From Gammaproteobacteria bacterium (lineage in GTDB: Bacteria > Pseudomonadota > Gammaproteobacteria > Poriferisulfidales > Oxydemutatoraceae): a stretch of 64,000 bases of DNA. The first letter of the stretch is position 1. Every line of letters starts with the position of its first letter. Of the stretch, positions 1 through 64,000 are shown piece after piece. The position numbers and the translations under genes are program-made. Location of the stretch: positions 65,098 to 129,097 of the forward strand of contig JAPPQC010000011.1 in NCBI GenBank assembly GCA_028817225.1, written 5' to 3'. Below the pieces are notes generated by a model. That model did not search any database and was not told the DNA's origin. It saw nothing but the letters and a program-made list of their open reading frames with translations.

Positions 1-413
1 AAGAAGACCATGACCAGCGCGAAGGTGATGTTGACGAGAATGCCGATCAGCAGCGTCGGCACCGCGATGGCGAGGCTCGGCCACATGCGCTGGCGGATGT
101 CGTAGCCGATGTCCCTGCCGCTGTCGGAGCGCCCGAAGTCAAACACGAACAGGCGCAGCGACTCGTCGAAGAAAATCGTGTCGGACAGACGCGACCCGCC
201 CGGCGCGCCGGCGTTGTAGAACAGCGGGCGGTCGTAGCCGCGGTCGCGCTTCCACAAATCCACCTGCTCCTGCGTCACATGGCGGTGCCCCAGGTGCATG
301 CGCGCGATGTCGTCGGGCGAGTTGACGATGAAGAACAGCGAGAATGTCAGTATGTTGACGCCGACCAGAATCGGCAGCGCATACAGCGCGCGGCGGACGA
401 TGTAGGCGATCAC
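1..413 (-). CDS. ABC transporter permease, YejB/DppB-like (5' part only; gene continues past window start)
   Basis: Reverse-complement translation reads VIAYIVRRALYALPILVGVNILTFSLFFIVNSPDDIARMHLGHRHV..., a typical binding-protein-dependent permease N-terminus. GTG start overlaps the upstream gene stop (GTGA). Confidence 0.7.
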   Translation of the reverse strand, partial: MIAYIVRRALYALPILVGVNILTFSLFFIVNSPDDIARMHLGHRHVTQEQVDLWKRDRGYDRPLFYNAGAPGGSRLSDTIFFDESLRLFVFDFGRSDSGRDIGYDIRQRMWPSLAIAVPTLLIGILVNITFALVMVF

Positions 414-2575
414 AGCACGGTCTCGCGGCGGCGCCTGCGGTAGATTGCGACCGCCGGCATCAGGAACAGCGCCAGCGCGCCGGCGAGAACGGCGACCGGG
501 CCGGTGCGCGGGCGGTTCCATTCGTCGCGCAGGCGGGCGCGCCGCGCGCTGTCGAGCTTCAGGTACTTCAGGCCGTTGTGCGCCATCAGGTTCGGCTTGG
601 CGTTGGCGAGCCATTCGTGGTGCAGCACGAAGGACTTGGGGTGAAAGCCCCAGATCCACGGCGCGTCGCGGCGCAGCACCTCGTTCATCTCGTCAATCAA
701 CTCCAGGCGGCGCGGCGTGTTCGGCAGACTGCGCATCTCCTCAAACAGCCGGTCAAAACGCGGGTTGCGGTAATTCGCGGCGTTTTCGCCCTGGTGCGCC
801 ACTTTCGAGTTCGGCCCGTAGAGCAGGAAAAAAAAGTTCTCCGGGTCGGGGTAGTCGGCGTTCCAGCCGAGCCGGAAAATCTGCGCGTTGCCTTCCCGCA
901 TTTTGTCCTGAAAGCGGTTCCAGTCGGTGTTGCGCATGACCAGTTGAAGATCGAGTTTCGCGAACTGCTTTCGCACCCAGTTAAGCCACGACTTGGCGTC
1001 GGGGCCGATGCCGGTCGCGTCGAAGTAGAGCACCAGCGGCTTGCCGGTCTCGCGGTCCATGCCGTCCTTGTAGCCGGCCTCGGCGAGCAGGCGGCGCGCC
1101 TCGGCCAGCGGCTTGCGCACGGCGCGCCCGCCGCGCCAGTCATAGACGCGGCGGTTGACGCCGGCCTCGCCGTCGCGGTGGCCGAAGATGCCCGGCGGCA
1201 GCGGCCCCTGCGCCGGGATGCCGCGCCCGTTCTGGAAGATCGAGATGAACTCGCCGGTGTCCATCGCAATGGACAGGGCGAGGCGCAGTTTGCGCGCGCG
1301 CTCGCTGTCGCCGCCGACGACGGGGTCGAGCATGTTGAAGCCGGTGTAGTAGATCGAGGTCGAGTAGGCGACCGACAGCCGGATGCCGCGCGCGCGCATG
1401 CCTTCGGTCAGTTCAAACTCGCCGCCCTGCCCCAACTGCACCGCCTGGTCGAAACTGTCGGAACTGATGCCGGCGCGGTCGTAGTAACCCTGCAGAAACT
1501 TGTTCCAGTAGGGAATATTCTCCTTCTCCAGGCTGTAGATGACCTTGTCGATGAACGGCAGCCTGGCGCCGGCGTCTTTCAGCAGGCCGCGCGCGGCGTC
1601 GCCGTCCTCGCCTTCAAGCGGGTAGTGGTCGGCGCGGAAGTTGGGGTTGCGCTCCAGCACCATCCGCAGGTTCGGGTTGTTCTCGGTCAGCATGTAGGCG
1701 CCGGTGCCGACCGGGTACCAGTCGAGCGTCAGGTTGCGCTCCTCAAAGCCGGGCTGGCTGTGAAAAGCGTCGGCCTCCCACGGCATCGGCGCAAAGAAGG
1801 GCATCGCCAGCCAGTAGATGAACTGCGGGTAACCGGCGCGCACCATGACCCGGTAGCGGTGCGGCCCGAGCACCGTGACGCCCTCCATGTCAAACGCGCG
1901 CAAATCCAGCCACGCGCCCGGCGCGAGCGTCTTTCTCGCCTCGGTCAGGCGCGCGCGCAAATCGGCGAAACCGACAAGGTGGCGGGCGAGGATGCCGGCA
2001 ATCGGCGAGTGCACGGCGGGGTCGGCGAGGCGCTTGATCTGGTAGGCGTAGTCGGCGGCGCGCAGTTCGCGGCTGCCGGTCTCGGCGAAGTCCGACAGTT
2101 CGTGCACATCGTCCAGTTGCGCCTCGGTGACGGGCCGGTAACGGTAGCCGCCGCCCGCCTTGCGCGCGAAGGCCGGGTGCGGCTGGTAGCGGATGCCGGG
2201 CCGTATCTCAATGTCGTAGGCGGTGGTGGCGACGGCGCCGTCGTCGCGCGTGACGCGCCCGCCGGCGTCGAAGTGCGTCACCCGCGGCATCACCGCCGCC
2301 GTCAGCGGCTGCAATTCATACGGGCGTTTCAGGTAGTGGTAGTGCAGCACCGGCTCAACGACCTGCCCCAGCACCGCGTACTCGTTGGAACTGTAGGAGC
2401 GCGCCGGATCAAAATGCTTGGGGCGCTCGGAAAACCCCGAATACAGGATGTCGCCGTCGGCGGCGCCGGCGTAGGGGTTGTTCCACGCGCCTTCGCCGCA
2501 GCCCGCCAGCGACAGCGCCGCCGCGGCAACGACGCAGACCCGGCAGATTCGGCAGATTCGGAGAGGGGCGGTCAT
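410..2575 (-). CDS. ABC transporter substrate-binding protein, family 5 (peptide/nickel; YejA-like), probable lipoprotein
   Basis: 721-aa ORF with N-terminal signal and lipobox (LSLAGC). Family-5 SBP-like sequence. Immediately upstream of the permease on the same strand. Confidence 0.8.
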   Translation of the reverse strand: MTAPLRICRICRVCVVAAAALSLAGCGEGAWNNPYAGAADGDILYSGFSERPKHFDPARSYSSNEYAVLGQVVEPVLHYHYLKRPYELQPLTAAVMPRVTHFDAGGRVTRDDGAVATTAYDIEIRPGIRYQPHPAFARKAGGGYRYRPVTEAQLDDVHELSDFAETGSRELRAADYAYQIKRLADPAVHSPIAGILARHLVGFADLRARLTEARKTLAPGAWLDLRAFDMEGVTVLGPHRYRVMVRAGYPQFIYWLAMPFFAPMPWEADAFHSQPGFEERNLTLDWYPVGTGAYMLTENNPNLRMVLERNPNFRADHYPLEGEDGDAARGLLKDAGARLPFIDKVIYSLEKENIPYWNKFLQGYYDRAGISSDSFDQAVQLGQGGEFELTEGMRARGIRLSVAYSTSIYYTGFNMLDPVVGGDSERARKLRLALSIAMDTGEFISIFQNGRGIPAQGPLPPGIFGHRDGEAGVNRRVYDWRGGRAVRKPLAEARRLLAEAGYKDGMDRETGKPLVLYFDATGIGPDAKSWLNWVRKQFAKLDLQLVMRNTDWNRFQDKMREGNAQIFRLGWNADYPDPENFFFLLYGPNSKVAHQGENAANYRNPRFDRLFEEMRSLPNTPRRLELIDEMNEVLRRDAPWIWGFHPKSFVLHHEWLANAKPNLMAHNGLKYLKLDSARRARLRDEWNRPRTGPVAVLAGALALFLMPAVAIYRRRRRETVL

Positions 2576-2658
2576 TGCCGCCCATTATATGCGCCGCGTG
2601 CGCGCCGCGCACACCGGCGGGCGGACGGCCCCGCTTCTGCTATGATAGGCCGCGAAAA

Positions 2659-2889
2659 ATGGAACTGCAGGACATCGTCGGCGCCGGCGCCGTCGTCTTC
2701 TATAACCGGGAAACCGACATCCTGGTGGCGTGGGACGGCGGCATTGAATTCCCGGTCTATGCCGGAAAATTCAACGGCGACTACGACCGGATTGACACTT
2801 TTTACAAGGATGTGCATTCGGTCGCCGCCGCCGCCAAGGCCGCCGAAATGTGGTTCCGGGAACACGCAACCTTCAACCCCGGCCCGTGA
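2659..2889 (+). CDS. hypothetical small protein (about 76 aa)
   Basis: [31 protein letters not shown]... with GC-rich third codon positions. Weak SD; the upstream part of the 2575 ORF is probably not coding. Confidence 0.4.
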
Positions 2890-2912
2890 GGCCGCTGCCA
2901 GGAGAAACCTTG

Positions 2913-3716
2913 ATGAAACTGCTGGACGGAAAACGCGCGCTGATCACCGGCGTCGCCGGTAACCGCTCGATCGCGTGGGGCATCGCGCAGGCGATGCGGC
3001 GCGAAGGCGCCGAACTGGCCTTCACCTTTCAGAACGAGCGGCTGCGCGGGCGCGTCGAGGAACTCGCCGCGCAATGCGGCGCCGGCATCACGCTGCCGTG
3101 CGATGTGCAGAACGACGCCGAAATCACCGCGCTGTTCGCGGCGCTCGGCGAACGCTGGCCGCAACTGGACATCCTGGTGCATTCCATCGCCTACGCGCCG
3201 CGCGAGGAACTCGGCGGCGACTATGTCGGCAACGCCAGCCGCGCCGGCTTCACGACGGCGCACGAGACCAGTTGCTACAGCCTGACGGCGCTGGCGGCGG
3301 GCGCCAGGCCGCTGATGCAATCCGGCGGCGCGGTGCTGACGCTGACCTACTACGGCGCCGAGAAAGTCGTGCCGAACTACAATGTGATGGGGCTTGCCAA
3401 GGCGAGCCTCGAGGCCAATGTTCGCTATCTCGCCGACTGCCTCGGGCCGCAGGGCACGCGCGTTAACGCGATTTCGGCGGGGCCGATCAAGACGCTGGCC
3501 GCCTCCGGCATCGGCGATTTCCGCAAGATGCTGGAGCATGTCGAGCGCACCGCGCCGCTCCGCAGGAATGTCTCGATAGACGAGGTCGGCAACGCCGCGG
3601 CTTTTCTGTGCTCGGACTGCGCCAGCGGCGTCACCGGCGAAATCCTGCATGTGGACGCCGGCTACAACCTCATCGGCATGAGCGCCGGCCCGCAATCGCC
3701 CGCAGGCGGGCGTTAG
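2913..3716 (+). CDS. fabI: enoyl-[acyl-carrier-protein] reductase (NADH) FabI
   Basis: [27 protein letters not shown]...[16 protein letters not shown], a strong FabI match. AGGAGA SD before the ATG. Confidence 0.9.
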
Positions 3717-3755
3717 ACCGACAATCGCCGCCGGGGCGCCGCCCGCAGGCGGGCG

Positions 3756-5015
<1,260 letters not shown>

Positions 5016-5064
5016 GTCGGCGCTCCGGTGCGGTTTCGGTTTCGGTTCCGGTTTCAGTTTCAGT

Positions 5065-6951
5065 TTACAGGGATTCGGTCAACTTCTGCAATTCGTCGGG
5101 ATGCAGCCTGACCTCGAACACATCGCGCAGGCTTTCCAGCACGGCCTGCGTCTCGCGCCCGGCGAACGAGAGGGACTCCGGCTCCAGTTCGTCGCCTTCA
5201 CGCACCGCCGACAACTCGACGATGACCGGCTCGCCGCCGTCCTGCGCGGCGACATAAACCGGCGGCCCGGCAACCGGCGCATCCGTCACAAAGGCGGTTT
5301 TGACGACATCGGCGGGCAATTCGCTGTCGTAGCGGTTGATGTAGCCGGCGTCCACAATCTCAAACACGCCGTCGCCCGCCAACTGGTCCAGCGTCTTGCC
5401 GCCCGTTCTCAGCTGGTTCAGCCATTCCTGGTGGCGCTTGCGCGCCGTCTCCGCGGCGCGGCGAGCGACCAGCGTCGCGACGACATCCTCCCTGACGGCG
5501 TCAAACGCCAGTTGCGTCGAAGGCTGCCGCTCGGCGACGGAGAAAAACAGCGCGTGGCCGCGATCCACCTCGACCAGCCCGCTGTTCAGTTCCTCGCCGG
5601 CCAGCAGGCGCGTCAGCGCGACCTGCCTGGCTCTCGGCCAGGCGAGCAGCCCCTCCTCCTTGTCGGCGTCAAGCCACGGCGTCACCTCGACGGGAATACC
5701 CGGGTACGCCCGGGCCATAATCCGGAAAAACAACTCGCCCTGTTCGTAGGAAATGCGGTTGATGTCGGTTACGAGGCCGGCGTATTGCTGCTCGGCGCGC
5801 TCGTACTTCAGCGACTCCTCCAGTTCCTCGCGCACCTCGTCAAACGTTTTTTCCTCGCGCGGCGTGATTTCGGCAAGTTGAAAAATCTGATAGCCGAATT
5901 CGCCCTCGACCGGCTCGCTGACCTCCCCTTCGGCGAGGCCGAAGACGGCGGCGCGGACGGCCTCGTCGGTGACCTCGTCCTCCGACATCGGCGGCAATTC
6001 ACCGCCGGATTCGGCGGTCAGCGTGTCGTCGGAGTATTCCTTCGCCAACCCGGCGAAATCGGCGCCTTCGGCGATTCTGCCGGTGATCTCATCCAGGCGC
6101 GCGGCCATCCCCCCTTCGTCGCGCTGCTCGCCGGAAACGAGAATGTAGCGGACGCGGCGTTTTTCCGGCGTCGCAAACTCGTCGGCGCGGGTCTCGTAGT
6201 ATTCCCGGACTTCCTCGTCGCCGACGGCCTCGCCGGAGACCAGGTCGTCCACCTGAATCTCGATGTAGCGAAAGCGCACCTGCAGCGGCGACCGGTATTG
6301 CTCCCTGTTCTGCTCGTAATAAGCCTGCGCCTCTTCGTCGCCGACGCCGCCGGGTTCGAGAAAGTTGTCGCTGGCGACGGTCACATAGCGCACCTTCCGC
6401 TCCTGGCTGAACAACTTCTCGTACTGTTCCCGCTCGCTCTTGAGAACGAAACTCGACTCCCGCACCACCTCAAGAAACTGGGAGCGCTTCAGTTGGCGGC
6501 GGTAGTTGTTCTCAAAGGCGGTCTTCGGAATGCGCTGCGATTGCAGGAACAGCGTGTACTGGCGCGGGTCGAAACGGCCGTCGCTCTGAAACTGGGGCAA
6601 TTCGGCAATCATTTTCGCCAGCGTCGAATCCGCCACCTCGTAGCGGTAGCGGTCCGCCGCCTGGGTCAGCAGTTCCTGCCCGAGGCGGTCGCTGATGACC
6701 TGCGACAGAATGGCGTTGTCCGGCGGCATCGCCGCGCCCTGCGACCCGGCCTCGATGTCGCGCTTGCGCTGCGCGAAATTGCTGGCGATCTGGGCGCTGC
6801 TGATCTCGACATCGCCGATGGAAAGCGCCGTCGGCGCGTCGCTCCACCCGAAATACTGCTGAATGCCCCACAGCGCGAAAGGTATCGCAATCAGCGTCAC
6901 GATGGTGTAGGCAATCCAGCCGGTCGCCTTTTCCCTGATTTTCAGAAGCAT
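5065..6951 (-). CDS. ppiD: periplasmic folding chaperone / peptidyl-prolyl isomerase PpiD
   Basis: 628 aa with an N-terminal TM anchor then SurA-N-like and parvulin-like regions. Conserved position after hupB. Confidence 0.85.
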   Translation of the reverse strand: MLLKIREKATGWIAYTIVTLIAIPFALWGIQQYFGWSDAPTALSIGDVEISSAQIASNFAQRKRDIEAGSQGAAMPPDNAILSQVISDRLGQELLTQAADRYRYEVADSTLAKMIAELPQFQSDGRFDPRQYTLFLQSQRIPKTAFENNYRRQLKRSQFLEVVRESSFVLKSEREQYEKLFSQERKVRYVTVASDNFLEPGGVGDEEAQAYYEQNREQYRSPLQVRFRYIEIQVDDLVSGEAVGDEEVREYYETRADEFATPEKRRVRYILVSGEQRDEGGMAARLDEITGRIAEGADFAGLAKEYSDDTLTAESGGELPPMSEDEVTDEAVRAAVFGLAEGEVSEPVEGEFGYQIFQLAEITPREEKTFDEVREELEESLKYERAEQQYAGLVTDINRISYEQGELFFRIMARAYPGIPVEVTPWLDADKEEGLLAWPRARQVALTRLLAGEELNSGLVEVDRGHALFFSVAERQPSTQLAFDAVREDVVATLVARRAAETARKRHQEWLNQLRTGGKTLDQLAGDGVFEIVDAGYINRYDSELPADVVKTAFVTDAPVAGPPVYVAAQDGGEPVIVELSAVREGDELEPESLSFAGRETQAVLESLRDVFEVRLHPDELQKLTESL

Positions 6952-7057
6952 CTTTGATAACGCGAGACAAATTCCGCGGAAAAAACAATGGGGGCGGTGC
7001 GACCGCCCCCATTACAGGATCAATTACCGGCCGTTGCCACGGAAACCGCGAAACCGG

Positions 7058-7134
7058 TGGCGGAGTGGACGGGACTCGAACCCGCGACCCCCGGCGTGAC
7101 AGGCCGGTATTCTAACCAACTGAACTACCACTCC
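7058..7134 (-). tRNA. tRNA-Asp (GTC)
   Basis: Reverse complement GGAGTGGTAGTTCAGTTGGTTAGAATACCGGCCTGTCACGCCGGGGGTCGCGGGTTCGAGTCCCGTCCACTCCGCCA. Cloverleaf with anticodon GTC and encoded CCA. Confidence 0.85.
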
Positions 7135-7144
7135 CGGAACCCGA

Positions 7145-7217
7145 TGGGTGCTGAGGGACTTGAACCCCCGACTTCCGCCTTGTAAGGGCGGTGCTCTACC
7201 CGCTGAGCTAAGCACCC
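7145..7217 (-). tRNA. tRNA-Val (TAC)
   Basis: Reverse complement GGGTGCTTAGCTCAGCGGGTAGAGCACCGCCCTTACAAGGCGGAAGTCGGGGGTTCAAGTCCCTCAGCACCCA. Anticodon loop CTTACAA; CCA not encoded. Confidence 0.8.
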
Positions 7218-7233
7218 CAAACCCGGCGGGGCG

Positions 7234-7506
7234 TCAGTTCAGCGACTCCTTCAGGCTCTTGCCGGCCTTGAAAGCGGGCACCTTGCTGGCGGCAATCTGA
7301 ATGCTCTCGCCGGTGCGGGGATTGCGCCCGCTGCGGGCGCTGCGCTGACGGACCAGGAAAGTGCCGAAACCGACGACGGTCACCTGCTCTCCCTTCCTCA
7401 GACTGCGGGTGATGCAGCCGACAACGGCGTCCACGGCACGCGATGCATCCGCCTTGGACAAGTCCGCATCGTCCGCGACTGCTTCAATTAACTCAGATTT
7501 ATTCAT
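7234..7506 (-). CDS. hupB: DNA-binding protein HU-beta
   Basis: MNKSELIEAVADDADLSKADASRAVDAVVGCITRSLRKGEQVTVVGFGTF..., 90 aa. AGGAGA SD. The longer ORF start at 7608 is unlikely. Confidence 0.9.
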   Translation of the reverse strand: MNKSELIEAVADDADLSKADASRAVDAVVGCITRSLRKGEQVTVVGFGTFLVRQRSARSGRNPRTGESIQIAASKVPAFKAGKSLKESLN

Positions 7507-7706
7507 TATTCTCTGTTTCTCCTTATTCTGGATAATGAAAGTTACGTTTATGCCGCCGGTTGCTTCCCCCGTTGCCTCGGCGCCGCCTGAAACCAGGCGC
7601 CGCCGCACAACGCTTTCCGCTTGCGCAGGCAGTCAAAAGCCCTGCGGCGGGGGCAATTCTACAATAAAAAACGGCCCGCCACCGGATTTGTGCGCTCCGG
7701 GGCGCC

Positions 7707-10178
<2,472 letters not shown>

Positions 10179-10246
10179 AAAACAACGGTTGTCCCCGTAT
10201 TATGGGGGCAATTCCGGCCATTGCAATTGCCCGGCCAATTTCGGCG

Positions 10247-11506
<1,260 letters not shown>

Positions 11507-11561
11507 GACAACCTCCGGCCCGACGCCTCAATAAAACACAAACGGCGCGTTTTGGCAAACA

Positions 11562-12170
11562 TCAGGATTCCCGGTGCAGCAGGATCTTGTCCACAATGCC
11601 GTATTCACGGGCTTCCCGCGAATCCATGAAGCGGTCGCGCTCGGTGTCGCCGGCGATGCGCGCGGCGTCCTGCCCGGTGTGCTCGGCCAGGATGCGGTTG
11701 ACCTGGTCGCGCACCTTCAGGATTTCCTTCGCGTGAATATCCACATCGGTGGCCTGCCCCTGAAAGCCGCCGAGCGGCTGGTGAATCAGGATTTTGGAAT
11801 GGGGCAGCGCATGGCGCTTGCCGTGCGCGCCGCCGGCCAGCAGCAGCGCGCCCATGCTCGCCGCCTGGCCGATGCACAGCGTGCTGATGTCGGGTTTTGT
11901 AAACTGCATCGTGTCGTAGATTGCAAGCCCCGCCGACACCGAGCCGCCGGGGGAATTGATGTACAGCGAAATGTCCTTTTCCGGGTTCTCGGACTCGAGA
12001 AAAAGAATCTGGGCGATGACGAGGTTCGCCATGTGGTCCTCGATGGCGCCGACGATGAAGATGACGCGCTCCTTCAGCAGGCGCGAGTAGATGTCATATG
12101 AGCGTTCGCCGCGCGAGGTCTGCTCGACGACGATGGGAACCAGGTTCCCTGTGGGTTCACTGTGTTGCAT
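11562..12170 (-). CDS. clpP: ATP-dependent Clp protease proteolytic subunit ClpP
   Basis: Catalytic Ser motif GQAASMGA and His/Asp residues. I place the start at MQHSEPTG just after the tig stop; the longer ORF to 12245 overlaps tig. Confidence 0.9.
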
Positions 12171-13557
12171 GGCTGGTTTTCTCCGGGCCGGTGTGGACAA
12201 TTTCATCAAAAGAACAGGTTTTTTCACTGACCTGCGCCGCTTCAAGCACCCGCGCGATGACCTGGTCCTCGACGGCGAGGGCCTCGACCGCGCGGCGCAT
12301 CCGTTCGTTGCCGCGGTAGTGGTTCTTGACGCTTTCGGGGTCTTCGTACGACGCCGCCAGTTCGTCGAGCCGCGCCTCGAAGGACGCGCGGTCGGCGCGG
12401 ATGTCGTGCTGCTCGGCGTAGCGGTGCAGCAGCAGGCCGAGGCGCACGCGGCGCAGCGCCTCGTCGCGGAACAGTTCCGCCGGCAGGCGCGCGCCGTCTT
12501 CCTCCTTCATCCGGAAGCGGCTCGCCGCCTCCTTGCGCATCGTCGCGATTTCCTGCTCGACCATGACGGCGGGCACATCAAATTCGTTGTGTTCAAGCAG
12601 CGCGGCCATCACGCGCTGTTTCAGCAGTTGCGCGAGGCGCGCGCGCAATTCGTTTTCCATGCCTTCGCGCAGCATCGCGCGCAGCCCGTCGAGGCCGCCG
12701 GACTTGACGCCGCACGCGCTGAAAAACGCCTCGTCGAGCGCCGGCAGGACAGGTTCCTCGACCGCGTGCACGGCCACTTCGCGCTCCGCCTCGCCGCCGT
12801 CGCCGGTCGGCACGCGCACGCGGCGGCGGTCGCCCGCGCACACGCCCGCAAGGTCTTCGTTGAATGCGGACGGGACGCCGGACGCGCCCAGTTCCACCGT
12901 GACTTCTTCCGGGCGGTCGGACGGCGCGCCCTGCCCGGCGGCGTCCGCACCAGCGGCGGCGTTCTCACCGGCGCCGCCAACACCCTCTCCGCCGCCGCCG
13001 GCGTCTTCGCCGCCACCGGCGCTGTCGCCGGCGCCGCCTTCACCGGCGCGGCCAAAATTCAGCGTCAGGCGGTCGCCGGCGCGCGCCGGGCGTGAAACCG
13101 TCTTCCAGTCGGCGCGGTTTTTGCGGACGCGCTCGACCATCTGCTCCACATCCGCCGCCGTGACCCCGGCCACCGGCTTTTCAATGACGGCGCTCTCCAT
13201 CGGCGCCGCCTCAAACTCGGGGTACACCTCGATGCTGGCGGTGAACTCCAGGTCGCGGCCCGGCTCCGCCCGGACTTCCTCAAAACGCGGGTAGCCCGCC
13301 GGTTTCAGCAATTCCTTTTGCAGCACCTCGGTGTAATTCGACTGCATCAAGTCGCTCGCGACCTCGCTGAAGACCCTGCCCCCGAAACGCTGCTCGACAA
13401 TCCGCAGCGGCGCCTTGCCGGGGCGAAAGCCGTCGAGGCGAACGCTCTTGCACAACTTTCGCAGGCGCTTCTCGACCTGCCCGCGCACCTCTTCGGCGGC
13501 GACCCGGATGTGCAGTTTGCGCCCGAGAGGCCCCGCCGTTTCAATCGAGAAATCCAT
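12157..13557 (-). CDS. tig: trigger factor (carries an about 45-aa Gly/Ala/Glu/Asp low-complexity insertion)
   Basis: [24 protein letters not shown]... aligns to the Tig N-terminus. The ORF extends to a TTG at 13584, but ATG at 13557 matches homolog starts. The insertion [42 protein letters not shown] is in-frame. Confidence 0.9.
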
Positions 13558-13651
13558 CAACAAACCATGGTTCCGCCGCCACAAACCGTTGTTCTGCGCG
13601 GCAGAAACGGATTATAACCTTGAACGGCGCCTTCCATCAGCGGCGCGGCGG

Positions 13652-13743
13652 TGGTGCGAAAGGAGAGATTCGAACTCTCACAGGGAGTAGTTTCCCCACC
13701 GGCTCCTAAAGCCGGCGCGTCTGCCGGTTCCGCCACTTTCGCA
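13652..13743 (-). tRNA. tRNA-Leu (TAG), long variable arm
   Basis: Reverse complement GCGAAAGTGGCGGAACCGGCAGACGCGCCGGCTTTAGGAGCCGGTGGGGAAACTACTCCCTGTGAGAGTTCGAATCTCTCCTTTCGCACCA. Anticodon loop TTTAGGA. Confidence 0.75.
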
Positions 13744-13778
13744 CGCTACGGCCATTATAAAGCCCTTCCGCCGCCGCC

Positions 13779-14093
13779 TCAGCGCGGCGCCTGCTGCAGG
13801 ATTCTGGCCTTGTACTGCCGCCAGTTGGCGCCCATCAGGCGCAGGCTTTCGCCGTCGGCGCCGTGGCGGCGGCGGTTCAGGCGGTAGGCGGCGTACGGAA
13901 TCTTGTAAAAAACAAAGGCCAGAAACATGATGGCGAGGCCGACGCCGGGCTTGTGTTCGTCCAGCAGCGGCACGCCGCCGCGCCACAACAGCACGCCGGC
14001 CAGGCACACCGCCGCCGCCAGCGCCACGGTCAGCAGCCGGTTGTAGCGGTCGTGCGAGCGCTTGATTTGCGCCAGATGTTCAATGGTTTCCAT
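13779..14093 (-). CDS. hypothetical small membrane protein (2 predicted TM helices)
   Basis: 104-aa ORF METIEHLAQIKRSHDRYNRLLTVALAAAVCLAGVLLW...GLAIMFLAFVFYKIPY with GC3-rich codons. No recognisable family. Confidence 0.4.
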   Translation of the reverse strand: METIEHLAQIKRSHDRYNRLLTVALAAAVCLAGVLLWRGGVPLLDEHKPGVGLAIMFLAFVFYKIPYAAYRLNRRRHGADGESLRLMGANWRQYKARILQQAPR

Positions 14094-14169
14094 CGCCGCC
14101 CGGCGCGGAATCGCGGTTGTTTTTCATCATGTCCGGTGCGAATGGTACAACACATGCTATGCTACGCGC

Positions 14170-14519
14170 GAGTCGGCCAGACGGTCGCTGTGGTTGCACA
14201 GAGGAAAGTCCGGGCTCCACAGGGCAGGGCGCCAGGTAACGCCTGGAGGGCGCGAGCCCATGGAAAGTGCCACAGAAAATACACCGCCGCGCCTGCGGGC
14301 GCGGTAAGGGTGAAAAGGTGCGGTAAGAGCGCACCGCGCCGGTGGCAACACCGGTGGCAGGGTAAACCCCGCCTGGAGCAAGGTTGAATAGGGAGGCAAG
14401 CGCGTTGCGCGGCACACGGCCCGTGTGCGCTTCCGGGTAAACCGCAAGAGGCGCATGGCGACATGCGTCCCAGATGAATGACCGTTCTCGACAGAACCCG
14501 GCTTACCGGCCGACTCACT
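14170..14519 (+). ncRNA. rnpB: RNase P RNA (bacterial type A, M1 RNA)
   Basis: Conserved blocks GAGGAAAGTCCGGGCTCCACAGGGCAGGGCGCCAGGTAACGCCTGG, AAAGTGCCACAGAAAATACACCGCC, GGTAAGGGTGAAAAGGTGCGGTAAGAGCGCACCGC, GGTAAACCCCGCCTGGAGCAAG and AGATGAATGACCGTTCTCGACAGAACCCGGCTTA. P1 helix GAGTCGGCC/GGCCGACTC. Confidence 0.85.
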
Positions 14520-14741
14520 TGAACCGGAGTCCGGTATAATCCGGCAACGACACGGGCGGCGCAAAGCCGCCTGGCTTGAAACCTTGGCCGACAACCTGCA
14601 CGACGACGGCCTGGCGGGCGGCGCCATCAGCCGCGCCATCCCGGCGCTGGTCGCAAAAAACTGGCTGGTGGTTGACGCAGGCGCCTGACCGCCGGTTTCA
14701 CCCCTTCCCGCGCCCGGCAACAAGGCAAAACGCCGCCGAAA

Positions 14742-15557
14742 TCAGCCCGCCGCCGGCTCTTGCAGCGCCAGCCGGAAAAGATGCGACAGCAGCGACCGGC
14801 CGCTCAGCAGTTGCTCGCGGGTTTTGTCCTTCAGCGCCTTGCCCATGCCGCCGCTGTTGTACAGCGTAAAGCCGAACGGATCGTCCTTCAGCCAGTCGTT
14901 GATGTCGTCCACTTCGCGGTAATAGACCTCGCGCTTCGACCAGTTCGGCCCGAATCGGCGGGCCGGAACCGCATAGAATGGATATTTTGGCAGAATGCGG
15001 CTGAACATCGCCGGGCCTTTCTCCGCGGCAAACGGCTCCGGAAACATACGCGACAAATAGCGCCTTCGCAGGTATCCCCACTTGCGTCTCGGCCCCCACC
15101 ACCCGGAACGGCCCAAGGCGTAATCCATCATGGACAAGGCTTCCCCGGGGATGCCGCAACCCCGAACAGAGGCCAGCATGCTGGTATGAATCACGCCCAA
15201 CCCGCCTTGTTCGTCTTTGTCCGCGCAGATGACAAAATCCGCCCGCTCCAGCGGAGCGGCCAGTTCGTCAATCTCTTTCAACAGAATGAAATCGCAGTCA
15301 AGCCACAGGCCGCCGTAGCGGTGCAGCAATGCATATCGTATGTAATCCGCCTTGATATCCAGAAGAATGGGCGCCTTCAACACCACCCACGGAAGATCGA
15401 GGAAATCCGTGACGGTGTTTTCATCCAGCAGTTTCAACTCCCACGAGCCCAAACGCCTGCGGATGGTCTCCAGGCACAAGTCCAGCCAGACGGGTTTGGA
15501 ACAACCGGGAGGGTTCTCCCAGTACATCCACACGGTCTTTTGATACGCCCGCTCCAT
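14742..15557 (-). CDS. glycosyltransferase with DXD sugar-binding region (GT32 / Caps_synth-like), tandem copy 1
   Basis: WMYWENPPG...DIKADYIRYALLHRYGGLWLDCDF motif typical of Gly_transf_sug / capsular-polysaccharide-synthesis family. Start taken at MERAYQ; the ORF runs on to 15578. Confidence 0.65.
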   Translation of the reverse strand: MERAYQKTVWMYWENPPGCSKPVWLDLCLETIRRRLGSWELKLLDENTVTDFLDLPWVVLKAPILLDIKADYIRYALLHRYGGLWLDCDFILLKEIDELAAPLERADFVICADKDEQGGLGVIHTSMLASVRGCGIPGEALSMMDYALGRSGWWGPRRKWGYLRRRYLSRMFPEPFAAEKGPAMFSRILPKYPFYAVPARRFGPNWSKREVYYREVDDINDWLKDDPFGFTLYNSGGMGKALKDKTREQLLSGRSLLSHLFRLALQEPAAG

Positions 15558-15653
15558 CGCCGCCGCCCGTGAATTCAAGGCCCGGCAAATCCGGTTGCAG
15601 TCAATGCCCGGAAACCTCTTCCGGCCAAAAAGCTTGTTGCGCCGGAAAACAAA

Positions 15654-16469
15654 TCAGCCCGCCGCCGGTTCTTCCAGCGCCAGCCGGAAAAGATGCGACA
15701 GCAGCGACCGGCCGCCCAGCAGTTGTTCGCGGGTTTTGTCCTTCAGCGCCTCGCCCATGCCGCCGCTGTTCCACAGGTTAAAGCCGAACGGATCGTCCTT
15801 CAGCCAGTCGTTGATGTTGTCCATTTCCCGGTAATAGACCTCGTGTTTCGACCAGTTCGGCCCGAATCTGCGGGCGGGATACGAATGGAATGGATATTTT
15901 GGCAGAATGCGTCTGAACATCGCCGGGCCTTTCTCCGCGGCGAACGGCGTCAAAACAGGCGGAAAACACCGCTTGATCAGGTATTTCAGCCTGCGCTTCG
16001 GTCTCAACCAGGAACGCCCCAGCGCGCCATCCATCATGGACAAGGCTTCTCCGAGGATGCCGCAACCGCGAACAGAGCCCAGCACGTTGGTATGAATCAG
16101 GCCCAACCCGCCTTGTTTGTCTTTGTTCGCGCAGATGACAAAATCCGCCCGCTCCAGCGGAGCGGCCAGTTCGTCAATCTCTTTCAACAGAATGAAATCG
16201 CAGTCAAGCCACAGGCCGCCGTAGCGGTGCAGCAATGCATATCGTATGTAATCCGCCTTGATATCCAGAAGAATGGGCGCCTTCAACACCACCCACGGAA
16301 GATCGAGGAAATCCGTGACGGTGTTTTCATCCAGCAGTTTCAACTCCCACGAGCCCAAACGCCTGCGGATGGTCTCCAGGCACAAGTCCAGCCAGACGGG
16401 TTTGGAACAACCGGGAGGGTTCTCCCAGTACATCCACACGGTCTTTTGCCAGGCCCGTTCCACCGCCAC
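15654..16469 (-). CDS. glycosyltransferase with DXD sugar-binding region (GT32 / Caps_synth-like), tandem copy 2
   Basis: 271 aa, near-identical to the adjacent copy over the N-terminal 160 aa or so and divergent at the C-terminus. GTG start. Confidence 0.65.
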   Translation of the reverse strand: MAVERAWQKTVWMYWENPPGCSKPVWLDLCLETIRRRLGSWELKLLDENTVTDFLDLPWVVLKAPILLDIKADYIRYALLHRYGGLWLDCDFILLKEIDELAAPLERADFVICANKDKQGGLGLIHTNVLGSVRGCGILGEALSMMDGALGRSWLRPKRRLKYLIKRCFPPVLTPFAAEKGPAMFRRILPKYPFHSYPARRFGPNWSKHEVYYREMDNINDWLKDDPFGFNLWNSGGMGEALKDKTREQLLGGRSLLSHLFRLALEEPAAG

Positions 16470-16485
16470 GCGCGGCCTCAGCGAC

Positions 16486-16578
16486 TGGCGGAGAGAGAGG
16501 GATTCGAACCCTCGATGAGGCTCATCACCCCATACTCCCTTAGCAGGGGAGCGCCTTCAACCACTCGGCCATCTCTCC
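16486..16578 (-). tRNA. tRNA-Ser (GCT), long variable arm
   Basis: Reverse complement GGAGAGATGGCCGAGTGGTTGAAGGCGCTCCCCTGCTAAGGGAGTATGGGGTGATGAGCCTCATCGAGGGTTCGAATCCCTCTCTCTCCGCCA. Confidence 0.85.
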
Positions 16579-16625
16579 GGCGGCAATCACAGCACGGCAT
16601 TTCCCGCGTCCCGGACCGGGGCGGG

Positions 16626-16862
16626 TCAGATTCTTTCGGCCTGCGGGGCGGTGTCTTCGGACGCGGCGCCGATGGAAGCCTGCGGGACGGGCGCGGCGCC
16701 TTCTTTCCGCATCTTCTCATACACTTCCTCGCGGTGCACCGGCGTCTCCTTCGGCGCGCTGACGCCGACGCGAATCTGGCCGCCGCGCACACCGAGAATG
16801 GTGATTGTCACATCGTCACCAATCATCAGGGCTTCTCCCACCCTTCTGGTTAAAATCAACAC
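16626..16862 (-). CDS. csrA: carbon storage regulator CsrA/RsmA (with about 20-aa C-terminal extension)
   Basis: GTG-TTG-ATT-TTA start gives [51 protein letters not shown]. The ORF track begins further upstream, but the CsrA N-terminus is unambiguous. Confidence 0.85.
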
Positions 16863-16939
16863 TTGAAAACCTCTCGTGGTTTGAGCGCCCATTATACCGC
16901 AAAACAAAAACGGCCCGCAGAGCAAGCGCTGACAGGCGC

Positions 16940-18169
16940 TCACAACACACCGCCGCTTTCCAGTTGAAAGGCGTCGTGCAGAACGCGCACCGCGGTTTCC
17001 ATGTTTTTCTCCTCGAGCACCACCGAAATCTTGATCTCGGAAGTCGAGATCATGCGGATGTCAATTCCCTCGCCGGCGAGCGCGCGAAACATCTTCGACG
17101 CCACGCCCGAGTGCGAACGCATGCCGACGCCCACCAGCGAAACCTTGACGATGGAGTCGTCGCCGAGGACGCGCCCGGCGCCGAGCGCGGCCACCGTCTT
17201 CTCCAGAATCGCGCTGGCGCGCTCGTAGTCGCGGCGGTGAACGGTGAAGGTGAAATCGGCGGTGCCGTCGCGCGAGCCGACATTCTGGACGATCATGTCC
17301 ACCTCGATGTTGTCGTCGGCGACCGGCCCCAGTATCCTGGCCGCGACGCCCGGCTTGTCGGGCACGCCGCGCACCGTCAACTGGGCCTCGTCGCGCTGGA
17401 ACGCAATGCCCGCAATCCCCGGATTTTCCAAGTTATTTTCCTCGTAGGTGATGCGGGTGCCCGGCCCCGGACGGAAGGTCGAGAGCACCCTCAGCGGCAC
17501 ATTATACTTGCCCGCCAGTTCAACCGAGCGTATCTGCAGTATCTTCGAGCCGAGGCTCGCCATCTCGAGCATTTCCTCGAAGGTGATCCGGTCGAGGCGC
17601 CGCGCCTTGTTCTCGACGCGCGGGTCGGTCGTATAGACGCCGTCCACATCGCTGTAGATGCGGCACTCGCGCGCGCCGAGCGCGGCGGCGACGGCGACGG
17701 CGCTGGTGTCGGAACCGCCGCGCCCGAGCGTCGTGATGTTGCCGCCGCCGTCCACGCCCTGAAAGCCGGCGACGATCACCGCCTTGCCGGCGTCGAGATG
17801 GCGGCGAATCGCGCCGTCCTCGATGCCGGTGATGCGCGCGCGGTTCCAGACGCCGTCGGTCAGGATGCGCGCCTGCGCGCCGGTCAGCGAAACCGCGGCG
17901 ACGCCCTCGCCCGCCAGCGCCATCGCCAGCAGCGCGGCGCTCGCCTGCTCGCCGGTGGCCAGCAGCATGTCGAGTTCGCGGCCCCGGCAGCGCGCATCCA
18001 CGCGCGCGGCCAGTTCCAGCAGGCGGTCGGTCTCGCCGCTCATCGCCGACAGCACGACGACGACATCGTCGCCGCGCCCGCGGTCCGCCGCGACAATCGA
18101 GGCGACATGGCGGATGCGCTCGACCGAACCGACCGACGAGCCGCCGAATTTTTCAACAATCAGGGCCAT
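16940..18169 (-). CDS. lysC: aspartate kinase
   Basis: [23 protein letters not shown]..., amino-acid kinase domain plus two C-terminal ACT-like regions. Confidence 0.9.
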
Positions 18170-18193
18170 GATTCATCCGGGCCTGGCGGCGCC

Positions 18194-18970
18194 TCAAAAG
18201 CGCGGCCAGACGGCGTCGCCCGGCAGGGCGTAACGCGCGTCGTATTCTATCGCAACCAGGTAGAGGCCGGCGCCTTCGGCGGTGACGCCGCCGCGCGTGC
18301 GGTCGCGCCATTCAAGCACCCGGCGCGCGTCATCGCGCGGGCGGTCGCCGCAGCCGATCTCCACCAGCACGCCGACGATGTTCCTGACCATGTGCTGCAA
18401 GAAGGCGTTGGCGCAGATATCCACATAGACAAAGCGCCCGTCGCGGCGGACAGCCACGCTTTCAACGCGGCGCATCGGCGTCCGCGAGCGGCAGCCGGCG
18501 CCGCGGTAGCCGCTGAAGTCGTGCTCGCCGACCAGCGCCTGCGCGGCGGCGTGCATCGCGCCGGCCTCGAGCGGGCGGCGCACCGGCGCGGTGAGGCGGC
18601 GCAGCAGCGCCGACGCCGCCGGCGCGTTCAGTATCACATAGCGGTAACGCCGCCGCAGCGCGCTGAAACGCGCGTGAAAATCACCGGCCACCGCCCGCAC
18701 CCAGCGCGCGCGCACATCGTCCGGCAGATGGCTGTTGGCGCCGCGCCGCCAGTCGTCTTCGGCGCGCGTGGCGGCGGACTCAAAATGCACAATCTGGCCG
18801 GTGGCGTGAACGCCGGCGTCGGTGCGCCCGGCGCAAACCACCTTGACCTCGTGGTCGGCGACCGCCGACAGCGCGGCCTCAACGCAGTCCTGAACGCTGC
18901 GCGCGTGCGACTGGCTCTGCCATCCGGAAAAATCCGCTCCGTCGTACTCCAGGCATACCGCAAACTTCAC
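18194..18970 (-). CDS. truA: tRNA pseudouridine(38-40) synthase TruA
   Basis: MKFAVCLEYDGADFSGWQSQ...VCAGRTDAGVHATGQIVHF... TruA motifs. Confidence 0.9.
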   Translation of the reverse strand: MKFAVCLEYDGADFSGWQSQSHARSVQDCVEAALSAVADHEVKVVCAGRTDAGVHATGQIVHFESAATRAEDDWRRGANSHLPDDVRARWVRAVAGDFHARFSALRRRYRYVILNAPAASALLRRLTAPVRRPLEAGAMHAAAQALVGEHDFSGYRGAGCRSRTPMRRVESVAVRRDGRFVYVDICANAFLQHMVRNIVGVLVEIGCGDRPRDDARRVLEWRDRTRGGVTAEGAGLYLVAIEYDARYALPGDAVWPRF

Positions 18971-20469
18971 CCGAGTTTTCCCTGCAACTGACGCGCCCGT
19001 TCAACCTGGCTCGCGTCGCCGCCGCGGATAACCTCATTGAGCAGCGCCGCGGCCTTGCCGGTCTCGCCGATTTCGATATAGACATAGGCCAGATGCAGTT
19101 TGCCGGCCACCTCGCCGCCGCCTTGCCCGGCGTCTTCGCCGCCGCCGCCTCTGATGCGTTCCAGTTCCCGCTGCCCGGGCAGAACACCACCGGACGGCGG
19201 CGGCGATGACGGCGACGATGGCGGCGCCGGCGGCGTCGGAGATGACGATGGCGGCGCCGAAGCCGCAGGCGTCGGAGATGGCGACGACGAAGGTGGCGGA
19301 GCCGAAGACGCCGGAGATGACGACGGCGGCGATGGCGATGCGGACGGCGGCGATGGCGATGCGGACGACGGCGACGACGACGCGGACGACGCAGGCGACG
19401 ACTCCAGCGGCTGCTTGATCATCGCCTCAATCGAGCGCGCCATTGACGACGCCGCGCGCAGACGCCGCCACTGCCGCCACATCAGCAGCAGCGCCAACAC
19501 GCCCCAGAAAGCGGCGAAGCCCGTCCACACCGGCTGCGTCAGCAGGCGGCGGTTGTCCCAGCCGTACTCCACCAGCACGGCGTGCAGAATGTTCCACCAG
19601 CGGCTGCGCGGCGCCGCCCCGGTGTCATCGCGCCCGGCGCGGTCGAGCGCGTGGCCCAATTCCACAATCCGGTTTTCAAGCGCCGCAATCTTCTCTTTCA
19701 GATAGACAAGGCGCTGCGGCACATTCTCGCCTTCATGCATCGCGCTGACGGTGCCCGCCGCCAGCAGATTGCCCAGCACCGCATACTGGCTGTCGCCGAA
19801 CAGCGCCTCGGACAGCGCGAAGGCGCTGCGCCCGTCGTCAAGGCGGCGCCCGAAAACAACCGCGGCGTCGCCGTCCAGCAGCGCGGCGACGCCGTCCACA
19901 AAGTCCGGCGCAAAATCGGTCCGCAGAAAGCGCATCACCAGGTGTTTTTCACCCGGGTTGTACGAACGCCCGTCCGCCAGCCGCTTGAGTTCGGAAAACA
20001 CCTCGGTGCGCGGCCTGCCGGAATCCCCGGCCAGCAACGCCAGCAGGCGCGCCAGCACTTCGGGCGGCGTCATCACCGCCGGCGGCGGCGGCGGCGGCGG
20101 CGCGCCCAGCACAATACGCACCGGCTCCAGCAGCGTGCCGTTCGGATGCACAATGCCAAGCAGCAGGTTGAACGCGGCCTCGTTGACCGGCCCGATGCTG
20201 CTGACGGCGACATGCGGCGGCGTCGCCGCCGGCACCAGTTCCATCACGATGCGGTCGTGCAGCGGCGCATAGTCCAGCCCGGTCTCGGCGTAGGCCGCGC
20301 GGTCGGTGCGTATCAGGCGCAGCACATCGTGCCCGGCGGCGCTGATTTCCAGCAGCGGAATGCGGGCGTCGAGCGTCTCGCCGGGAACGCTCTCGACAAC
20401 CGGCTCGCCCAGTTCCAGCGCGTGCAGCGCCGGGCACAGCAGCAGCAGCGGCAGCGCGAGGCGTTTCAC
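18967..20469 (-). CDS. FimV/HubP-like polar landmark protein (signal peptide, TM, Pro/Ser-rich linker, C-terminal FimV-type TPR-like motif)
   Basis: Position between truA and asd as in Pseudomonas fimV. GTG start VKRLALPLLLLCPALHA overlaps the asd stop (GTGA). C-terminal LAYVYIEIGETGKAAALLNEVI. The ORF extension to 20751 overlaps asd. Confidence 0.6.
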   Translation of the reverse strand: MKRLALPLLLLCPALHALELGEPVVESVPGETLDARIPLLEISAAGHDVLRLIRTDRAAYAETGLDYAPLHDRIVMELVPAATPPHVAVSSIGPVNEAAFNLLLGIVHPNGTLLEPVRIVLGAPPPPPPPAVMTPPEVLARLLALLAGDSGRPRTEVFSELKRLADGRSYNPGEKHLVMRFLRTDFAPDFVDGVAALLDGDAAVVFGRRLDDGRSAFALSEALFGDSQYAVLGNLLAAGTVSAMHEGENVPQRLVYLKEKIAALENRIVELGHALDRAGRDDTGAAPRSRWWNILHAVLVEYGWDNRRLLTQPVWTGFAAFWGVLALLLMWRQWRRLRAASSMARSIEAMIKQPLESSPASSASSSPSSASPSPPSASPSPPSSSPASSAPPPSSSPSPTPAASAPPSSSPTPPAPPSSPSSPPPSGGVLPGQRELERIRGGGGEDAGQGGGEVAGKLHLAYVYIEIGETGKAAALLNEVIRGGDASQVERARQLQGKLG

Positions 20470-21509
20470 GCGCAATGCCCGGCGGCGAGGTGTTCGCGCA
20501 GCAGGTGCTCCGCGATCTGCACGCTGTTGGTGGCCGCGCCCTTGCGTAAATTGTCGCTGACGACCCACAAGTCCAGCCCGCGCGGATGCGAGATGTCCTT
20601 GCGAAGACGCCCGACGAAGACATCGTCGCTGCCGTCGGCGTCGGTCGCCGCCGTCGGGTAGCCGCCGTCGCGGCGCTCGTCCATCAGCGTGACGCCGGCG
20701 GCGGACGCCAGCGCCGCGCGCGCCTCGCCGAGGTCCACATCGCGTTCGCACTCGATGTGCACCGCCTCCGAATGGCCGTGCACGACCGGCACGCGCACCG
20801 TCGTCGGGTTGACGCGGATGGCGTCGTCGCCGAATATCTTGCGGGTCTCCCAGACCATCTTCATTTCCTCTCTGGTGTAGCCGTTGTCGAGAAACACATC
20901 AATCTGCGGCAGCGCGTTGAACGCGATGCGCTTCGGGTACATGTCACCCGTCGCCGGCTTCCCGTCGAGCAGCGCGCGCGTCTGCGCCAGCATTTCCTCG
21001 ACCGCGCGCCGCCCGGCGCCGGACACCGCCTGGTAGGTCGCGACATTGATGCGCGTGATGCGAAAGCGGTCGTGCAGCGGTTTCAGCGCAACCACCATCT
21101 GAATCGTCGAGCAGTTCGGGTTGGCGACGATGCCGCGGTTGGCGTAGTGCGCGAGCGCTTCGGGGTTGACCTCGGGCACGACCAGCGGAATGTCGTCGTC
21201 GCGGCGAAAGTGCGAGGTGTTGTCCACGACGACGCAGCCGGCGGCGGCGGCGCGCGGCGCGTGGCGCTCCGACACCGCCGCGCCCGCCGAGAACAGCGCG
21301 ATGTCAACGCCGGCGAAATCAAACGCCTCAAGGTCGGCGACGGCGACTTTGCGGCCCCTGAAATCCAGCGCCGCGCCCGCCGAGCGGGCGCTCGCCAGCA
21401 GGTGCAACCGGGCGACCGGAAAATCGCGCTCCTCCAGCACCCGGCGCATCGTCGCGCCGACGGCGCCGGTCGCGCCGACAACCGCCACATTGACTTTTTT
21501 CACCGCCAT
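20466..21509 (-). CDS. asd: aspartate-semialdehyde dehydrogenase
   Basis: MAVKKVNVAVVGATGAVG...NPNCSTIQMVVALKPL..., a strong ASD match. Confidence 0.9.
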   Translation of the reverse strand: MAVKKVNVAVVGATGAVGATMRRVLEERDFPVARLHLLASARSAGAALDFRGRKVAVADLEAFDFAGVDIALFSAGAAVSERHAPRAAAAGCVVVDNTSHFRRDDDIPLVVPEVNPEALAHYANRGIVANPNCSTIQMVVALKPLHDRFRITRINVATYQAVSGAGRRAVEEMLAQTRALLDGKPATGDMYPKRIAFNALPQIDVFLDNGYTREEMKMVWETRKIFGDDAIRVNPTTVRVPVVHGHSEAVHIECERDVDLGEARAALASAAGVTLMDERRDGGYPTAATDADGSDDVFVGRLRKDISHPRGLDLWVVSDNLRKGAATNSVQIAEHLLREHLAAGHCA

Positions 21510-22592
<1,083 letters not shown>

Positions 22593-22614
22593 CGTTTGTC
22601 CGCCGCGGGGGCGG

Positions 22615-23640
22615 TCAGGCGGCGCGGCCCTTGCCGTTGCCGCCGCCGCTACCGCCGCTGCGGCCAAACGGCCACAGCGCCTTCCAGTTAATCTTGAAGT
22701 CGCCCCGCCACAGGGTCAGCGCCAGCCATTTGATGAACTCTGCGTTGCCGAGGCGCAGCAGCACTTCCCCGCACAAATACCCCAGCGGGAATTTGCCGCC
22801 GTTCAGAAAGTACCACTTGAAACCGCCCCAGATTATGGGGCCGGCGTTTCTCCCCCAAGAAACATCGCTGCGGTGAATCAAATGAACCAGTTCCGGCCGC
22901 TCGATGCAAACCTCGCTCATCAGGCGCTCCTCTATCAGAACAAGACGTCCCTCCCGGACCCGGCGCTCAAGACATTCATAATAGGCATCGCCCCAGCGGA
23001 TGACAGCCTCGCTTGAGCCTCCCCAAAACGCGGCGTTGACCGCCAACTCCGACGGCTTGTTGCCCGGCGACGGGTCGGGAGTCCAGGGTGGCGGGCCCAG
23101 ATAATTGACGACGGTAATCGCCACCTTGTGCCGGGGCAGCGCCCGGCACACCCGCAAATTCGGCCATTCAATGCGCTCCGACAAGCGAAACATCTGATTG
23201 TCGGAGCGGACGGTTGCCCTGAAAGCGCCGGCATCGCACCAGAATATCATCTCCGAGCCAAACGGATTCATCCCGGCGGCGCGCCGGGCAAAGTTGCACT
23301 TCTCATTCCAGATCATGGAGACATCGGGGTGCATGGCGCGACCCGGATGCGCATCCGGAGGCTGGGCAAGATACTGATCCTGAAAAACATCCCGGTATTT
23401 GTGGACAAGAAATTCCTCCGGACTGACGGCAAGATAAACTGCGGGCTTGTCCCCTCTCATCCGCCTGATTTCATCCAGCGACTGCTCTTCACAAAAAATG
23501 ACCAGCGGCCAGCGAATATGCGACACAAAAGTCCTCATCCACTCTTCGTACGGCCGGACGAAAGACTCGTTTCTTCTCCGCTGTCTGACCTTGAACCAGG
23601 CTGTCACCAGCGTTACCGGGTGCTGTTCGTTTGTCTTCAT
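22615..23640 (-). CDS. HtrL/YibB-like putative glycosyltransferase-family protein, long form, paralog 1 of 9
   Basis: [18 protein letters not shown]...[20 protein letters not shown]...[30 protein letters not shown]...[21 protein letters not shown]. Motif order resembles E. coli waa-cluster HtrL (TIVTAYFDIG...VAWVDFG) from memory. Confidence 0.6.
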
Positions 23641-23664
23641 ATCATTTGTCCGCCGCAAGGCCGG

Positions 23665-24750
23665 TCAGGCAGCGCGGCCCCTGCCATTTCCGTCGCCACC
23701 GCCGGCGCTCCCGCCACCGCCAAAGGGCCACAGCGCCTTCCAGTTAATCTTGAAGGTGCCCCGCCACAGGACCAGCGCCAGCCACTTGACGAATTCCGCG
23801 TTGCCGAGGCGCAGCAACACTTCCCGGCACAAATATCCCAGCGGGAATTTCCCGCCGTTCAGATAGTAGTACCTGAACCAGTCCCAGCACACATCGCCGG
23901 CGTTCCCGCCCCAGGAGACGGCGCTGCGTGGAATCAAATGCACCAGTTCCGGCCGGGTGATGCAAACCTCGCTCATGATGGGCTCCTCCATCAGAATGTG
24001 GCGCCCCTCCCGGACCCGGTGTTCAAGACATTCATAATAGGCGTCGCCCCAGCGGATGACAGCCTCGCTTGCGCCTCCCCAGAACCCGGCGCCGACCATC
24101 AGCACAGACGGCTTGCCGCCCGGCGCCGGACCATTCCCCGGCAACGGGTCGTGAGTCCGGGAGTGGTCGGGGCTCCAGGGCGGGTCGGGAGTCCAGGGTG
24201 GCGAACCCGGATAATTGACGATGGACACCGCCACCTTGTCCTGCGGCAGCGCCCGGCACACCCGCAAATTCGGCCATTCAATGCGCTGCGACAAACGGAA
24301 CAGCTGATTTTCAGTTCGCACGGTCGCCCTGAAAGCGCCGATATCGCACCAGAATATCATCTCCGACCCGAACGGGTTCATCCTGGCGGCGCGCCGGGCA
24401 AAGTTATACTTCTCATTCCAGATCATGGAAAGGTCCGGGTACAGGGCGCGAACCGTGTCCATCGCCGGAGGATGGGCAAGAATCTGGTTCTGAAAAACAC
24501 CCCGGTATTTGCAGACAAGGAATTCTTCCAGACTGGTGACAAGATAAACCGCAGGCCTGTCCCCTCTCATCCGCCTGATTTCATCCAGCGACTGTTCTTC
24601 ACAGAAAACAACCAGCGGCCAGCGAATATACGACAGAAAATTCCGCATCCACTCCTCGTACGGCCGGGCGCAGTCTTCGGCTCTTCTCCGCTGCCTGACT
24701 TTGAACCAGGCCGTCACCAGCGTTATCGGGTGCTGTTCGCTTGTCTCCAT
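23665..24750 (-). CDS. HtrL/YibB-like protein, long form, paralog 2
   Basis: [18 protein letters not shown]... 361 aa. Close paralog of 22615..23640. Confidence 0.6.
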   Translation of the reverse strand: METSEQHPITLVTAWFKVRQRRRAEDCARPYEEWMRNFLSYIRWPLVVFCEEQSLDEIRRMRGDRPAVYLVTSLEEFLVCKYRGVFQNQILAHPPAMDTVRALYPDLSMIWNEKYNFARRAARMNPFGSEMIFWCDIGAFRATVRTENQLFRLSQRIEWPNLRVCRALPQDKVAVSIVNYPGSPPWTPDPPWSPDHSRTHDPLPGNGPAPGGKPSVLMVGAGFWGGASEAVIRWGDAYYECLEHRVREGRHILMEEPIMSEVCITRPELVHLIPRSAVSWGGNAGDVCWDWFRYYYLNGGKFPLGYLCREVLLRLGNAEFVKWLALVLWRGTFKINWKALWPFGGGGSAGGGDGNGRGRAA

Positions 24751-24774
24751 GTCGTTTGTTCGCCGCAGGGCCGG

Positions 24775-25800
24775 TCAGGCGGCGCGGCCTCTGCCGTTGT
24801 TGCCGCCGCTCCCGCCACCGGCAAAGGGCCACAGCGCCTTCCAGTTGAATCTGAAGGCGCCCCGCCACAGAATCAGCACCAGCCATTTGATGAATCTCCA
24901 ATCGCCGATGCGCGGCAGCACCTCCCTGCACAAATACCCCAGCGGGAATTTCCCGCCGTTCAGATAGTACCACCTGTAATGGGTCCAGGACATTTCACCG
25001 GCGGCCCCTCCCCAGGAAACGGCGCTGCGGGGAATCAAATGCACCAGTTCCGGCCGGGCGATGCAAACCTCGCCCATGATGGGCTCTTCCACCAGAACGA
25101 AGCGCCCCTCCCGAACCCGGCGCTCAAGACATTCATAATAGGCGTCGCCCCAGCGGATGACAGCCTCGCTTGAGCCGCCCCAGAACCCGGCGGCGACCGC
25201 CAATGCCGGTTGGCCGCCATCCGGCGCAGGACCATTCCCCGGCGGCGGGCCGGAAAGCCCGGGTGGCGAATCCGGATAATTGACGACGGGAATCGCCACC
25301 CTGTCCTGCGGCAGCGCCCGGCACACCTGCAAATTCGGCCATTCAACGCGCTGCGACAAACGGAACACCTGTTCGTTGTAACTGGCGGTTGCCTTGAAAA
25401 TACCGACATCACACCAGAATATCATTTCCGACCCGAACGGGTTCATCCCGGCGGCGCGGCGGGCAAAGTTGCACTTCTCATTCCAGACCATGGCGAGATT
25501 GGGGTCCAGGGAACCGGACCTGTCCGGACGATCCGGGCACTGATCCTGAAAAACACGCCGGTATTTGTGGACAAGAAATTCCTCCGGACTGACGGCAAGA
25601 TAAACCGCGGGCCTGTCGCCTCTCATCCGCCTCATTTCATCCAGCGATTGCTCTTCACCGAAAACAACCAGCGGCCAGCGGATATGCGACAGCAAATTCC
25701 GCATCCATTCCTCGTACGGGCGAAAGGAGGATGCGCCTCTCCGCCTGATTTTGTACCAGGCCGTCACCAGCGTTATCGGATATTGTTCGCGTGTCTCCAT
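24775..25800 (-). CDS. HtrL/YibB-like protein, long form, paralog 3
   Basis: METREQYPITLVTAWYKI... Start lies 9 nt after the leuD stop. Confidence 0.6.
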   Translation of the reverse strand: METREQYPITLVTAWYKIRRRGASSFRPYEEWMRNLLSHIRWPLVVFGEEQSLDEMRRMRGDRPAVYLAVSPEEFLVHKYRRVFQDQCPDRPDRSGSLDPNLAMVWNEKCNFARRAAGMNPFGSEMIFWCDVGIFKATASYNEQVFRLSQRVEWPNLQVCRALPQDRVAIPVVNYPDSPPGLSGPPPGNGPAPDGGQPALAVAAGFWGGSSEAVIRWGDAYYECLERRVREGRFVLVEEPIMGEVCIARPELVHLIPRSAVSWGGAAGEMSWTHYRWYYLNGGKFPLGYLCREVLPRIGDWRFIKWLVLILWRGAFRFNWKALWPFAGGGSGGNNGRGRAA

Positions 25801-25809
25801 TGCAAACAC

Positions 25810-26454
25810 TCAGTCGTTGAAAAGCCAGGGCGCGGCGCGGCGGCGTCTTTGCTCGCAGGCGCGGATGTCGGCGGCGTGGCGCAGTGTCAGGCCGATTTCG
25901 TCCAGCCCTTCAAGCAGGCAGCGCTTGCGAAACGGGTCCACCTCAAACGGCCACGACGACTCGCCGTCGCCGACGCGCTGGCGCGGCAGGTCAACCGTCA
26001 GGCGGTAGCCTTCGCGCGCCGCGGTGCGCGCGAACAGTTCGTCCACTGCGGCGTCCGGCAGTTCCACCGGCAGCAGGCCGTTCTTGAACGAGTTGCCGAA
26101 AAACAACTCGGCGAAGCGCGGCGCGATGACGGCGAAAAAACCGGCGTCCATCAGCGCCCACACCGCGTGCTCGCGCGACGAGCCGCAGCCGAAGTTCTCG
26201 CGCGCCAGCAAAATGCCGGCGCCGCGGTAACGCGCCCGGTTCAGCACAAAATCGGGGTTGGGGCGGCGCTTTGAGTGGTCGTCGCCGATGTCGCCCGGGT
26301 CGAGATAGCGCCAGTCGTCGAACAGGTTCGGGCCGAAGCCGGTGCGCTTGACCGACTTCAGGTACTGCTTCGGAATGATCGCGTCGGTGTCCACATTGGC
26401 GCGGTCGAGCGGCGCGACGATGCCCTGTTCAACCTGAAACGCGCGCATCGCCAA
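25810..26454 (-). CDS. leuD: 3-isopropylmalate dehydratase small subunit
   Basis: [33 protein letters not shown]... TTG start adjacent to the leuC stop. Confidence 0.9.
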
Positions 26455-27864
26455 TCAGTCGCGCCAGTCGCGCACATCCACAAAGCGGCCCGCCACCGCC
26501 GCCGCCGCCGCCATCGCCGGGCTGACCAGGTGGGTGCGCCCGCCCTGCCCCTGGCGCCCCTCGAAGTTGCGGTTGGAGGTGGAGGCGCAGCGCTCGCCGG
26601 CGGCGAGGCGGTCTTCGTTCATGCCGAGGCACATCGAGCAGCCCGGTTCGCGCCATTCAAAACCGGCATCAATGAAAATGCGGTCAAGCCCCTCGCGCTC
26701 GGCCTGGCGCTTGACCGGGCCGGAACCCGGCACCACCAGCGCCTGGCGGATGCCGGCGGCGACGCGCCGGCCCCTGACGATGGCCGCGGCCTCGCGCAAA
26801 TCCTCGATGCGCGAGTTCGTGCACGAGCCGATGAACACCTTGTCGAGCATGATGTCGCCGATGGCCGTGCCCGGGCGCAAATCCATGTACGCCAGCGCCT
26901 TGCGCCAGCCCTCGGCCCTGACCGGGTCGCTCTCGCCGTCGGGGTCGGGCACGCGCCCGCCGACGGCGGCGACCATCTCCGGCGAAGTGCCCCAGGTCAC
27001 CTGCGGTTCGACTTCGGCGGCGTTGATCGAGACCTCGCGGTCGAACACCGCGCTGTCGTCGGAGCGGCAGTCGCGCCACGCCCGCTGCGCGCGCTCCCAC
27101 ATTTCACCGGCGGGCGCGTACGGGCGCCCGCACAGGTAGTCGCGCGTGACCTCGTCGCAGGCCACCAGCCCGGCGCGCGCGCCGGCCTCGATGGTCATGT
27201 TGCAGACGGTCATGCGGTTTTCCATCGAAAAGCCGCGAATGACATCGCCGGCGTATTCAATCGCATAGCCCGTGCCGCCGCCGGCGCCGATTTTTCCGAT
27301 GATCGCCAGCACGACATCCTTGGCGGTGACGCCGCGCGGCAGCGCGCCGTTGACGCTGATTCGCATGTTGCGAAGTTTTTTTGCCGGCAGGCACTGCGTC
27401 GCGAACACATGCTCCACTTCCGAGGTGCCGACGCCCATCGCCAGCGCCGCGAACGCGCCGTGCGTCGAGGTGTGCGAGTCGCCGCACACCAGCGTCATCC
27501 CCGGCAGCGTCGCGCCCTGCTCGGGGCCGATGACATGGACGATGCCCTGGCGCTCGTCGTCCAGCCCGTAATAGGTCAGCCCGTGCTCCCCGCAGTTGCG
27601 CGTCAGCGTGTCCAGTTGCACGCGCGCGACCGGGTCGGCGACGCCGCGCGCGCGGTTTTGCGTCGGCACATTGTGGTCGGCGACGGCGAGGATGGACGAG
27701 GCGCGCCACAACCCGCGCCCCGCCAGGCGCAGCCCCTCAAAGGCCTGCGGCGAGGTCACCTCGTGCACCAGATGGCGGTCTATGTACAGCAGCCCCATGC
27801 CGCCGTCCTCCTCGCGCACGAGGTGGTCGCGCCACAATTTGTCGTAAAGCGTCAGTCCCGGCAT
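26455..27864 (-). CDS. leuC: 3-isopropylmalate dehydratase large subunit
   Basis: [16 protein letters not shown]...Cys ligand region [14 protein letters not shown]...GSCTNSR. Confidence 0.9.
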
Positions 27865-27970
27865 GGCGTGATTTTAGCATTGACGGCGGCGCGTGGCAGG
27901 TGCGGCCGGCGATGACGGCGCGCGGCGGCGCATTGTCCGGTTGTCTTGACTCCGCCGCAGGCGACGCGCG

Positions 27971-28816
27971 TCATTGCGCCGGCGCGGAAAATATCCTGTT
28001 GCAGAAGTATTTCCACGGAAACCGTTGGCCGCTCAGAAAATACCACCGGTGGCCGCTGATTTCCTTTCCGGCCAGTCCGGCCGCGAAACTGACAAGCCGT
28101 ATCCACGGAACACGGCGGTGGGACAGCAGATAGGCGGCATCCGGCCGTCCTTTCCAGGCCGAGTGCATGACAATCTCATCCGACCGCTCGAAAGTGCCCT
28201 CTTCAGAGCACCGCTCAAGATATTGGTAATAGATGTCGCACCACCGACGCAGCGGTTCGGTCGCGCCGCCGAAAAAATTGCCCATGATGGCGGGGCAGGT
28301 CGAGGCATAAATCAGAATCAAGCCCACCTTGTCCCGCGACAGTGCCCGGCACACCCGCAGATTGGGCCATTCGACGCCTTCGGAAAGGCGCAGTCCGAAC
28401 CTCTCGCCCCTGAACAGGCCGACATCGCACCAGAAAAACATCTCCGAACCAAAAGGATTTTCCGACATCGCCTGCCGCAGGAAATGATGTTTCTCATGCC
28501 AAATCAAACTGCATGTGACAAAGGCTTCGGCGCGTTCCGCCGGAAACGGCAGGCGCTTCAGATTGTCCAGATACCGGTAGGCATAAAACGCCTCCGGGCG
28601 GGTGACATGGTACACCGCCGGCTTGCCTCCCCGCGCTTCCTTCAGCATGTCCAGGGACTGCTCGTCGCAGAAGATGACCAACGGCCAGCGGATAAACGGC
28701 AGCAGGTTTCTGATCCAGTCCGGATACGGGTTGCCCCACTCCGGATGGTCAATTTTCACTCCCACATTGAAATAGGCCGTCACCAGCGTCAGCGGGGATT
28801 GCCCGTGCGTTTCCAT
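27971..28816 (-). CDS. HtrL/YibB-like protein, short form, paralog 4
   Basis: METHGQSPLTLVTAYFNVG...[26 protein letters not shown]...WHEKHHFLRQAMSENPFGSEMFFWCDVGLF. An alternative ATG 24 nt upstream overlaps the previous paralog's stop (ATGA). Confidence 0.6.
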   Translation of the reverse strand: METHGQSPLTLVTAYFNVGVKIDHPEWGNPYPDWIRNLLPFIRWPLVIFCDEQSLDMLKEARGGKPAVYHVTRPEAFYAYRYLDNLKRLPFPAERAEAFVTCSLIWHEKHHFLRQAMSENPFGSEMFFWCDVGLFRGERFGLRLSEGVEWPNLRVCRALSRDKVGLILIYASTCPAIMGNFFGGATEPLRRWCDIYYQYLERCSEEGTFERSDEIVMHSAWKGRPDAAYLLSHRRVPWIRLVSFAAGLAGKEISGHRWYFLSGQRFPWKYFCNRIFSAPAQ

Positions 28817-28836
28817 TTCGTTGTCGGCAACGCGCG

Positions 28837-29700
28837 TCATTTTCCCGAACCGGAGAATATTCCCTTGCAGATGTGTTTCCACGGAAACCGCCTGCCGCTC
28901 AGGAGATACCACCGGTGGCCATACCCCTTTTTCCCGGCCAGCCTCGTCAGAAAAGCGAGGGGCCGCAGCCACGGAACAATGCCGGGGGGCAGCGGATATG
29001 CCATATCCGGGTGTTTGATGTAAAGAGATTCCATGATGCCCTCTTCCGAATAAATCATCGTCCCCTTCCGCGCGCGCCGTTCAAGATGACGGTAATACGC
29101 ATCGCACCATTCGCGCGCCGGCTTCACCGCGCCCCCGAAAAACTGGCCGGTGAAATTGGGGCGGTCAAAATTCCCGTACGGCAGCAGAACCGCCCTGTCC
29201 TGCGGCAACTCCCTGCATATCCGGAGATTGGGCCATTCGGCATCCCCGCAAAAGCGCAATTCCATCCTGACGGCGGAACGCCAGGGCGCGTCCCGCCTGA
29301 ATCTGAACATGCCGATATCGCACCAGAAAAGCATTTCCGAATTAAACGGGTTTTCCGACAGCGCGCGCCGCAGAAAATTGTGTTTCTCGTGCCAAACCAG
29401 GGAAACTTCGGCGGAAAGCCCTGCGTAGGGTTTCTTCAAATCCTTCAGCAGGTTCCAGTACTTGTAAACAACAAAATCTTCCGGGCGGGTGACATGCCAA
29501 ACCGCCGGCTTGTCGCCCCTCGCCTCCTTCAGCATGTCCACGGACTGCTCGTCGCAGAAAATCACCAGCGGCCACTTGATATACGGCAGGAAGTTTCTGC
29601 TCCAGTCCGGATACGGGTTTCCGGTGTATTTCACCTGTTTGCGGCCCAGATTGAAACAGGCCGTCACCAGCGTGATCGGATGCTGTCCGGTTGTTTCCAT
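28837..29700 (-). CDS. HtrL/YibB-like protein, short form, paralog 5
   Basis: METTGQHPITLVTACFNLG... Same family as the neighbours. Confidence 0.6.
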   Translation of the reverse strand: METTGQHPITLVTACFNLGRKQVKYTGNPYPDWSRNFLPYIKWPLVIFCDEQSVDMLKEARGDKPAVWHVTRPEDFVVYKYWNLLKDLKKPYAGLSAEVSLVWHEKHNFLRRALSENPFNSEMLFWCDIGMFRFRRDAPWRSAVRMELRFCGDAEWPNLRICRELPQDRAVLLPYGNFDRPNFTGQFFGGAVKPAREWCDAYYRHLERRARKGTMIYSEEGIMESLYIKHPDMAYPLPPGIVPWLRPLAFLTRLAGKKGYGHRWYLLSGRRFPWKHICKGIFSGSGK

Positions 29701-29720
29701 CCCGTTGCCGGCAGCGCGCG

Positions 29721-30587
29721 TCATCGCGCCGGCGCGGAAAAGAGCCTGCTGCAAAAGTATTTCAACGGAAACCGCCTGCCGTTCAGGAGATAGTATTTGT
29801 AACCCATCACTGCATTTCTTCGCCGAAGGCAAGCAATATACGGAACACTGTCAAGCGGCATCGTATATGCGAGTTCCGGCTTTCTCCTCCAGCAGGACAT
29901 CATGACGAACTCTTCTCTATAGACAAAATTCCCATTCTGCTTGCATTTTTCAAGACACCGGTAATAAGCGTCGCACCACCGGCGCGAAGGCTCAATCGCG
30001 CCCCCGAAAAACTGGGCATTGATACGACTAAGGTCCGCGTTTGCCAAAATCACTTTATCTTGCGGCAACGCACGGCACACCCCAAGATTGGGCCATTCGA
30101 TGTCTTCAAACAGGCGAAATGTCATCCGCGGCCCCTCAATCATGGGCGCATCAGGATTGTACCTGAACTGGCCGATATCGCACCAGAAAAGCATCTCCGA
30201 ACCGAAAGGGTTCTCCAACAGCGCCTGCCGCAGAAAATGATGTTTCTCATGCCAGATTAAACTGCGTGCAACAAAAACCTCGCGTGTAATGGGGGCTTCG
30301 CCATAGAGCGTGCAACATGGCAGGCGCTTCAGGTCATCCAGATACCTGTATGTATAAAACTCCTCCGGACGGGTGACGCGCCAAACCGCCGGCTTGTCCC
30401 CTCTCGCCTCTTTGAGCATGTCCAGCGATTGCTCGTCGCAGAACACCACCAGCGGCCACCGGACATGCGGCAGGAAGTTCCTGATCCAGCCCGGATACGG
30501 ATTTTCCAACTCCGGATGTTCGGGTTTCCCTCCCAATTCAAAATAAGCCGTCACCAGCGTTATCGGGTGCCGCTCCGCTGTCTCCAT
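29721..30587 (-). CDS. HtrL/YibB-like protein, short form, paralog 6
   Basis: METAERHPITLVTAYFELGGKPEHPELENPYPGWIRNFLP... Confidence 0.6.
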   Translation of the reverse strand: METAERHPITLVTAYFELGGKPEHPELENPYPGWIRNFLPHVRWPLVVFCDEQSLDMLKEARGDKPAVWRVTRPEEFYTYRYLDDLKRLPCCTLYGEAPITREVFVARSLIWHEKHHFLRQALLENPFGSEMLFWCDIGQFRYNPDAPMIEGPRMTFRLFEDIEWPNLGVCRALPQDKVILANADLSRINAQFFGGAIEPSRRWCDAYYRCLEKCKQNGNFVYREEFVMMSCWRRKPELAYTMPLDSVPYIACLRRRNAVMGYKYYLLNGRRFPLKYFCSRLFSAPAR

Positions 30588-30607
30588 CCCGCTGTCGGCG
30601 GCGCGCA

Positions 30608-31456
30608 TCATCGCACCGGCCCGGAAATGAGCCTTCTGCAAAAGTACCGCCACGGCAACCGCCTGCCGTTCAGGAGATACCACTCGAAATCCAGTGCAGG
30701 CCTTTGCTTTTTAAGGAAAACAGTATATGGAGCGGAATAAGACGAAATCACATGCGCGAGTTCAGGTTGCCTCCTCCAGCAGGACATCATGACGTACTCT
30801 TCTCTCTCGGTAAGACTTCCATTCTGCTTTCGTCGTTCAAGACGTTGGTAATAAGCGTCGCACCACCGGCGCGAAGGCTCAATCGCGCCTCCGAAAAAGC
30901 AGCCAGCCATGGCATCGTAAGGCGCCCCGGCTAAAACCACTTTATCTTTCGGCAATGCCCGACACACTTCGAGATTGGGCCATTCGATATCTTCAAACAG
31001 GCGAAATGCCCTCCGCCGAGACGACCACCAGGGGGCGTCCGGCTCGTATCTGAGCTTAGCGATATCGTACCAGAAAAACATCTCCGAACCAAAAGGGTTC
31101 TCCGACAGCGTCTGCCGCAGAAAATGATGCTTTTCATGCCAGACCAAACTGCGAACAACGAAGGCTTCGGCACGTTCCGCAGGAAATGACAGGCGCTTCA
31201 GATCTTCCAGATACTTGTACACATAAAAATCTTCCGGGCGAGTGACATGCCAAACCGCCGGCTTGTCCCCTCTCGCCTCTTTGAGCATGTCCAGCGATTG
31301 CTCGTCGCAGAACACCACCAGCGGCCACCGGACATGCGGCAGGAAGTTCCTGATCCAGCCCGGATACGGATTTTCCAACTCCGGATGTTCGGGTTTCCCT
31401 CCCAATTCAAAATAAGCCGTCACCAGCGTTATCGGGTGCCGCTCCGCTGTCTCCAT
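30608..31456 (-). CDS. HtrL/YibB-like protein, short form, paralog 7
   Basis: METAERHPITLVTAYFELGG... Unusual FWYDIAKL where the others have FWCDIG. Confidence 0.55.
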   Translation of the reverse strand: METAERHPITLVTAYFELGGKPEHPELENPYPGWIRNFLPHVRWPLVVFCDEQSLDMLKEARGDKPAVWHVTRPEDFYVYKYLEDLKRLSFPAERAEAFVVRSLVWHEKHHFLRQTLSENPFGSEMFFWYDIAKLRYEPDAPWWSSRRRAFRLFEDIEWPNLEVCRALPKDKVVLAGAPYDAMAGCFFGGAIEPSRRWCDAYYQRLERRKQNGSLTEREEYVMMSCWRRQPELAHVISSYSAPYTVFLKKQRPALDFEWYLLNGRRLPWRYFCRRLISGPVR

Positions 31457-31476
31457 CCCGCTGTCGGCGGCGCGCA

Positions 31477-32355
31477 TCATCGCACCGGTCCGGAAAAGAT
31501 TCTTCTGCAAAGGTAGCGCCACGGAAACCGCCTGCCGTTCAGGAGATACCATTTGTAAGCCATGGCACGGCTTCCCCCTATAAGCAAACCAATATACGGA
31601 ACAGAATGAGCCGATATCACATGCACGAGTTGCCGTCGTCTCCTCCAACAGGATAGCATGACGTGCTCTTCCGAAGAGGTAAAAACCCCGTTCTGCTTTC
31701 GTTTTCCAAGGCGCCGGTAATAAGCGTCGCACCATCGGCGCGAAGGCTCAACCGCACCCCCAAACCAGGCGCCGGCAGGACGCGCTTTATCGTCGCGACA
31801 CCTCCCTGCCAAAACTACTTTATCTTGTGGCAACATACGACACACCTCAAGATTTGGCCATTCGATATCCTCAAGCAGGCGAAATCTCATCCGCCGGGCC
31901 GTCCACCAGGACGCATCCGGCTCCAATCTGAAAACACCGATATCGCACCAGAACAGCATCTCCGAACCAAAAGGATTTTCTGACAGCGCCTGCCGCAGAA
32001 AATGATGTTTTTCATGCCAAACCAGACTGCGTGTAATGCAGACTTCGGCATGTTCTTCGGGAAATGACAGGCGCTTCAAGTCGTCCAGATACCTGTAGGT
32101 ATAAAAGTCCTCCAGGCGGGTGACGCGCCAAACCGCCGGCTTGTCCCCTCTCGCCTCTTTGAGCATGCCCAGCGATTGCTCGTCGCAGAATACCACCAGC
32201 GGCCACCGGACAAGCGGCAAAAAGTTCCTGATCCAGCCCGGATACGGATTTTCCAACTCCGGATGTTCGGGTTTCCCTCCCAATTCAAAATAAGCCGTCA
32301 CCAGCGTCAGCGGGTATTGGCCGTGCGCCCCCTTCCCGCTGCTTGCGGCATGCAT
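31477..32355 (-). CDS. HtrL/YibB-like protein, short form, paralog 8
   Basis: MHAASSGKGAHGQYPLTLVTAYFELGG... ATG overlaps the stop of paralog 9 (TGATG). Confidence 0.55.
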   Translation of the reverse strand: MHAASSGKGAHGQYPLTLVTAYFELGGKPEHPELENPYPGWIRNFLPLVRWPLVVFCDEQSLGMLKEARGDKPAVWRVTRLEDFYTYRYLDDLKRLSFPEEHAEVCITRSLVWHEKHHFLRQALSENPFGSEMLFWCDIGVFRLEPDASWWTARRMRFRLLEDIEWPNLEVCRMLPQDKVVLAGRCRDDKARPAGAWFGGAVEPSRRWCDAYYRRLGKRKQNGVFTSSEEHVMLSCWRRRRQLVHVISAHSVPYIGLLIGGSRAMAYKWYLLNGRRFPWRYLCRRIFSGPVR

Positions 32356-33248
32356 CACCGCCCCGGCCCGGGAAGGAGGCATTTGAGACAATATTTCCAC
32401 GGAAACCGTTCACCGGACAGAAGATACCAACCAGCACTGCTGCCATCGTAAGGCTTTCCGGCAGGCCTCCCTGTCAACAGTCTGTACAAAAACCTGCCGC
32501 GACGTCTCCATGCAATACCGGAAGACAGCAGGTACGCAATCTCCGGTTGTCTCATGTAGAGCAGACACATGGCAACCTGATCAATATAGGGAACCTTTCC
32601 ATCTTGCCAGGCTTTGTCAAGAAATTGGCGGTAAGCGTCACACCATCTGCGTGTCGGCTTCAACGCACCCCCGAAAAAACCGCCGCCGATTTGAACAGAC
32701 CCGATGCGGGAACCAGCGTCAGGAACGAGAAACACCCTGTCTTGCGGCAACATCCGGCATATCCGGAGATTGGGCCATTCGACATCTTCAGACAATTGAA
32801 TATGCCTTCCGACTTGCTTCAGGCGCGACTTCGGCCTGAATCTGAAAAGACCGATATCACACCAGAAAAACATCTCCGAGTTGAAAGGGTTCTCCGACAG
32901 CGCCTGCAGCAGAAAATGGTGTTTCTCGTGCCAGACCAGGGCAAGTTCGGGATGAGGTATCCGGTAAGGTCTCCGCCGGGCTTTCAGATGATTCATATAC
33001 TTGTGTACAGAAAATTCTTCCAGTGAGGTGACATGCCAAACCGCCGGCTTGTCGCCTCTCGCCTCTTTGAGCATGCCCAGGGACTGCTCGTCGCAGAAGA
33101 CCACCAGCGGCCACCGGACATGCGGCAAAAAATTCCTGATCCAGCCTGGATAGGGGTTGCCCAAATGCTGGTACCGGGTTTTCCCTCCCAGATCAAAATA
33201 AGCCGTCACCAGCGTTATCGGGTACTGCCGAGGGGGGCATCTCATCAC
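32355..33248 (-). CDS. HtrL/YibB-like protein, short form, paralog 9 (first in array)
   Basis: MMRCPPRQYPITLVTAYFDLGGK... Starts 12–15 nt after the stop of the small upstream ORF. Confidence 0.6.
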   Translation of the reverse strand: MMRCPPRQYPITLVTAYFDLGGKTRYQHLGNPYPGWIRNFLPHVRWPLVVFCDEQSLGMLKEARGDKPAVWHVTSLEEFSVHKYMNHLKARRRPYRIPHPELALVWHEKHHFLLQALSENPFNSEMFFWCDIGLFRFRPKSRLKQVGRHIQLSEDVEWPNLRICRMLPQDRVFLVPDAGSRIGSVQIGGGFFGGALKPTRRWCDAYRQFLDKAWQDGKVPYIDQVAMCLLYMRQPEIAYLLSSGIAWRRRGRFLYRLLTGRPAGKPYDGSSAGWYLLSGERFPWKYCLKCLLPGPGR

Positions 33249-33260
33249 ATGCGGCGCCCA

Positions 33261-33479
33261 TCAATGCGCGTCAGGATTGTAAAAAGCCGCCGTAGTATGC
33301 TTCTTCTTCGCCCAGAAGGTCATATCCGGATGCTCGGCGTGCAGTTCCTCGACGCGCTTGCGGGCCTCGCCCCAGGTCATCTCGTCGTCGTACTCGCCGG
33401 CCTCGAACTTGTACTTGTATCTCCAGCCGATGACAAAACCCGGCTCGTCGTCCTTGTGGTGAAAAGTGTCTTCCATCAT
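33261..33479 (-). CDS. hypothetical small charged protein (72 aa) leading the HtrL-like array
   Basis: GGAGAGAGG SD 2 nt before the ATG. MMEDTFHHKDDEPGFVIGWRYKYKFEAGEYDDEMTWGEARKRVEELHAEHPDMTFWAKKKH. GC3-rich codons. Confidence 0.5.
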   Translation of the reverse strand: MMEDTFHHKDDEPGFVIGWRYKYKFEAGEYDDEMTWGEARKRVEELHAEHPDMTFWAKKKHTTAAFYNPDAH

Positions 33480-33493
33480 TGCCTCTCTCCGTG

Positions 33494-34594
33494 TCAGCGC
33501 GCCGCCAGCGCGCCCGGCTCAAACGCCATCAGCACCCGTTTCAGCAGTTGCTGCGCCAGCGCGTACGGCACCGCGGCGCCGTTGTCGTTCGGGTGCACCG
33601 TCACCAGCGTCTGCCCGCCCTTCGCCAGCAGGTGCAGTTGCAGCAGTCGCCCGCGCGCGGCGGCGCCGTCTATGCCGGCGCCGCCGGCGTCGTTGTAGCG
33701 CACCAGGTAAATGCCGCGGCTGCGGTCGTCGGCGCGCATCTCAATGCCGGAACGCCCGAGCGCCGCGCCGATGTGCCGCCACGCCTTGCTGTAACGCTGG
33801 CCGACCCGCAGCACCGCAACCCCGGCCATGTTGCGGATGTCCAGCGCAATCCGCGCGTCGTCAAGCGACGCCATGCGCGGGCTGGCCGCCTCGCGCCCGG
33901 CCGCAAGGTAATCGCGGAAACGCAGCAGCATGCGCCGCTCAAATTCCATGTCCGGCGGCAGGATGCGCCATTCGCCGCCGCTCAGGGCGGCCTCGCGCGA
34001 TGAAATAAACACATTGGTAACCGCGTCCGGCTCGCGCTCAAGACGCACGCGAACGCGCACGCGCGAACGCGCCAGCCCGCGCGCGCCGGCAACCTCAACG
34101 CGGCGCTCGCGCCATTCGGTCTCGGCGTAGCCGTGCGCCGGATTGCTCGCGGCCACCTTGAAGCCGCTGCGCCGTAAAAACGCCGGCACCTGCGGCCACA
34201 GCGTCGCCGGGCTGACATCCACCGCAAGCCACGCGACGCCGCCGTCGCGCCGCAGTTGCAGGTCAAGCCGCTCCGGCAGCACGCGGCTGTTCAGCGCCGC
34301 GTCGGCGGCGGCGCTGACGCGGCCCCTGCCGCCCGGCACCTGAAGGCTGTTGCCGGTGTCCGGCGCGTCGAGTTCGGGCGGCACTTCCAGCGGGTCGTTG
34401 TCGCCGCTCATGAAGACTTCGGAGCCGAAAGTCGGCAGTTCCAGTTGGTCAAGCAGCGATGTGCCGTCGTTCGTGGTTGAACAACCCGCAAGCCACAGGC
34501 AAACAACGGCGGCAACCGGCCACCGCGCGGCGCTCATTGCACCCCGCCGCAGAAATCCGCCGACGGCAACACCCAACCTCCGCACAGCACTCAT
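33494..34594 (-). CDS. bamC: outer membrane protein assembly factor BamC (lipoprotein)
   Basis: Lipobox VVCLWLAGCSTT. Position directly after dapA, as for E. coli nlpB/bamC. Start ATG overlaps the dapA stop (ATGA); exact start uncertain. Confidence 0.65.
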   Translation of the reverse strand: MSAVRRLGVAVGGFLRRGAMSAARWPVAAVVCLWLAGCSTTNDGTSLLDQLELPTFGSEVFMSGDNDPLEVPPELDAPDTGNSLQVPGGRGRVSAAADAALNSRVLPERLDLQLRRDGGVAWLAVDVSPATLWPQVPAFLRRSGFKVAASNPAHGYAETEWRERRVEVAGARGLARSRVRVRVRLEREPDAVTNVFISSREAALSGGEWRILPPDMEFERRMLLRFRDYLAAGREAASPRMASLDDARIALDIRNMAGVAVLRVGQRYSKAWRHIGAALGRSGIEMRADDRSRGIYLVRYNDAGGAGIDGAAARGRLLQLHLLAKGGQTLVTVHPNDNGAAVPYALAQQLLKRVLMAFEPGALAAR

Positions 34595-35469
34595 TGCACC
34601 ACCCCGGCGCGGCGCATGGCCGCGTGCACTTCGTCGTGAAAGTCCGCCGCCAGCGGCGTCAGCGGCAGCCGGATGCCCGGCGGTATCCGGTTCATCCGGT
34701 GCAGCGCCCACTTGACCGGAATCGGGTTGGACTCAAGAAACAGCGCCTGGTGCAGGCCGTGCAGCCGCCCGTCCATCTCCTCGGCGCGCGCGCGGTCGCC
34801 GGCCAGCGCCGCCTTGCACATCTCGTGCATCTGCGCCGGCGCGACATTGGCGGTGACTGAAATCACGCCGCGCGCGCCGCGCAGGATGGTCTCGGCGGCG
34901 GCGTGATCCTCGCCGCTGTACACCGCAAAATCCTTTCCGCAAAGTTGCATGATGTCGTTGCTGCGTTCAATTGAACCGGTGGCCTCCTTGATGCCGACAA
35001 TGCCGGGCACCCGGCTGAGGCGCTGGACGGTGGCCGGCAGCATGTCGCAGGCCGTCCGCCCCGGCACATTATAAAGAATTTGCGGAATCTCCGCCGATTC
35101 GGCAATCAACTTGTGGTGCCGGTACAGCCCCTCCTGCGTCGGCTTGTTGTAATACGGCGTCACCAGCAGGCAGGCGTCGGCGCCGCTTTCCTGCGCGCCG
35201 CGCGTCAGTTCCAGCGCCTCGCGCGTTGAATTGGCGCCGGTGCCGGCGATGACCGGAATGCGCCCGCGCACCTGGCCGACCGCAAAGCGGATGACCTCGC
35301 GGTGCTCGTCGAAATCCAGCGTCGCCGACTCGCCGGTGGTGCCCGCCGCGACCAGCGCGTCGGTGCCCTCGCCAATGTGAAACTCAATCAAGTCGGCGAA
35401 CGCGCGGTAGTCAATCGCGCCGTCCTCCCGCATCGGCGTAACCACCGCCACCATGCTGCCCTGAAACAT
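34591..35469 (-). CDS. dapA: 4-hydroxy-tetrahydrodipicolinate synthase
   Basis: MFQGSMVAVVTPMREDGAIDY...GTTGESATL...catalytic-Lys region IVGIKEATG. Confidence 0.9.
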   Translation of the reverse strand: MFQGSMVAVVTPMREDGAIDYRAFADLIEFHIGEGTDALVAAGTTGESATLDFDEHREVIRFAVGQVRGRIPVIAGTGANSTREALELTRGAQESGADACLLVTPYYNKPTQEGLYRHHKLIAESAEIPQILYNVPGRTACDMLPATVQRLSRVPGIVGIKEATGSIERSNDIMQLCGKDFAVYSGEDHAAAETILRGARGVISVTANVAPAQMHEMCKAALAGDRARAEEMDGRLHGLHQALFLESNPIPVKWALHRMNRIPPGIRLPLTPLAADFHDEVHAAMRRAGVVQ

Positions 35470-35493
35470 CATCCGCAACCGCACCGCGCGGCG

Positions 35494-36564
35494 TCACGCC
35501 GCCGCCGCCGCGCCGCCGCGCGGCCACGCCTTCAACACCGCGTTGACCAGCGTCGCCAGCGGAATCGCAAAGAACACGCCCCAGATGCCCCACAAGCCGC
35601 CGAAAATCAGCACCGCCGAGATGATCGCAATCGGGTGCAGGTTGACAATCTCGGAAAACAGCAGCGGCACCAGGATATTGCCGTCGAGAAACTGAATCAC
35701 CGCGTAGGCGATCATCACATACAGAAACTCCGACGACAGCCCCCACTGCGCGTAGCCCACCAGCGCCACCGGTATCGTCACCACGGCGGCGCCGAGAAAC
35801 GGAATCACCACCGAGACGCCGACCAGAAAGGACAGCAGCGGCGCGTAGTTCAGCCCCAGCACCTGAAACACAATCCACGACACGAACCACACCGCCACAA
35901 TCTCAATCAACTTGCCGCGCACATAGCCGGAAATCTTCTGATTGACCTCGGCCCAGATGCGCGTCGTCAATGCGCGGTTTTCCTTGCGCGGCAGAAAACT
36001 CGCGCACCAGCGCAGCAGCACTTCCTTGTCTTTCAGGAAGAAGAAAATCAGCAGCGGCACCAGCACCAGGTAAATCAGCGCGGTGATGAAGCCGCCGATG
36101 GACGACAGCAGCGCCGCCAGCATGTCCTGCGCGATCTGCGCTATCTCGCTGCGCAAACTCATGATAACGCCGTCCACCTGCTGCTCGCTGAAATACTGCG
36201 GATACTTGTCGGGCAGTTGCGCGAGCAGCGCCTGGCCGCGCCCGAGGATGGACGGCAGTTCGCCGAGAAAGTCGGTGATCTGCGCTGCCATCAGCGGCGC
36301 CAGCACCAGCAGCGCCACCAGCACCGCCAGCAGAAAGCCCGGATAGACCAGCGCAAACGCCAGCGTCCGCGACAGCCGCCAGCGCCGCAGCAAGTCCATC
36401 ATGCCGTCCAGCAGGTAGGCGAACACCAGGCTGATCATCAGCGGCGCCAGAATGCGGCTGGCAAAGCCGATGACGACCGCGCCCAGCGCCAGCAGCACCA
36501 GCAGCACCGCGACCTGCGGGTTGGAAAAGGAGCGTTCAAACCATTGTCGAAAGGGGTTGGCCAT
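35494..36564 (-). CDS. AI-2E family transporter (PerM/YdiK-like permease)
   Basis: About 355 aa with 8 TM-like segments and the typical AI-2E layout. Start taken at MANPFRQW. Confidence 0.75.
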   Translation of the reverse strand: MANPFRQWFERSFSNPQVAVLLVLLALGAVVIGFASRILAPLMISLVFAYLLDGMMDLLRRWRLSRTLAFALVYPGFLLAVLVALLVLAPLMAAQITDFLGELPSILGRGQALLAQLPDKYPQYFSEQQVDGVIMSLRSEIAQIAQDMLAALLSSIGGFITALIYLVLVPLLIFFFLKDKEVLLRWCASFLPRKENRALTTRIWAEVNQKISGYVRGKLIEIVAVWFVSWIVFQVLGLNYAPLLSFLVGVSVVIPFLGAAVVTIPVALVGYAQWGLSSEFLYVMIAYAVIQFLDGNILVPLLFSEIVNLHPIAIISAVLIFGGLWGIWGVFFAIPLATLVNAVLKAWPRGGAAAAA

Positions 36565-36657
36565 GACATGCTTGCGCCGGGCGGCGCGTCCGGACGCCAC
36601 TTTACCAGAAATGCGCGCCGCCGTGAATACTTTGCTATACTGCCTGCGGGCCGAAGA

Positions 36658-38382
36658 ATGCGCGTTTCACGCTTTCCGCTACATACTCTGAAGGAAGAAC
36701 CCGCCGGCGCGGAGATTGCCAGCCACCGGCTGATGCTGCGCGCCGGCCTGATTCAGAAACTCTCGTCGGGGCTTTACCTGTGGCTTCCGGCGGGGCTGCG
36801 CGTGCTGCGCAAGGTCGCCGCCGTGGTGCGCGAGGAGATGGACGCCGCCGGCGCCTGCGAGTTGCTGATGCCGGCGGTGCAGCCCGCCGAACTGTGGCGC
36901 CAGTCGGGGCGCTGGGACGAATACGGCGCCGAACTGCTGCGGCTGCAAGACCGCCACGGGCGCGACTTCGTGTTCGGCCCGACGCACGAGGAAGTCATCA
37001 GCCATTTCGCCGCCGGCGCGTTGTCGAGTTACCGCCAACTGCCGGTCAACTACTACCAGATACAGACCAAGTTCCGCGACGAGATACGCCCGCGTTTCGG
37101 CGTCATGCGCGCGCGCGAATTCCTGATGAAAGACGCCTACTCTTTCCACGCCGACGAAGCCTCGCTCGACGAGACCTACCAAACGATGTTCGCCGCCTAC
37201 CGCCGGATTTTCGGGCGCCTGCAACTGAAATACCGCGCGGTGCTGGCCGACACCGGCGCCATCGGCGGCAGCGCCTCGCACGAATTCCACATCCTCGCCG
37301 ACTCGGGCGAAGACCGCATCGCGTTCTCCGACGAGGGCGACTACGCCGCCAGCGTTGAATTCGCGCCGACCGCGCCCGCCGCCGCCCGCGCCGCACCCGG
37401 CGCCGCGATGGAGAAGATTAACACGCCGGGCGCCGCCACCATCGAATCCCTCGCCGCGCTGCTCAACCTGCCGCCGGCGCGCTGCCTGAAGGCGCTGTTT
37501 GTCAACGGCGCCGACGGCGGCCTCGTCGCCGTGTTTTTGCGCGGCGACCACGAACTCAACGCCGTCAAGACCGCGAAACACCCGGCTGTCGCAAGCCCGC
37601 TGCAATTCGCCGACGCGCGGGCCGTCACCGACGTCGTCGGCTGCCCGCCCGGTTCGCTCGGCCCGCTCGGCCTCAACATGCCGGTGCTCGCCGACCACGC
37701 CGCCGCCGCGATGAGCGACTTCCCGACCGGCGCCAACGAGGAAGGCCGCCACTTCATCCACGCCAACTGGGGCCGCGATTTTCCGGAACCGGAAACCGGC
37801 GACTTCCGCAACATCAGGGAAGGCGACCCCGCCCCCGACGGCCATGGCCGCATCCGCATCCGCCGCGGCATCGAGGCCGGCCACATCTTCAAACTCGGCG
37901 CCAAATACAGCGAGGCGATGAATGTGACGGTGCTCGGCGAAGACGGGCGGCCCATCACCGTGATGATGGGCTGCTACGGCATCGGCATCTCGCGCATCGT
38001 CGCCGCCGCCATCGAGCAGAACCACGACGACAACGGCATCATCTGGCCGGCGCCGATGGCGCCCTTCCATCTGTCGCTGACGCCGGTCGGCTACCACCTG
38101 AAACCGCGGGTGAAAACCGAAACCGACCGCCTCTACCATCAGTTGCTCGACGCCGGCGTTGAAACGCTGCTTGATGACCGCGACGCGCGCCCCGGCATCC
38201 TGTTCGCCGACAGCGACCTGACGGGCCTGCCGCTGCGCCTCGTCGTCAGCGAGAAAAACCTTGACCAGGGCCGGGTTGAACTGAAAGACCGGCGCAGCGG
38301 CGAAACCCGGATGATGGCGCTTGAAGGCTGCGCCGCCGCCGTTGCCGCACTGTGCGCCGACTTGCTACAATCGCCGTCATGA
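36658..38382 (+). CDS. proS: proline--tRNA ligase
   Basis: MRVSRFPLHTLKEEPAGAEIASHRLMLRAGLIQKL... aligns to the E. coli ProS N-terminus. The ORF-track entry starting at 35302 is a spurious upstream extension. Confidence 0.9.
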   Translation: MRVSRFPLHTLKEEPAGAEIASHRLMLRAGLIQKLSSGLYLWLPAGLRVLRKVAAVVREEMDAAGACELLMPAVQPAELWRQSGRWDEYGAELLRLQDRHGRDFVFGPTHEEVISHFAAGALSSYRQLPVNYYQIQTKFRDEIRPRFGVMRAREFLMKDAYSFHADEASLDETYQTMFAAYRRIFGRLQLKYRAVLADTGAIGGSASHEFHILADSGEDRIAFSDEGDYAASVEFAPTAPAAARAAPGAAMEKINTPGAATIESLAALLNLPPARCLKALFVNGADGGLVAVFLRGDHELNAVKTAKHPAVASPLQFADARAVTDVVGCPPGSLGPLGLNMPVLADHAAAAMSDFPTGANEEGRHFIHANWGRDFPEPETGDFRNIREGDPAPDGHGRIRIRRGIEAGHIFKLGAKYSEAMNVTVLGEDGRPITVMMGCYGIGISRIVAAAIEQNHDDNGIIWPAPMAPFHLSLTPVGYHLKPRVKTETDRLYHQLLDAGVETLLDDRDARPGILFADSDLTGLPLRLVVSEKNLDQGRVELKDRRSGETRMMALEGCAAAVAALCADLLQSPS

Positions 38383-38750
38383 ACGCCCTCAACGCAATCC
38401 GCGTCGCCGCCCGCCTGCCGCTGCCGCCGCTGGCGCTGGCGCTGGCGGCGTCGCTGCTGGCCGCCGCGTGCGCGTCGCGGCTGACGACCGACGGCGAAAT
38501 GGTGCGGGTCGCAGGCCCCGAAGACATCAAGCAGTGCCGGCACATCGGCAACACCCGAATCTCGCTCGACGCCGCGCGCGAGAAACTCTTCAGCAACCGC
38601 ATCATCGCCGAGTCGCTTGAAAACGAGGCGCGCAACTTCGCGCGGCGCATCGGCGGCGACACCGTGCTGCCGGTTTCCGAAGCCGCCGAAGCCGCCCAGG
38701 TGTTCGGCGTCTATGACTGCCGCGCACCGGCGCAGCGCAAACGCCGATGA
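38379..38750 (+). CDS. hypothetical lipoprotein
   Basis: ATG overlaps the proS stop (ATGA). Signal and lipobox LLAAACAS. 123 aa. Confidence 0.5.
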   Translation: MNALNAIRVAARLPLPPLALALAASLLAAACASRLTTDGEMVRVAGPEDIKQCRHIGNTRISLDAAREKLFSNRIIAESLENEARNFARRIGGDTVLPVSEAAEAAQVFGVYDCRAPAQRKRR

Positions 38751-39577
38751 ACGCGCCGCGCTCCATCCTGATCACCGGCTGCTCCTCCGGCATCGGCCTG
38801 TGCGCCGCGCACGCGCTGAAACGCCGCGGCCACCGCGTGTTCGCGACCGCGCGCGCCGACGCCGATGTCGAGAAACTGCGCGACAACGGCCTGGACGCCG
38901 CGCAACTCGATGTCAACGACACCGCCGGCATCAACCGCTGCATTGAGCAACTGCTGGAAAAAACCGGCGGCTCGCTCGATGCGCTGTTCAACAACGCCGG
39001 CTACGGGCAATACGGCGCGCTGGAAGACCTGCCGCGCGACAGTTTGCGCCGGCAATTTGAGACCAATCTGTTCGGCCTGCACGAACTGACGGCGCGCGTG
39101 ATTCCGGTGATGCGCCGCCGGCGCCACGGGCGCATCATCCAGAACAGTTCGCTGCTGGGCTACCTCGCGCTGCCGCTGTGCGGCGCCTACACTGCGTCCA
39201 AGCACGCGCTGGAAGGCTGGAGCGACACGCTGCGGCTGGAACTGGCCGGCAGCGGCATCCATGTGTCGCTGATTGAGCCGGGGCCGATTGAAAGCGCCTT
39301 CGCCGAAAGCAGCCGGCGCCACACCGAAGACGCCGTCGGCGAAGACCGCGCCGACGAGCCGCGCTATCGCCGGCTGCGCGAACGCATGAACGAGAGCCGC
39401 GGACGCCTCGCCAGACGCCCGCCCGAAACCGTCGTCCGCTGCCTGATCCACGCGCTGGAAAGCCGCCGCCCGAAAGCCCGCTACCAGGTCGGCGCGCCGG
39501 CGGCGGCGCTGTGGTATGCAAAACGCTGGGTGCCGACGCGGCTGCTCGACCGGATGCTGCTGGGGGCCGGCGGATGA
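38747..39577 (+). CDS. short-chain dehydrogenase/reductase (SDR) family oxidoreductase
   Basis: ILITGCSSGIGLCAA...NNAG...catalytic S...YTASK motif. Confidence 0.8.
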   Translation: MNAPRSILITGCSSGIGLCAAHALKRRGHRVFATARADADVEKLRDNGLDAAQLDVNDTAGINRCIEQLLEKTGGSLDALFNNAGYGQYGALEDLPRDSLRRQFETNLFGLHELTARVIPVMRRRRHGRIIQNSSLLGYLALPLCGAYTASKHALEGWSDTLRLELAGSGIHVSLIEPGPIESAFAESSRRHTEDAVGEDRADEPRYRRLRERMNESRGRLARRPPETVVRCLIHALESRRPKARYQVGAPAAALWYAKRWVPTRLLDRMLLGAGG

Positions 39578-40269
39578 ACGCGCGCCCGCGCGGAAAGCGC
39601 CAACTTCATTTCGCCGCCGCCGGACAGGCTGCCGGGGGCCGGCGGACAAACCTGCGCCTGCGCGTCATCGCGTGCGCGTGCGCGTGCGCGCTGCTGGCCG
39701 GCTGCGCCGAGCCGAGGCCGCGCAGCGTCGCCAACGCCTGCGAGATTTTCTCGCAGAAAATCCACTGGTACGAAGCCGCCCGCGATTCGCAGCAGCGCTG
39801 GAATATCCCGATGGCGCTGCTGCTCGCCTTCGTCCACCAGGAATCGTCGTTCCACGCGACCGCAAGGCCGCCGCGCCGCCGCCTGCTCGGTATCATTCCG
39901 TGGGTCAGGCCGTCGTCGGCCTACGGCTACGCGCAGGCGGTGGACCACACCTGGAAGGAATACAAGAAAGAAACGGGCCGCACGCTGGCGCGGCGCAGCA
40001 ACTTCAACGACGCGATGGACTTCATCGGCTGGTACAACAACAAAAGCGTGCGCGAACTCGGCCTGCGCCGCAACGACGCCCGCCGCCTCTACCTCGCCTA
40101 CCACGAGGGCCGCAACGGCTACCGCCGCCAGTCGTACAACGCGAAGCCGTGGCTGCTGAAAGTCGCGCAAAAGGTGCAGCGCCGCAAAAATGCCTACGAC
40201 AAACAACTGAAAACCTGCGACCTGAAACCGAGGCCGTGGTACCGGAAGATGTTTGATTGGCGTCTGTAA
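39574..40269 (+). CDS. lytic transglycosylase-domain lipoprotein (putative)
   Basis: ATG overlaps the SDR stop (ATGA). Lipobox ALLAGCAEP. Contains AFVHQESSF...YGYAQ, reminiscent of an SLT domain. Confidence 0.55.
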   Translation: MNARPRGKRQLHFAAAGQAAGGRRTNLRLRVIACACACALLAGCAEPRPRSVANACEIFSQKIHWYEAARDSQQRWNIPMALLLAFVHQESSFHATARPPRRRLLGIIPWVRPSSAYGYAQAVDHTWKEYKKETGRTLARRSNFNDAMDFIGWYNNKSVRELGLRRNDARRLYLAYHEGRNGYRRQSYNAKPWLLKVAQKVQRRKNAYDKQLKTCDLKPRPWYRKMFDWRL

Positions 40270-40317
40270 AGACGCCTGGCGTGGACAAGGCGTTTGATTG
40301 GCGTCTGTAAAGACGCC
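40251..40317. repeat. two direct copies of a 26-nt hairpin-forming element (GTTTGATTGGCGTCTGTAAAGACGCC), 15 nt apart
   Basis: Exact repeat at 40251–40276 and 40292–40317. Each contains the inverted repeat GGCGTCT/AGACGCC. The first copy overlaps the CDS stop. Confidence 0.5.
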
Positions 40318-40329
40318 CGCAAAGAAAAA

Positions 40330-40406
40330 TGGTGGCTATGGCGGGACTTGAACCTGCGACCCCGGCATTATGAATGCCGTGCTCTAACCAACTGAGCTAC
40401 ATAGCC
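40330..40406 (-). tRNA. tRNA-Met (CAT), elongator-like
   Basis: Reverse complement GGCTATGTAGCTCAGTTGGTTAGAGCACGGCATTCATAATGCCGGGGTCGCAGGTTCAAGTCCCGCCATAGCCACCA; close to E. coli metT. Confidence 0.8.
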
Positions 40407-40447
40407 GCCGACAACCCCGCATTATAGTCCATCCGGCGCGGCGCGCG

Positions 40448-41536
40448 TCAGACAGTGAAGCGAAAATGGGCGACATCGCCCTCCTGCATCACATAATCCC
40501 TGCCCTCAAGACGCCATTTGCCGGCGTCCTTCGCCTGCTGTTCGCCGCCGCAGGCGATGTAGTCGGCATAGGCGATGATTTCGGCACGCACAAAGCCTTT
40601 CTCAAAGTCGCCGTGGATGCGCCCGGCGGCGCGCGGCGCGGTCGCGCCGGCGGCGACGGTCCAGGCGCGCGCCTCCTTCGGCCCGGCGGTGAAGAAGGTC
40701 AGCAGGTCCAGCAGGCGGTAACCGGCGTGCGCGATGCGGTCAAGGCCGGCCTCGCGCAGCCCCGCCGCCTCCAGAAACTCGCCGCGCTCCGCCGCCTCAA
40801 GGCCGGCCAGTTCGGCCTCAAAACGCGCGCAAACCTCCACCGCCGCCAGGCCGCTGCGCGCCGCGTAACCGGCGACGGCGCGGCGGTGCGCGCCGCCGTC
40901 GTCGTCCTCGCCGGTGTTGGCAATCAGCAGCATCGGCTTCGCCGTCAGCAGGCTTAATTCGCGCGCGCAGACGCGCTCGTCATCGCGCAAATCCAGGTCG
41001 CGCACGCTGCCGCCGGCGGCCAGTTGTTCGTTCAGGCGTTGCAGCGCCGCCGCGCGCGCCAGCGCCTCCTTGTCGCCGGACTTGGCGCTTTTGGCGGCGC
41101 GCGCGGCGGCGCGCTCGACGCTCTCAAGGTCGGCCAGCAGCAGTTCGGTGTGGATTGTCTCAATGTCCGACAGCGGGTTGACGCGCCCCGCCACATGCGC
41201 GACGCCACCGTCGTCAAAGCAGCGCACGACCTGGGCGATGGCGTCGGTCTCGCGGATGTGCGACAGAAAGCGGTTGCCGAGGCCCTCGCCGCGCGACGCG
41301 CCCGCGACCAGGCCGGCGATGTCCACAAATTCAAGCGTCGTCGGCACGACGCGCGCCGACTGCGCCAGGCCGGCCAACCGGCCAAGGCGCTCGTCCGGCA
41401 CCGCGACGACGCCGGTGTTCGGGTCAATCGTGCAAAACGGGTAATTCTCGGCGGCGACGCCGGCGCTGGTCATCGCGTTGAACAGCGTGGATTTGCCGAC
41501 ATTCGGCAGGCCGACGATGCCGCACTTGAAGCCCAT
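40448..41536 (-). CDS. ychF: redox-regulated ribosome-binding ATPase YchF
   Basis: MGFKCGIVGLPNVGKSTLFNAMT...C-terminal TGS domain. Confidence 0.9.
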   Translation of the reverse strand: MGFKCGIVGLPNVGKSTLFNAMTSAGVAAENYPFCTIDPNTGVVAVPDERLGRLAGLAQSARVVPTTLEFVDIAGLVAGASRGEGLGNRFLSHIRETDAIAQVVRCFDDGGVAHVAGRVNPLSDIETIHTELLLADLESVERAAARAAKSAKSGDKEALARAAALQRLNEQLAAGGSVRDLDLRDDERVCARELSLLTAKPMLLIANTGEDDDGGAHRRAVAGYAARSGLAAVEVCARFEAELAGLEAAERGEFLEAAGLREAGLDRIAHAGYRLLDLLTFFTAGPKEARAWTVAAGATAPRAAGRIHGDFEKGFVRAEIIAYADYIACGGEQQAKDAGKWRLEGRDYVMQEGDVAHFRFTV

Positions 41537-41557
41537 GACGCGCCCCGCTCCGCGCGA

Positions 41558-42139
41558 TCAGTCCGCGTGCAGCGTGTTCATCGCGCCGTCAAAGCCGCCG
41601 GCGACCAGTTGTTCAACGGCGTCGCAGGCGCGCTCGATGCCGGCATGTATCGCAGCGGCGGCGTCCTTGTCCGGGTCGCTCAGCACATGGCGCACAACGC
41701 GGTCGCGGTGTCCGGGGTGGCCGACGCCGATGCGCAGCCGCCAGAAACCGACGCCGACATGGCGGATGATGTCAACAAGGCCGTTGTGCCCGCCGGCGCC
41801 GCCGCCGTGTTTCAGGCGGATTTTGGCGACCTCAAAGTCAATCTCGTCGTGCGCGACCAGTATCGCGCCGGTGTCAATCTTGTGAAAACCGGCGAACGCC
41901 CGCAATGCGCGCCCGCTGTCGTTGATGAAGGTCGAGGGAATGAACAGCCACAGCGGTCTTGACGCCATCTCAATACGGCAACTGGAGCCGTGCAGTTTGC
42001 CGCGCCCGGCGAACACCGCGCCATGGCGCCGCGCCAGCGCCTCGACAAACCACCTGCCGGCGTTGTGACGGTTGCCGGCATACTCATCACCGGGATTGCC
42101 GAGACCGACGACCAGACGAATGCCCGCGGTTTCAGTCAT
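41558..42139 (-). CDS. pth: peptidyl-tRNA hydrolase
   Basis: IRLVVGLGNPGDEYAGNRHNAGRWFVEALA... Start at MTETAG; the ORF extends to 42259. Confidence 0.9.
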   Translation of the reverse strand: MTETAGIRLVVGLGNPGDEYAGNRHNAGRWFVEALARRHGAVFAGRGKLHGSSCRIEMASRPLWLFIPSTFINDSGRALRAFAGFHKIDTGAILVAHDEIDFEVAKIRLKHGGGAGGHNGLVDIIRHVGVGFWRLRIGVGHPGHRDRVVRHVLSDPDKDAAAAIHAGIERACDAVEQLVAGGFDGAMNTLHAD

Positions 42140-42268
42140 CGAAGCGGCACGACAACGGGAGGGGCGGGAAATGGCAGGAGGCAAGCCCGCAAGGGCAACA
42201 GCACGAGGCAAGCCGCGCAAGGCAACAGCACAAAGCAAGCCGTGCGCGCTACCGCGCACGGCGGAGCA

Positions 42269-42949
42269 TCAATCCTCCTTCTTCTCCTGTTCGCCTTCCG
42301 CCGGCGTCTCTTCGCCGGCCTCCGCCTCGGCGGCCTCGGCGGCTTCTTGCTCTTCCTCCAGCGCGGCGACGCGCGGCTTGATAACCGACACAATCGCATG
42401 GTCAATCTCCTCGCCGTGCGACAGCGCCATCAGCATCACATTATCGGGCAGCGTGATGTCGGACAGGTGCAGCGACTGCCCGAGTTCCAGTTGCGCGATG
42501 TCAACGCCGATGTATTCGGGCAGGTCCTGCGGCAGGCAAGACACCTCGGCCTCGGTCTGCAAGTGGCTGACAATGCCGCCCTGCTGCTTGACGCCGACGC
42601 AGGTGTCCTCGTTGATGAAGTGCAGCGGCACATTCATCGTGATGCGCTTGTCGGTCGAGACGCGCATGAAGTCAATGTGCAGTATCCGCGGCCTGCTCGG
42701 GTGCCTCTGCAAATCGCGCAGAATCACCTTCTCCTTCTTGCGCCCGATCTTCAGCGTCAGGATGTGCGAATAAAACGCCTCGTGCCCAAGGTGGCGTATC
42801 AGTTCGTTGTGTTTCAGCGCGATCGGCACCGCGCCGTGTTCGCCGCCGTAGAGTATCGCCGGCACCAGGCCCTCGCCGCGCAGCCGCCGGCTGAAACGGC
42901 TGCCGCCGCCGTCGCGCGGCTGCGCGCTGATCTCAAAGTCTTTTTGCAT
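42269..42949 (-). CDS. rplY: 50S ribosomal protein L25 / general stress protein Ctc
   Basis: MQKDFEISAQPRDGGGSRFSRRLRGEGLVPAILYGG... with an acidic C-terminal tail. Position upstream of pth as in Pseudomonas. Confidence 0.85.
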   Translation of the reverse strand: MQKDFEISAQPRDGGGSRFSRRLRGEGLVPAILYGGEHGAVPIALKHNELIRHLGHEAFYSHILTLKIGRKKEKVILRDLQRHPSRPRILHIDFMRVSTDKRITMNVPLHFINEDTCVGVKQQGGIVSHLQTEAEVSCLPQDLPEYIGVDIAQLELGQSLHLSDITLPDNVMLMALSHGEEIDHAIVSVIKPRVAALEEEQEAAEAAEAEAGEETPAEGEQEKKED

Positions 42950-43052
42950 GGTTTGTCTCCTTCAATTAATCATGCCGAATGCCTGCGCCGCGGCGCGCGC
43001 ATTTCAGGACAGGCGGCGGCGGTCGCTGAAGCCGTGCGGCGGTGCGCCCGAA

Positions 43053-43301
43053 TCAGCGGCGGCGGGCCGGCGGGAGTGTTGAGGGCGTGCGCCGCCTGCG
43101 AATCTGAACCAGCGACAGCGCCAGTATCAGCGCCAGCGCCGCCAGTGCGGCAGGGCCGAGGGCGCCGCCGCCGCCTCCGCCAGCGGCGGCGGCGGCGAAT
43201 CTTGCCAATGGCCGGGAATGTTTGTTGGCGACAGGGTTTGTTCCGCGCCTGAAAGCGGCGGCGGCGGCGAATCCTGCCGGGCAATCATTTTTCATTTTCA
43301 T
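43053..43301 (-). CDS. hypothetical small protein (82 aa) with C-terminal hydrophobic segment followed by Arg-rich tail
   Basis: MKMKNDCPAGFAAAAAFRRG...GGGGGGALGPAALAALALILALSLVQIRRRRTP. Contains GCGGCGGCGGCGGCGAATC direct repeats. Weak evidence only. Confidence 0.25.
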   Translation of the reverse strand: MKMKNDCPAGFAAAAAFRRGTNPVANKHSRPLARFAAAAAGGGGGGALGPAALAALALILALSLVQIRRRRTPSTLPPARRR

Positions 43302-43923
43302 GCTCTGTTTGTTATTGTGAATCCCGCGTTCCCGACGCAGCCCTCGCGGTCTTGCTTGCAGGCGCTCCGTGCACCGTGCAGCGAGACCGTCGCGGGTGCG
43401 GGCGATTATAGCACCACGCCCCCCGCACCACAAAACCACCGCCCGACGGGCGATTTCCGGCCTCATGGGGCGGCGCGGGCGCGGAAAATGGCGGCACGGC
43501 GCGGCTTTGCAGGGGCGCTTTTGCCCTGCACGGGCCGCCTGCACCACGTACGCCGTTCGTCGGAAGGGATTCTCCGCCACTTCATACACTTGACCTGTTT
43601 TTCCCCGACGATGGCGGTTTTTGGCCATGCCGGGGCGCCGCGATGTGCTTACAATAAGCCTGATGAATAACGGAACACGGACAGATTGTTTGCATGTGGC
43701 GACAGCACGCAACGGCGTCCGGACGAGCGTTGTTGTCTGCGGCGGCATCCGGGCCGTGCCTGTGCGGGCGTTCGCGCCACTGCCTTTGCGGGCGCCGTTA
43801 TTCCCGGCCAACGGTCATTCGTCGGCCAAATGCTACCGCTTGTCGGCTGGCGTGCGCCAAGCCTTGCAAAATCCTTCAGATTGGGTTCTCGCTAAACCTT
43901 GAACCTTAATCGGAGGCAATCAG

Positions 43924-44604
43924 ATGATGGCACCACAAAAAAAGAAACCGCTGCCCGGCCAGCACCGCAAAGTCGAGCCACTCACCCGGAAGATAGAGGC
44001 CGTCGCGCCGCCGCGCCCGCAACTGGAGGTTCTGCAGGAACGCATGAACCAGACGGCAACTGCCGTGCAGGTGGACAAACTGCACGGCGAAGCCATGGGG
44101 CGGATGGATGCAACCAGGGCAGAGATGCACGAACTGCACGGCGAAGCCATGGGGCGGATGGATATTCTGCAAGAGCGCATGGGCCACATGGCAACCAGGG
44201 AAGAGATGCACGAACTGCACGGCGAAGCCATGGGGCGGATAGATGCAACCAGGGCAGAGATGCACAAACTGCACGGCGAAACCATGGGGCGAATAGATAT
44301 TCTGCAAGAGCGCATGGGCCACATGGCAACCAGGGAAGAGATGCACGAACTGCACGGCGAAGCCATGGGGCGGATAGAGATTCTGCAAGAGCGCACGAAG
44401 TCCATGGCAACCACGGCGGATATGAACAAACTGCACGGTGAAGCGATGGAGCGAATCGGCAAGGTGGAAACCTGCATAGGCGAAATAAAGGGCGATTTAA
44501 AGTTCATCAAATGGATTGGAGGCACGCTTGGAATCGCCATCGTTGCCGGACTCATCACCATGATTGCCGGACTCGCCAAAATCATTTTCTTCCCGGTTGT
44601 GTGA
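43924..44604 (+). CDS. histidine-rich tandem-repeat protein with C-terminal transmembrane anchor (XhlA/DUF1640-like tail?)
   Basis: GGAGG SD 6 nt before ATGATG. 226 aa with repeats MHELHGEAMGRMDATRAE / MHELHGEAMGRMDILQERMGHMATREE. C-terminus KFIKWIGGTLGIAIVAGLITMIAGLAKIIFF. The alternative frame 43899..44441 is a repeat shadow. Confidence 0.6.
   Translation: MMAPQKKKPLPGQHRKVEPLTRKIEAVAPPRPQLEVLQERMNQTATAVQVDKLHGEAMGRMDATRAEMHELHGEAMGRMDILQERMGHMATREEMHELHGEAMGRIDATRAEMHKLHGETMGRIDILQERMGHMATREEMHELHGEAMGRIEILQERTKSMATTADMNKLHGEAMERIGKVETCIGEIKGDLKFIKWIGGTLGIAIVAGLITMIAGLAKIIFFPVV
44077..44434 (+). repeat. in-frame tandem repeat, unit about 135 nt (54-nt and 81-nt sub-units), about 2.6 copies
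   Basis: Nucleotide repeats ...GCAACCAGGGCAGAGATGCACGAACTGCACGGCGAAGCCATGGGGCGGATGGAT... recur with few substitutions. Confidence 0.7.
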
Positions 44605-44632
44605 TTTTGGGCGCTGCCGGGCACACTGATTG

Positions 44633-44662
44633 AAAGGGCCGCCTTCGGGCGGCCTTTTTTTG
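44633..44662 (+). terminator. rho-independent terminator
   Basis: GGGCCGCCTTCGGGCGGCC hairpin followed by TTTTTTT, 30 nt after the stop of the repeat protein. Confidence 0.6.
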
Positions 44663-44722
44663 GCGTTGCGGTTTTTTTGCGCCGCGGTTCCGCGCGCGGG
44701 CCGGTTGCGGGGAGCCGCCCCG

Positions 44723-45661
44723 TCAATCCATGAAAAGGCTGCTGATGGACTGTTCGCGGTTGACGCGCTGCATGGCCTGCGCCAGCATCGGCGCGATGCT
44801 GATCTGGCGGATGCGCGGGCACGCCGCCGCCTCCGGCGACAGCGGTATCGTGTCGGTGACGATCAGTTCGTCGAGCGCCGAGGCGGCAATCCGCCCGACC
44901 GCGCCGCCCGACAGCACCGGGTGCGTCGCATAGGCCAGCACCTTGCCGGCGCCCTGCCCTTTCAGCGCCGTCGCCGCCTCGCACAGGGTGCCGGCGGTGT
45001 CCACGATGTCGTCAATGATGACGCACGCCTTGCCGCCGACATCGCCGATGATGTTCATGACCTCGCTTTCGTTCGGCTGCGGGCGGCGCTTGTCTATGAT
45101 GGCGAGGTCGGCGTCGTCGAGGCGCTTGGCGAGCGCCCGCGCCCTGACAACGCCGCCGACATCGGGCGACACGACGATGGTGTTGCGGCAGTCGCCGGCG
45201 CGGATGTCGTCGAGCAGCACCGGCGAGGCGTAGAGGTTGTCCACCGGCAGGTCAAAGAACCCCTGCACCTGGTCGGAGTGCAGGTCCACAATCAGCACGC
45301 GGTTGGCCTGCACGCTGCTGACGATGTTGGCGACGACCTTGGCCGAAATCGGCACCCGCGCATAGTGCGCGCGCCGGTCCTGGCGGCCATAGCCGAAGTA
45401 GGGAATCACCGCGGTAATGCGCCCCGCCGACGCGCGGTGCAGCGCATCAATCATAATCAGCAGTTCCATCAGGTTGTCGCTGCCGGGCGCGCAGGTCGGC
45501 TGCACGATGAACACATCGCGGCCACGGACATTCTCGTGTATCTCGACGCGCACCTCGCCGTCGCTGAAACGGCCGACGGTGGCCTTGCCGAGTTCCAGGC
45601 CGATGTGCGCGGCGACTTTCGCGGCCAGCGCCCGGTTGGCGCTGCCGGTGAACACCGACAT
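44723..45661 (-). CDS. prs: ribose-phosphate pyrophosphokinase
   Basis: [21 protein letters not shown]...[12 protein letters not shown]...PRPP-binding DIVDTAGT. The ORF runs to 45682. Confidence 0.9.
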
Positions 45662-45716
45662 CGTCGCTTCGTGGGAATTCATCGCTGCAACTGTCGCGGG
45701 CCGTTTTTCGGGAAAC

Positions 45717-45791
45717 TGGCTGGGCCGGCAGGATTCGAACCTGCGAATGCCGGGATCAAAACCCGGTGCCTTACCACTTGGCGACGGCCCA
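45717..45791 (-). tRNA. tRNA-Gln (TTG)
   Basis: Reverse complement TGGGCCGTCGCCAAGTGGTAAGGCACCGGGTTTTGATCCCGGCATTCGCAGGTTCGAATCCTGCCGGCCCAGCCA. Confidence 0.8.
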
Positions 45792-45802
45792 ACCCACCGG
45801 AA

Positions 45803-46861
45803 TTATAACGCCTCGCCGCCCTTTTCATGCAAACGGGCGGGCGCGGGCTTGTCGGCGTCTTCGTGCAAGCCGGCGGGCGCGGCCTCGTCGGCGGCCTCGT
45901 GCAAGCCGGCGGGCGCGGCCTCGTCGGCGGCTTCGTGCAGACCGTCGGGCACGGCCTTGTCGGCGTCTTCGTGCAGACCGGCGGGCGCGGCCTCGTCGGC
46001 GGCCTCGCGCAGACACCGGTGCAGCGGCGATTCGGCGACGCCGCGCGCGACAAAACCGCCGAGGCCGGCGGGGTTGCCGCGAACCGCCTCTTCGGCGCCG
46101 CGCTTGCCGTCAAACGCGGCGAAGAAGGCCGAGCCGGAGCCGGTCAGGCGCGGCGCGCCGACGCCGCGCCCGTCAAGCCACGCAAGGCCCTGCGCGATTT
46201 CGGGGCGGCGGCGCGCGGCGATTTCCTGAAAGGCGTTGACCGTCCCGCCGTTGCGGTAATCGCGCATCGTAACCCGCGGAAAGTCGCGGCGCAGGTCGGG
46301 CGCCTGAAACATCTCGCGGGTCGAGAGCGGCGCGGCGGGCGCCAGCACCGCATACCACCGCCGCGGCAGGTGCACCGGGCGCAGATGGTTGCCGGCGCCT
46401 TCCGCCCACGCGCTGCGCCCGTTGACGAAAACCGGCACATCGGCGCCGAGGCGCGCGGCGAGGCGCAGCAGGTCAACGAGCGCGAGGCGGCAGCCCCACA
46501 GGCGGTTCAGCGCCAGCAGCACCGTCGCCGCGTCCGAACTGCCGCCGCCGAGACCGGCGCCGACCGGAATGCGCTTGGCGATGGTGATGTTGGCGCCGCC
46601 CGGCGCTTCGGTTTCGGCCTTCAGCAACAGCGCCGCCTTCAGCGCGAGGTTGTCGTCGCACGCAATCTCCGGCGCGTCGGCGCACGCCACGCGCACATCG
46701 CCGCGCCGGTGGGCGACGATGGAGATTTCATCGCCGTAGTCGAGCAGTTGAAACAGCGTTTGCAGGTTGTGGCGCCCGTTGTCGCGGCGCCCGGTGATGT
46801 GCAGAAAGAGATTCAGTTTGGCGGGCGCCGGCCACCGGGTTTCGCCCGGCGTCGCCGTCAC
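45803..46861 (-). CDS. ispE: 4-diphosphocytidyl-2-C-methyl-D-erythritol kinase with about 65-aa C-terminal tandem-repeat extension
   Basis: GTG start gives (M)TATPGETRWPAPAKLNLFLHITGRRDNGRHNLQTLFQLLDYGD... GHMP kinase motif PVGAGLGGGSSDAA. Tail EAADEAAPAGLH x about 5. Confidence 0.8.
   Translation of the reverse strand: MTATPGETRWPAPAKLNLFLHITGRRDNGRHNLQTLFQLLDYGDEISIVAHRRGDVRVACADAPEIACDDNLALKAALLLKAETEAPGGANITIAKRIPVGAGLGGGSSDAATVLLALNRLWGCRLALVDLLRLAARLGADVPVFVNGRSAWAEGAGNHLRPVHLPRRWYAVLAPAAPLSTREMFQAPDLRRDFPRVTMRDYRNGGTVNAFQEIAARRRPEIAQGLAWLDGRGVGAPRLTGSGSAFFAAFDGKRGAEEAVRGNPAGLGGFVARGVAESPLHRCLREAADEAAPAGLHEDADKAVPDGLHEAADEAAPAGLHEAADEAAPAGLHEDADKPAPARLHEKGGEAL
45835..46012 (-). repeat. 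in-frame 36-nt tandem repeat, about 5 copies, at the 3' end of ispE
   Basis: Plus strand GGGCGCGGCCTCGTCGGCGGCCTCGTGCAAGCCGGC and variants. Encodes the (E/D)A(A/D)(D/K)(E/A)(A/V)P(A/D)GLH repeat. Confidence 0.7.
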
Positions 46862-46928
46862 CGCGCCCTGTCCCGCACAACGCCGCTCCGCATTCCCGGC
46901 GTGTGTCCCGGCCGCCAGGCCATCGCCG

Positions 46929-47660
46929 TCACTGCGGCTTGTCCCGCACGACGCCGCTCCACGACGCAATCGAGATGGAGATGGTGGTGTCGGCGGCGGC
47001 GCCGTTGCCGTCTTGCAGCCGCGACAGGCCGATTTTCTCGGGCAGGTCGTGCAGCACATTCCAGCCGGTGTAGCGCACACGCCAGCCGTCCTGGCTGAAC
47101 GACAGCGTGCGTCCGCTGTCCACATGCGCCTCGCCGGGGCGCGCGCCGTACGCGGGCGCGCCCGCCATCCAGTAGCGCAGGTTGCCGACCGGCACATCGG
47201 TGTACAACAGACTGCTGATCAATTCCTCCGGCGTCGCGGCTTCGGTGCGCCGCCCCGACGCGCCGGTCGCCGCCGCGACGCCGCCGAATTCGCCGTTGAT
47301 GACCATCAGCGTGCCGCCGAGCAGACTGGACAGGCGGATGTCAAAATGCCGTCCGTTCTGCTGCCAGTCAAACTGCCCGCGCCAGCCGGAACCGCTGCGG
47401 CGCACCGCGATGCGCCCGCGCGCGCGCCACGACCGCAGGTTGTCGGCCTGCACGCGCTGCGCCAGCAGGTATTCAATGGACGCCTCGGTGGAGTCTTCCA
47501 CCACCGGCAACTGACGGGCGCAGCCCGCGCACGCCAGCACGGATGCAAGGGCGCACGCCAGCGCGCCCGGTGAAAAAAGCCGCCGTTGCGGTGTTTGTGA
47601 GTGTGGTTGGTTCATGTCATCGGGGATTATAGGGGAAACCGGCGCGCGCGGCATGGCCAT
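46929..47660 (-). CDS. lolB: outer membrane lipoprotein LolB
   Basis: Lipobox LASVLACAGCARQ. Position between ispE and the TPR gene as in Pseudomonas. Start may be the internal MNQPHSQ at 47615. Confidence 0.7.
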   Translation of the reverse strand: MAMPRAPVSPIIPDDMNQPHSQTPQRRLFSPGALACALASVLACAGCARQLPVVEDSTEASIEYLLAQRVQADNLRSWRARGRIAVRRSGSGWRGQFDWQQNGRHFDIRLSSLLGGTLMVINGEFGGVAAATGASGRRTEAATPEELISSLLYTDVPVGNLRYWMAGAPAYGARPGEAHVDSGRTLSFSQDGWRVRYTGWNVLHDLPEKIGLSRLQDGNGAAADTTISISIASWSGVVRDKPQ

Positions 47661-49391
47661 TCACTGCACAACTTCCTTCTTCAACTCGCGCAGGCGGCCC
47701 AGATATTCATCATCCGGAAACTCGCGCAGCGCCTCGTCCAGCACGCGCAGCGCGCGCTCGCGTTCTTCGCCCAGCCACAACACCTCGACCAGATGCCCCA
47801 TCACTTCCGGGTGGTGTTCGCGCTGCGCCGCTCTTTGCAGGAAATCCCTCGCGGCGGCGAGGTTGTTCAGCCGGAACTCGACCCAGCCCATGCTGTCGAG
47901 CACGATGCCGCTGTCCGGTTTCAGCCGGTGCGCGCGGCGGATGTATTCGCGCGCCTCGTGCAGGCGGATGTTGCGGTCGGCCAGCACATAGCCGAGCGCG
48001 TTCAGCGCGCGCCAGTTCACCGGGTCTCGTTCAATGATGTTTCTCAGGTCGCCCTCAAAGACATTGAAGCGGTCCATGGACAGCGCCAGCATCGCCCGCG
48101 AGTACAGCAAATCCGGCGAATCGGGGTGCGCGGCGAGCGCCTGCGTATAGACCTCAAGCGCGTCGGCCTTGCGCTGCGCCCTGTCCAGCGTCTCGGCCTC
48201 GGCGATGGCCAGCGCAATCAGCGCGTGCGGATGGGCGGCGCGCTCCTTCGCGGCGGCGAGTTGCGCCAGCGCGGTGTCGGTGCGCCCGCGCCGCTGCCAG
48301 ATGCGCGCCTCGCCGATGCGCGCCTCGTGGTGCAGAATGCCGGCGGTGACGGCGCCGTAGTATTCCAGCGCCTTGTCGAAGTTCTCCTCGGCCTCGGCGA
48401 CGCGCCCCAGGTAATACGCCGAACGCGAACGCTCGGCCTCCAGTTCACCGAGGCGGCGGAACAGCCCGCGCGCGTCCTCGTGCCTGCCGTGCTGCAAATC
48501 AAGCACGCCGAGCGCGCGGATGACATCGGGGTCGTCCGGCGCCAGCCGCCGCGCCTTCTTGTACAAATCGTAGGCGACGCGGGTTTGTTCCTCCTTCCAG
48601 TGCGCCGCCGCCGCCTTCAGCAGCAGCGGGCGGTCGCCGGGGTGCAGTTGCGCGGCGCGGCGCAGCAGCGCCAGCGCCTCGGCCATGCGCCCGAGCGCGA
48701 ACAGCGCGTCGGCCTTCAGGCGCCAGGCGCGCGTCATCGCCGGCTCCAGTTCCAGCGCGCGCTCCGCCGACGCGATGCTGTCTTCGTTGCGCCCGTGATG
48801 GTAGGCGACCAGCGCGTGCAGCAGGTGCACCGGGGCGTTGCGCGGAAACCGCTGGCGCAGTTCGTCGGCGTGGCGCAGGCTCGACTCGACGGCGACGCGC
48901 CCCAGCAGCGGAATCGAATAGCCCGGCGCCAGCAGTTGCTGGTCGCGGCGAACGCTGAACTCAAGGTGCGGCAGCGCGTCGCGGTAGCGCCCCAGTTTCA
49001 GGTAGATGAGAAACAGCGCCTGGTTCAGTTGCAGGTTGTCCGGCTCGGCGCGGCGCCAGCGTTCGGCGAGCGCGGCGGCCTTGTCGTAGTGGTTGTGCTG
49101 CACCGCGATTGCGATGGCGGCGCGGAACAGGCGCGGGTCGCCGCTCAGTTTCAGCGCCTCGCCGTAGTGTTTCAGCGCCTCCTCGATGCGGTTGTTGCGA
49201 AGAAGAATGTCGCCGGCCAGGAACTGATAGACGCCGGCGGACAGTTCGCGCGTGTCGCGGTCGGGGCGAATGTCGAGCGCCGGGTACTGCGACAGCGAGC
49301 AGCCGGCGGCGAACAGGCACAGCGCGGCGGCGCCCGCGCCGCGCGCCGGCGCCGGTGTCTGCGTTGATGCCTGTTTCAGTAAGCGTTTCAT
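47661..49391 (-). CDS. tetratricopeptide-repeat lipoprotein
   Basis: 576 aa with signal and lipobox LFAAGCSL plus multiple TPR-like repeats. Divergent from hemA, as for the Pseudomonas TPR gene upstream of lolB. Confidence 0.75.
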   Translation of the reverse strand: MKRLLKQASTQTPAPARGAGAAALCLFAAGCSLSQYPALDIRPDRDTRELSAGVYQFLAGDILLRNNRIEEALKHYGEALKLSGDPRLFRAAIAIAVQHNHYDKAAALAERWRRAEPDNLQLNQALFLIYLKLGRYRDALPHLEFSVRRDQQLLAPGYSIPLLGRVAVESSLRHADELRQRFPRNAPVHLLHALVAYHHGRNEDSIASAERALELEPAMTRAWRLKADALFALGRMAEALALLRRAAQLHPGDRPLLLKAAAAHWKEEQTRVAYDLYKKARRLAPDDPDVIRALGVLDLQHGRHEDARGLFRRLGELEAERSRSAYYLGRVAEAEENFDKALEYYGAVTAGILHHEARIGEARIWQRRGRTDTALAQLAAAKERAAHPHALIALAIAEAETLDRAQRKADALEVYTQALAAHPDSPDLLYSRAMLALSMDRFNVFEGDLRNIIERDPVNWRALNALGYVLADRNIRLHEAREYIRRAHRLKPDSGIVLDSMGWVEFRLNNLAAARDFLQRAAQREHHPEVMGHLVEVLWLGEERERALRVLDEALREFPDDEYLGRLRELKKEVVQ

Positions 49392-49447
49392 TGAAAAGCG
49401 CGCCGTGCGGCCATTATGCGGCTATTATTACACGGATGAATGCACCG

Positions 49448-50719
49448 ATGACGCTGTTCGCCATTGGCCTGAACCACCGCAGCGCGCCGCTTGAGGTGCG
49501 CGAGAAAGTCGCGCTGCCGGAAAGCGCCGTCGGCGGCGCGCTGGCCGACCTGCGCCGCGAAACCGCGCTGGCGCAGGCCGTGATCGTCTCCACCTGCAAC
49601 CGCCTGGAAATCTACGCGGCGGCGCGGCGGCGCGATTGCGGCGCCGAGGTCGCGGCGTGGCTTTGCGGCCACCGCGGGCTGGCCGCGGGCGAACTCGACG
49701 GCCACCTGTTCACGCTGCACGACGCCGCCGCCGCGCGCCACCTGCTGCGCGTCGCCAGCGGGCTTGAATCGGTCATCGTCGGCGAGCCGCAGGTGCTGGG
49801 GCAGGTCAAGTCCGCCTACCGCGCGGCGCTTGAAGGCGGCCACAGCGGCGAACTGCTGGGGCGGCTGTTTGAACACGCCATCTCAACCGCCAAACGGGCG
49901 CGTTCGGAGACCGGCCTCGGGCGGCATCCGGTGTCGTATGCGTCGGTCGCGGTGGATGTGGCGCGAAAAATCTTCGGCGACCTCTCGGCCCGGCACGCGC
50001 TGATGATCGGCGCCGGCGACATGATAGAACTGACGATGCGCCACCTGAAAAGCCACGGCATCGGGTCGCTCGCCGTCGCCAACCGCTCGCCGGAAAACGC
50101 GCGCAGGCTGGCCGCCGAACACGGCGCCGAAACCGTCGCCTTCGGCGAAATCGCCGACGCGCTGCCGCGCTGCGACATTCTTGTCAGTTCAACGGCGGGC
50201 GATCGCGTTATCGTCGGCAGGGCCGACATCGAGCGCGCGCTGAAAACGCGCAAGCGCCGCCCCGTCTGCATCGTGGATCTGGCGCTGCCGCGCGACATTG
50301 ACCCCGCCGCCGCCGAACTCGAGGATGTGTATTTGTACACGCTCGACAATCTCGCCGAAATCGCCGGCGTCAACCGGCGCAACCGGCTGCACGAGGCCGA
50401 CAAGGCCGGGCGGATTGTCGAGGAGCACCTGGCCGGGTTCATCCGCTGGCTGAACACGCGGCAGGCGGGCGACCTGGTGCGGCGCCTGCGGGCGCTGGCC
50501 GAGGGCCACCGCGACGACGCTCTCGACAAGGCGCTGCAACTGCTGAAACAGGGCAAAAGCCCCGACGAGGCGCTGCGCCACCTGGCGCACACGCTGACCG
50601 GCAAACTGACGCACCACCCGACCGACATCATCAACAAGGCCGCCGGCGACAACGACCGGGCGCTGCTTGAGGCGGCGAAAAAACTCTTTGACCTCGGCGA
50701 CGGCGGTGACAAGCCGTGA
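49448..50719 (+). CDS. hemA: glutamyl-tRNA reductase
   Basis: MTLFAIGLNHRSAPLEVREKVAL...VSTCNRLEIY... An alternative ATG lies 12 nt upstream (MNAPMTL). Confidence 0.9.
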   Translation: MTLFAIGLNHRSAPLEVREKVALPESAVGGALADLRRETALAQAVIVSTCNRLEIYAAARRRDCGAEVAAWLCGHRGLAAGELDGHLFTLHDAAAARHLLRVASGLESVIVGEPQVLGQVKSAYRAALEGGHSGELLGRLFEHAISTAKRARSETGLGRHPVSYASVAVDVARKIFGDLSARHALMIGAGDMIELTMRHLKSHGIGSLAVANRSPENARRLAAEHGAETVAFGEIADALPRCDILVSSTAGDRVIVGRADIERALKTRKRRPVCIVDLALPRDIDPAAAELEDVYLYTLDNLAEIAGVNRRNRLHEADKAGRIVEEHLAGFIRWLNTRQAGDLVRRLRALAEGHRDDALDKALQLLKQGKSPDEALRHLAHTLTGKLTHHPTDIINKAAGDNDRALLEAAKKLFDLGDGGDKP

Positions 50720-50798
50720 ACGACTTGATGCCGCAAACCGCGCCCGAATGCAGCCGCCTGCGGCGGGCCGCATTGTGTGACAAACCGTGAACGAATCC

Positions 50799-51871
<1,073 letters not shown>

Positions 51872-51875
<4 letters not shown>

Positions 51876-52843
51876 AAGAATTGCAAGATGTGTGCGTGGC
51901 GCATGAACGGGGCGAGAAACGGCAGATGACAGAGCGCCAGGACGTGCGCGTGGCGCATGACCCGGACGGGGAACGGCAAATGAACGGCGCCGCACCGCCG
52001 CGCCTGGCGGGCCGGACGCTGGACGGCGCGCGGCGCGAATTGCGCGCGTGGCTTGGCGTGCGCGGCAAGGGTGACGAGACCGACTATCTCGTGTGTCACG
52101 CGCTTGGCAAGAACCGCGCATGGCTTTACGCGAACGGGCACCGGCGCCTGGAACCGGACAGTGAACAGCATCTGCGCGACATCGTTGCACGGCGCGCGCG
52201 CGGCGTGCCGTTCGCCTACCTGACCGGCGTGCGCGAGTTTTATTCGCTGGACTTTGAGGTCGGCCCGGCGGTGCTGGTGCCGCGCCCGGAAACCGAAGTG
52301 CTGGTCGAGTGCGCGCTGGACGGTCTGCCGCGCGGCGCGCAGGTGCTCGACCTCGGCACCGGCTGCGGCAATCTCATCATCGCCATCGCCCACACGCGCC
52401 GCGATGTGCGCGCAACCGCCACCGATGCATCACGCGAGGCGCTCGCCGTCGCGCGCCGCAACGCCGCGCGCCACGGCCTGCACAACATCCGGTTTTTGGA
52501 AAGCGACTGGTTCGGCAATGTGGACGGGCGCTTTGACCTGATCGTCGGCAACCCGCCCTACATCGGCGACAACGACCCGCAACTGGACGACGAAGTCGCC
52601 GCGCACGAACCCGGCGCGGCGCTGTTCGCGGGCGGCGACGGCCTCGCCCATCTGCGCCGAATCACCGCGCACGCACGCAATCACCTGAAACCCGGCGGAC
52701 GCCTGATTGTCGAACACGCGCCGATGCAGGACGCCGCAGTGCGCGCAATGATGCACGCGGCGGGCTTCGCACCGGTGCACAGCGCACGCGACGCCGCCGG
52801 CAGACCGCGCGCGTGCATCGGCGCCGGCGCGCGCCCAGGCTAA
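51872..52843 (+). CDS. prmC: release factor glutamine N5-methyltransferase PrmC/HemK
   Basis: [16 protein letters not shown]...GNPPY motif. ATG overlaps the prfA stop (ATGA). The homolog-aligned N-terminus starts near MNGAAPP at 51980, so the first 36 codons (containing a 2x about 45-nt direct repeat) may be 5' UTR instead. Confidence 0.85.
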
Positions 52844-52932
52844 GAGCAGCACGCTCAGGCGCCGTTGTGCGCCCAGGCCGGGCGGCGCTGCGGTCAGGCG
52901 TCAGCGCGCGCCCAGGCCGGGCGGCGGCGTGT

Positions 52933-53268
52933 TCAGTTGTGCCGCAGCAGCAGGCCGGCGCCGAGCGTCAGGCCCATCACGAGGAAGAAATCAATCACTT
53001 CCCAGACGATGCTGGCGGCCACGCCGACGACGATGAACTGAATCACGACCGCCGCGCCGAGCACGCCAAACAGCGCGCCGACGACCTTGCACCCGGTTTC
53101 CGTGTCGTTCCAGAAAGCGAGCACGCCTAAAATACAGGCGACGACGGCCAGTACATCAATGTACGGCCACAATGTGGACGAAAATGAAAAATCCTGCGTC
53201 CAGTTCAGCAGCACCGCCGCGGCGGCGGCCAGCATCACATAAGGGGTTGCTTTTGTAATCATCATCAT
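52933..53268 (-). CDS. hypothetical small membrane protein (111 aa, 3–4 TM)
   Basis: GGGAGG SD then ATGATGATG. MMMITKATPYVMLAAAAAVLLNW... The ORF-track entry extends further upstream as an Arg-rich artefact. Confidence 0.5.
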   Translation of the reverse strand: MMMITKATPYVMLAAAAAVLLNWTQDFSFSSTLWPYIDVLAVVACILGVLAFWNDTETGCKVVGALFGVLGAAVVIQFIVVGVAASIVWEVIDFFLVMGLTLGAGLLLRHN

Positions 53269-53330
53269 GTCCTCCCTGGTCAGGTTGCCCTTTGAGGATA
53301 CCGCAACCGCCGCGCAAAAAACACCGGAAA

Positions 53331-54785
53331 CTAACCGGCCTTTTCCTGCCTTTCCAGCCTTTCTTTCAGCAGGCGGTTGACCTCGCCGGGGTTGGCGCGG
53401 CCCTGTGTCGCCTTCATGACCTGGCCGACGAAATAGCCGAACACCTTTTCCTTGCCGGCGCGGTACTGTGCGACCTGCTTTTCGCTGTTTGCAATCACTT
53501 CGGCGATGATGGCGGCGAGTTCGCCGGTGTCGCTGATTTGCGCGAGGCCCTTGTCGGCGATGACCTCGTCGGCGCCGGCGCCGGTGCGCCACATCTCGTC
53601 GAACACCTCGCGCGCGATGTTGCCCGACAGCGTGCCGTCTTCAATGCGGTCGAGCAAGGCGGCGAGGCGCGGCGCGCCGAGCGGGCAGTCGGCGATGCCG
53701 GTTCCGGTCTGGTTCAACGCCGCGCTCAGCGCGCCGGTTATCCAGTTGGCGGCGAGGCGCGGGCCGCCGGCGCCGGCGCCGGCGCAGTCTTCAAAGTAGG
53801 CGGCCATCTCCGGCGACGCCGTCAACTGAACGGCGTCGGCTTCCGACAGGCCGTAGTCGCGCACAAAGCGCTCGCGCATCTGTTCCTGCAATTCCGGCAG
53901 CGCGGCGCGCACCTGCTCCACCAGCGACGGCGGAATCGCCACCGGCAGCAGGTCGGGGTCGGGGAAGTAGCGGTAGTCCTCGGCCTCTTCCTTGCCGCGC
54001 ATCGGGCGCGTCTCGTCGCGGTCGGGGTCGTAGAGGCGCGTTTCCTGCGCCACTTCGCCGCCGGATTCCAGCACCGCCGCCTGGCGCTTGATCTCGAAGC
54101 GTATCGCGCGCTCGACAAAGCGGAACGAGTTGAGGTTCTTGATTTCGGCGCGCACGCCGAGGCGCTCGGCGCCCGCCGGCTTCAGCGACACATTGACATC
54201 GCAGCGCAGCGAACCCTCCTGCATGTTGCCGTCGCAAATGCCGAGAAAGCAGCCGATGGAATGAATCTTTTTCATGTACGCCACGGCCTCGCCGGCGCCG
54301 GCAAGGTGCGGGCGCGACACAATCTCCATCAGCGGCGTGCCGGCGCGGTTCAGGTCCACGCCGGTCATGCCGTCCGCCGCGCCGTGCACCGACTTGCCGG
54401 CGTCCTCCTCCAGGTGGGCGCGCTCGATGCCGACGGTCTTGACGCCGCCGTCGTCCAGCGCGATTTCCAGCCGCCCGTCCTCGACAATCGGCGATTCATA
54501 CTGGCTGATCTGGTAGCCCTTCGGCAGGTCGGGGTAGAAATAATTCTTGCGCGCAAACACCGACCGCTCGGCGATGCGCGCGTTGATGACGAGGCCGAAG
54601 GCGACGGCCATTTTCAGCACGCCGCCGTTCAGCATCGGCAGCACGCCGGGCAGCGCGATGTCCACCGCGCAGGCGCGGGTGTTCGGCGCGCCGCCGTACG
54701 CCGACGGCGCGCCCGAGAACATCTTGCTTGCGGTCTTCAGCCGCATGTGCAGTTCCAGGCCGATGACCGGCTGCCAGCGCGTCAT
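53331..54785 (-). CDS. gatB: Asp-tRNA(Asn)/Glu-tRNA(Gln) amidotransferase subunit B
   Basis: [25 protein letters not shown]... GatB/GatE domain plus C-terminal YqeY-like domain. Confidence 0.9.
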
Positions 54786-56236
54786 GCAAAGCCCTCCGGC
54801 ACGCGGCGGTGCCAGTCGGTCTCGCGCTGGTAGCAGTGGCCGGCGCGGAACAAATCCTGCTCGCGGAAATGCGGCGCGATCATCTGCATGCCGACCGGCA
54901 GGCCGCCGGCGAAGCCCGCCGGCAGCGTCATGCCGGGCAGGCCGGCGAGATTGACGGCGATGGTATAGACATCGGACAGATACATCGTGACCGGGTCGCT
55001 GACTTTCTCGCCGAGTTTGAACGCCGTCGTCGGCGAGGTCGGCCCGACCAGCACATCGGCGCGCTCGAACGCGCGCGCGAAGTCATCGCGGATGCGGCGG
55101 CGCGCCTTCTGCGCCTTCAGGTAATAGGCGTCGTAGTAACCGGAAGACAATACATATGTGCCGACCAGCACGCGCCGCTTGACCTCGGCGCCGAAGCCCT
55201 CGGCGCGCGTGCGCGTGTAGAGGTCGTCGCAGTCCGCCGGCGCCTCGCAGCGGTGGCCGTAGCGCACGCCGTCGTAGCGCGCCAGATTGGACGAGCATTC
55301 CGCCGGCGCCAGGATGTAGTACGCGGGCGCCGACAGCGACATCGCCGGCAGCGACACCTCGACCGTCTCGCAGCCGAGTTGCCGCAGCACGCCGACGGCG
55401 CGCTCGATGACCGCGCCGATTTCCGGATTGAGGTCGGCGCCGAAATACTCGCGCGGCAGGCCGACGCGCAGGCCGCGGATGTCGGCGCCAACGGGCGGCG
55501 TGTAATCGGGAACCGGCTCGTCCATGCTGGTCGAGTCGCGCGGGTCGAAGCCGGCGATGGCTTGGAGCATCAGCGCGCAGTCGTCGGCGCCGGCGGCGAG
55601 CACGCCGGCCTGGTCGAGGCTGGAGGCGAAGGCGACCATGCCGTAGCGCGACACCCGCCCGTAGGTCGGCTTGATGCCGGTGATGCCGCACAGCGACGCC
55701 GGCTGGCGTATCGAGCCGCCGGTGTCGGTGCCGGTGGCGCACGGCGCGAGGCGCGCCGCCACCGCCGCCGCCGAGCCGCCGGACGAGCCGCCGGGAACGC
55801 GCGCGGCGTCCCACGGGTTGCACACCGCGCCGTAGAAACTGTTCTCGTTGGAAGAACCCATCGCGAACTCGTCCATGTTGGTCTTGCCGAGCATGACCAT
55901 GCCGGCGTCGTTCAGCCTTTCGCTGACGGCGGCGTCGTACGGCGACACGAAATTGGCCAGCATCGCCGACGCGCAGGTCGTCGCCACGCCCTCGGTGCAG
56001 AACAGGTCCTTGTGCGCGTAGGGTATGCCGGCCAGCGGGTGCGCGCCGCCGTCGCGCAGTTTGCGGTCGGCGGCGCGCGCGCTGTCCAGCGCGCGTTCGG
56101 CGGTGACGGTGATGAAGGCGTTGAGATCGCCGCCGCGGCTTTCAATTCTGTCGAGAAAAAAGCGCGTCAGTTCGACGCTGGAGAAATCCCCGTTGCGAAG
56201 CCCGCGCGACAAATCGCCCAGCGACCGGTTCAGCAT
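54782..56236 (-). CDS. gatA: Asp-tRNA(Asn)/Glu-tRNA(Gln) amidotransferase subunit A
   Basis: Amidase signature [13 protein letters not shown]...[13 protein letters not shown]. Confidence 0.9.
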
Positions 56237-56242
56237 GGCGCC

Positions 56243-56524
56243 TCAGTCGAGCACTTTGGGAACGAGATAGAAGCCGTCGCGGGTGTGCGGCGCGATGTTC
56301 TGAAACGCCTCGCGCCGGTCGTCCTCGCTGACCTCGTCGGCGCGCAGCCGCTGCACCGCGTCGAGCGGGTGCGCCAGCGGCTCGACATCGCCGAGGCTGG
56401 CCGACTCAAGGCGCTCGACGAGGGCGAGAATGGCGGACAAGTCCCGGCCCAGACCCTCGACCTCGCCGGCGCCCACTTTCAGGCGCGCCAGCCGCGCGAG
56501 TTTGATGACTTCTTCAATGTTCAT
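56243..56524 (-). CDS. gatC: Asp-tRNA(Asn)/Glu-tRNA(Gln) amidotransferase subunit C
   Basis: MNIEEVIKLARLARLKVGAGEVEGLGRDLSAILALVERL... about 93 aa. The ORF runs to 56614. Confidence 0.85.
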   Translation of the reverse strand: MNIEEVIKLARLARLKVGAGEVEGLGRDLSAILALVERLESASLGDVEPLAHPLDAVQRLRADEVSEDDRREAFQNIAPHTRDGFYLVPKVLD

Positions 56525-56592
56525 GGCGGCGAAAAAACAGCCGGCGCCGGTTGCGAAATCCGGCGGACGCTGGTAGTATGCCACACGCCTGA

Positions 56593-57672
<1,080 letters not shown>

Positions 57673-57777
57673 GCCGGCGACGCGACCGGCGGGAAGCACA
57701 ACGCCATCAAGGAACTGTTTCGCCTTCGCAGCCTGTTTCCCAGGCTTGTTTTTTTCTCGGCGCTGGCCGCGGCGCTG

Positions 57778-58623
57778 ATGGTCTATGACCACCGCTACGG
57801 CCATTTCAACGACAAGCGCGCGCCGTTCGACCTCATCAACCTCGACGCCGTCCGCCGCCACCTCGACCTGTTCAGTTACGCGGTGCATTCCGCCGCCAAC
57901 CTGCCGACGCGCGCCGCCGACTGGACGCACCGCTATTTCAGCGAGCGCTCGGATCTGCTGTTCGAGATTGAGCGGCTGCGCTACAACAACCTGATTCTGA
58001 ATTCCGAACTCCAGAAACTGGTCACCTTCAAGAACGAGAACCGCCACCTTCGCAGGCTGCTGCAATCGCCCGCCGACACGCGCGGGCGCAAGGTCGCCGT
58101 CGCCAAACTGGTCGGCGTCAACCTGGCGCCGTTCGAGCAGCAGATTGTCATCGACAAGGGCAGCAACCACGGCGTCTATCCGGGGCAGCCGGTGCTCGAT
58201 GTCAAGGGCGTCATCGGCCAGGTCTCGACGGTGACGCCGCTGACCGCCGATGTGACGCTGATTTCCAACCCCGGCCACGCGCTGCTCGGGCAGATTGACC
58301 GCTCGCGGCTGCGGATGCTGGTGCTCGGCACCGGCAACCCGCGGCAGTTGAAACTGGAATATGTGCCGACAACGGCGGACATCCGCGCCGGCGACATCAT
58401 CTACACATCGGGGCTGGACAACCGCTACCCCGGCGACTACCCGGTCGGCGAGGTGCTGAGCATCCACAGCGAGGTCGGCGACGACTTCGCCGTCATCCAC
58501 GCGAAGCCGCTGGCCGATTTGATACACAGCCGCGAAATGCTGCTGATCTGGCCCGAGGACGCCGCGCAGGCGCAGGCGGCGGAAGCCGAAGCGGCGGAAG
58601 CGGAGACGGCGGGCGGGGAATAA
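57778..58623 (+). CDS. mreC: rod shape-determining protein MreC (annotated from first ATG; true N-terminus probably about 24 codons upstream with a non-canonical start)
   Basis: Beta-barrel domain region GSNHGVYPGQPVLDVKGVIGQV... The in-frame upstream sequence encodes the expected N-terminal TM helix (KELFRLRSLFPRLVFFSALAAAL) but has no ATG/GTG/TTG. Confidence 0.8.
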   Translation: MVYDHRYGHFNDKRAPFDLINLDAVRRHLDLFSYAVHSAANLPTRAADWTHRYFSERSDLLFEIERLRYNNLILNSELQKLVTFKNENRHLRRLLQSPADTRGRKVAVAKLVGVNLAPFEQQIVIDKGSNHGVYPGQPVLDVKGVIGQVSTVTPLTADVTLISNPGHALLGQIDRSRLRMLVLGTGNPRQLKLEYVPTTADIRAGDIIYTSGLDNRYPGDYPVGEVLSIHSEVGDDFAVIHAKPLADLIHSREMLLIWPEDAAQAQAAEAEAAEAETAGGE

Positions 58624-58627
58624 CGCC

Positions 58628-59134
58628 GTGGCGCTGCGGAAAATGGACGGGCGCTACCGGCTGGTGGCGCTGACGGTGTTTGCGGCGATGATATTGAGCG
58701 CGCTGCCGATACCGCAGTGGGCGCATGTCTTCTGGCCGGAATGGGTGCTGCTGGTGGTCATCTACTGGTGCCTGGCGATGCCGGAGAAACTCAACATCAA
58801 GTTCGCATGGTTTGTCGGCATCCTGAGCGACCTGCTTGAAGGTTCATTGCTGGGGCAGCACGCGCTGCTGTACACGCTGATTGCGTGGCTGACCACCTAT
58901 TTCTACCAGCGCCTGCGCCTCTACCCGCCGCACCAGCAGGTTTTCTTCATCGCGCTGCTGCTGCTGATTTACACGATGATCGCCATCTGGATCAACAGCC
59001 TGCGGCTGCGCTACTCGCTGGAGATGGACTGGAGCGCGCTGCTGCCGGTCGCCAGCAGCGCGCTGATGTGGCCGTGGGTGTTCGCGGTGCTGCGGCACCT
59101 GCGCCAGAAAAACTACGCCGGCGCGCAGGGGTAG
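58628..59134 (+). CDS. mreD: rod shape-determining protein MreD
   Basis: GTG start. 168-aa polytopic membrane protein directly after mreC. Confidence 0.8.
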   Translation: MALRKMDGRYRLVALTVFAAMILSALPIPQWAHVFWPEWVLLVVIYWCLAMPEKLNIKFAWFVGILSDLLEGSLLGQHALLYTLIAWLTTYFYQRLRLYPPHQQVFFIALLLLIYTMIAIWINSLRLRYSLEMDWSALLPVASSALMWPWVFAVLRHLRQKNYAGAQG

Positions 59135-60195
59135 GAACCCAGCAGTTTGTAGAGGCCGGCGCCGGCGTCCAGTTCGGCCAGCGCCCGGCCCAGCAACTCG
59201 TCCTCGCAGTGGCCCTCGATGTCGAGGAAGAACACATACTCCCAGTTGACGATGCGCGCCGGGCGCGACTCGATGCGCGTCAGGCTGACGCCGCGGTCGG
59301 CGAGGATGCGCAGCAGCGCGGCGAGCGAACCCGGGCGGTTGCGCGCCGACACCAGCACGCTGGTCTTGTCGCCGCCGGTCGGCGGCACGCCGTGGCCGCC
59401 GATGACGAGGAAGCGCGTCGCGTTGCACGAGTAGTCCTCGATGCCCTCGGCCAGGATGTTCAGCCCGTACTCGGCGGCGGCGCCGGCGCCGGCGATGGCG
59501 GCGGCGTTGTGTTCGTCGTGCGCCTTCAGCGCCGCCGCGGCGTTGCTGTGGACGGCGACCTGGCGGCAGCCCGGCAGGTTGTCATCGAGCCAGCGCCGGC
59601 ACTGGGCGAACGACTGCTGGTGCGAATAGACGGTGGCCAGCCCGCCGAGGCCGTCGCCGGCGCCGAGCAGGCAGTGGCGGATGGGCAGTTCAATCTCGCC
59701 GACGATTTGCAGCGCCGAATCCATGAAGCAGTCGAGCGTGTGCGTGACGACGCCCTCGCTGGAATTCTCGACCGGCACGACGCCGTAGGCGGGCTTGCCG
59801 CTTTCGACGGCGCGGAACACCTCGGCGACCGTCGGGAAGTCCTGCGTTGCGATGGCGCGGCCAAAATGCTTGAACGCGGCCTCCTGCGTGAAAGTGCCCT
59901 GCGGCCCCAGGTAGGCGACGGTGATTTCCTGCTCCAGCGCGCGGCACACCGAGATGATTTCGCGGAACAGCGCCGTCAGTTCGGCGTCTTGCAGCGGCCC
60001 GTCGTTGGCGGCGACCAGTTCGCGCAGGTGAACCGACTCGCGCGCCGGGCGGTAGAACGAATGCCCCGGCTCAAGTTCGCGCTTGAGGCGGCCAATGCGG
60101 ATGGCGTAATCGGCGCGCTCGCTGATGAGTTTCAGCAGGCGCGCGTCAATCGCGTCAATCCTGCCGCGCAGGTCTTGAAGTTTCTCGTCGGACAC
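59113..60195 (-). CDS. pheA: bifunctional chorismate mutase / prephenate dehydratase
   Basis: N-terminal CM domain (LRGRIDAIDARLLKLISERADYAIRIG), PDT domain and C-terminal ACT domain (ESRP). Confidence 0.85.
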   Translation of the reverse strand: MSDEKLQDLRGRIDAIDARLLKLISERADYAIRIGRLKRELEPGHSFYRPARESVHLRELVAANDGPLQDAELTALFREIISVCRALEQEITVAYLGPQGTFTQEAAFKHFGRAIATQDFPTVAEVFRAVESGKPAYGVVPVENSSEGVVTHTLDCFMDSALQIVGEIELPIRHCLLGAGDGLGGLATVYSHQQSFAQCRRWLDDNLPGCRQVAVHSNAAAALKAHDEHNAAAIAGAGAAAEYGLNILAEGIEDYSCNATRFLVIGGHGVPPTGGDKTSVLVSARNRPGSLAALLRILADRGVSLTRIESRPARIVNWEYVFFLDIEGHCEDELLGRALAELDAGAGLYKLLGSYPCAPA

Positions 60196-60198
60196 CCG

Positions 60199-61269
60199 TC
60201 ACGCCCTTTTCTCGAAGTCACGCATAAATTCCGCCAGCGCCGCCGCGCCCTCCGGCGGCATCCCATTGTAAAGGCTTGCGCGGATTCCGCCGGTGGCGCG
60301 GTGGCCGCGCAGCCCCAGCAGCCCCTGTTCGCCGGCCTCGCGCAGGAAGCGGCTTTCCAGTTGCGGCGGGCGCAGGCGGAAGAAAATGTTGGTGCTGGAA
60401 CGGCTCGGCGGCGCCACCGGGTTGTCGTAGAGGCCGGAGGCGTCAATGCAGTCGTAGAGGGTTGCCGCGCGGCGGGCGGCGCGGCGCTGCATTTCCGGCA
60501 CGCCGCCTTCGCGCCGCGTCCACTCGAGCACGCGGTCGCAGACATACCATGAGAAAACCGGCGGCGTGTTGAAGCGCGAATCCGTCTTGTCCTGCAATTC
60601 GTAATTGCAGATTGCCGGCGTTTCGGCGCGCGCGGCGCCGAAGGTCTCACGCGCGACAATCACCACCGCAAGCCCGGCGATGCCGGCGTTCTTCTGCGCG
60701 CCGGCGTAAATGACGCGGTGGCGGCTGACATCCACCGGCGCGGTCAGGAAGTTGGAGGTCAGGTCGGCGACGAGAAGGCCGTCATCAAGATGGCGGTCGG
60801 CGGCGAATGCGAAGCCGGTCAGCGTTTCGTTGCCGACATAGTGGCGGTAGGCGGGGCGGCGCGAGTTGGCCCATTGCGACGGCGGCGGCAATGTCAGCAG
60901 GCCGTCTTGTTCGGCGATTTCGGCGGCGACATGGACGCGGGTGTAGCGCGCGGCCTCGTCCATCGCCCAGCCCGACCAGTGGCCGGTGTTGAAGTAGTCG
61001 GCGTCTTCGGCGCCGAGGTTCAGCGGCACGGCGGCGTATTGCGCGCGTGCGCCGCCGGGCAGGAACAGCACCGCGTAGTCGTCGGGCACATCGAGCAGGC
61101 GGCGCAGGTTGGCCTGCGAGCGCGCGGCGATTTCGTCGAACCAGTCGGTGCGGTGCCCCGCTTCCAGCACCGACACCGGGCGCCGTTCGGCGAGGTCGCG
61201 GCGCACTTCCTCAAGCACCGCAGGCGGCAGCATCGCCGGCCCCGGCGCATAGTTATAGACCGCAGACAT
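60199..61269 (-). CDS. serC: 3-phosphoserine/phosphohydroxythreonine aminotransferase
   Basis: MSAVYNYAPGPAMLPPAVLEEV...PLP-Lys region YAGAQKNAGIAGL. Confidence 0.9.
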   Translation of the reverse strand: MSAVYNYAPGPAMLPPAVLEEVRRDLAERRPVSVLEAGHRTDWFDEIAARSQANLRRLLDVPDDYAVLFLPGGARAQYAAVPLNLGAEDADYFNTGHWSGWAMDEAARYTRVHVAAEIAEQDGLLTLPPPSQWANSRRPAYRHYVGNETLTGFAFAADRHLDDGLLVADLTSNFLTAPVDVSRHRVIYAGAQKNAGIAGLAVVIVARETFGAARAETPAICNYELQDKTDSRFNTPPVFSWYVCDRVLEWTRREGGVPEMQRRAARRAATLYDCIDASGLYDNPVAPPSRSSTNIFFRLRPPQLESRFLREAGEQGLLGLRGHRATGGIRASLYNGMPPEGAAALAEFMRDFEKRA

Positions 61270-61295
61270 GATGGCGGGCGTGCGCGCGGGCGCGG

Positions 61296-64000
<2,705 letters not shown>

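Follow-up and report, generated by a model that had tools for sequence, protein, structure and literature searches.

A resident GT32-like glycosyltransferase gene, probably duplicated in tandem and partly gene-converted, between tRNA-Ser(GCT) and rnpB

Two intact, adjacent glycosyltransferase genes (copy A and copy B) lie on the minus strand between tRNA-Ser(GCT) and rnpB in the window, the whole 64,000-nucleotide stretch of DNA that was analysed. We favour, with reasonable though not strong confidence, the explanation that they derive from a GT32-like gene resident at this junction, which was duplicated in tandem, had its 5′ half homogenised by gene conversion, and has a role in adding side branches to a surface glycan. 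The evidence comprises the family and predicted fold of the enzymes, the conserved position of the gene in relatives, a long tract of perfect identity between otherwise diverged copies, mosaic alleles, the lack of att signatures in the window, and the lack of an integrase at the junction.

The features of the locus are as follows:

14169–14521, plus strand: rnpB, RNase P RNA class A (Rfam 324.7 bits), which delimits the variable junction on its far side and is conserved
14563–14685, plus strand: scar of an mbnB/hvfC-type gene, its last 41 codons (tblastn 80% identity over 41 aa, E = 1.4e-13)
14742–15557, minus strand: glycosyltransferase copy A, 271 aa, open reading frame with probable start ATG at 15557 (NCBI MDD9868537.1)
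15012–15110, minus strand: hypervariable segment of copy A, aa ~150–182 (the copy B equivalent is at about 15930–16016)
15222–15542, minus strand: identical tract, copy A arm, 321 nt, codons 6–112, the nucleotide-sugar/DxD half
15558–15653, minus strand: inter-copy spacer, 96 nt, in which the copy B stop is followed by a 12-bp hairpin without a U-run
15654–16463, minus strand: glycosyltransferase copy B, 269 aa, open reading frame with probable start GTG at 16463 (NCBI MDD9868538.1)
16128–16448, minus strand: identical tract, copy B arm, 321 nt; the spacing between the arms is 906
16486–16578, minus strand: tRNA-Ser(GCT) (ARAGORN; Rfam tRNA 62.2 bits), immediately upstream of copy B
16626–16862, minus strand: csrA (open reading frame translation; PF02599 on orthologues), upstream of tRNA-Ser on the same strand

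Gene models and enzyme family

The mechanical limits of the open reading frames were 14742–15578 for copy A and 15654–16469 for copy B, and the starts listed above are the probable ones; the GTG start of copy B is orthologous to an ATG in the relatives L001 and L003. The 3′ end of tRNA-Ser is separated from the copy B start by 22 nt, with equal spacing in L001 and L003. Beyond the tRNA lie csrA and lysC, while the 1.96 kb between the tRNA and rnpB (14522–16485) contains the two glycosyltransferase genes and the gene scar only. This location, which the earlier note had described as directly 3′ of tRNA-Ser(GCT), next to csrA–lysC and separating that block from rnpB, was confirmed by ARAGORN, Rfam and the open reading frames. 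Copy A exactly matches the cluster member P0025 and copy B is identical to P0002, for which an exact-sequence look-up returned no record.

Both copies matched two Pfam families. The match to PF05704 (Caps_synth; E = 2.4e-13 for copy A and 2.5e-13 for copy B; 50.5 bits against a cut-off of 24.5) spans only profile positions 44–156 of 278, and was accompanied by a match to PF04488 (Gly_transf_sug; E = 7.2e-8 and 6.7e-8; 33.5 and 33.6 bits, respectively, against a cut-off of 23). The C-terminal half was without a Pfam match, and NCBIfam gave no model for either copy, nor for a conserved 104-aa neighbour. The motif GGLWLDCDF, in which the DxD is D87-C-D89, is present in both copies. D87 and D89 were invariant across 14 homologues with identities down to 24%, as were the elements M-Y-W-E-N, L-D-L-C, D-Y-I-R and GG.W.D.D, and all invariant family residues were identical between copies A and B. 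The family is large, with 248 representatives giving full-length matches below 1e-30.

When the AF2 model of copy A (pLDDT 83.3, pTM 0.82) was searched with Foldseek, the top PDB match was yeast Och1, a GT32 enzyme (E = 2.3e-6), followed by YeGT, SetA, PaToxG, LARGE1, GlyE, glycogenin and LgtC. A profile match to Och1 (9n3s) was also obtained at the DxD region (E = 8.9e-4). The best solved-structure matches to the model are GT-A enzymes, Och1 first, and both copies are predicted to have this fold. The GT32 label follows from the Pfam-to-CAZy correspondence (PMC10462825) and the Och1 matches, and is given here as GT32-like. With Och1, an α-1,6-mannosyltransferase of CAZy GT32/PF04488, the common ground is the GT-A fold and the DY(I/L)RY..L...GG.W.D.D region, which aligns, at 18–19% identity over about 190 columns and a TM of about 0.4. 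However, Och1 has 431 aa, whereas copy A has 271 aa and is bacterial, soluble and without a membrane anchor; no transmembrane-like stretch was found in the sequence (maximum KD19 1.28). The enzymes are soluble, DxD-type GT-A glycosyltransferases, presumably with a retaining mechanism. The assignment first drawn from the GGLWLDCDF motif is thereby upheld: both Pfam families score above their gathering cut-offs, the DxD is invariant and Och1 is the top structure.

A secreted toxin-type glycosyltransferase, as suggested by the folds of SetA, YeGT and PaToxG, was considered and rejected as the leading idea, because these matches reflect generic GT-A similarity (TM about 0.4). It is further disfavoured by the homologues, which sit in LPS or capsule gene clusters.

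The tRNA-Ser(GCT)–rnpB junction in relatives

The pair had been proposed to be an insertion at a tRNA integration site. However, an orthologue occupies the same junction in L001/L002, L003–L006 and L007/L008, the pattern expected of an ancestral gene. One orthologue is found 22 nt after the same tRNA in L001/L002 (96% identity) and in L003–L006 (78%), and one of ~55% identity about 27 nt after it in L007/L008. The order truA-lysC-csrA-tRNA-Ser-glycosyltransferase-...-rnpB-orf104-tRNA-Leu-tig-clpP is common to L001/L002, L003–L006 and L007/L008, and rnpB has the same position in L001, L003, L007, L008 and L011. All relatives with at least 89% LysC identity have the glycosyltransferase gene at the site, and the gene has diverged in proportion to LysC, at about 4x. 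Only Ca. Oxydemutator (LysC 82%) has no glycosyltransferase at the junction, and the gap there holds a 245-aa open reading frame and an AbrB/MazF-like pair. What comparison with relatives leaves standing of the insertion idea is a junction that changes at depth; the closer relatives all keep the gene. These comparisons indicate that the gene is probably an old resident of the junction, and that only the doubling and the shuffling between copies would be strain-specific.

At the deeper level the junction is a variable spot, as seen from the toxin–antitoxin pair of Ca. Oxydemutator and from the GC-poor glycosyltransferase genes. It is improbable, in our assessment, that the two genes are the cargo of a small islet that arrived by horizontal transfer and inserted at the 3′ end of tRNA-Ser(GCT). 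Consistent with such an islet, the genes have GC of 0.58–0.59 and GC3 of 0.74–0.75, compared with 0.62–0.71 and 0.83–0.90 for housekeeping genes; the orthologous slot in L007 holds an allele of 43.8% GC next to neighbours of about 62%; the tRNA-Ser/rnpB gap of Ca. Oxydemutator is filled by unrelated genes; and the bufferin operon next door is present or absent among closely related assemblies. However, copies of the tRNA-Ser 3′ end, sought as 25-mers and 18-mers with up to three mismatches, were found only in the tRNA itself within the 64 kb window, so the suggested att-like repeats did not materialise, and in a general repeat search the matches, of 13–20 nt, did not rise above chance level. 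There was no integrase or mobility gene in 14522–16485, the gap being filled by the two glycosyltransferase genes and the scar, and no empty site was seen among the relatives examined. The near-constant distance from the tRNA in relatives of 78% and even ~55% identity, together with the LysC-scaled divergence, also argues against an islet. From gene order in the relatives, acquisition of an islet is refuted for the recent past, though the low GC3 of the genes and the GC-poor L007 orthologue leave room for past horizontal replacement at the site. The locus is like tRNA-associated genomic islands in its position 3′ of a tRNA, its atypical composition and the variable content of the junction at depth, but unlike them in having neither integrase nor att repeat, in its length of 1.96 kb, and in the conserved position that the gene has throughout the clade.

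The bufferin operon is intact in L001, L003 and L007, and comes and goes beside the glycosyltransferase gene. The alignment of the window jumps from L001 position 6965 to 9015, and the scar at 14563–14685 is the remnant of a bufferin operon that was deleted here and kept in relatives.

Transcription signals were scanned over 14100–17100. No promoter-like site was found with the sigma-70 consensus, the only one scanned for, and no convincing intrinsic terminator was found from the tRNA to copy B or from copy B to copy A. RNA folding z-scores were −1.2 for the spacer, +1.0 downstream of copy A and +0.4 for the copy B leader, none of them significant. Because the glycosyltransferase start is 22 nt after the tRNA, read-through from csrA/tRNA-Ser is probable, with transcription probably entering the tRNA and the putatively co-transcribed glycosyltransferase genes from csrA.

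Divergence, gene conversion and copy number

The two copies were 85% identical over their full length (BLASTP E = 2e-173), and the tandem duplication recognised in the earlier note is real. The distribution of the differences was other than described there, where near-identity had been placed over the first 160 aa or so, extending into the upstream leader, and divergence at the C-terminus. Perfect identity covers only codons 6–112. By segment, the nucleotide difference was 0/312 in this tract and 13.5%, 33% and 7.5% in the rest, the most divergent part (33%) being central, at alignment codon columns 160–185 (about aa 150–182 of copy A), and the last ~90 codons differing by only 7.5%. The upstream regions of the copies and the 96-nt spacer align poorly, and the plus-strand sequence quoted as a shared leader, CAGCCCGCCGCCGG, corresponds in reverse complement to the 3′ end of each gene, where it spans the stop codon and the codons just before it. 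When the 65 differences were permuted, an identical run of 321 nt was reached in 0 of 20,000 permutations.

The dN/dS between copies A and B was 0.71, and 0.91 in the variable segment, compared with 0.19–0.34 for orthologue pairs, while dS was 0.18 for A–B, 0.11 for A–L001 and 0.55 for A–L003. The variable segment, which contains a low-confidence stretch of the AF2 model (residues 152–177; pLDDT <50 in the segment), occurs in related alleles as either an A-type or a B-type cassette, the two being exchangeable, and block-wise a/b patterns mark P0034, P0024/32 and P0026/30 as mosaic alleles. The single gene of L001 begins as B-type, in the upstream flank and the first codons, and is A-type over the 3′ two-thirds. 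The centre of copy B keeps the outgroup-like motif RLKYLIKR. These patterns are best read as an older tandem duplication in which the 5′ half has undergone gene conversion, which would make the pair a case of concerted evolution. Head-to-tail orientation, a 321-nt identical tract amid 7–33% divergence and mosaic alleles are as in other gene-converted tandem paralogs, and there is nothing unusual here in this respect.

Copy B as a recent duplicate of copy A with fast divergence was also considered, and was rejected since the distance of copy B to the outgroup L003 does not exceed that of copy A, and since its central motif is still outgroup-like.

The converted tract falls on the catalytic, conserved half, where selection and conversion act in the same direction.

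The tandem arrangement recurs outside the window. A pair with different sequences is present in a second NCBI MAG (MDD9886643/4), the pair is also found in L091/L092, and another lineage from the same sample series has three intact tandem copies with 88–93% nucleotide identity. A scan of metagenome contigs with the family alignment gave distant relatives only (up to 34% identity), mostly on JGI- or TARA-labelled contigs, and no additional close haplotypes or tandem copies.

All of these sequences are metagenome assemblies, and strain mixtures combined with a repeat of more than 300 nt could make either the tandem arrangement or the single copy of the relatives an artefact of assembly. L091 matches the window at 100% identity over 7 kb and may derive from the same reads, and the NCBI contig JAPPPM010000108.1 (L179) stops exactly where the identical tract ends. 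Even so, we consider an artefact very improbable. A unique 96-nt spacer connects the copies, which outside the tract are distinguished by 65 substitutions as well as indels; the pair was assembled in at least two MAGs with different alleles and again in L092, a separate 2-kb contig; and the single-copy form occurs in three divergent lineages, each with different genes directly downstream. The single-copy haplotype of L001/L002 comes from short-read metagenome assemblies that could skip one unit across the identical tract, and for this reason, together with the L179 contig end, unequal crossover would be only a candidate explanation for loss of a copy in relatives.

A real but functionless duplication, in which one copy is redundant and drifting to loss and the variable segment is an unconstrained loop, is unlikely, though it carries more weight than an artefact. 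The dN/dS of 0.71 is equally expected of a copy drifting towards loss, the central segment reaches 0.91 and is modelled at low confidence, and close relatives apparently manage with one copy. However, both open reading frames are intact with all invariant family residues identical, the pair persists in the second MAG with diverged sequences, and the three tandem copies of the other lineage are likewise intact. Furthermore, copy B carries the outgroup-like motif in its centre and not random changes, and both types circulate, to judge from the block-wise mosaic alleles.

In the history we favour, that of a duplicated and converted resident gene, this gammaproteobacterial, probably sponge-associated clade would long have had the ancestral gene directly after csrA and tRNA-Ser(GCT). 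Head-to-tail duplication would have occurred within the species-level lineage of the window, and the 5′ half with the donor-binding DxD region would afterwards have been homogenised by gene conversion. The central ~30 residues, and to a lesser extent the C-terminal third, would be under relaxed or diversifying selection and swapped between alleles by recombination. Two copies could then provide two acceptor or linkage specificities, and with them strain-level variation of the surface glycan.

Putative role in surface-glycan variation

The role proposed rests on analogy with characterised family members and on the neighbourhoods of homologues. P0004 is divergent from a GT2-DUF2064-LpxL-GT9 heptosyltransferase operon, P0019 lies alongside PglD, an ABC-2 exporter and a GT4, and P0014 alongside Glyphos_transf, a GT2 and an ABC exporter. 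In the LOS outer-core locus of A. baumannii, where HtrL is also encoded, GtrOC27 and GtrOC33 are proteins with PF04488 and PF05704 (PMC10327509). WciE, a retaining GT32 enzyme with PF05704, is considered to add a branching α-Galp that is readily lost or gained (PMC10462825). The most likely role, by this analogy, would be transfer of a side-branch hexose from a nucleotide sugar onto the LPS/LOS outer core or capsule. There is no conventional LPS or capsule operon beside the pair in the window, which makes the acceptor a guess.

The likeness to pneumococcal WciE lies in the common best Pfam family, PF05704, and in a branch-sugar role of the kind proposed here (PMC10462825), but the host here is Gram-negative, no cps locus surrounds the genes and the profile match is partial. 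GtrOC27 and GtrOC33 are likened by domains and context, having PF04488 and PF05704 in common with the pair and HtrL in their locus (PMC10327509), as there is an HtrL-like array in the window; in Acinetobacter, however, the genes belong to a dedicated OC locus, whereas here they are scattered inside housekeeping blocks. At least eight HtrL-like paralogs are found around leuBCD, which agrees with the earlier observation of duplicated sugar-transferase genes inside housekeeping loci.

More tentatively, the locus might be a dedicated module for surface-glycan diversification in a sponge symbiont, with a uniform catalytic half, a shuffled acceptor-specificity cassette of ~30 residues, a copy number of one, two or three by lineage, and expression tied to the csrA/tRNA-Ser transcript. 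If so, co-resident strains would show different LPS/LOS side branches to phage or host recognition, and the HtrL-like arrays of the window could be a parallel case. Otherwise, the locus would represent ordinary accessory-gene biology with an enzyme type that is already known.

The analysis corrects a tempting mis-annotation, in that a tRNA-adjacent position and low GC are insufficient to call an island. It also provides a clean, well-bounded candidate case of concerted evolution in a surface-glycan enzyme from an uncultured and probably sponge-associated clade. Should acceptor specificity be set by the variable segment, the locus would serve as a simple marker of strain-level surface variation in the symbiont and as a testable determinant of it.

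The tandem transferase genes

Two adjacent minus-strand genes for a GT32-like DxD glycosyltransferase (GT), here copies A and B, lie between tRNA-Ser(GCT) and rnpB, and the earlier note was right about the pair, its motif and its neighbours. The probable start of copy B is the GTG at 16463, the counterpart of which is ATG in two relatives. Beyond rnpB lie a conserved 104-aa ORF, tRNA-Leu, tig, clpP and clpX.

Features of the locus (window coordinates)
16940-18169, minus strand: lysC, first in minus-strand gene order
16626-16862, minus strand: csrA, between lysC and tRNA-Ser(GCT)
16486-16578, minus strand: tRNA-Ser(GCT), between csrA and copy B
15654-16463, minus strand: GT copy B, the tRNA-adjacent copy
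14742-15557, minus strand: GT copy A, downstream of copy B
14563-14685, plus strand: gene scar, an MbnB/HvfC-type gene reduced to its last 41 codons, between copy A and rnpB
14169-14521, plus strand: rnpB, on the far side of the scar
13779-14093, minus strand: 104-aa ORF, between tRNA-Leu and rnpB

The 104-aa ORF is 83–100% identical in closer relatives, has a weak 33% match in Ca. Oxydemutator, and found no match in Pfam or NCBIfam. Nearby, trigger factor (tig, 12157-13584) has a Gly/Ala/Asp-rich low-complexity insert where GC peaks locally at 0.74, and a FimV-like protein (18967-20751) has a long Ser/Pro run. Such low-complexity inserts are unusual for housekeeping proteins.

The two proteins are 85% identical over their full length (BLASTP E 2e-173). 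In the nucleotide alignment, codons 6–112 form a tract of 321 nt with zero differences (15222-15542 in A, 16128-16448 in B). Past this tract the copies differ by 13.5%, next by 33% in a central block, and finally by only 7.5% over the last ~90 codons, so the C-terminal divergence described in the earlier note is wrong. The string it gave as a shared upstream leader is actually the stop codon and last codons in reverse complement; the regions that do lie upstream of the genes, and the 96-nt spacer separating the copies, align poorly. The pair was thus correctly observed and its identity pattern mis-described.

The assignment as glycosyltransferases stands. Both copies pass the curated Pfam cut-offs for Caps_synth (PF05704, E 2.4e-13) and Gly_transf_sug (PF04488, E 7e-8), with matches confined to residues ~10–120; no NCBIfam model matches the family. 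In an alignment of 14 homologues, spanning identities down to 24%, the motifs M-Y-W-E-N, L-D-L-C, D-Y-I-R and GG.W.D.D and one C-terminal Arg are invariant, and the profile of this alignment resembles the solved structure of the yeast GT32 enzyme Och1 at the DxD region (E 8.9e-4). The AlphaFold2 model of copy A (pLDDT 83.3, pTM 0.82) is confident apart from residues 152–177. Och1 was also its top Foldseek match in the PDB (2.3e-6), followed by YeGT, SetA, PaToxG, LARGE1, GlyE, glycogenin and LgtC, all GT-A enzymes, with TM-scores of only about 0.4. The protein lacks any hydrophobic segment that could serve as a membrane anchor. An exhaustive profile search returned 248 cluster representatives below 1e-30, mostly full-length matches, and the family is therefore large and ordinary.

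Descent and variability at the tRNA-Ser/rnpB junction

An insertion at the tRNA, as had been proposed for the pair, is contradicted, at least for the recent past, by the lack of an att-like repeat, the lack of room for an integrase and the conserved position of the orthologue. Copies of the tRNA 3′ end (25-mer and 18-mer, ≤3 mismatches) were found nowhere in the 64 kb besides the tRNA itself, general repeat finding gave only matches of chance size, and the tRNA–rnpB interval is too small for an integrase. Three sets of related loci each have a single GT orthologue at this position: L001/L002 (GT 96% identity, flanks 97.7–99.2% at the nucleotide level), L003–L006 (GT 78%, LysC 95%) and L007/L008 (GT ~55%, LysC 89%). 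The order truA-lysC-csrA-tRNA-Ser-GT ... rnpB-orf104-tRNA-Leu-tig-clpP is kept in all three sets. GT divergence is about four times that of LysC, a scaling that fits a fast-evolving gene inherited vertically. Of the earlier interpretation, glycosyltransferase identity and duplication hold and insertion does not, at least for the recent past.

A weaker form of the insertion idea is kept alive by three observations: gap content in Ca. Oxydemutator, presence or absence of a bufferin operon, and low GC. Among the species representatives in the genome collection, the nearest is Ca. Oxydemutator sp. (LysC 82%), of a genus described as a sponge symbiont (PMC11685487). It keeps the flanking synteny, and its tRNA-Ser/rnpB gap (L011 9946-11451) holds a hypothetical 245-aa ORF and an AbrB/MazE-MazF-like toxin-antitoxin pair, with no GT. 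The bufferin operon consists of BufA1 and an MbnB/HvfC fusion. It lies beside the GT in L001, L003 and L007 and is absent from L008 and from the window, where the scar lies; presence or absence of this RiPP operon is a recurrent polymorphism.

Intact two-gene bufferin operons in the GT–rnpB interval
L001 6873-8983
L003 3726-5900
L007 10123-12160

GC3 is 0.74–0.75 in the GT genes versus 0.83–0.90 in housekeeping genes. The L007 orthologue (8001-8786) has 43.8% GC against 58–67% in all its neighbours, which suggests that xenologous replacement or strong compositional drift may have occurred at the same slot. Gene content at the junction is thus variable, and the GT is an accessory-type gene of long residence there.

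A scan from csrA to the end of copy A found neither a sigma-70-like promoter nor a convincing intrinsic terminator, and folding of the spacer and leader gave nothing significant. The gap from tRNA to GT start is 22 nt in the window, L001 and L003, and about 27 nt in L007. Given the conserved 22-nt gap, the simplest expression model would be that the csrA/tRNA-Ser transcript reads through into the GT genes and the tRNA is then processed.

Duplication, gene conversion and allele exchange

The tandem duplication claimed earlier is upheld by the adjacency and identity of the copies and by recurrence of the pair in a second NCBI MAG, with different alleles (MDD9886643/4). It also occurs in contigs L091 and L092; the sequence of L091 is that of the window, and this contig perhaps comes from the same data. 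The tandem form is well supported as real. Among 80 loci retrieved from the metagenome-contig collection, none had a second GT copy. The single-copy contigs are short-read metagenome assemblies, in which an assembler can skip one unit of such a repeat; a single-copy form would also be the expected remnant of unequal crossover within the tract. One contig, L179 (NCBI JAPPPM010000108.1, 6108-6460), stops exactly at the tract end, residue 118 of the tRNA-adjacent GT, as if the assembly had broken at the repeat boundary. Another lineage, sampled in the same series, has an array of three intact family members in tandem (88–93% nucleotide identity) beside an APS kinase gene, a neighbour that hints at sulfated glycans.

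Three-copy GT array (locus GC about 57%)
L093 7001-10245
L094 894-4128

The single L001 gene is a mosaic. Its 3′ two-thirds are A-type (2.9–4.7% from A vs 7.2–33% from B), and its first codons and upstream flank match copy B. B is no more distant than A from the outgroup L003 and retains the outgroup-like central motif RLKYLIKR; A and L001 have a common derived motif. Synonymous distances are 0.18 for A–B, 0.11 for A–L001 and 0.55 for A–L003. From this mosaic and these distances, the duplication, or the gain of a B-type allele by recombination, is placed after the divergence of the L003 lineage and no later than the split of the window from L001. Gene conversion came later and accounts for the identical 5′ tract, whose length was reached in 0 of 20,000 permutations.

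For A against B, dN/dS measured outside the converted tract is 0.71 and rises to 0.91 in the central segment, where the stretch of the model with pLDDT < 50 also falls; for orthologue pairs it is 0.19–0.34. Related alleles carry block-wise mixtures of A-type and B-type diagnostic residues, with the pattern b/a/b in P0034, a/b/a in P0024 and P0032, and A-type with b patches in P0026 and P0030, so the central segment is exchanged between alleles by recombination. Diversification of acceptor specificity fits the dN/dS values, the mosaics and the copy arrays; relaxed constraint on a redundant copy is compatible with the same facts.

Probable role and the HtrL-like genes

Three homologues are placed within surface-polysaccharide gene clusters: P0004 is divergent from a GT2-DUF2064-LpxL-heptosyltransferase (GT9) operon, P0019 neighbours a PglD-like acetyltransferase, an ABC-2 exporter and a GT4, and P0014 a glycerophosphotransferase, a GT2 and an ABC exporter. 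In Acinetobacter baumannii, the same Pfam domain pair occurs in GtrOC27 and GtrOC33, encoded in the LOS outer-core locus that also has HtrL (PMC10327509). Pneumococcal WciE (PF05704, GT32, retaining) is thought to attach a branching alpha-Galp of a type readily lost or gained (PMC10462825). Given these neighbourhoods and this literature, the GTs would most likely add a side-branch hexose to LPS/LOS or capsule.

Five clusters of P0004 relatives (P0009–P0013, contigs up to 2.6 Mb) have truncated products of 166–170 aa, the reading frame being lost inside the poly-Gly run (GGGGGGG) of the P0004-type gene; slippage in the tract could explain this, or the genes may be pseudogenes.

The window also holds at least eight HtrL_YibB-like paralogs (22615-25809 and 27971-32400, both minus strand). 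Three lie between leuB and leuD (67–74% identical; GC3 0.72–0.75, low like the GT pair) and five upstream of leuC (53–72% identical), with 37–40% identity between the groups. Pfam matched four of the eight ORFs, weakly (E 1e-5 to 9e-4) and mostly under the gathering score, and gave nothing for the other four. L007 has one HtrL-like copy, between leuD and leuB.

The locus is of a known kind: the gene of a GT32-like, probably surface-glycan, transferase was duplicated in tandem and its copies evolve in concert. What modest interest it has comes from the variable segment, which resembles a cassette, and from the HtrL-like genes, amplified in parallel in this genome.

Follow-up and report, generated by a model that had tools for sequence, protein, structure and literature searches.

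Nine intact ORFs of one family, all on the minus strand, lie within a leucine-biosynthesis operon of a sponge-symbiont genome, which raises the question what their products do and whether the short stretches in which they differ could set enzyme specificity. The window analysed here is the whole stretch of 64,000 nucleotides, and all positions refer to it. A sequence-only reading had described two hypervariable segments on otherwise near-invariant blocks; we found four internal ones, namely V1 after (H/Y)(K/R)Y, V2 after FWCDxGxFR, V3 after QDKV, and V4 between VPW and WY.L.G, with a lesser variable patch after TLVTAYF. The features are listed below, with paralog coordinates given after correction of start codons.

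22615..23640, minus: p1, type A, 341 aa; ATG at 23640 (MKTNEQHP); V1 23320-23394, V2 23191-23217, V3 23029-23121, V4 22816-22854
22618-22743, minus: C-terminal extension and Gly tail of p1
23665..24750, minus: p2, type A, 361 aa; V1 24430-24504, V2 24301-24327, V3 24085-24231, V4 23872-23910
23668-23799, minus: C-terminal extension of p2
24775..25800, minus: p3, type A, 341 aa; V1 25495-25560, V2 25366-25392, V3 25186-25296, V4 24973-25011
24778-24900, minus: C-terminal extension of p3
25810-26454, minus: leuD, identified from its translation; with leuC it splits the two paralog blocks
26455-27864, minus: leuC, identified from its translation
27933..27974, minus: 14-codon stub MTRVACGGVKTTGQ, 5' relic of a tenth type-B paralog
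27971..28840, minus: p4, type B, 289 aa; V1 28511-28570, V2 28394-28408 (5 aa only), V3 28277-28324, V4 28046-28102
28837..29724, minus: p5, type B, 295 aa; V1 29404-29457, V2 29260-29301, V3 29143-29190, V4 28912-28968
29721..30611, minus: p6, type B, 296 aa; V1 30264-30341 (long form, +6 aa), V2 30120-30161, V3 30012-30050, V4 29796-29837
30608..31480, minus: p7, type B, 290 aa; V1 31151-31210, V2 31007-31048, V3 30899-30937, V4 30683-30724
31477..32358, minus: p8, type B, 293 aa; GTG start, or ATG at 32355; V1 32029-32088, V2 31885-31926, V3 31768-31815, V4 31552-31593
32355..33248, minus: p9, type B, 297 aa, first gene of the array; GTG start, or ATG at 33245; V1 32943-32996, V2 32802-32840, V3 32679-32732, V4 32430-32507 (26 aa, the longest V4)
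33261..33479, minus: conserved 72-aa ORF separating bamC from the array; belongs to the conserved locus

The p1-3 block occupies the interval from leuD to leuB, with 10 nt between the leuD stop and the p3 ATG and 22 nt between the end of p1 and the leuB start, and p4-9 lie upstream of leuC. A matching arrangement, with Pfam Aconitase and Aconitase_C/LeuD matches, was found in L001, L002, and L016, where a 72-aa gene is also called at the equivalent position. The p4-p9 genes are linked by ATGA or GTGA stop-start overlaps. The array would share a transcript with leuC, leuD, and leuB, and the ATGA overlaps probably couple translation from p4 to p9. The stub overlaps the p4 stop in the same way (ATGA) and continues into the leuC upstream region; the N-termini to be compared with it are MTRVADNEMETHGQ (p4) and MTRAAGNGMETTGQ (p5). 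An "upstream peptide" of the long ORFs (SPERQAVSVE...) was rejected, as it is the 3' end of the preceding gene in another frame. Terminator-like sites showed no excess, and slipped-strand phase variation is unlikely because there are no homopolymer or SSR tracts at the array. GC3 of the paralogs is 0.60-0.75 versus 0.85-0.90 (0.87-0.90 in leuC and leuD), a difference that suggests foreign origin or weak selection.

The two subfamilies proposed earlier were recovered, with mutual identities of 70-78% among p1-3 (type A) and 52-73% among p4-9 (type B), and 38-45% between the groups. The extra C-terminus of about 45 aa ascribed to p1-3 measures 41-44 aa, is confined to these copies, and reads (A/W)(E/R)F(I/V)KWL(A/V)L.LWRG.F(K/R)(I/F)NWKALWPF and then a Gly-rich tail that ends in GR(G)RAA. 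Type-B proteins do stop about 10 residues past RFPW(K/R)Y(F/L)C, but this is not an alternative ending, as type A also has the motif, in the form KFPLGYLC. A homologous amphipathic C-terminal helix is present in outgroup clades; by sequence comparison the type-A helix is ancestral and was lost in type B, so that type B is the truncated form.

That divergence is concentrated in particular segments was borne out strongly. Averaged per column, pairwise identity among p4-9 is 0.67 for the core and 0.19 for the loops (Mann-Whitney p = 8e-27), and among p1-3 it is 0.82 versus 0.40 (p = 4e-19). Identical boundaries also split core from loops in two independent arrays of other genomes (0.75 versus 0.45 in L001, 0.72 versus 0.23 in L014). 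The segment after (H/Y)KY corresponds to V1 and is hypervariable overall, but p4, p7, and p8 share LKRL(P/S)FP(A/E)E(R/H)AE in it. The 13-30 aa given for the second segment did not hold, since V3, with lengths that depend on the boundaries used here, spans 13-18 aa in the type-B proteins; the type-A V3 is 31-49 aa long and is a Pro-rich, low-complexity insertion (49 aa in p2, with PPW(T/S)PD twice). Several loops are kept within orthologous lineages while differing between paralogs: those of p4 are retained in the orthologs P0033 and P0030, and the same holds for p9 with P0002 and for p8 with P0042 and P0029. In the core, D136, W134, E-W-P, and G-G are invariant in 94 of 94 sequences, and p7 reads FWYDIA in place of the near-invariant FWCD(I/V)G. 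As a separate observation, this family-wide conservation already suggests that single-copy orthologs would share the rate contrast between core and loops.

Pfam and NCBIfam searches gave weak HtrL_YibB matches: p5 and p9 pass the Pfam threshold (p9 highest of the nine, at 27.4 bits), 7 of 9 copies fall below the gathering score, and the YibB equivalog scores are 16-30 bits against a cut-off of 264.9. A clade profile, however, retrieved 3121 proteins among 1.84e9 at E<=0.001, among them genuine PF09612 domains that matched profile positions of about 5-245 at E 1e-46 to 1e-26. The distant matches tested were true PF09612 domains, and 3 of 10 tested distant proteins were fused to GT4, GT25, GT11, GT8, GT31, or FkbM methyltransferase domains. 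These profile matches place the paralogs in a divergent clade of the HtrL/YibB superfamily, which is listed as of "unknown function" and for which those sources report no demonstrated activity of any member (PMC10327509, PMC4172580).

The AlphaFold models (p5, m3e1543e114a3: pLDDT 83.6, pTM 0.86; p2, mff6d5d55b838: pTM 0.77) show a predicted scaffold of the GT-A nucleotide-sugar transferase type. All top Foldseek matches were GT6 enzymes (GTA/GTB, alpha3GalT, and BoGT6a; E 7e-7 to 1e-4). The similarity is remote, with TM scores of 0.35-0.57, mostly <0.5, an rmsd of about 5 Å for p5, and no match to Pfam Glyco_transf_6 at E<=1. The array motif FFGG...(E/D)E resembles FFGGSVQEV...WHDES of GTA; a PDB profile search gave this match at E 0.7 and hhalign at E 5.6e-4 with 30% probability, the GTA sequence having been checked against 1lz0_A. 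In the clade the DxD position reads D-x-G, and a conserved C-terminal His was not found; the way metal and donor are bound may therefore depart from that of classical GT-A enzymes.

On these models the variable segments map to internal loops and not to termini. Some parts look disordered, with pLDDT <50 in the Gly tail and in the long V3 of type A (in p2, residues 21-28, 97-100, 143-148, 182-212, and 341-361 fall below 50), and V2, possibly disordered too, and V4 are also of low pLDDT. The hypervariable regions HV1-HV3 of GT-A enzymes build acceptor sites (PMC7185993). Judged by the order of secondary-structure elements in the models, V1 sits in HV1, between beta3 and alphaC; V2 and V3 sit in HV2, bounded by the DxD strand and the G-loop strand; and V4 with the C-terminus sits in HV3, after the last core strand. 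The last residues of V3, which immediately precede the invariant FFGG, align with residues 266 and 268 of GTA/GTB, which determine donor specificity in GT6 (PMC4692239). The aligned residues differ between most copies, being N/A, G/G, A/G, M/N, T/Q, N/Q, A/C, A/A, and G/G from p1 to p9. From topology and a remote alignment, the loops would lie around the active site.

The best explanation, which we consider reasonably probable, is that the clade consists of GT-A-fold glycosyltransferases with specificity-shaping loops. The nine genes would encode soluble, probably membrane-peripheral enzymes of a divergent, sponge-symbiont-restricted HtrL/YibB clade, whose core for nucleotide-sugar binding and catalysis would be built from the conserved blocks. 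The proposed core blocks are W(H/N)EK on helix alphaC; FWCD(I/V)G, which closes beta4 at the site of the GT-A DxD; EWPN; (F/W)(F/W)GG as the G-loop equivalent; and (E/D)E as the equivalent of GT6 Asp302-Glu303. V1-V4 would fill the three canonical hypervariable regions and shape the acceptor pocket, with the end of V3 shaping the donor pocket, so that each paralog would add another sugar or use another acceptor. A cell-surface glycan is the likely target, given that LOS/LPS loci are where HtrL genes lie elsewhere. The array evolves by tandem duplication, deletion, and gene conversion, which keep the core uniform, reshuffle loop cassettes, and alter copy number among close relatives.

Gene conversion has homogenised the conserved blocks and shuffled the loops, and concerted evolution accounts for part of the seemingly invariant scaffold. 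Over their first 231 nt p6 and p7 are 100% identical, versus 74.6% in the remainder (max chi-square 72); block C2 has 96-99% DNA identity among the L014 copies; the nearest neighbour of L014_5 shifts by segment, from L014_3 (N, V1, C2) to L014_1 (V2, C4, V4) and L014_7 (V3); and dS is 0.15-0.18 across gene junctions versus 0.65-0.7 mid-gene, with repeat families in agreement. These same data would fit the possible, if doubtful, view that homogenisation of alignable blocks explains most of the pattern, with indel-bearing loops acting as conversion barriers that merely seem hypervariable and no selection for specificity. Against it, the core blocks are kept in single-copy orphans of other phyla and across the 94 sequences, where conversion cannot act, and core omega (0.16-0.40, close to the 0.12-0.27 of housekeeping genes) stays well under 1, a sign of purifying selection beyond homogenisation. 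In addition, loops themselves move between paralogs as cassettes (V3 is 95% identical in L014_5 and L014_7), and hence they are not simple conversion barriers.

Diversifying selection on the loops, which the sequence-only reading had made a test of its proposal, was not shown, since loop dN/dS was 0.2-1.26 and every bootstrap interval included 1 or fell below it. Relaxed constraint fits these values equally well. We regard it as unlikely that the segments are simply unconstrained surface loops of functionally redundant paralogs that persist for dosage or through neutral birth-and-death. Such drift would account for loop omega values of 0.6-1.0 in most comparisons with confidence intervals including 1, the whole-gene omega of 0.3-0.5, the low pLDDT of V2, V4, and type-A V3, and the indels and low-complexity Pro/Gly sequence in the loops, and the variation in copy number among close relatives suggests that single copies are dispensable. 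It fits poorly with loops that are conserved in several orthogroups yet fully different between paralogs (p5 and its ortholog L014_9 share 90% loop identity, with a loop omega of 0.21, CI 0.06-0.53), with their match to GT-A regions known to bind acceptors, and with nine out of nine ORFs being intact with invariant motifs. For the glycosyltransferase reading, the GT-A fold, the HV1-HV3 positions, and the 266/268 alignment all point to specificity loops on a shared scaffold; because loop dN/dS is never significantly above 1 and gene conversion has acted, this reading is plausible but unproven.

The clade was found almost exclusively in MAGs of sponge symbionts from unrelated lineages (Ca. Porisulfidus, Ca. 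Oxydemutator, Nitrospirales, and Arenicellales; PMC12988363, PMC11685487). Its arrays share one operon position, with 3 to 12 copies per genome in compositions of 6+3, 8+1, 11+1, 1+2, and at least 10 copies. Neither the array nor the orphan copies in Nitrospirales and Oxydemutator have a glycan-biosynthesis context. It is improbable that the proteins are host-directed effectors or modifiers of non-glycan substrates, glycosylating for example sponge proteins or small molecules through loops that recognise host targets: this distribution, the orphan neighbourhoods, the atypical GC3, and a proposed Midichloria effector with an HtrL/YibB-like domain of eukaryote similarity (bioRxiv 10.1101/2022.05.16.490919) would fit, but the proteins carry neither a signal peptide nor a recognisable secretion signal, the window contains no secretion-system genes, HtrL relatives elsewhere occur in LOS/LPS loci and fused to polysaccharide glycosyltransferases, and co-transcription with housekeeping leu genes is atypical for effectors.

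Of the known systems, the A. baumannii OC locus types likewise have adjacent glycosyltransferase paralogs and a gene content that varies by strain, whereas the array is a single family inside an amino-acid biosynthesis operon, without identified sugar-precursor, flippase, or polymerase genes at the locus. HtrL/YibB proteins (PF09612, TIGR02192; LOS/LPS loci of E. coli, Salmonella, Campylobacter, and Acinetobacter) share with the array a core of about 250 aa and common motifs near W.EK and FW.D. The array differs in its extra C-terminal module WY.L.G.RFPW.YFC, with or without the amphipathic helix, in its tandem genes in a leu operon instead of an LPS locus, and in that its clade was found almost exclusively in sponge-symbiont MAGs. 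The closest solved fold is GT6 (human GTA/GTB, bovine alpha3GalT, and Bacteroides ovatus BoGT6a), with which the array has FFGG-(about 28 aa)-(D/E)E in common as a local motif, its near-invariant Glu aligning with catalytic Glu303, and the array enzymes would by analogy use retaining chemistry. Identity to GT6 is about 10-13%, and the array has D-x-G where mammalian GT6 has DxD. Bacterial GT6 has NxN. The GT6 active site is flanked by flexible internal loops and a flexible C-terminus (PMC4692239), which the low-confidence V loops resemble, and the residues before FFGG that set donor choice in GT6 are variable in the array. The general GT-A design of a conserved core with HV1-HV3 acceptor regions (Taujale et al. 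2020, PMC7185993) is matched by the array loops in order, and in both cases these regions are kept within a lineage and vary from one lineage to another. In the array, however, the variation lies among paralogs of one genome at 40-80% identity and not between CAZy families, and the loop cassettes are exchanged by recombination.

The window holds nine intact paralogs on the minus strand, as judged by ORF listing and alignment: p1 to p3 (type A) lie between leuD and leuB, and p4 to p9 (type B) lie upstream of leuC. Read in the direction of transcription, the order is dapA, bamC/nlpB, a 72-aa ORF, p9 to p4, leuC, leuD, p3, p2, p1, leuB, asd, and a FimV-like gene. The long-ORF calls give N-termini that are too long. 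Genes p4 to p9 are linked by ATGA/GTGA stop-start overlaps, and an apparent conserved upstream peptide is therefore the C-terminus of the preceding gene in another frame; the string 'SPERQAVSVE...' upstream of p4-p8, considered as a leader or RNA element, was rejected because it is the 3' end of the preceding gene in the other frame. The start of p3 lies 10 nt past the leuD stop and the end of p1 22 nt ahead of the leuB start, distances too short to accommodate separate transcription signals. No excess of terminator-like sites was seen (21 vs 19.1 expected from shuffled sequence), and no Rfam element was found inside the array, the Rfam matches of the window being RNase P RNA and tRNAs only.

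Array-associated features and Rfam matches in the window
34591-35484, minus strand: dapA, flanking the array
33494-34711, minus strand: bamC/nlpB, Pfam Lipoprotein_18
33261-33479, minus strand: 72-aa ORF between bamC and the array, MMEDTFHHKDDEPGFVIGWRYKYKFEAGEYDDEMTWGEARKRVEELHAEHPDMTFWAKKKHTTAAFYNPDAH
27933-27974, minus strand: stub of a tenth type-B paralog, 14 codons, MTRVACGGVKTTGQ, directly past the p4 stop and into the leuC upstream region
14169-14521, plus strand: RNase P RNA, class A (Rfam, 324.7 bits)
7058-7217, 13652-13742, 16486-16578, 40330-40406, 45717-45791: six tRNA genes (Rfam)

The stub is a relic of a deletion within the array. Inside the stub region and just ahead of the leuC start, a sigma-70-like site is seen (27871-27899, minus strand; CTGCCA-17-TAAAAT with an upstream TG), and from the consensus match alone leuC may have kept its own promoter there. 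The 72-aa ORF is highly conserved and occupies the identical position in three related loci of other genomes (L001, L002, and L016), where its homologs have no precomputed Pfam hit; in the window, an overlapping out-of-frame ORF (33271-33522) is likewise without a Pfam match. The flanks of the array (dapA, bamC, leuC, leuD, leuB, and asd) are not those of an LOS/LPS core or O-antigen locus. GC3 of the paralogs is 0.60-0.75, whereas that of leuB, leuC, leuD, asd, and dapA is 0.85-0.90.

Elsewhere in the window, long plus-strand antisense ORFs (e.g. 23128-25173, and many across 19-25 kb) lack the GC3-over-GC2 coding signature and were set aside as high-GC artefacts. The FimV-like gene (18967-20751, minus strand) contains a long low-complexity region rich in Pro, Ser, and Ala, and a 226-aa ORF at 43924-44604 (plus strand) has a coding-like composition, with a GC3 of 0.69 that is below its neighbours, and no Pfam hit. 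A second tandem glycosyltransferase-like pair, which we take to be GT32-like, is found at 14742-15578 and 15654-16469 (minus strand); it matches Pfam Caps_synth and a DXD-containing Gly_transf_sug, and at 0.74-0.75 its GC3 lies atypically low. In the L002 locus of Porisulfidus, csrA is followed by a homolog.

The sequence-only reading of the paralogs had proposed two structural subfamilies, and this is borne out by identities of 70-78% among p1-3 and 52-73% among p4-9 vs 38-45% between the types, together with an extension of 41-44 residues (a Trp-rich hydrophobic stretch and a Gly-rich tail) that only type A has. Type B ends about 10 residues beyond RFPW.Y.C. The same reading had placed the divergence in two short loops; the clustering holds, but the variable segments number four (V1-V4), and the first of these, described as hypervariable between copies, is nearly identical in p4, p7, and p8. 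Overall, that observation was mostly correct, if incomplete.

Variable segments and their lengths
V1, after (H/Y)(K/R)Y: type B 18-26 aa; type A 22-25 aa
V2, after FWCDxGxFR: type B 5-14 aa; type A 9 aa
V3, after QDKV: type B 13-18 aa; type A 31-49 aa
V4, before WY.L.G: type B 14-26 aa; type A 13 aa

Mean pairwise identity per column was 0.67 in the conserved core vs 0.19 in the loops for p4-9 (Mann-Whitney p 8e-27), and 0.82 vs 0.40 for p1-3 (p 4e-19). Boundaries drawn in the window also split core from loops in the independent arrays L001 (0.75 vs 0.45) and L014 (0.72 vs 0.23), so the pattern is not a post-hoc artefact. In type A, V3 is a Pro-rich, low-complexity insertion, of which a PPW(T/S)PD unit is duplicated in p2.

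The C-terminal region of p1-3 had been taken as extra. It is indeed absent from type B; however, the Porisulfidus homolog P0059 has an extension like that of p2 (54% identity to p2), and the outgroup clades (Oxydemutator, Nitrospirales) have a homologous C-terminal helix that is amphipathic and basic. The region is therefore ancestral, with only the Gly-rich tail specific to type A; type A is an old lineage, and type B is truncated and derived. No segment reached transmembrane hydrophobicity (maximum 19-residue Kyte-Doolittle mean <=1.6), and the aromatic and basic C-termini would fit an interfacial membrane association. In L014 gene 3 (1801-2781) and L016 gene 2 (9072-9977), the C-terminal motif is duplicated internally (..RFPWKYFRLSFRWHFL..GRFPWKYF).

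To our knowledge, the HtrL/YibB family of LPS loci has carried the label 'function unknown' for decades. Two paralogs scored above the Pfam PF09612 gathering threshold of 24.1 bits (p5 25.4, p9 27.4), and the other seven fell below it (15.3-21.2). With scores of 16.5-30.5 bits against YibB equivalog cut-offs of 264.9 and 342 bits (TIGR02192 / NF008462), the paralogs do not, by these profiles, qualify as orthologs of E. coli YibB. When 5.8 billion proteins were searched with a word index, p9 had only 77 relatives and p2 only 34; none of them carried a functional name, the few source names being 'hypothetical protein'. When a profile of the clade was run against 1.84 billion cluster representatives, 3121 proteins matched at E <= 0.001, and only about 20 representatives combined more than 200 bits with membership of the close clade. 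Matches of the profile to PF09612 proteins had E-values of 1e-46 to 1e-26 over profile positions ~5-245, and the ten distant matches that were scanned contained genuine PF09612 domains (33-146 bits). Three of these ten are fused to GT4, GT25, GT11, GT8, GT31 or FkbM methyltransferase domains, a context typical of polysaccharide assembly. PMC4172580 and PMC10327509 still give the function of HtrL as unknown and tie it to LOS loci.

AlphaFold2 models of p2 (pLDDT 75.5, pTM 0.77) and p5 (pLDDT 83.6, pTM 0.86) were built from the 94-sequence family alignment. Both show the same order of elements, beta1-alpha-beta2-alpha-beta3-alpha-[V1]-long helix-beta4-Asp-[V2], followed by short helix-beta-[V3]-beta(FFGG)-long helix-helix with (E/D)E-beta-[V4]-C-terminal helices. 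The Rossmann-like N-terminal beta/alpha/beta domain of these models and their likeness to solved enzymes in Foldseek are those of a GT-A fold. Every top PDB match was a GT6 enzyme (human GTA/GTB, the ABO transferases; bovine alpha3GalT; B. ovatus BoGT6a) at probability 1.00, with E-values of 1e-4 for p2 and ~1e-6 for p5 (lowest 7e-7), TM 0.35-0.57, and for p5 an rmsd of ~5 A over ~270 columns; GT31 enzymes, also at probability 1.00, ranked next. Pfam PF03414 (Glyco_transf_6) had no match at E<=1 in any of the nine paralogs. A profile search of PDB sequences weakly (E ~0.7) placed FFGG...(E/D)E on FFGGSVQEV...WHDES of GTA/GTB. With a GTA catalytic-domain sequence 100% identical to PDB 1lz0_A, hhalign aligned p5 174-233 to GTA 250-308 (E 5.6e-4, but probability only 30%), an alignment that at full length stayed confined to the G-loop-to-xED region. 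At this 30% probability, a near-invariant Glu (p5 E228, p2 E256) stands opposite the catalytic Glu303, and the preceding E/D opposite Asp302.

The motifs follow the order of the GT-A core: GG is invariant in (F/W)(F/W)GG, as expected of a G-loop, and the xED-type motif (E/D)E has E or D at its first position in 93/94 sequences and E at its second in 87/94. An invariant Asp (p2 D136) comes directly after strand 131-135 in a D-(I/V)-G motif; none of the 94 sequences has the second acidic residue of a DxD, and among the conserved columns no His is invariant or near-invariant, as the metal-coordinating C-terminal His of GT-A enzymes would be, which leaves metal dependence uncertain. From models and motifs, we conclude on a predicted GT-A fold whose nearest solved relative is GT6, to which homology is plausible. 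At residues 136-141 (31051-31068), p7 reads FWYDIA, although the family has FWCD(I/V)G, with Cys in 87/94 and Gly in 88/94; its close homologue L014_7 (84% identical) is likewise off consensus with FWSDIA, and this lineage may have an altered activity.

The paralogs are mosaics. The first 231 nt of p6 (30381-30611) and p7 (31250-31480) are 100% identical, whereas the remainder is 74.6% identical (max chi-square 72); this tract is a recent gene-conversion or unequal-crossover tract spanning a gene junction. Likewise, dS is 0.15-0.18 at gene junctions vs 0.65-0.7 in mid-gene. Within the L014 array, which copy is nearest depends on the segment: L014_5 is closest to L014_3 in N, V1, and C2, to L014_1 in V2, C4, and V4, and to L014_7 in V3 (95%). 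It follows that the near-invariance of the scaffold is in part concerted evolution and that loops move between copies as cassettes. A 65-nt repeat (22592-22656, 23642-23706, 24752-24816) comprises the Gly-tail codons and a 22-25-nt spacer; because the sequence preceding leuB recurs ahead of p1 and p2, the type-A duplication unit is a gene plus its downstream spacer. Phase variation by slipped-strand mispairing is unlikely and was dismissed, since the array contains no simple-sequence tracts.

As recombinant mosaics violate the single-tree assumption of tree-based site-wise analysis, dN/dS was estimated pairwise (Nei-Gojobori) with bootstrap. Core omega was 0.16-0.40, near that of housekeeping genes of the lineage (0.12-0.27). 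Loop omega was 0.59-1.26 in most pairs, with every bootstrap interval including 1, and 0.21 (CI 0.06-0.53) for p5 vs its ortholog L014_9. In nonsynonymous divergence the loops exceeded the core 2.5-6.6-fold, except in that same pair (0.8 times), and dS between old paralogs was saturated, which makes an MK-like contrast of paralogs and orthologs uninformative. An NJ tree shows orthologs from other genomes for each paralog of the window, which makes the duplications old. Loops are visibly conserved inside an orthogroup (p4 with homologs P0033 and P0030, p8 with P0042 and P0029, p9 with P0002, p3 with P0083, P0073, and P0076), and between orthogroups they are unrelated. This combination is the mark of functional specialisation and later constraint, short of a demonstration of positive selection.

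The common locus in relatives runs proS, AI-2E transporter, (ahpC), dapA, bamC, 72-aa ORF, array, then leuC, leuD, one or more copies, leuB, asd, and fimV.

Array copies per locus (before leuC; between leuD and leuB)
Window: 6; 3
L001: 11; 1
L002 (Ca. Porisulfidus, OY843752.1): 8; 1
L016: 1; 2
L014: at least 10 in all, the contig being entirely array and the leuD-leuB interval lying outside it

Genomes thus carry three to twelve copies. L016 has 3 copies vs 9 in the window, yet its housekeeping proteins are 93-97% identical; it also carries a type-B copy in the leuD-leuB interval, which shows that type does not strictly follow position. With one genome scanned per species (185,579 species), only 11 loci in 7 MAGs emerged, from Ca. 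Porisulfidus, Ca. Oxydemutator, Nitrospirales (two MAGs), Arenicellales, and two 'Gammaproteobacteria bacterium' MAGs, PNGst_S and STY4. Nitrospirales and Oxydemutator have single copies, near which no glycan genes were found. The ROBB21 label on the metagenome set of other contigs presumably denotes a sponge survey. Unrelated phyla and the atypical GC3 suggest horizontal spread among co-resident symbionts, some of these MAGs being linked to sponges by name only. Both Porisulfidus and Oxydemutator have been described as symbionts of sponges (PMC12988363, PMC11685487).

Three GT-A hypervariable regions have been defined with family-specific acceptor-binding motifs: HV1 between beta3 and alphaC, HV2 between beta6 and beta7, and HV3 as the tail after beta8 (Taujale et al., PMC7185993). 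In a mapping that is topological and alignment-based, V1 would correspond to HV1 by secondary-structure order, V2 and V3 to the HV2 region (DxD strand to G-loop strand), and V4 with the C-terminus to HV3. In GTA/GTB, residues 266 and 268 decide between UDP-GalNAc and UDP-Gal (PMC4692239). The last residues of V3 stand opposite these positions in the hhalign alignment (probability 30%), and read, from p1 to p9, N/A, G/G, A/G, M/N, T/Q, N/Q, A/C, A/A, and G/G, only p2 and p9 sharing a pair. V2 and V4 have low pLDDT in the AlphaFold2 models; since in GT6 an internal loop and the C-terminus are disordered until substrate binding (PMC4692239), this is not evidence against a functional role. The idea that the loops set specificity is plausible and gains a structural rationale. 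Diversifying selection, the pattern that the sequence-only reading had itself asked of dN/dS, was not seen: across all pairs loop omega was 0.21-1.26, and every 95% bootstrap interval included 1 or lay below it.

Altogether, the array probably encodes HtrL-superfamily GT-A glycosyltransferases whose paralogs differ in canonical specificity regions; duplication, deletion, and gene conversion would both maintain and reshuffle it, and its genes would be expressed together with the leu operon. A more far-reaching view, which we consider rather unlikely, sees here a cassette system for glycan diversification that only sponge symbionts would have, driven from a housekeeping operon. Unequal crossing-over would shift the number of enzymes, gene conversion would recombine acceptor/donor loop cassettes (V1-V4) on a homogenised catalytic core, and horizontal transfer would have carried the family to unrelated symbionts of a common sponge host; the resulting strain-specific surface or host-mimicking glycans could help against sponge phagocytosis or phage.

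The GT-A/GT6-like model (putative catalytic Glu, G-loop, putative donor-pocket position) offers testable predictions for the whole HtrL/YibB family. The sponge-symbiont clade is a natural experiment: the 3-12 paralogs of a genome differ mainly in the three canonical GT-A specificity regions and exchange loop cassettes by recombination, which would make them a ready-made panel for studying how acceptor choice is encoded in GT-A loops. Should its products be surface glycans, the array becomes a candidate determinant of the way in which sponges tell symbionts apart from food bacteria. Its placement in a leuC-leuD-leuB operon, kept across genera, is unusual.

Follow-up and report, generated by a model that had tools for sequence, protein, structure and literature searches.

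The window, a 64,000-nucleotide stretch of a gammaproteobacterial contig (JAPPQC010000011.1), carries between prs and rplY, with prs convergent, a gene whose product is built mostly of short tandem repeats. What kind of protein is this, where in the cell would it sit, and is the repeat array genuine? The explanation that accounts best for the observations as a whole, and one that we consider probable, is a length-variable, cassette-borne relative of DUF1640/CCDC90 proteins that forms a tail-anchored inner-membrane rod in the cytoplasm.

The gene and its repeat array

The initial annotation placed a gene at 43924..44604 (+), and this is a genuine coding gene in that frame. It starts with ATGATG and encodes 226 aa; its GC1/2/3 values by codon position are 0.64/0.38/0.69, and +1 is the sole frame that is open in eight of eight related loci. 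An SD motif, GGAGG, had been described 6 nt from the start; the motif is present (43912-43916), but its spacing to the ATG is 7 nt. The overlapping frame 43899..44441 (+) had been dismissed, rightly so given a GC3 of 0.39 (vs. 0.69 in the real frame), an inverted codon-position GC pattern, and stops that interrupt it in paralogs. Two antisense ORFs, 43906..44436 (-) and 43920..44984 (-), were rejected because they too are broken in paralogs and their GC by codon position is wrong. Also rejected was ORF 43053..43811 (-), a gene call at the related locus L001, which has flat GC1/2/3 (0.67/0.64/0.68) and overlaps the conserved leader described below. Searches of the window protein against Pfam, NCBIfam, PHROGs, and PADLOC returned only subthreshold coiled-coil noise. 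The coding region comprises the following features:

43924..44604 (+): CDS, 226 aa, putative head-less DUF1640/CCDC90-like tail-anchored coiled-coil protein
43924..44022 (+): N-terminal Lys/Pro-rich segment, residues 1-33, predicted to be disordered (pLDDT <50 for residues 1-34)
44056..44514 (+): repeat array, residues 45-197, the whole of which fits a 9-residue register
44078..44378 (+): near-identical 135-nt (45-aa) tandem duplication (TRF: 2.2 copies, 96% matches, score 567)
44512..44589 (+): C-terminal transmembrane (TM) tail anchor, W197-F222, from hydropathy, followed only by PVV

The array does consist of the 18- and 27-aa units that had been reported, in the order 18, 27, 18, 27, 27 aa, and three nonad types recur within it: ATR(A/E)EMH(E/K)L, HGEAMGR(M/I)D, and ILQERMGHM. 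The LHGE motif is repeated, as had been noted, but six times rather than about five (four MH[EK]LHGE plus DKLHGE and NKLHGE). Alongside these six LHGE modules are six (x)AT(x)(x)(D/E/Q) motifs, with MATREE at residues 89 and 134, MATTAD at 161, and the degenerate copies TATAVQ and DATRAE. At the nucleotide level, TRF finds subperiods of 54 and 81 nt within the 135-nt repeat. The two full 135-nt copies differ from each other at 5 nt, four of these five differences being nonsynonymous, and thus are not a trivial assembly duplicate.

Calling the protein “histidine-rich” is only partly apt: His is moderately abundant (5.8% overall, 9% in the repeats), but Met (9.7% overall, 14% within the repeats) and Glu are richer. 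Across family members, His makes up 2.2% to 6.8% of the protein, tracking the number of LHGEAM modules per allele, and His/Met richness is not a family-wide property. The single His of each module is near-invariant across the family (H144, H171).

Probable relationship to DUF1640/CCDC90 proteins

The tail had been likened to those of DUF1640-type proteins, a guess that profile comparisons support. We retrieved 20 homologs of the window protein, and a search of the family profile against 1.84 billion proteins yielded only 13 representative clusters at E < 1e-10; this very small clade comprises about 20 clusters, and its source is uncultured Gammaproteobacteria throughout. Farther matches of the family profile are DUF1640-like, six of eight matching PF07798. 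Comparison of the family with these DUF1640-like proteins using hhalign gave a probability of 99.4% (E = 5e-22) via ...RIGKVE..L..IKW-TM-FFP, a score that is inflated because the comparison set was drawn from the family profile's own matches. A profile of the DUF1640-like bridging proteins in turn matches PDB 6H9L at 1e-11 and CCDC90B (6H9M) at 5e-4.

PF07798 itself (gathering score 33.5 bits) gives no match to the window protein even at E ≤ 10; head-bearing members of the clade score 18-22 bits, and P0042, a protein reached by the family profile, is above the gathering score at 37.7 bits. The N-terminal head domain is absent from the window protein. Because there is neither a PF07798 match nor a head, the family link is transitive. 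Bridging forms have a DUF1640-type head together with the same linker and the same tail. One head-bearing protein of 128 aa, at locus L013, matches the window protein by BLASTP (8e-23 and 2e-17), and its head aligns with PF07798 positions 8-41. Homology to the head-bearing relatives (P0018-20, P0024, and the L013 protein) begins at residue 14 with “PLxRKVEA,” and residues 1-13 (MMAPQKKKPLPGQ) stand where the DUF1640 head domain would be. A profile search with the N-terminal region gave no matches, and that profile also missed the family itself. Judged from these comparisons, the window protein appears to be a divergent, head-less, repeat-expanded member of the bacterial DUF1640/CCDC90-like (MCUR1/CCDC90B) branch, by a link that passes through coiled-coil and TM regions, where compositional matches arise easily.

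The bacterial DUF1640/CCDC90-like proteins (PF07798; e.g., P0042 and PDB 6H9L, an “uncharacterized protein”) have in common with it a small size (about 130-200 aa), the absence of a signal peptide, a stalk of short tandem modules with A-T-K/R-x-D/E motifs, and a membrane-proximal “...RIGxVEGxL..IKW” that leads into a single C-terminal TM helix ending in FFP. Unlike them, the window protein has a Lys/Pro-rich tip in place of the head (xxLxEAGxxxxQAEAxxxAI), is missed by the Pfam model, and has a stalk that is mostly a clade-specific, Met/His-rich LHGEAMxRM hendecad. Human MCUR1/CCDC90B and yeast Put6/Put7 (Fmp32) likewise share the stalk, beta-layer, and C-terminal TM helix, facing the matrix or cytoplasm. 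Only the eukaryotic proteins, however, have a mitochondrial targeting sequence, an MCU-contacting head, and roles in the MCU complex or in proline use; their partners do not exist here, and the window protein is headless. Bacterial DUF1640 proteins have so far been assigned no function.

Topology and a model of the rod

The single C-terminal TM helix of the initial annotation is evident in the hydropathy profile (Kyte-Doolittle 19-residue maximum 2.38, residues 204-222). In the first 60 aa there is no hydrophobic segment or signal peptide (Kyte-Doolittle maximum -0.14). Residues W197 and F222 do not vary within the family, and the IKW...FFP motif is conserved. The AF2 monomer model is all-helical and of low confidence (pLDDT 50), with a helix at 192-222. 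Eukaryotic family members face the mitochondrial matrix (PMC7519068, PMC6801532), the topological counterpart of the bacterial cytoplasm. Taken with the absent signal peptide, this literature indicates that the stalk is most likely on the cytoplasmic rather than the periplasmic side.

Beta-layers have the consensus [aliphatic]-A-T-K-[polar]-[DE] and are found where the DUF1640 stalk begins (PMC4786415); the MATREE and MATTAD motifs of the window protein agree with this published consensus. One family member (P0017) matches the crystal structure of Tcar0761 (5APZ) nonad by nonad (E = 9e-8), whereas the family profile reaches only E = 1.8 against 5APZ, and the motif occurs in just every second or third nonad of the array. 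Tcar0761, from Thermosinus carboxydivorans, belongs to a DUF3782-related coiled-coil family rather than to DUF1640 (Hartmann et al. 2016, PMC4786415). The window protein appears to share with this alpha/beta coiled coil the MATKDD-type motifs and 9-residue register (nonads MATREEMHE and MATTADMNK), but Tcar0761 has consecutive nonads, whereas here the motif comes every 18 or 27 residues with hendecad and heptad segments between. The beta-layer (MATKDD-like) character of the ATREE motif had gone unmentioned in the initial annotation.

Because the AF2 model is of a monomer only, we infer the oligomeric state, the beta-layers, and the register. The 27-aa unit would consist of a beta-layer nonad (MGH-MAT-REE), a hendecad (MHELHGEAMGR, with core M/L/H/A), and a heptad (MDILQER), and the 18-aa unit would lack one 9-residue block but otherwise match it. 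Solved relatives suggest that the rod may be a homotrimer of parallel chains, containing three to four beta-layers and, in each hendecad, a ring of the conserved His. Its biochemical role would most likely be that of a membrane-anchored scaffold or spacer, with the basic, Pro-rich N-terminal tip or the rod surface recruiting a partner.

Conserved upstream DNA and a candidate cassette

Conservation around the gene extends well beyond the ORF and defines these elements:

43548..43703 (+): distal conserved upstream block, containing TTCGTCGG, CACTTGAC, and GTGCTTACAAT
43704..43803 (+): variable spacer between the conserved upstream blocks, from alignments
43804..43868 (+): near-invariant proximal leader block, with a second TTCGTCGG and then TTGTCGGC 21 nt downstream
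43873..43916 (+): candidate SD-sequestering hairpin, in which anti-SD UCCUUCA pairs with SD GGAGG (43912-43916)
44632..44662 (unstranded): intrinsic terminator hairpin AAAGGGCCGCC-UUCG-GGCGGCCUUUUUUU, from folding, flanked by an A-tract and a U-tract

The upstream homology starts abruptly at GTACGCCGTTCGTCGG. The distal block is 74%-76% identical to DNA upstream of paralogs in unrelated contexts (L002, L009, L010, and L014). It could act as a promoter or operator, or belong to a long leader as its 5' portion; a search of the + strand for a sigma-70 consensus gave nothing. In the window, L001, and L005, lineage-specific insertions add ~85 nt to the spacer. In the proximal leader block, only two of the first 30 columns in an alignment of six leaders vary, compared with CDS identity of only about 71%. 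Because it is conserved above the level of the CDS and has no Rfam match (Rfam 15 gave no covariance-model match at E ≤ 1 to 43500-43923), the leader is a candidate new regulatory element. A covariance model of the leader, searched against the window and fetched loci, found copies only upstream of family genes. The motif TTCGTCGG has 11 matches in the window vs. 4 expected and is not clearly enriched, as two of 100 shuffles reach 11. A 21-codon leader uORF (ATG at 43830) was considered and rejected, given variable columns of 9/7/7 by codon position, the lack of an SD, and a frameshift in L014. Neither the conserved leader nor the multi-locus, recombining family was part of the initial annotation.

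The hairpin, which would cover the SD, is predicted in all six leaders (-13.6 to -27.3 kcal/mol, z -1.2 to -6.3) and suggests translational control. Across these leaders, 96% of cells are paired and two pairs show compensatory changes, but covariation support is weak because 34 of 500 shuffles equal its score. Between cassettes from different contexts, conservation ends with the terminator, which probably works in both directions and serves the window gene as well as the convergent prs.

The gene is accompanied by ~380 nt of upstream sequence and by the terminator in at least four genomic contexts. Scanning genome contigs gave only two loci, and scans of metagenome contigs (with a leader 22-mer and with protein patterns) gave no matches. 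We envisage a self-contained cassette in which the conserved upstream blocks, SD-occluding hairpin, ORF, and terminator would together drive expression, and copies of which occupy several sites on the chromosome within a narrow lineage of Gammaproteobacteria that are uncultured and apparently associated with animals. At L010, the leader and N-terminal 16 aa are fused to a SERTA-motif protein, and we considered whether they might form a cargo or secretion cassette. This idea was rejected: the right-hand portion of L010, joined at position 3505, is genomic DNA of a metazoan, so the contig is most likely chimeric. The SERTAD ORF there matches a longer native protein at 99% identity; downstream of it come an AT-rich 3' UTR containing AATAAA signals and, after that, an intron-containing GTPBP-like gene.

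Length variation and mosaicism

Copy-number variability, which the near-perfect repeats had been taken to imply, is seen when the prs–rplY locus is compared between independent assemblies. Alleles there span 136 to 226 aa, and every difference in length is a multiple of 9 aa; the lengths were taken from short-read metagenome assemblies, in which repeats can collapse. In L001, the flanks are 99.6%-99.9% identical to the window and exactly 135 nt are missing from the repeat. In addition, TM tails are exchanged between paralogous loci. We suggest that unequal recombination between near-identical repeats would shift rod length in 9-aa steps and that gene conversion between paralogs would exchange the tails.

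A rival explanation is that the repeat number of the window, or the differences between alleles, arose through expansion or collapse of the 135-nt repeat during assembly. Most variant alleles are on 1-2 kb contigs produced by short-read assemblers, and one sequence (P0027) is a visibly palindromic mis-assembly of the window gene. Even so, we regard an artefact as unlikely, given that the 135-nt copies of the window are distinguished by the five differences noted above, the 181-aa allele is on a 109-kb contig with flanks 99.6%-99.9% identical, the 136-aa allele was found in three samples and with two assembly pipelines, and older paralogs have clearly different module orders.

Alternative explanations

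The composition of the repeats invites a different reading, in which the protein is a Met/His-rich binder of Cu(I), Ag(I), or Zn and uses the regularly spaced His, Met, and Glu residues of its MHELHGEAMGRMD modules as ligands, either on the helix surface (SilE/PcoE-type HxxM/MxxH sites) or in His3/Met3 layers of a trimer core. Such binding would be compatible with a coiled coil. SilE/PcoE and CopA/CopB are secreted periplasmic copper or silver binders from metal-resistance operons, and the known Met-rich copper-resistance proteins are periplasmic. The window protein resembles SilE/PcoE and CopA/CopB in its tandem short Met/His/Glu-rich motifs, but it lacks a signal peptide, shows no homology to their sequences, and is not part of a metal-resistance operon: cop, cus, and sil genes are found in none of five genomic contexts, and Pfam and NCBIfam give no metal-resistance family. 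The reading gains from the Met and His content of the repeats, from the near-invariance of the L-H His in each module, from its core-flanking hendecad position in the proposed register, and from the occurrence in the window protein of MxxxH, HxxH, HxxxM, and MxxM spacings. It loses from the presence of Leu, Ile, or Val in more distant relatives at the Met positions of this clade and from a His content that varies with module number. On balance we find metal binding distinctly unlikely.

A length-variable stalk at the surface or in the periplasm, which had been proposed for this protein, would have its N-terminus outside and serve envelope spacing or host contact, with antigenic or length variation. 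In-frame repeat polymorphism and tail swapping are indeed reminiscent of contingency loci for surface proteins, and the lineage appears to be host-associated (metazoan DNA is co-assembled in L010). However, with neither a signal peptide nor an N-terminal hydrophobic segment, a positive flank (KGDLKFIKW) before the TM helix and only ~4 residues after it, and a matrix- or cytoplasm-facing topology in the family, we judge this very improbable. Least credible, and in our opinion scarcely worth entertaining, is a phage-derived, lysis-associated tail-anchored protein like XhlA/holin (whose tail anchors the initial annotation had also mentioned as similar) or DUF2730. XhlA (PF10779) and DUF2730 proteins are short too, their coiled coil leading into a C-terminal TM helix, and there are faint matches to XhlA (E = 1.2), to a phrog_689 holin (E = 0.012), and, in 14 of 20 members, to DUF2730 (best E = 9e-4). 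All of these fall under curated cut-offs (9.7 bits vs. 34.7 for XhlA); relatives occur in none of the IMG/VR contigs and in none of 50,697 phage genomes, and the contexts are housekeeping only, without phage genes, the window gene itself being between prs and rplY.

Implications

The cytoplasmic, tail-anchored rod related to DUF1640/CCDC90 proteins is thus the reading that we favor, and these findings do not overturn current understanding. A bolder version, in our view a long shot, would have the ~1.1-kb unit, with its upstream blocks, riboregulated leader, ORF, and terminator, as a cassette that spread among several chromosomal sites of an animal-associated lineage, diversifies in the manner of a contingency locus by 9-aa repeat steps and tail conversion, and encodes a trimeric “ruler,” anchored in the cytoplasmic membrane, with stacked metal-binding His/Met layers; if true, this would be a new functional class of DUF1640 protein with its own undescribed cis-regulatory RNA. 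The DUF1640/CCDC90-like family takes in human mitochondrial MCUR1 and CCDC90B. Natural alleles of one locus that differ by exact 9-residue steps of the rod, together with head-less and head-bearing paralogs, provide a ready deletion series for the stalk and head, and the clade is a natural test of how beta-layers, hendecads, and heptads combine within one fiber.

Reading frame and repeat array

43924..44604, +, coding sequence of 226 aa, start ATGATG
43912-43916, +, SD sequence GGAGG, 7-nt spacer to the start

The ORF is a genuine gene, read in this frame. Its GC content at the three codon positions (0.64/0.38/0.69) matches the coding pattern of its neighbours (0.68/0.45/0.89 in prs), with a lower GC3, and frame +1 alone is open from end to end in eight related loci, each of the remaining five frames being broken in some paralog. 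The initial annotation had discarded an alternative frame (43899..44441), and correctly so: GC3 there is 0.39 versus 0.69 in the real frame. The gene region (43900-44650) has 54-61% GC versus 65-70% for its neighbours, and a GC3 of 0.69 versus 0.84-0.89, which is in keeping with a cassette that has had a separate history, not with a long-established core gene.

Tandem Repeats Finder detected a repeat with a period of 135 nt (2.2 copies, 96% identity, score 567) and, within it, sub-periods of 54 and 81 nt. In the protein, the units run 18, 27, 18, 27, and 27 aa. A 9-residue register accommodates all of residues 45-197, using three types of nonad (9-residue repeat): ATR(A/E)EMH(E/K)L, HGEAMGR(M/I)D, and ILQERMGHM. 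The repeat protein initially described, with its 18- and 27-aa units, LHGE motifs (six in all), and one C-terminal hydrophobic helix, is real and was well characterized. Calling it histidine-rich is only moderately apt, because His (5.8% overall, up to 9% in the repeats) lies below Met (9.7% and up to 14%, respectively); Glu is at 11.5%.

Family membership

Our best reading, based on sequence comparison, is that the protein would be a new variant within the DUF1640/CCDC90-like family of tail-anchored coiled-coil proteins, one that lacks the head and has an expanded repeat array. Searches of the protein against Pfam, NCBIfam, PHROGs, and PADLOC returned only sub-threshold coiled-coil noise. Among 5.8 billion proteins there were 20 clusters of homologs, all from metagenomes or MAGs and labelled Gammaproteobacteria; a profile search run exhaustively over 1.84 billion representatives gave only 13 clusters at E<1e-10, and two loci were found in GTDB species representatives. 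Weaker profile matches were small proteins (120-200 aa) that are built alike and match PF07798 (CCDC90-like/DUF1640); P0042 is above the gathering score, and six of eight weaker-match proteins score E<1e-3. The family profile matches a profile of these eight with a probability of 99.4% (E=5e-22), in an alignment that runs through '...AMERIGKVE..GDL..IKW-TM-FFP', and the profile of the eight reaches 1e-11 against PDB 6H9L and 5e-4 against human CCDC90B (6H9M).

Bridging members (P0018-20, P0024, and a 128-aa protein at 1616-2002 of locus L013) have a DUF1640-type head, the usual N-terminal domain ('LAEQ..L.QAG.P.AQAEAIAKAIHD'), followed by 'PLARKVEA..P.P.LEVLEERVKHTAT', at least one 'MNELH..AM.R' module, and then the family tail. 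Their heads align to PF07798 positions 8-41, below cut-off. The window protein matches the 128-aa protein by BLASTP at 8e-23 and 2e-17, and its first 13 residues (MMAPQKKKPLPGQ) take the position of the head. On these comparisons, the window protein is a head-less, repeat-expanded offshoot.

Nonads and proposed beta-layers

Homology suggests that the coiled coil is probably trimeric alpha/beta, and the beta-layers and register proposed here have the same basis. Beta-layers have the consensus [aliphatic]-A-T-K-[polar]-[DE] and are located at the stalk start in DUF1640 membrane proteins; the nonad fibre structure of Tcar0761, with the repeat MATKDDIAN, has been solved (Hartmann et al., eLife 2016, PMC4786415). 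Motifs of the beta-layer type in the window protein are two copies of MATREE, a single MATTAD, and three degenerate versions. In P0017, also of the family, five nonads follow one another directly (MATKEQMAQ three times, then MATKEQMSQ and MATRAEMYK), and this protein aligns nonad by nonad to the Tcar0761 structure 5APZ (E=9.3e-8).

In the proposed register, the 27-aa unit would comprise a nonad (MGH-MAT-REE, as a-b-c-beta1-3-e-f-g), a hendecad (MHELHGEAMGR, with M, L, H, and A at a, d, e, and h), and a heptad (MDILQER). Dropping one 9-residue block (ILQERMGHM) would give the 18-aa unit, with a plain heptad (MDATRAE) in place of heptad plus nonad. Two His residues that are nearly invariant in the family (H144, H171) would sit core-flanking in the presumed trimer. 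For the monomer, AF2 predicts an all-helical structure (pLDDT 50).

Genomic contexts and the cassette

The window gene sits between rplY and prs, inside a conserved ispE-tRNA-prs-rplY-pth-ychF row.

42269-42949, -, rplY, on one side of the family gene
44723-45682, -, prs, convergent with the family gene
44632-44662, between the convergent family gene and prs, strong terminator hairpin with U-run (A-tract on one side, U-tract on the other)
43556-43563 and 43818-43825, TTCGTCGG copies, one in each conserved upstream block
43839-43846, TTGTCGGC, 21 nt past the second TTCGTCGG
L002-4 and L012, homologs behind a Peripla_BP_6 gene, upstream of rpoD-dnaG
L008 and L009, homologs beside a TonB-dependent receptor and thiC
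L011, homolog adjoining fxsA
L013, tandem pair adjoining dsbD/ahpC
L002 2164-2877, 2991-3809, and 6433-7206, L010 856-1608, and L012 796-1575, a separate set of paralogous proteins (237-272 aa), all with a signal peptide, in the PBP/rpoD context

The best reading of these loci is that the family gene belongs to a recombining cassette, present in several copies, whose conserved leader is a candidate for translational control. Both the terminator and ~380 nt of upstream DNA are conserved in every head-less copy for which upstream DNA is available (L002/L003, L005, L009, L010, L014); the shared sequence has a sharp left edge at GTACGCCGTTCGTCGG (43548) and extends as far as the terminator. The leader is missing from the head-bearing paralogs (L011, L013). 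Among paralogs with only ~71% identity in their CDSs, identity in the proximal leader (43804-43923) is 82-92%, and its initial 30 columns are almost invariant. It has no Rfam match, and a promoter/terminator scan found no promoter for the family gene. A hairpin pairing an anti-SD with the SD is predicted in all six leaders (-13.6 to -27.3 kcal/mol), with 96% of cells paired and two compensatory pairs, both in one sequence; it is a candidate only, because 34 of 500 shuffles equal its compensatory score. A 21-codon uORF embedded in the leader was rejected, as no coding signature was found in it. The TTCGTCGG and TTGTCGGC sites may be a regulator-binding direct repeat; the third site is a perfect TTCGTCGG in L010, and the enrichment of the motif in the window (11 matches vs. 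4 expected) is not convincing. The terminator, which the scan did not report on the + strand, probably serves both the family gene and prs.

Several other features adjoin these genes. Between rplY and the cassette lie ~600 nt (42950-43547; 66-70% GC) with simple repeats (CCAGCG, GCG), in which we found no gene and no Rfam match. A minus-strand ORF that gene callers place across this stretch and the leader (43053..43811; 231-252 aa) looks spurious, with flat codon-position GC. Directly upstream of the cassette and behind the Peripla_BP_6 gene, at L002 ~5300-5345 and L010 3090-3145, is a short ORF start (MALLEVSGLSKRFGGLGAG) that, read by eye, resembles the N-terminus of a LivG-type ABC ATPase and stops where cassette homology begins, which suggests that the cassette may have inserted into, or replaced, a transporter gene. 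The 237-272 aa paralogs, which flank family genes and have no Pfam match (two are 63% identical), may be small outer-membrane beta-barrels. The two tandem head-bearing paralogs of L013 (1616-2803; 128 and 177 aa) are separated by a 49-aa ORF (2046-2195) that encodes a single hydrophobic helix and a tail rich in Lys, and the group adjoins dsbD and an AhpC/TSA peroxiredoxin gene.

In L010 (ENA ERZ23500039, SHAF22-1_SAMEA7723732 scaffold_716; region 3459-5977), an in-frame fusion joins the family leader and first 16 codons of a P0017-like gene to a SERTA-motif protein (PF06031, 35.7 bits). The contig is otherwise metazoan; downstream of the ORF come an AT-rich 3' UTR, which has AATAAA signals, and then an intron-containing GTPBP1/2-like gene. 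A longer native protein (P0065) matches the SERTA-motif ORF at 99% identity, and microhomology at the junction is only ~5 nt. Because the contig is most likely chimeric, it is no evidence for the leader or N-terminus as a cargo module, and we rejected that idea. If supported by reads, it would be a symbiont-host DNA junction.

Length polymorphism and tail exchange

Alleles and length variants all differ by multiples of 9 aa. The flanks of L001, a 109-kb contig, are 99.6-99.9% identical to the window, and its gene is shorter by exactly 135 nt, with a deletion point that is ambiguous within the repeat. Other assemblies have 136-, 163-, and 169-aa alleles at the prs-adjacent locus (the 136-aa allele in three samples and two assembly pipelines), and a further variant is 208 aa; all of these lengths come from short-read assemblies and so could reflect repeat collapse. 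A warning comes from P0027 (106 aa), which begins as the family N-terminus and continues in the gene's own reverse-complement frame (…QTATAVQFVHLHGSCRL…), the signature of palindromic/hairpin mis-assembly at this repeat-bearing locus. Assembly artefact is possible for individual allele lengths, but it does not explain the existence of the repeats, given that the two 135-nt copies in the window differ at 5 nt and that module order is clearly different in older paralogs.

The orthologous locus L005 has a different TM tail (IKWTLSVFVAPL...FFP), 91% identical to that at the PBP/rpoD locus, and the window tail is 85% identical to that at the TonB-receptor/ThiC locus. Such identities across loci point to gene conversion between paralogs.

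The 3' end of the ispE ORF (45803..47197, -) holds a 36-nt tandem repeat (45824-46011; 5.2 copies, 86% matches) encoding AAPAGLHE(A/D)ADE-type units that extend IspE at its C-terminus. In L001 and L005 the called ORFs are 352 and 364 aa, and the extension may be another in-frame repeat of strain-variable number.

Topology and proposed role

The only hydrophobic helix of the window protein is C-terminal (residues 204-222; Kyte-Doolittle maximum 2.38), and on the same scale there is no hydrophobic segment at the N-terminus. The initial annotation had offered a surface or periplasmic stalk, an XhlA/holin-associated or DUF1640-type tail anchor, and metal binding as possibilities. The stalk is contradicted by topology: because the protein has no signal peptide, a basic flank precedes the TM helix, PVV alone follows it, and eukaryotic relatives are oriented toward the mitochondrial matrix according to the literature, the rod is most likely cytoplasmic. 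Nor is a phage XhlA/holin reading supported, given that the matches were only sub-threshold, relatives were absent from the viral contigs and phage genomes searched, and family loci have no phage context. Metal binding by the His/Met modules is plausible from residue spacing and the conserved His, and would be compatible with the coiled-coil model, but a signal peptide and a metal operon are both lacking, and His/Met content rises with the number of modules. Our favoured reading is that the protein would act as a scaffold or spacer of varying length, tethered to the membrane and lying in the cytoplasm.
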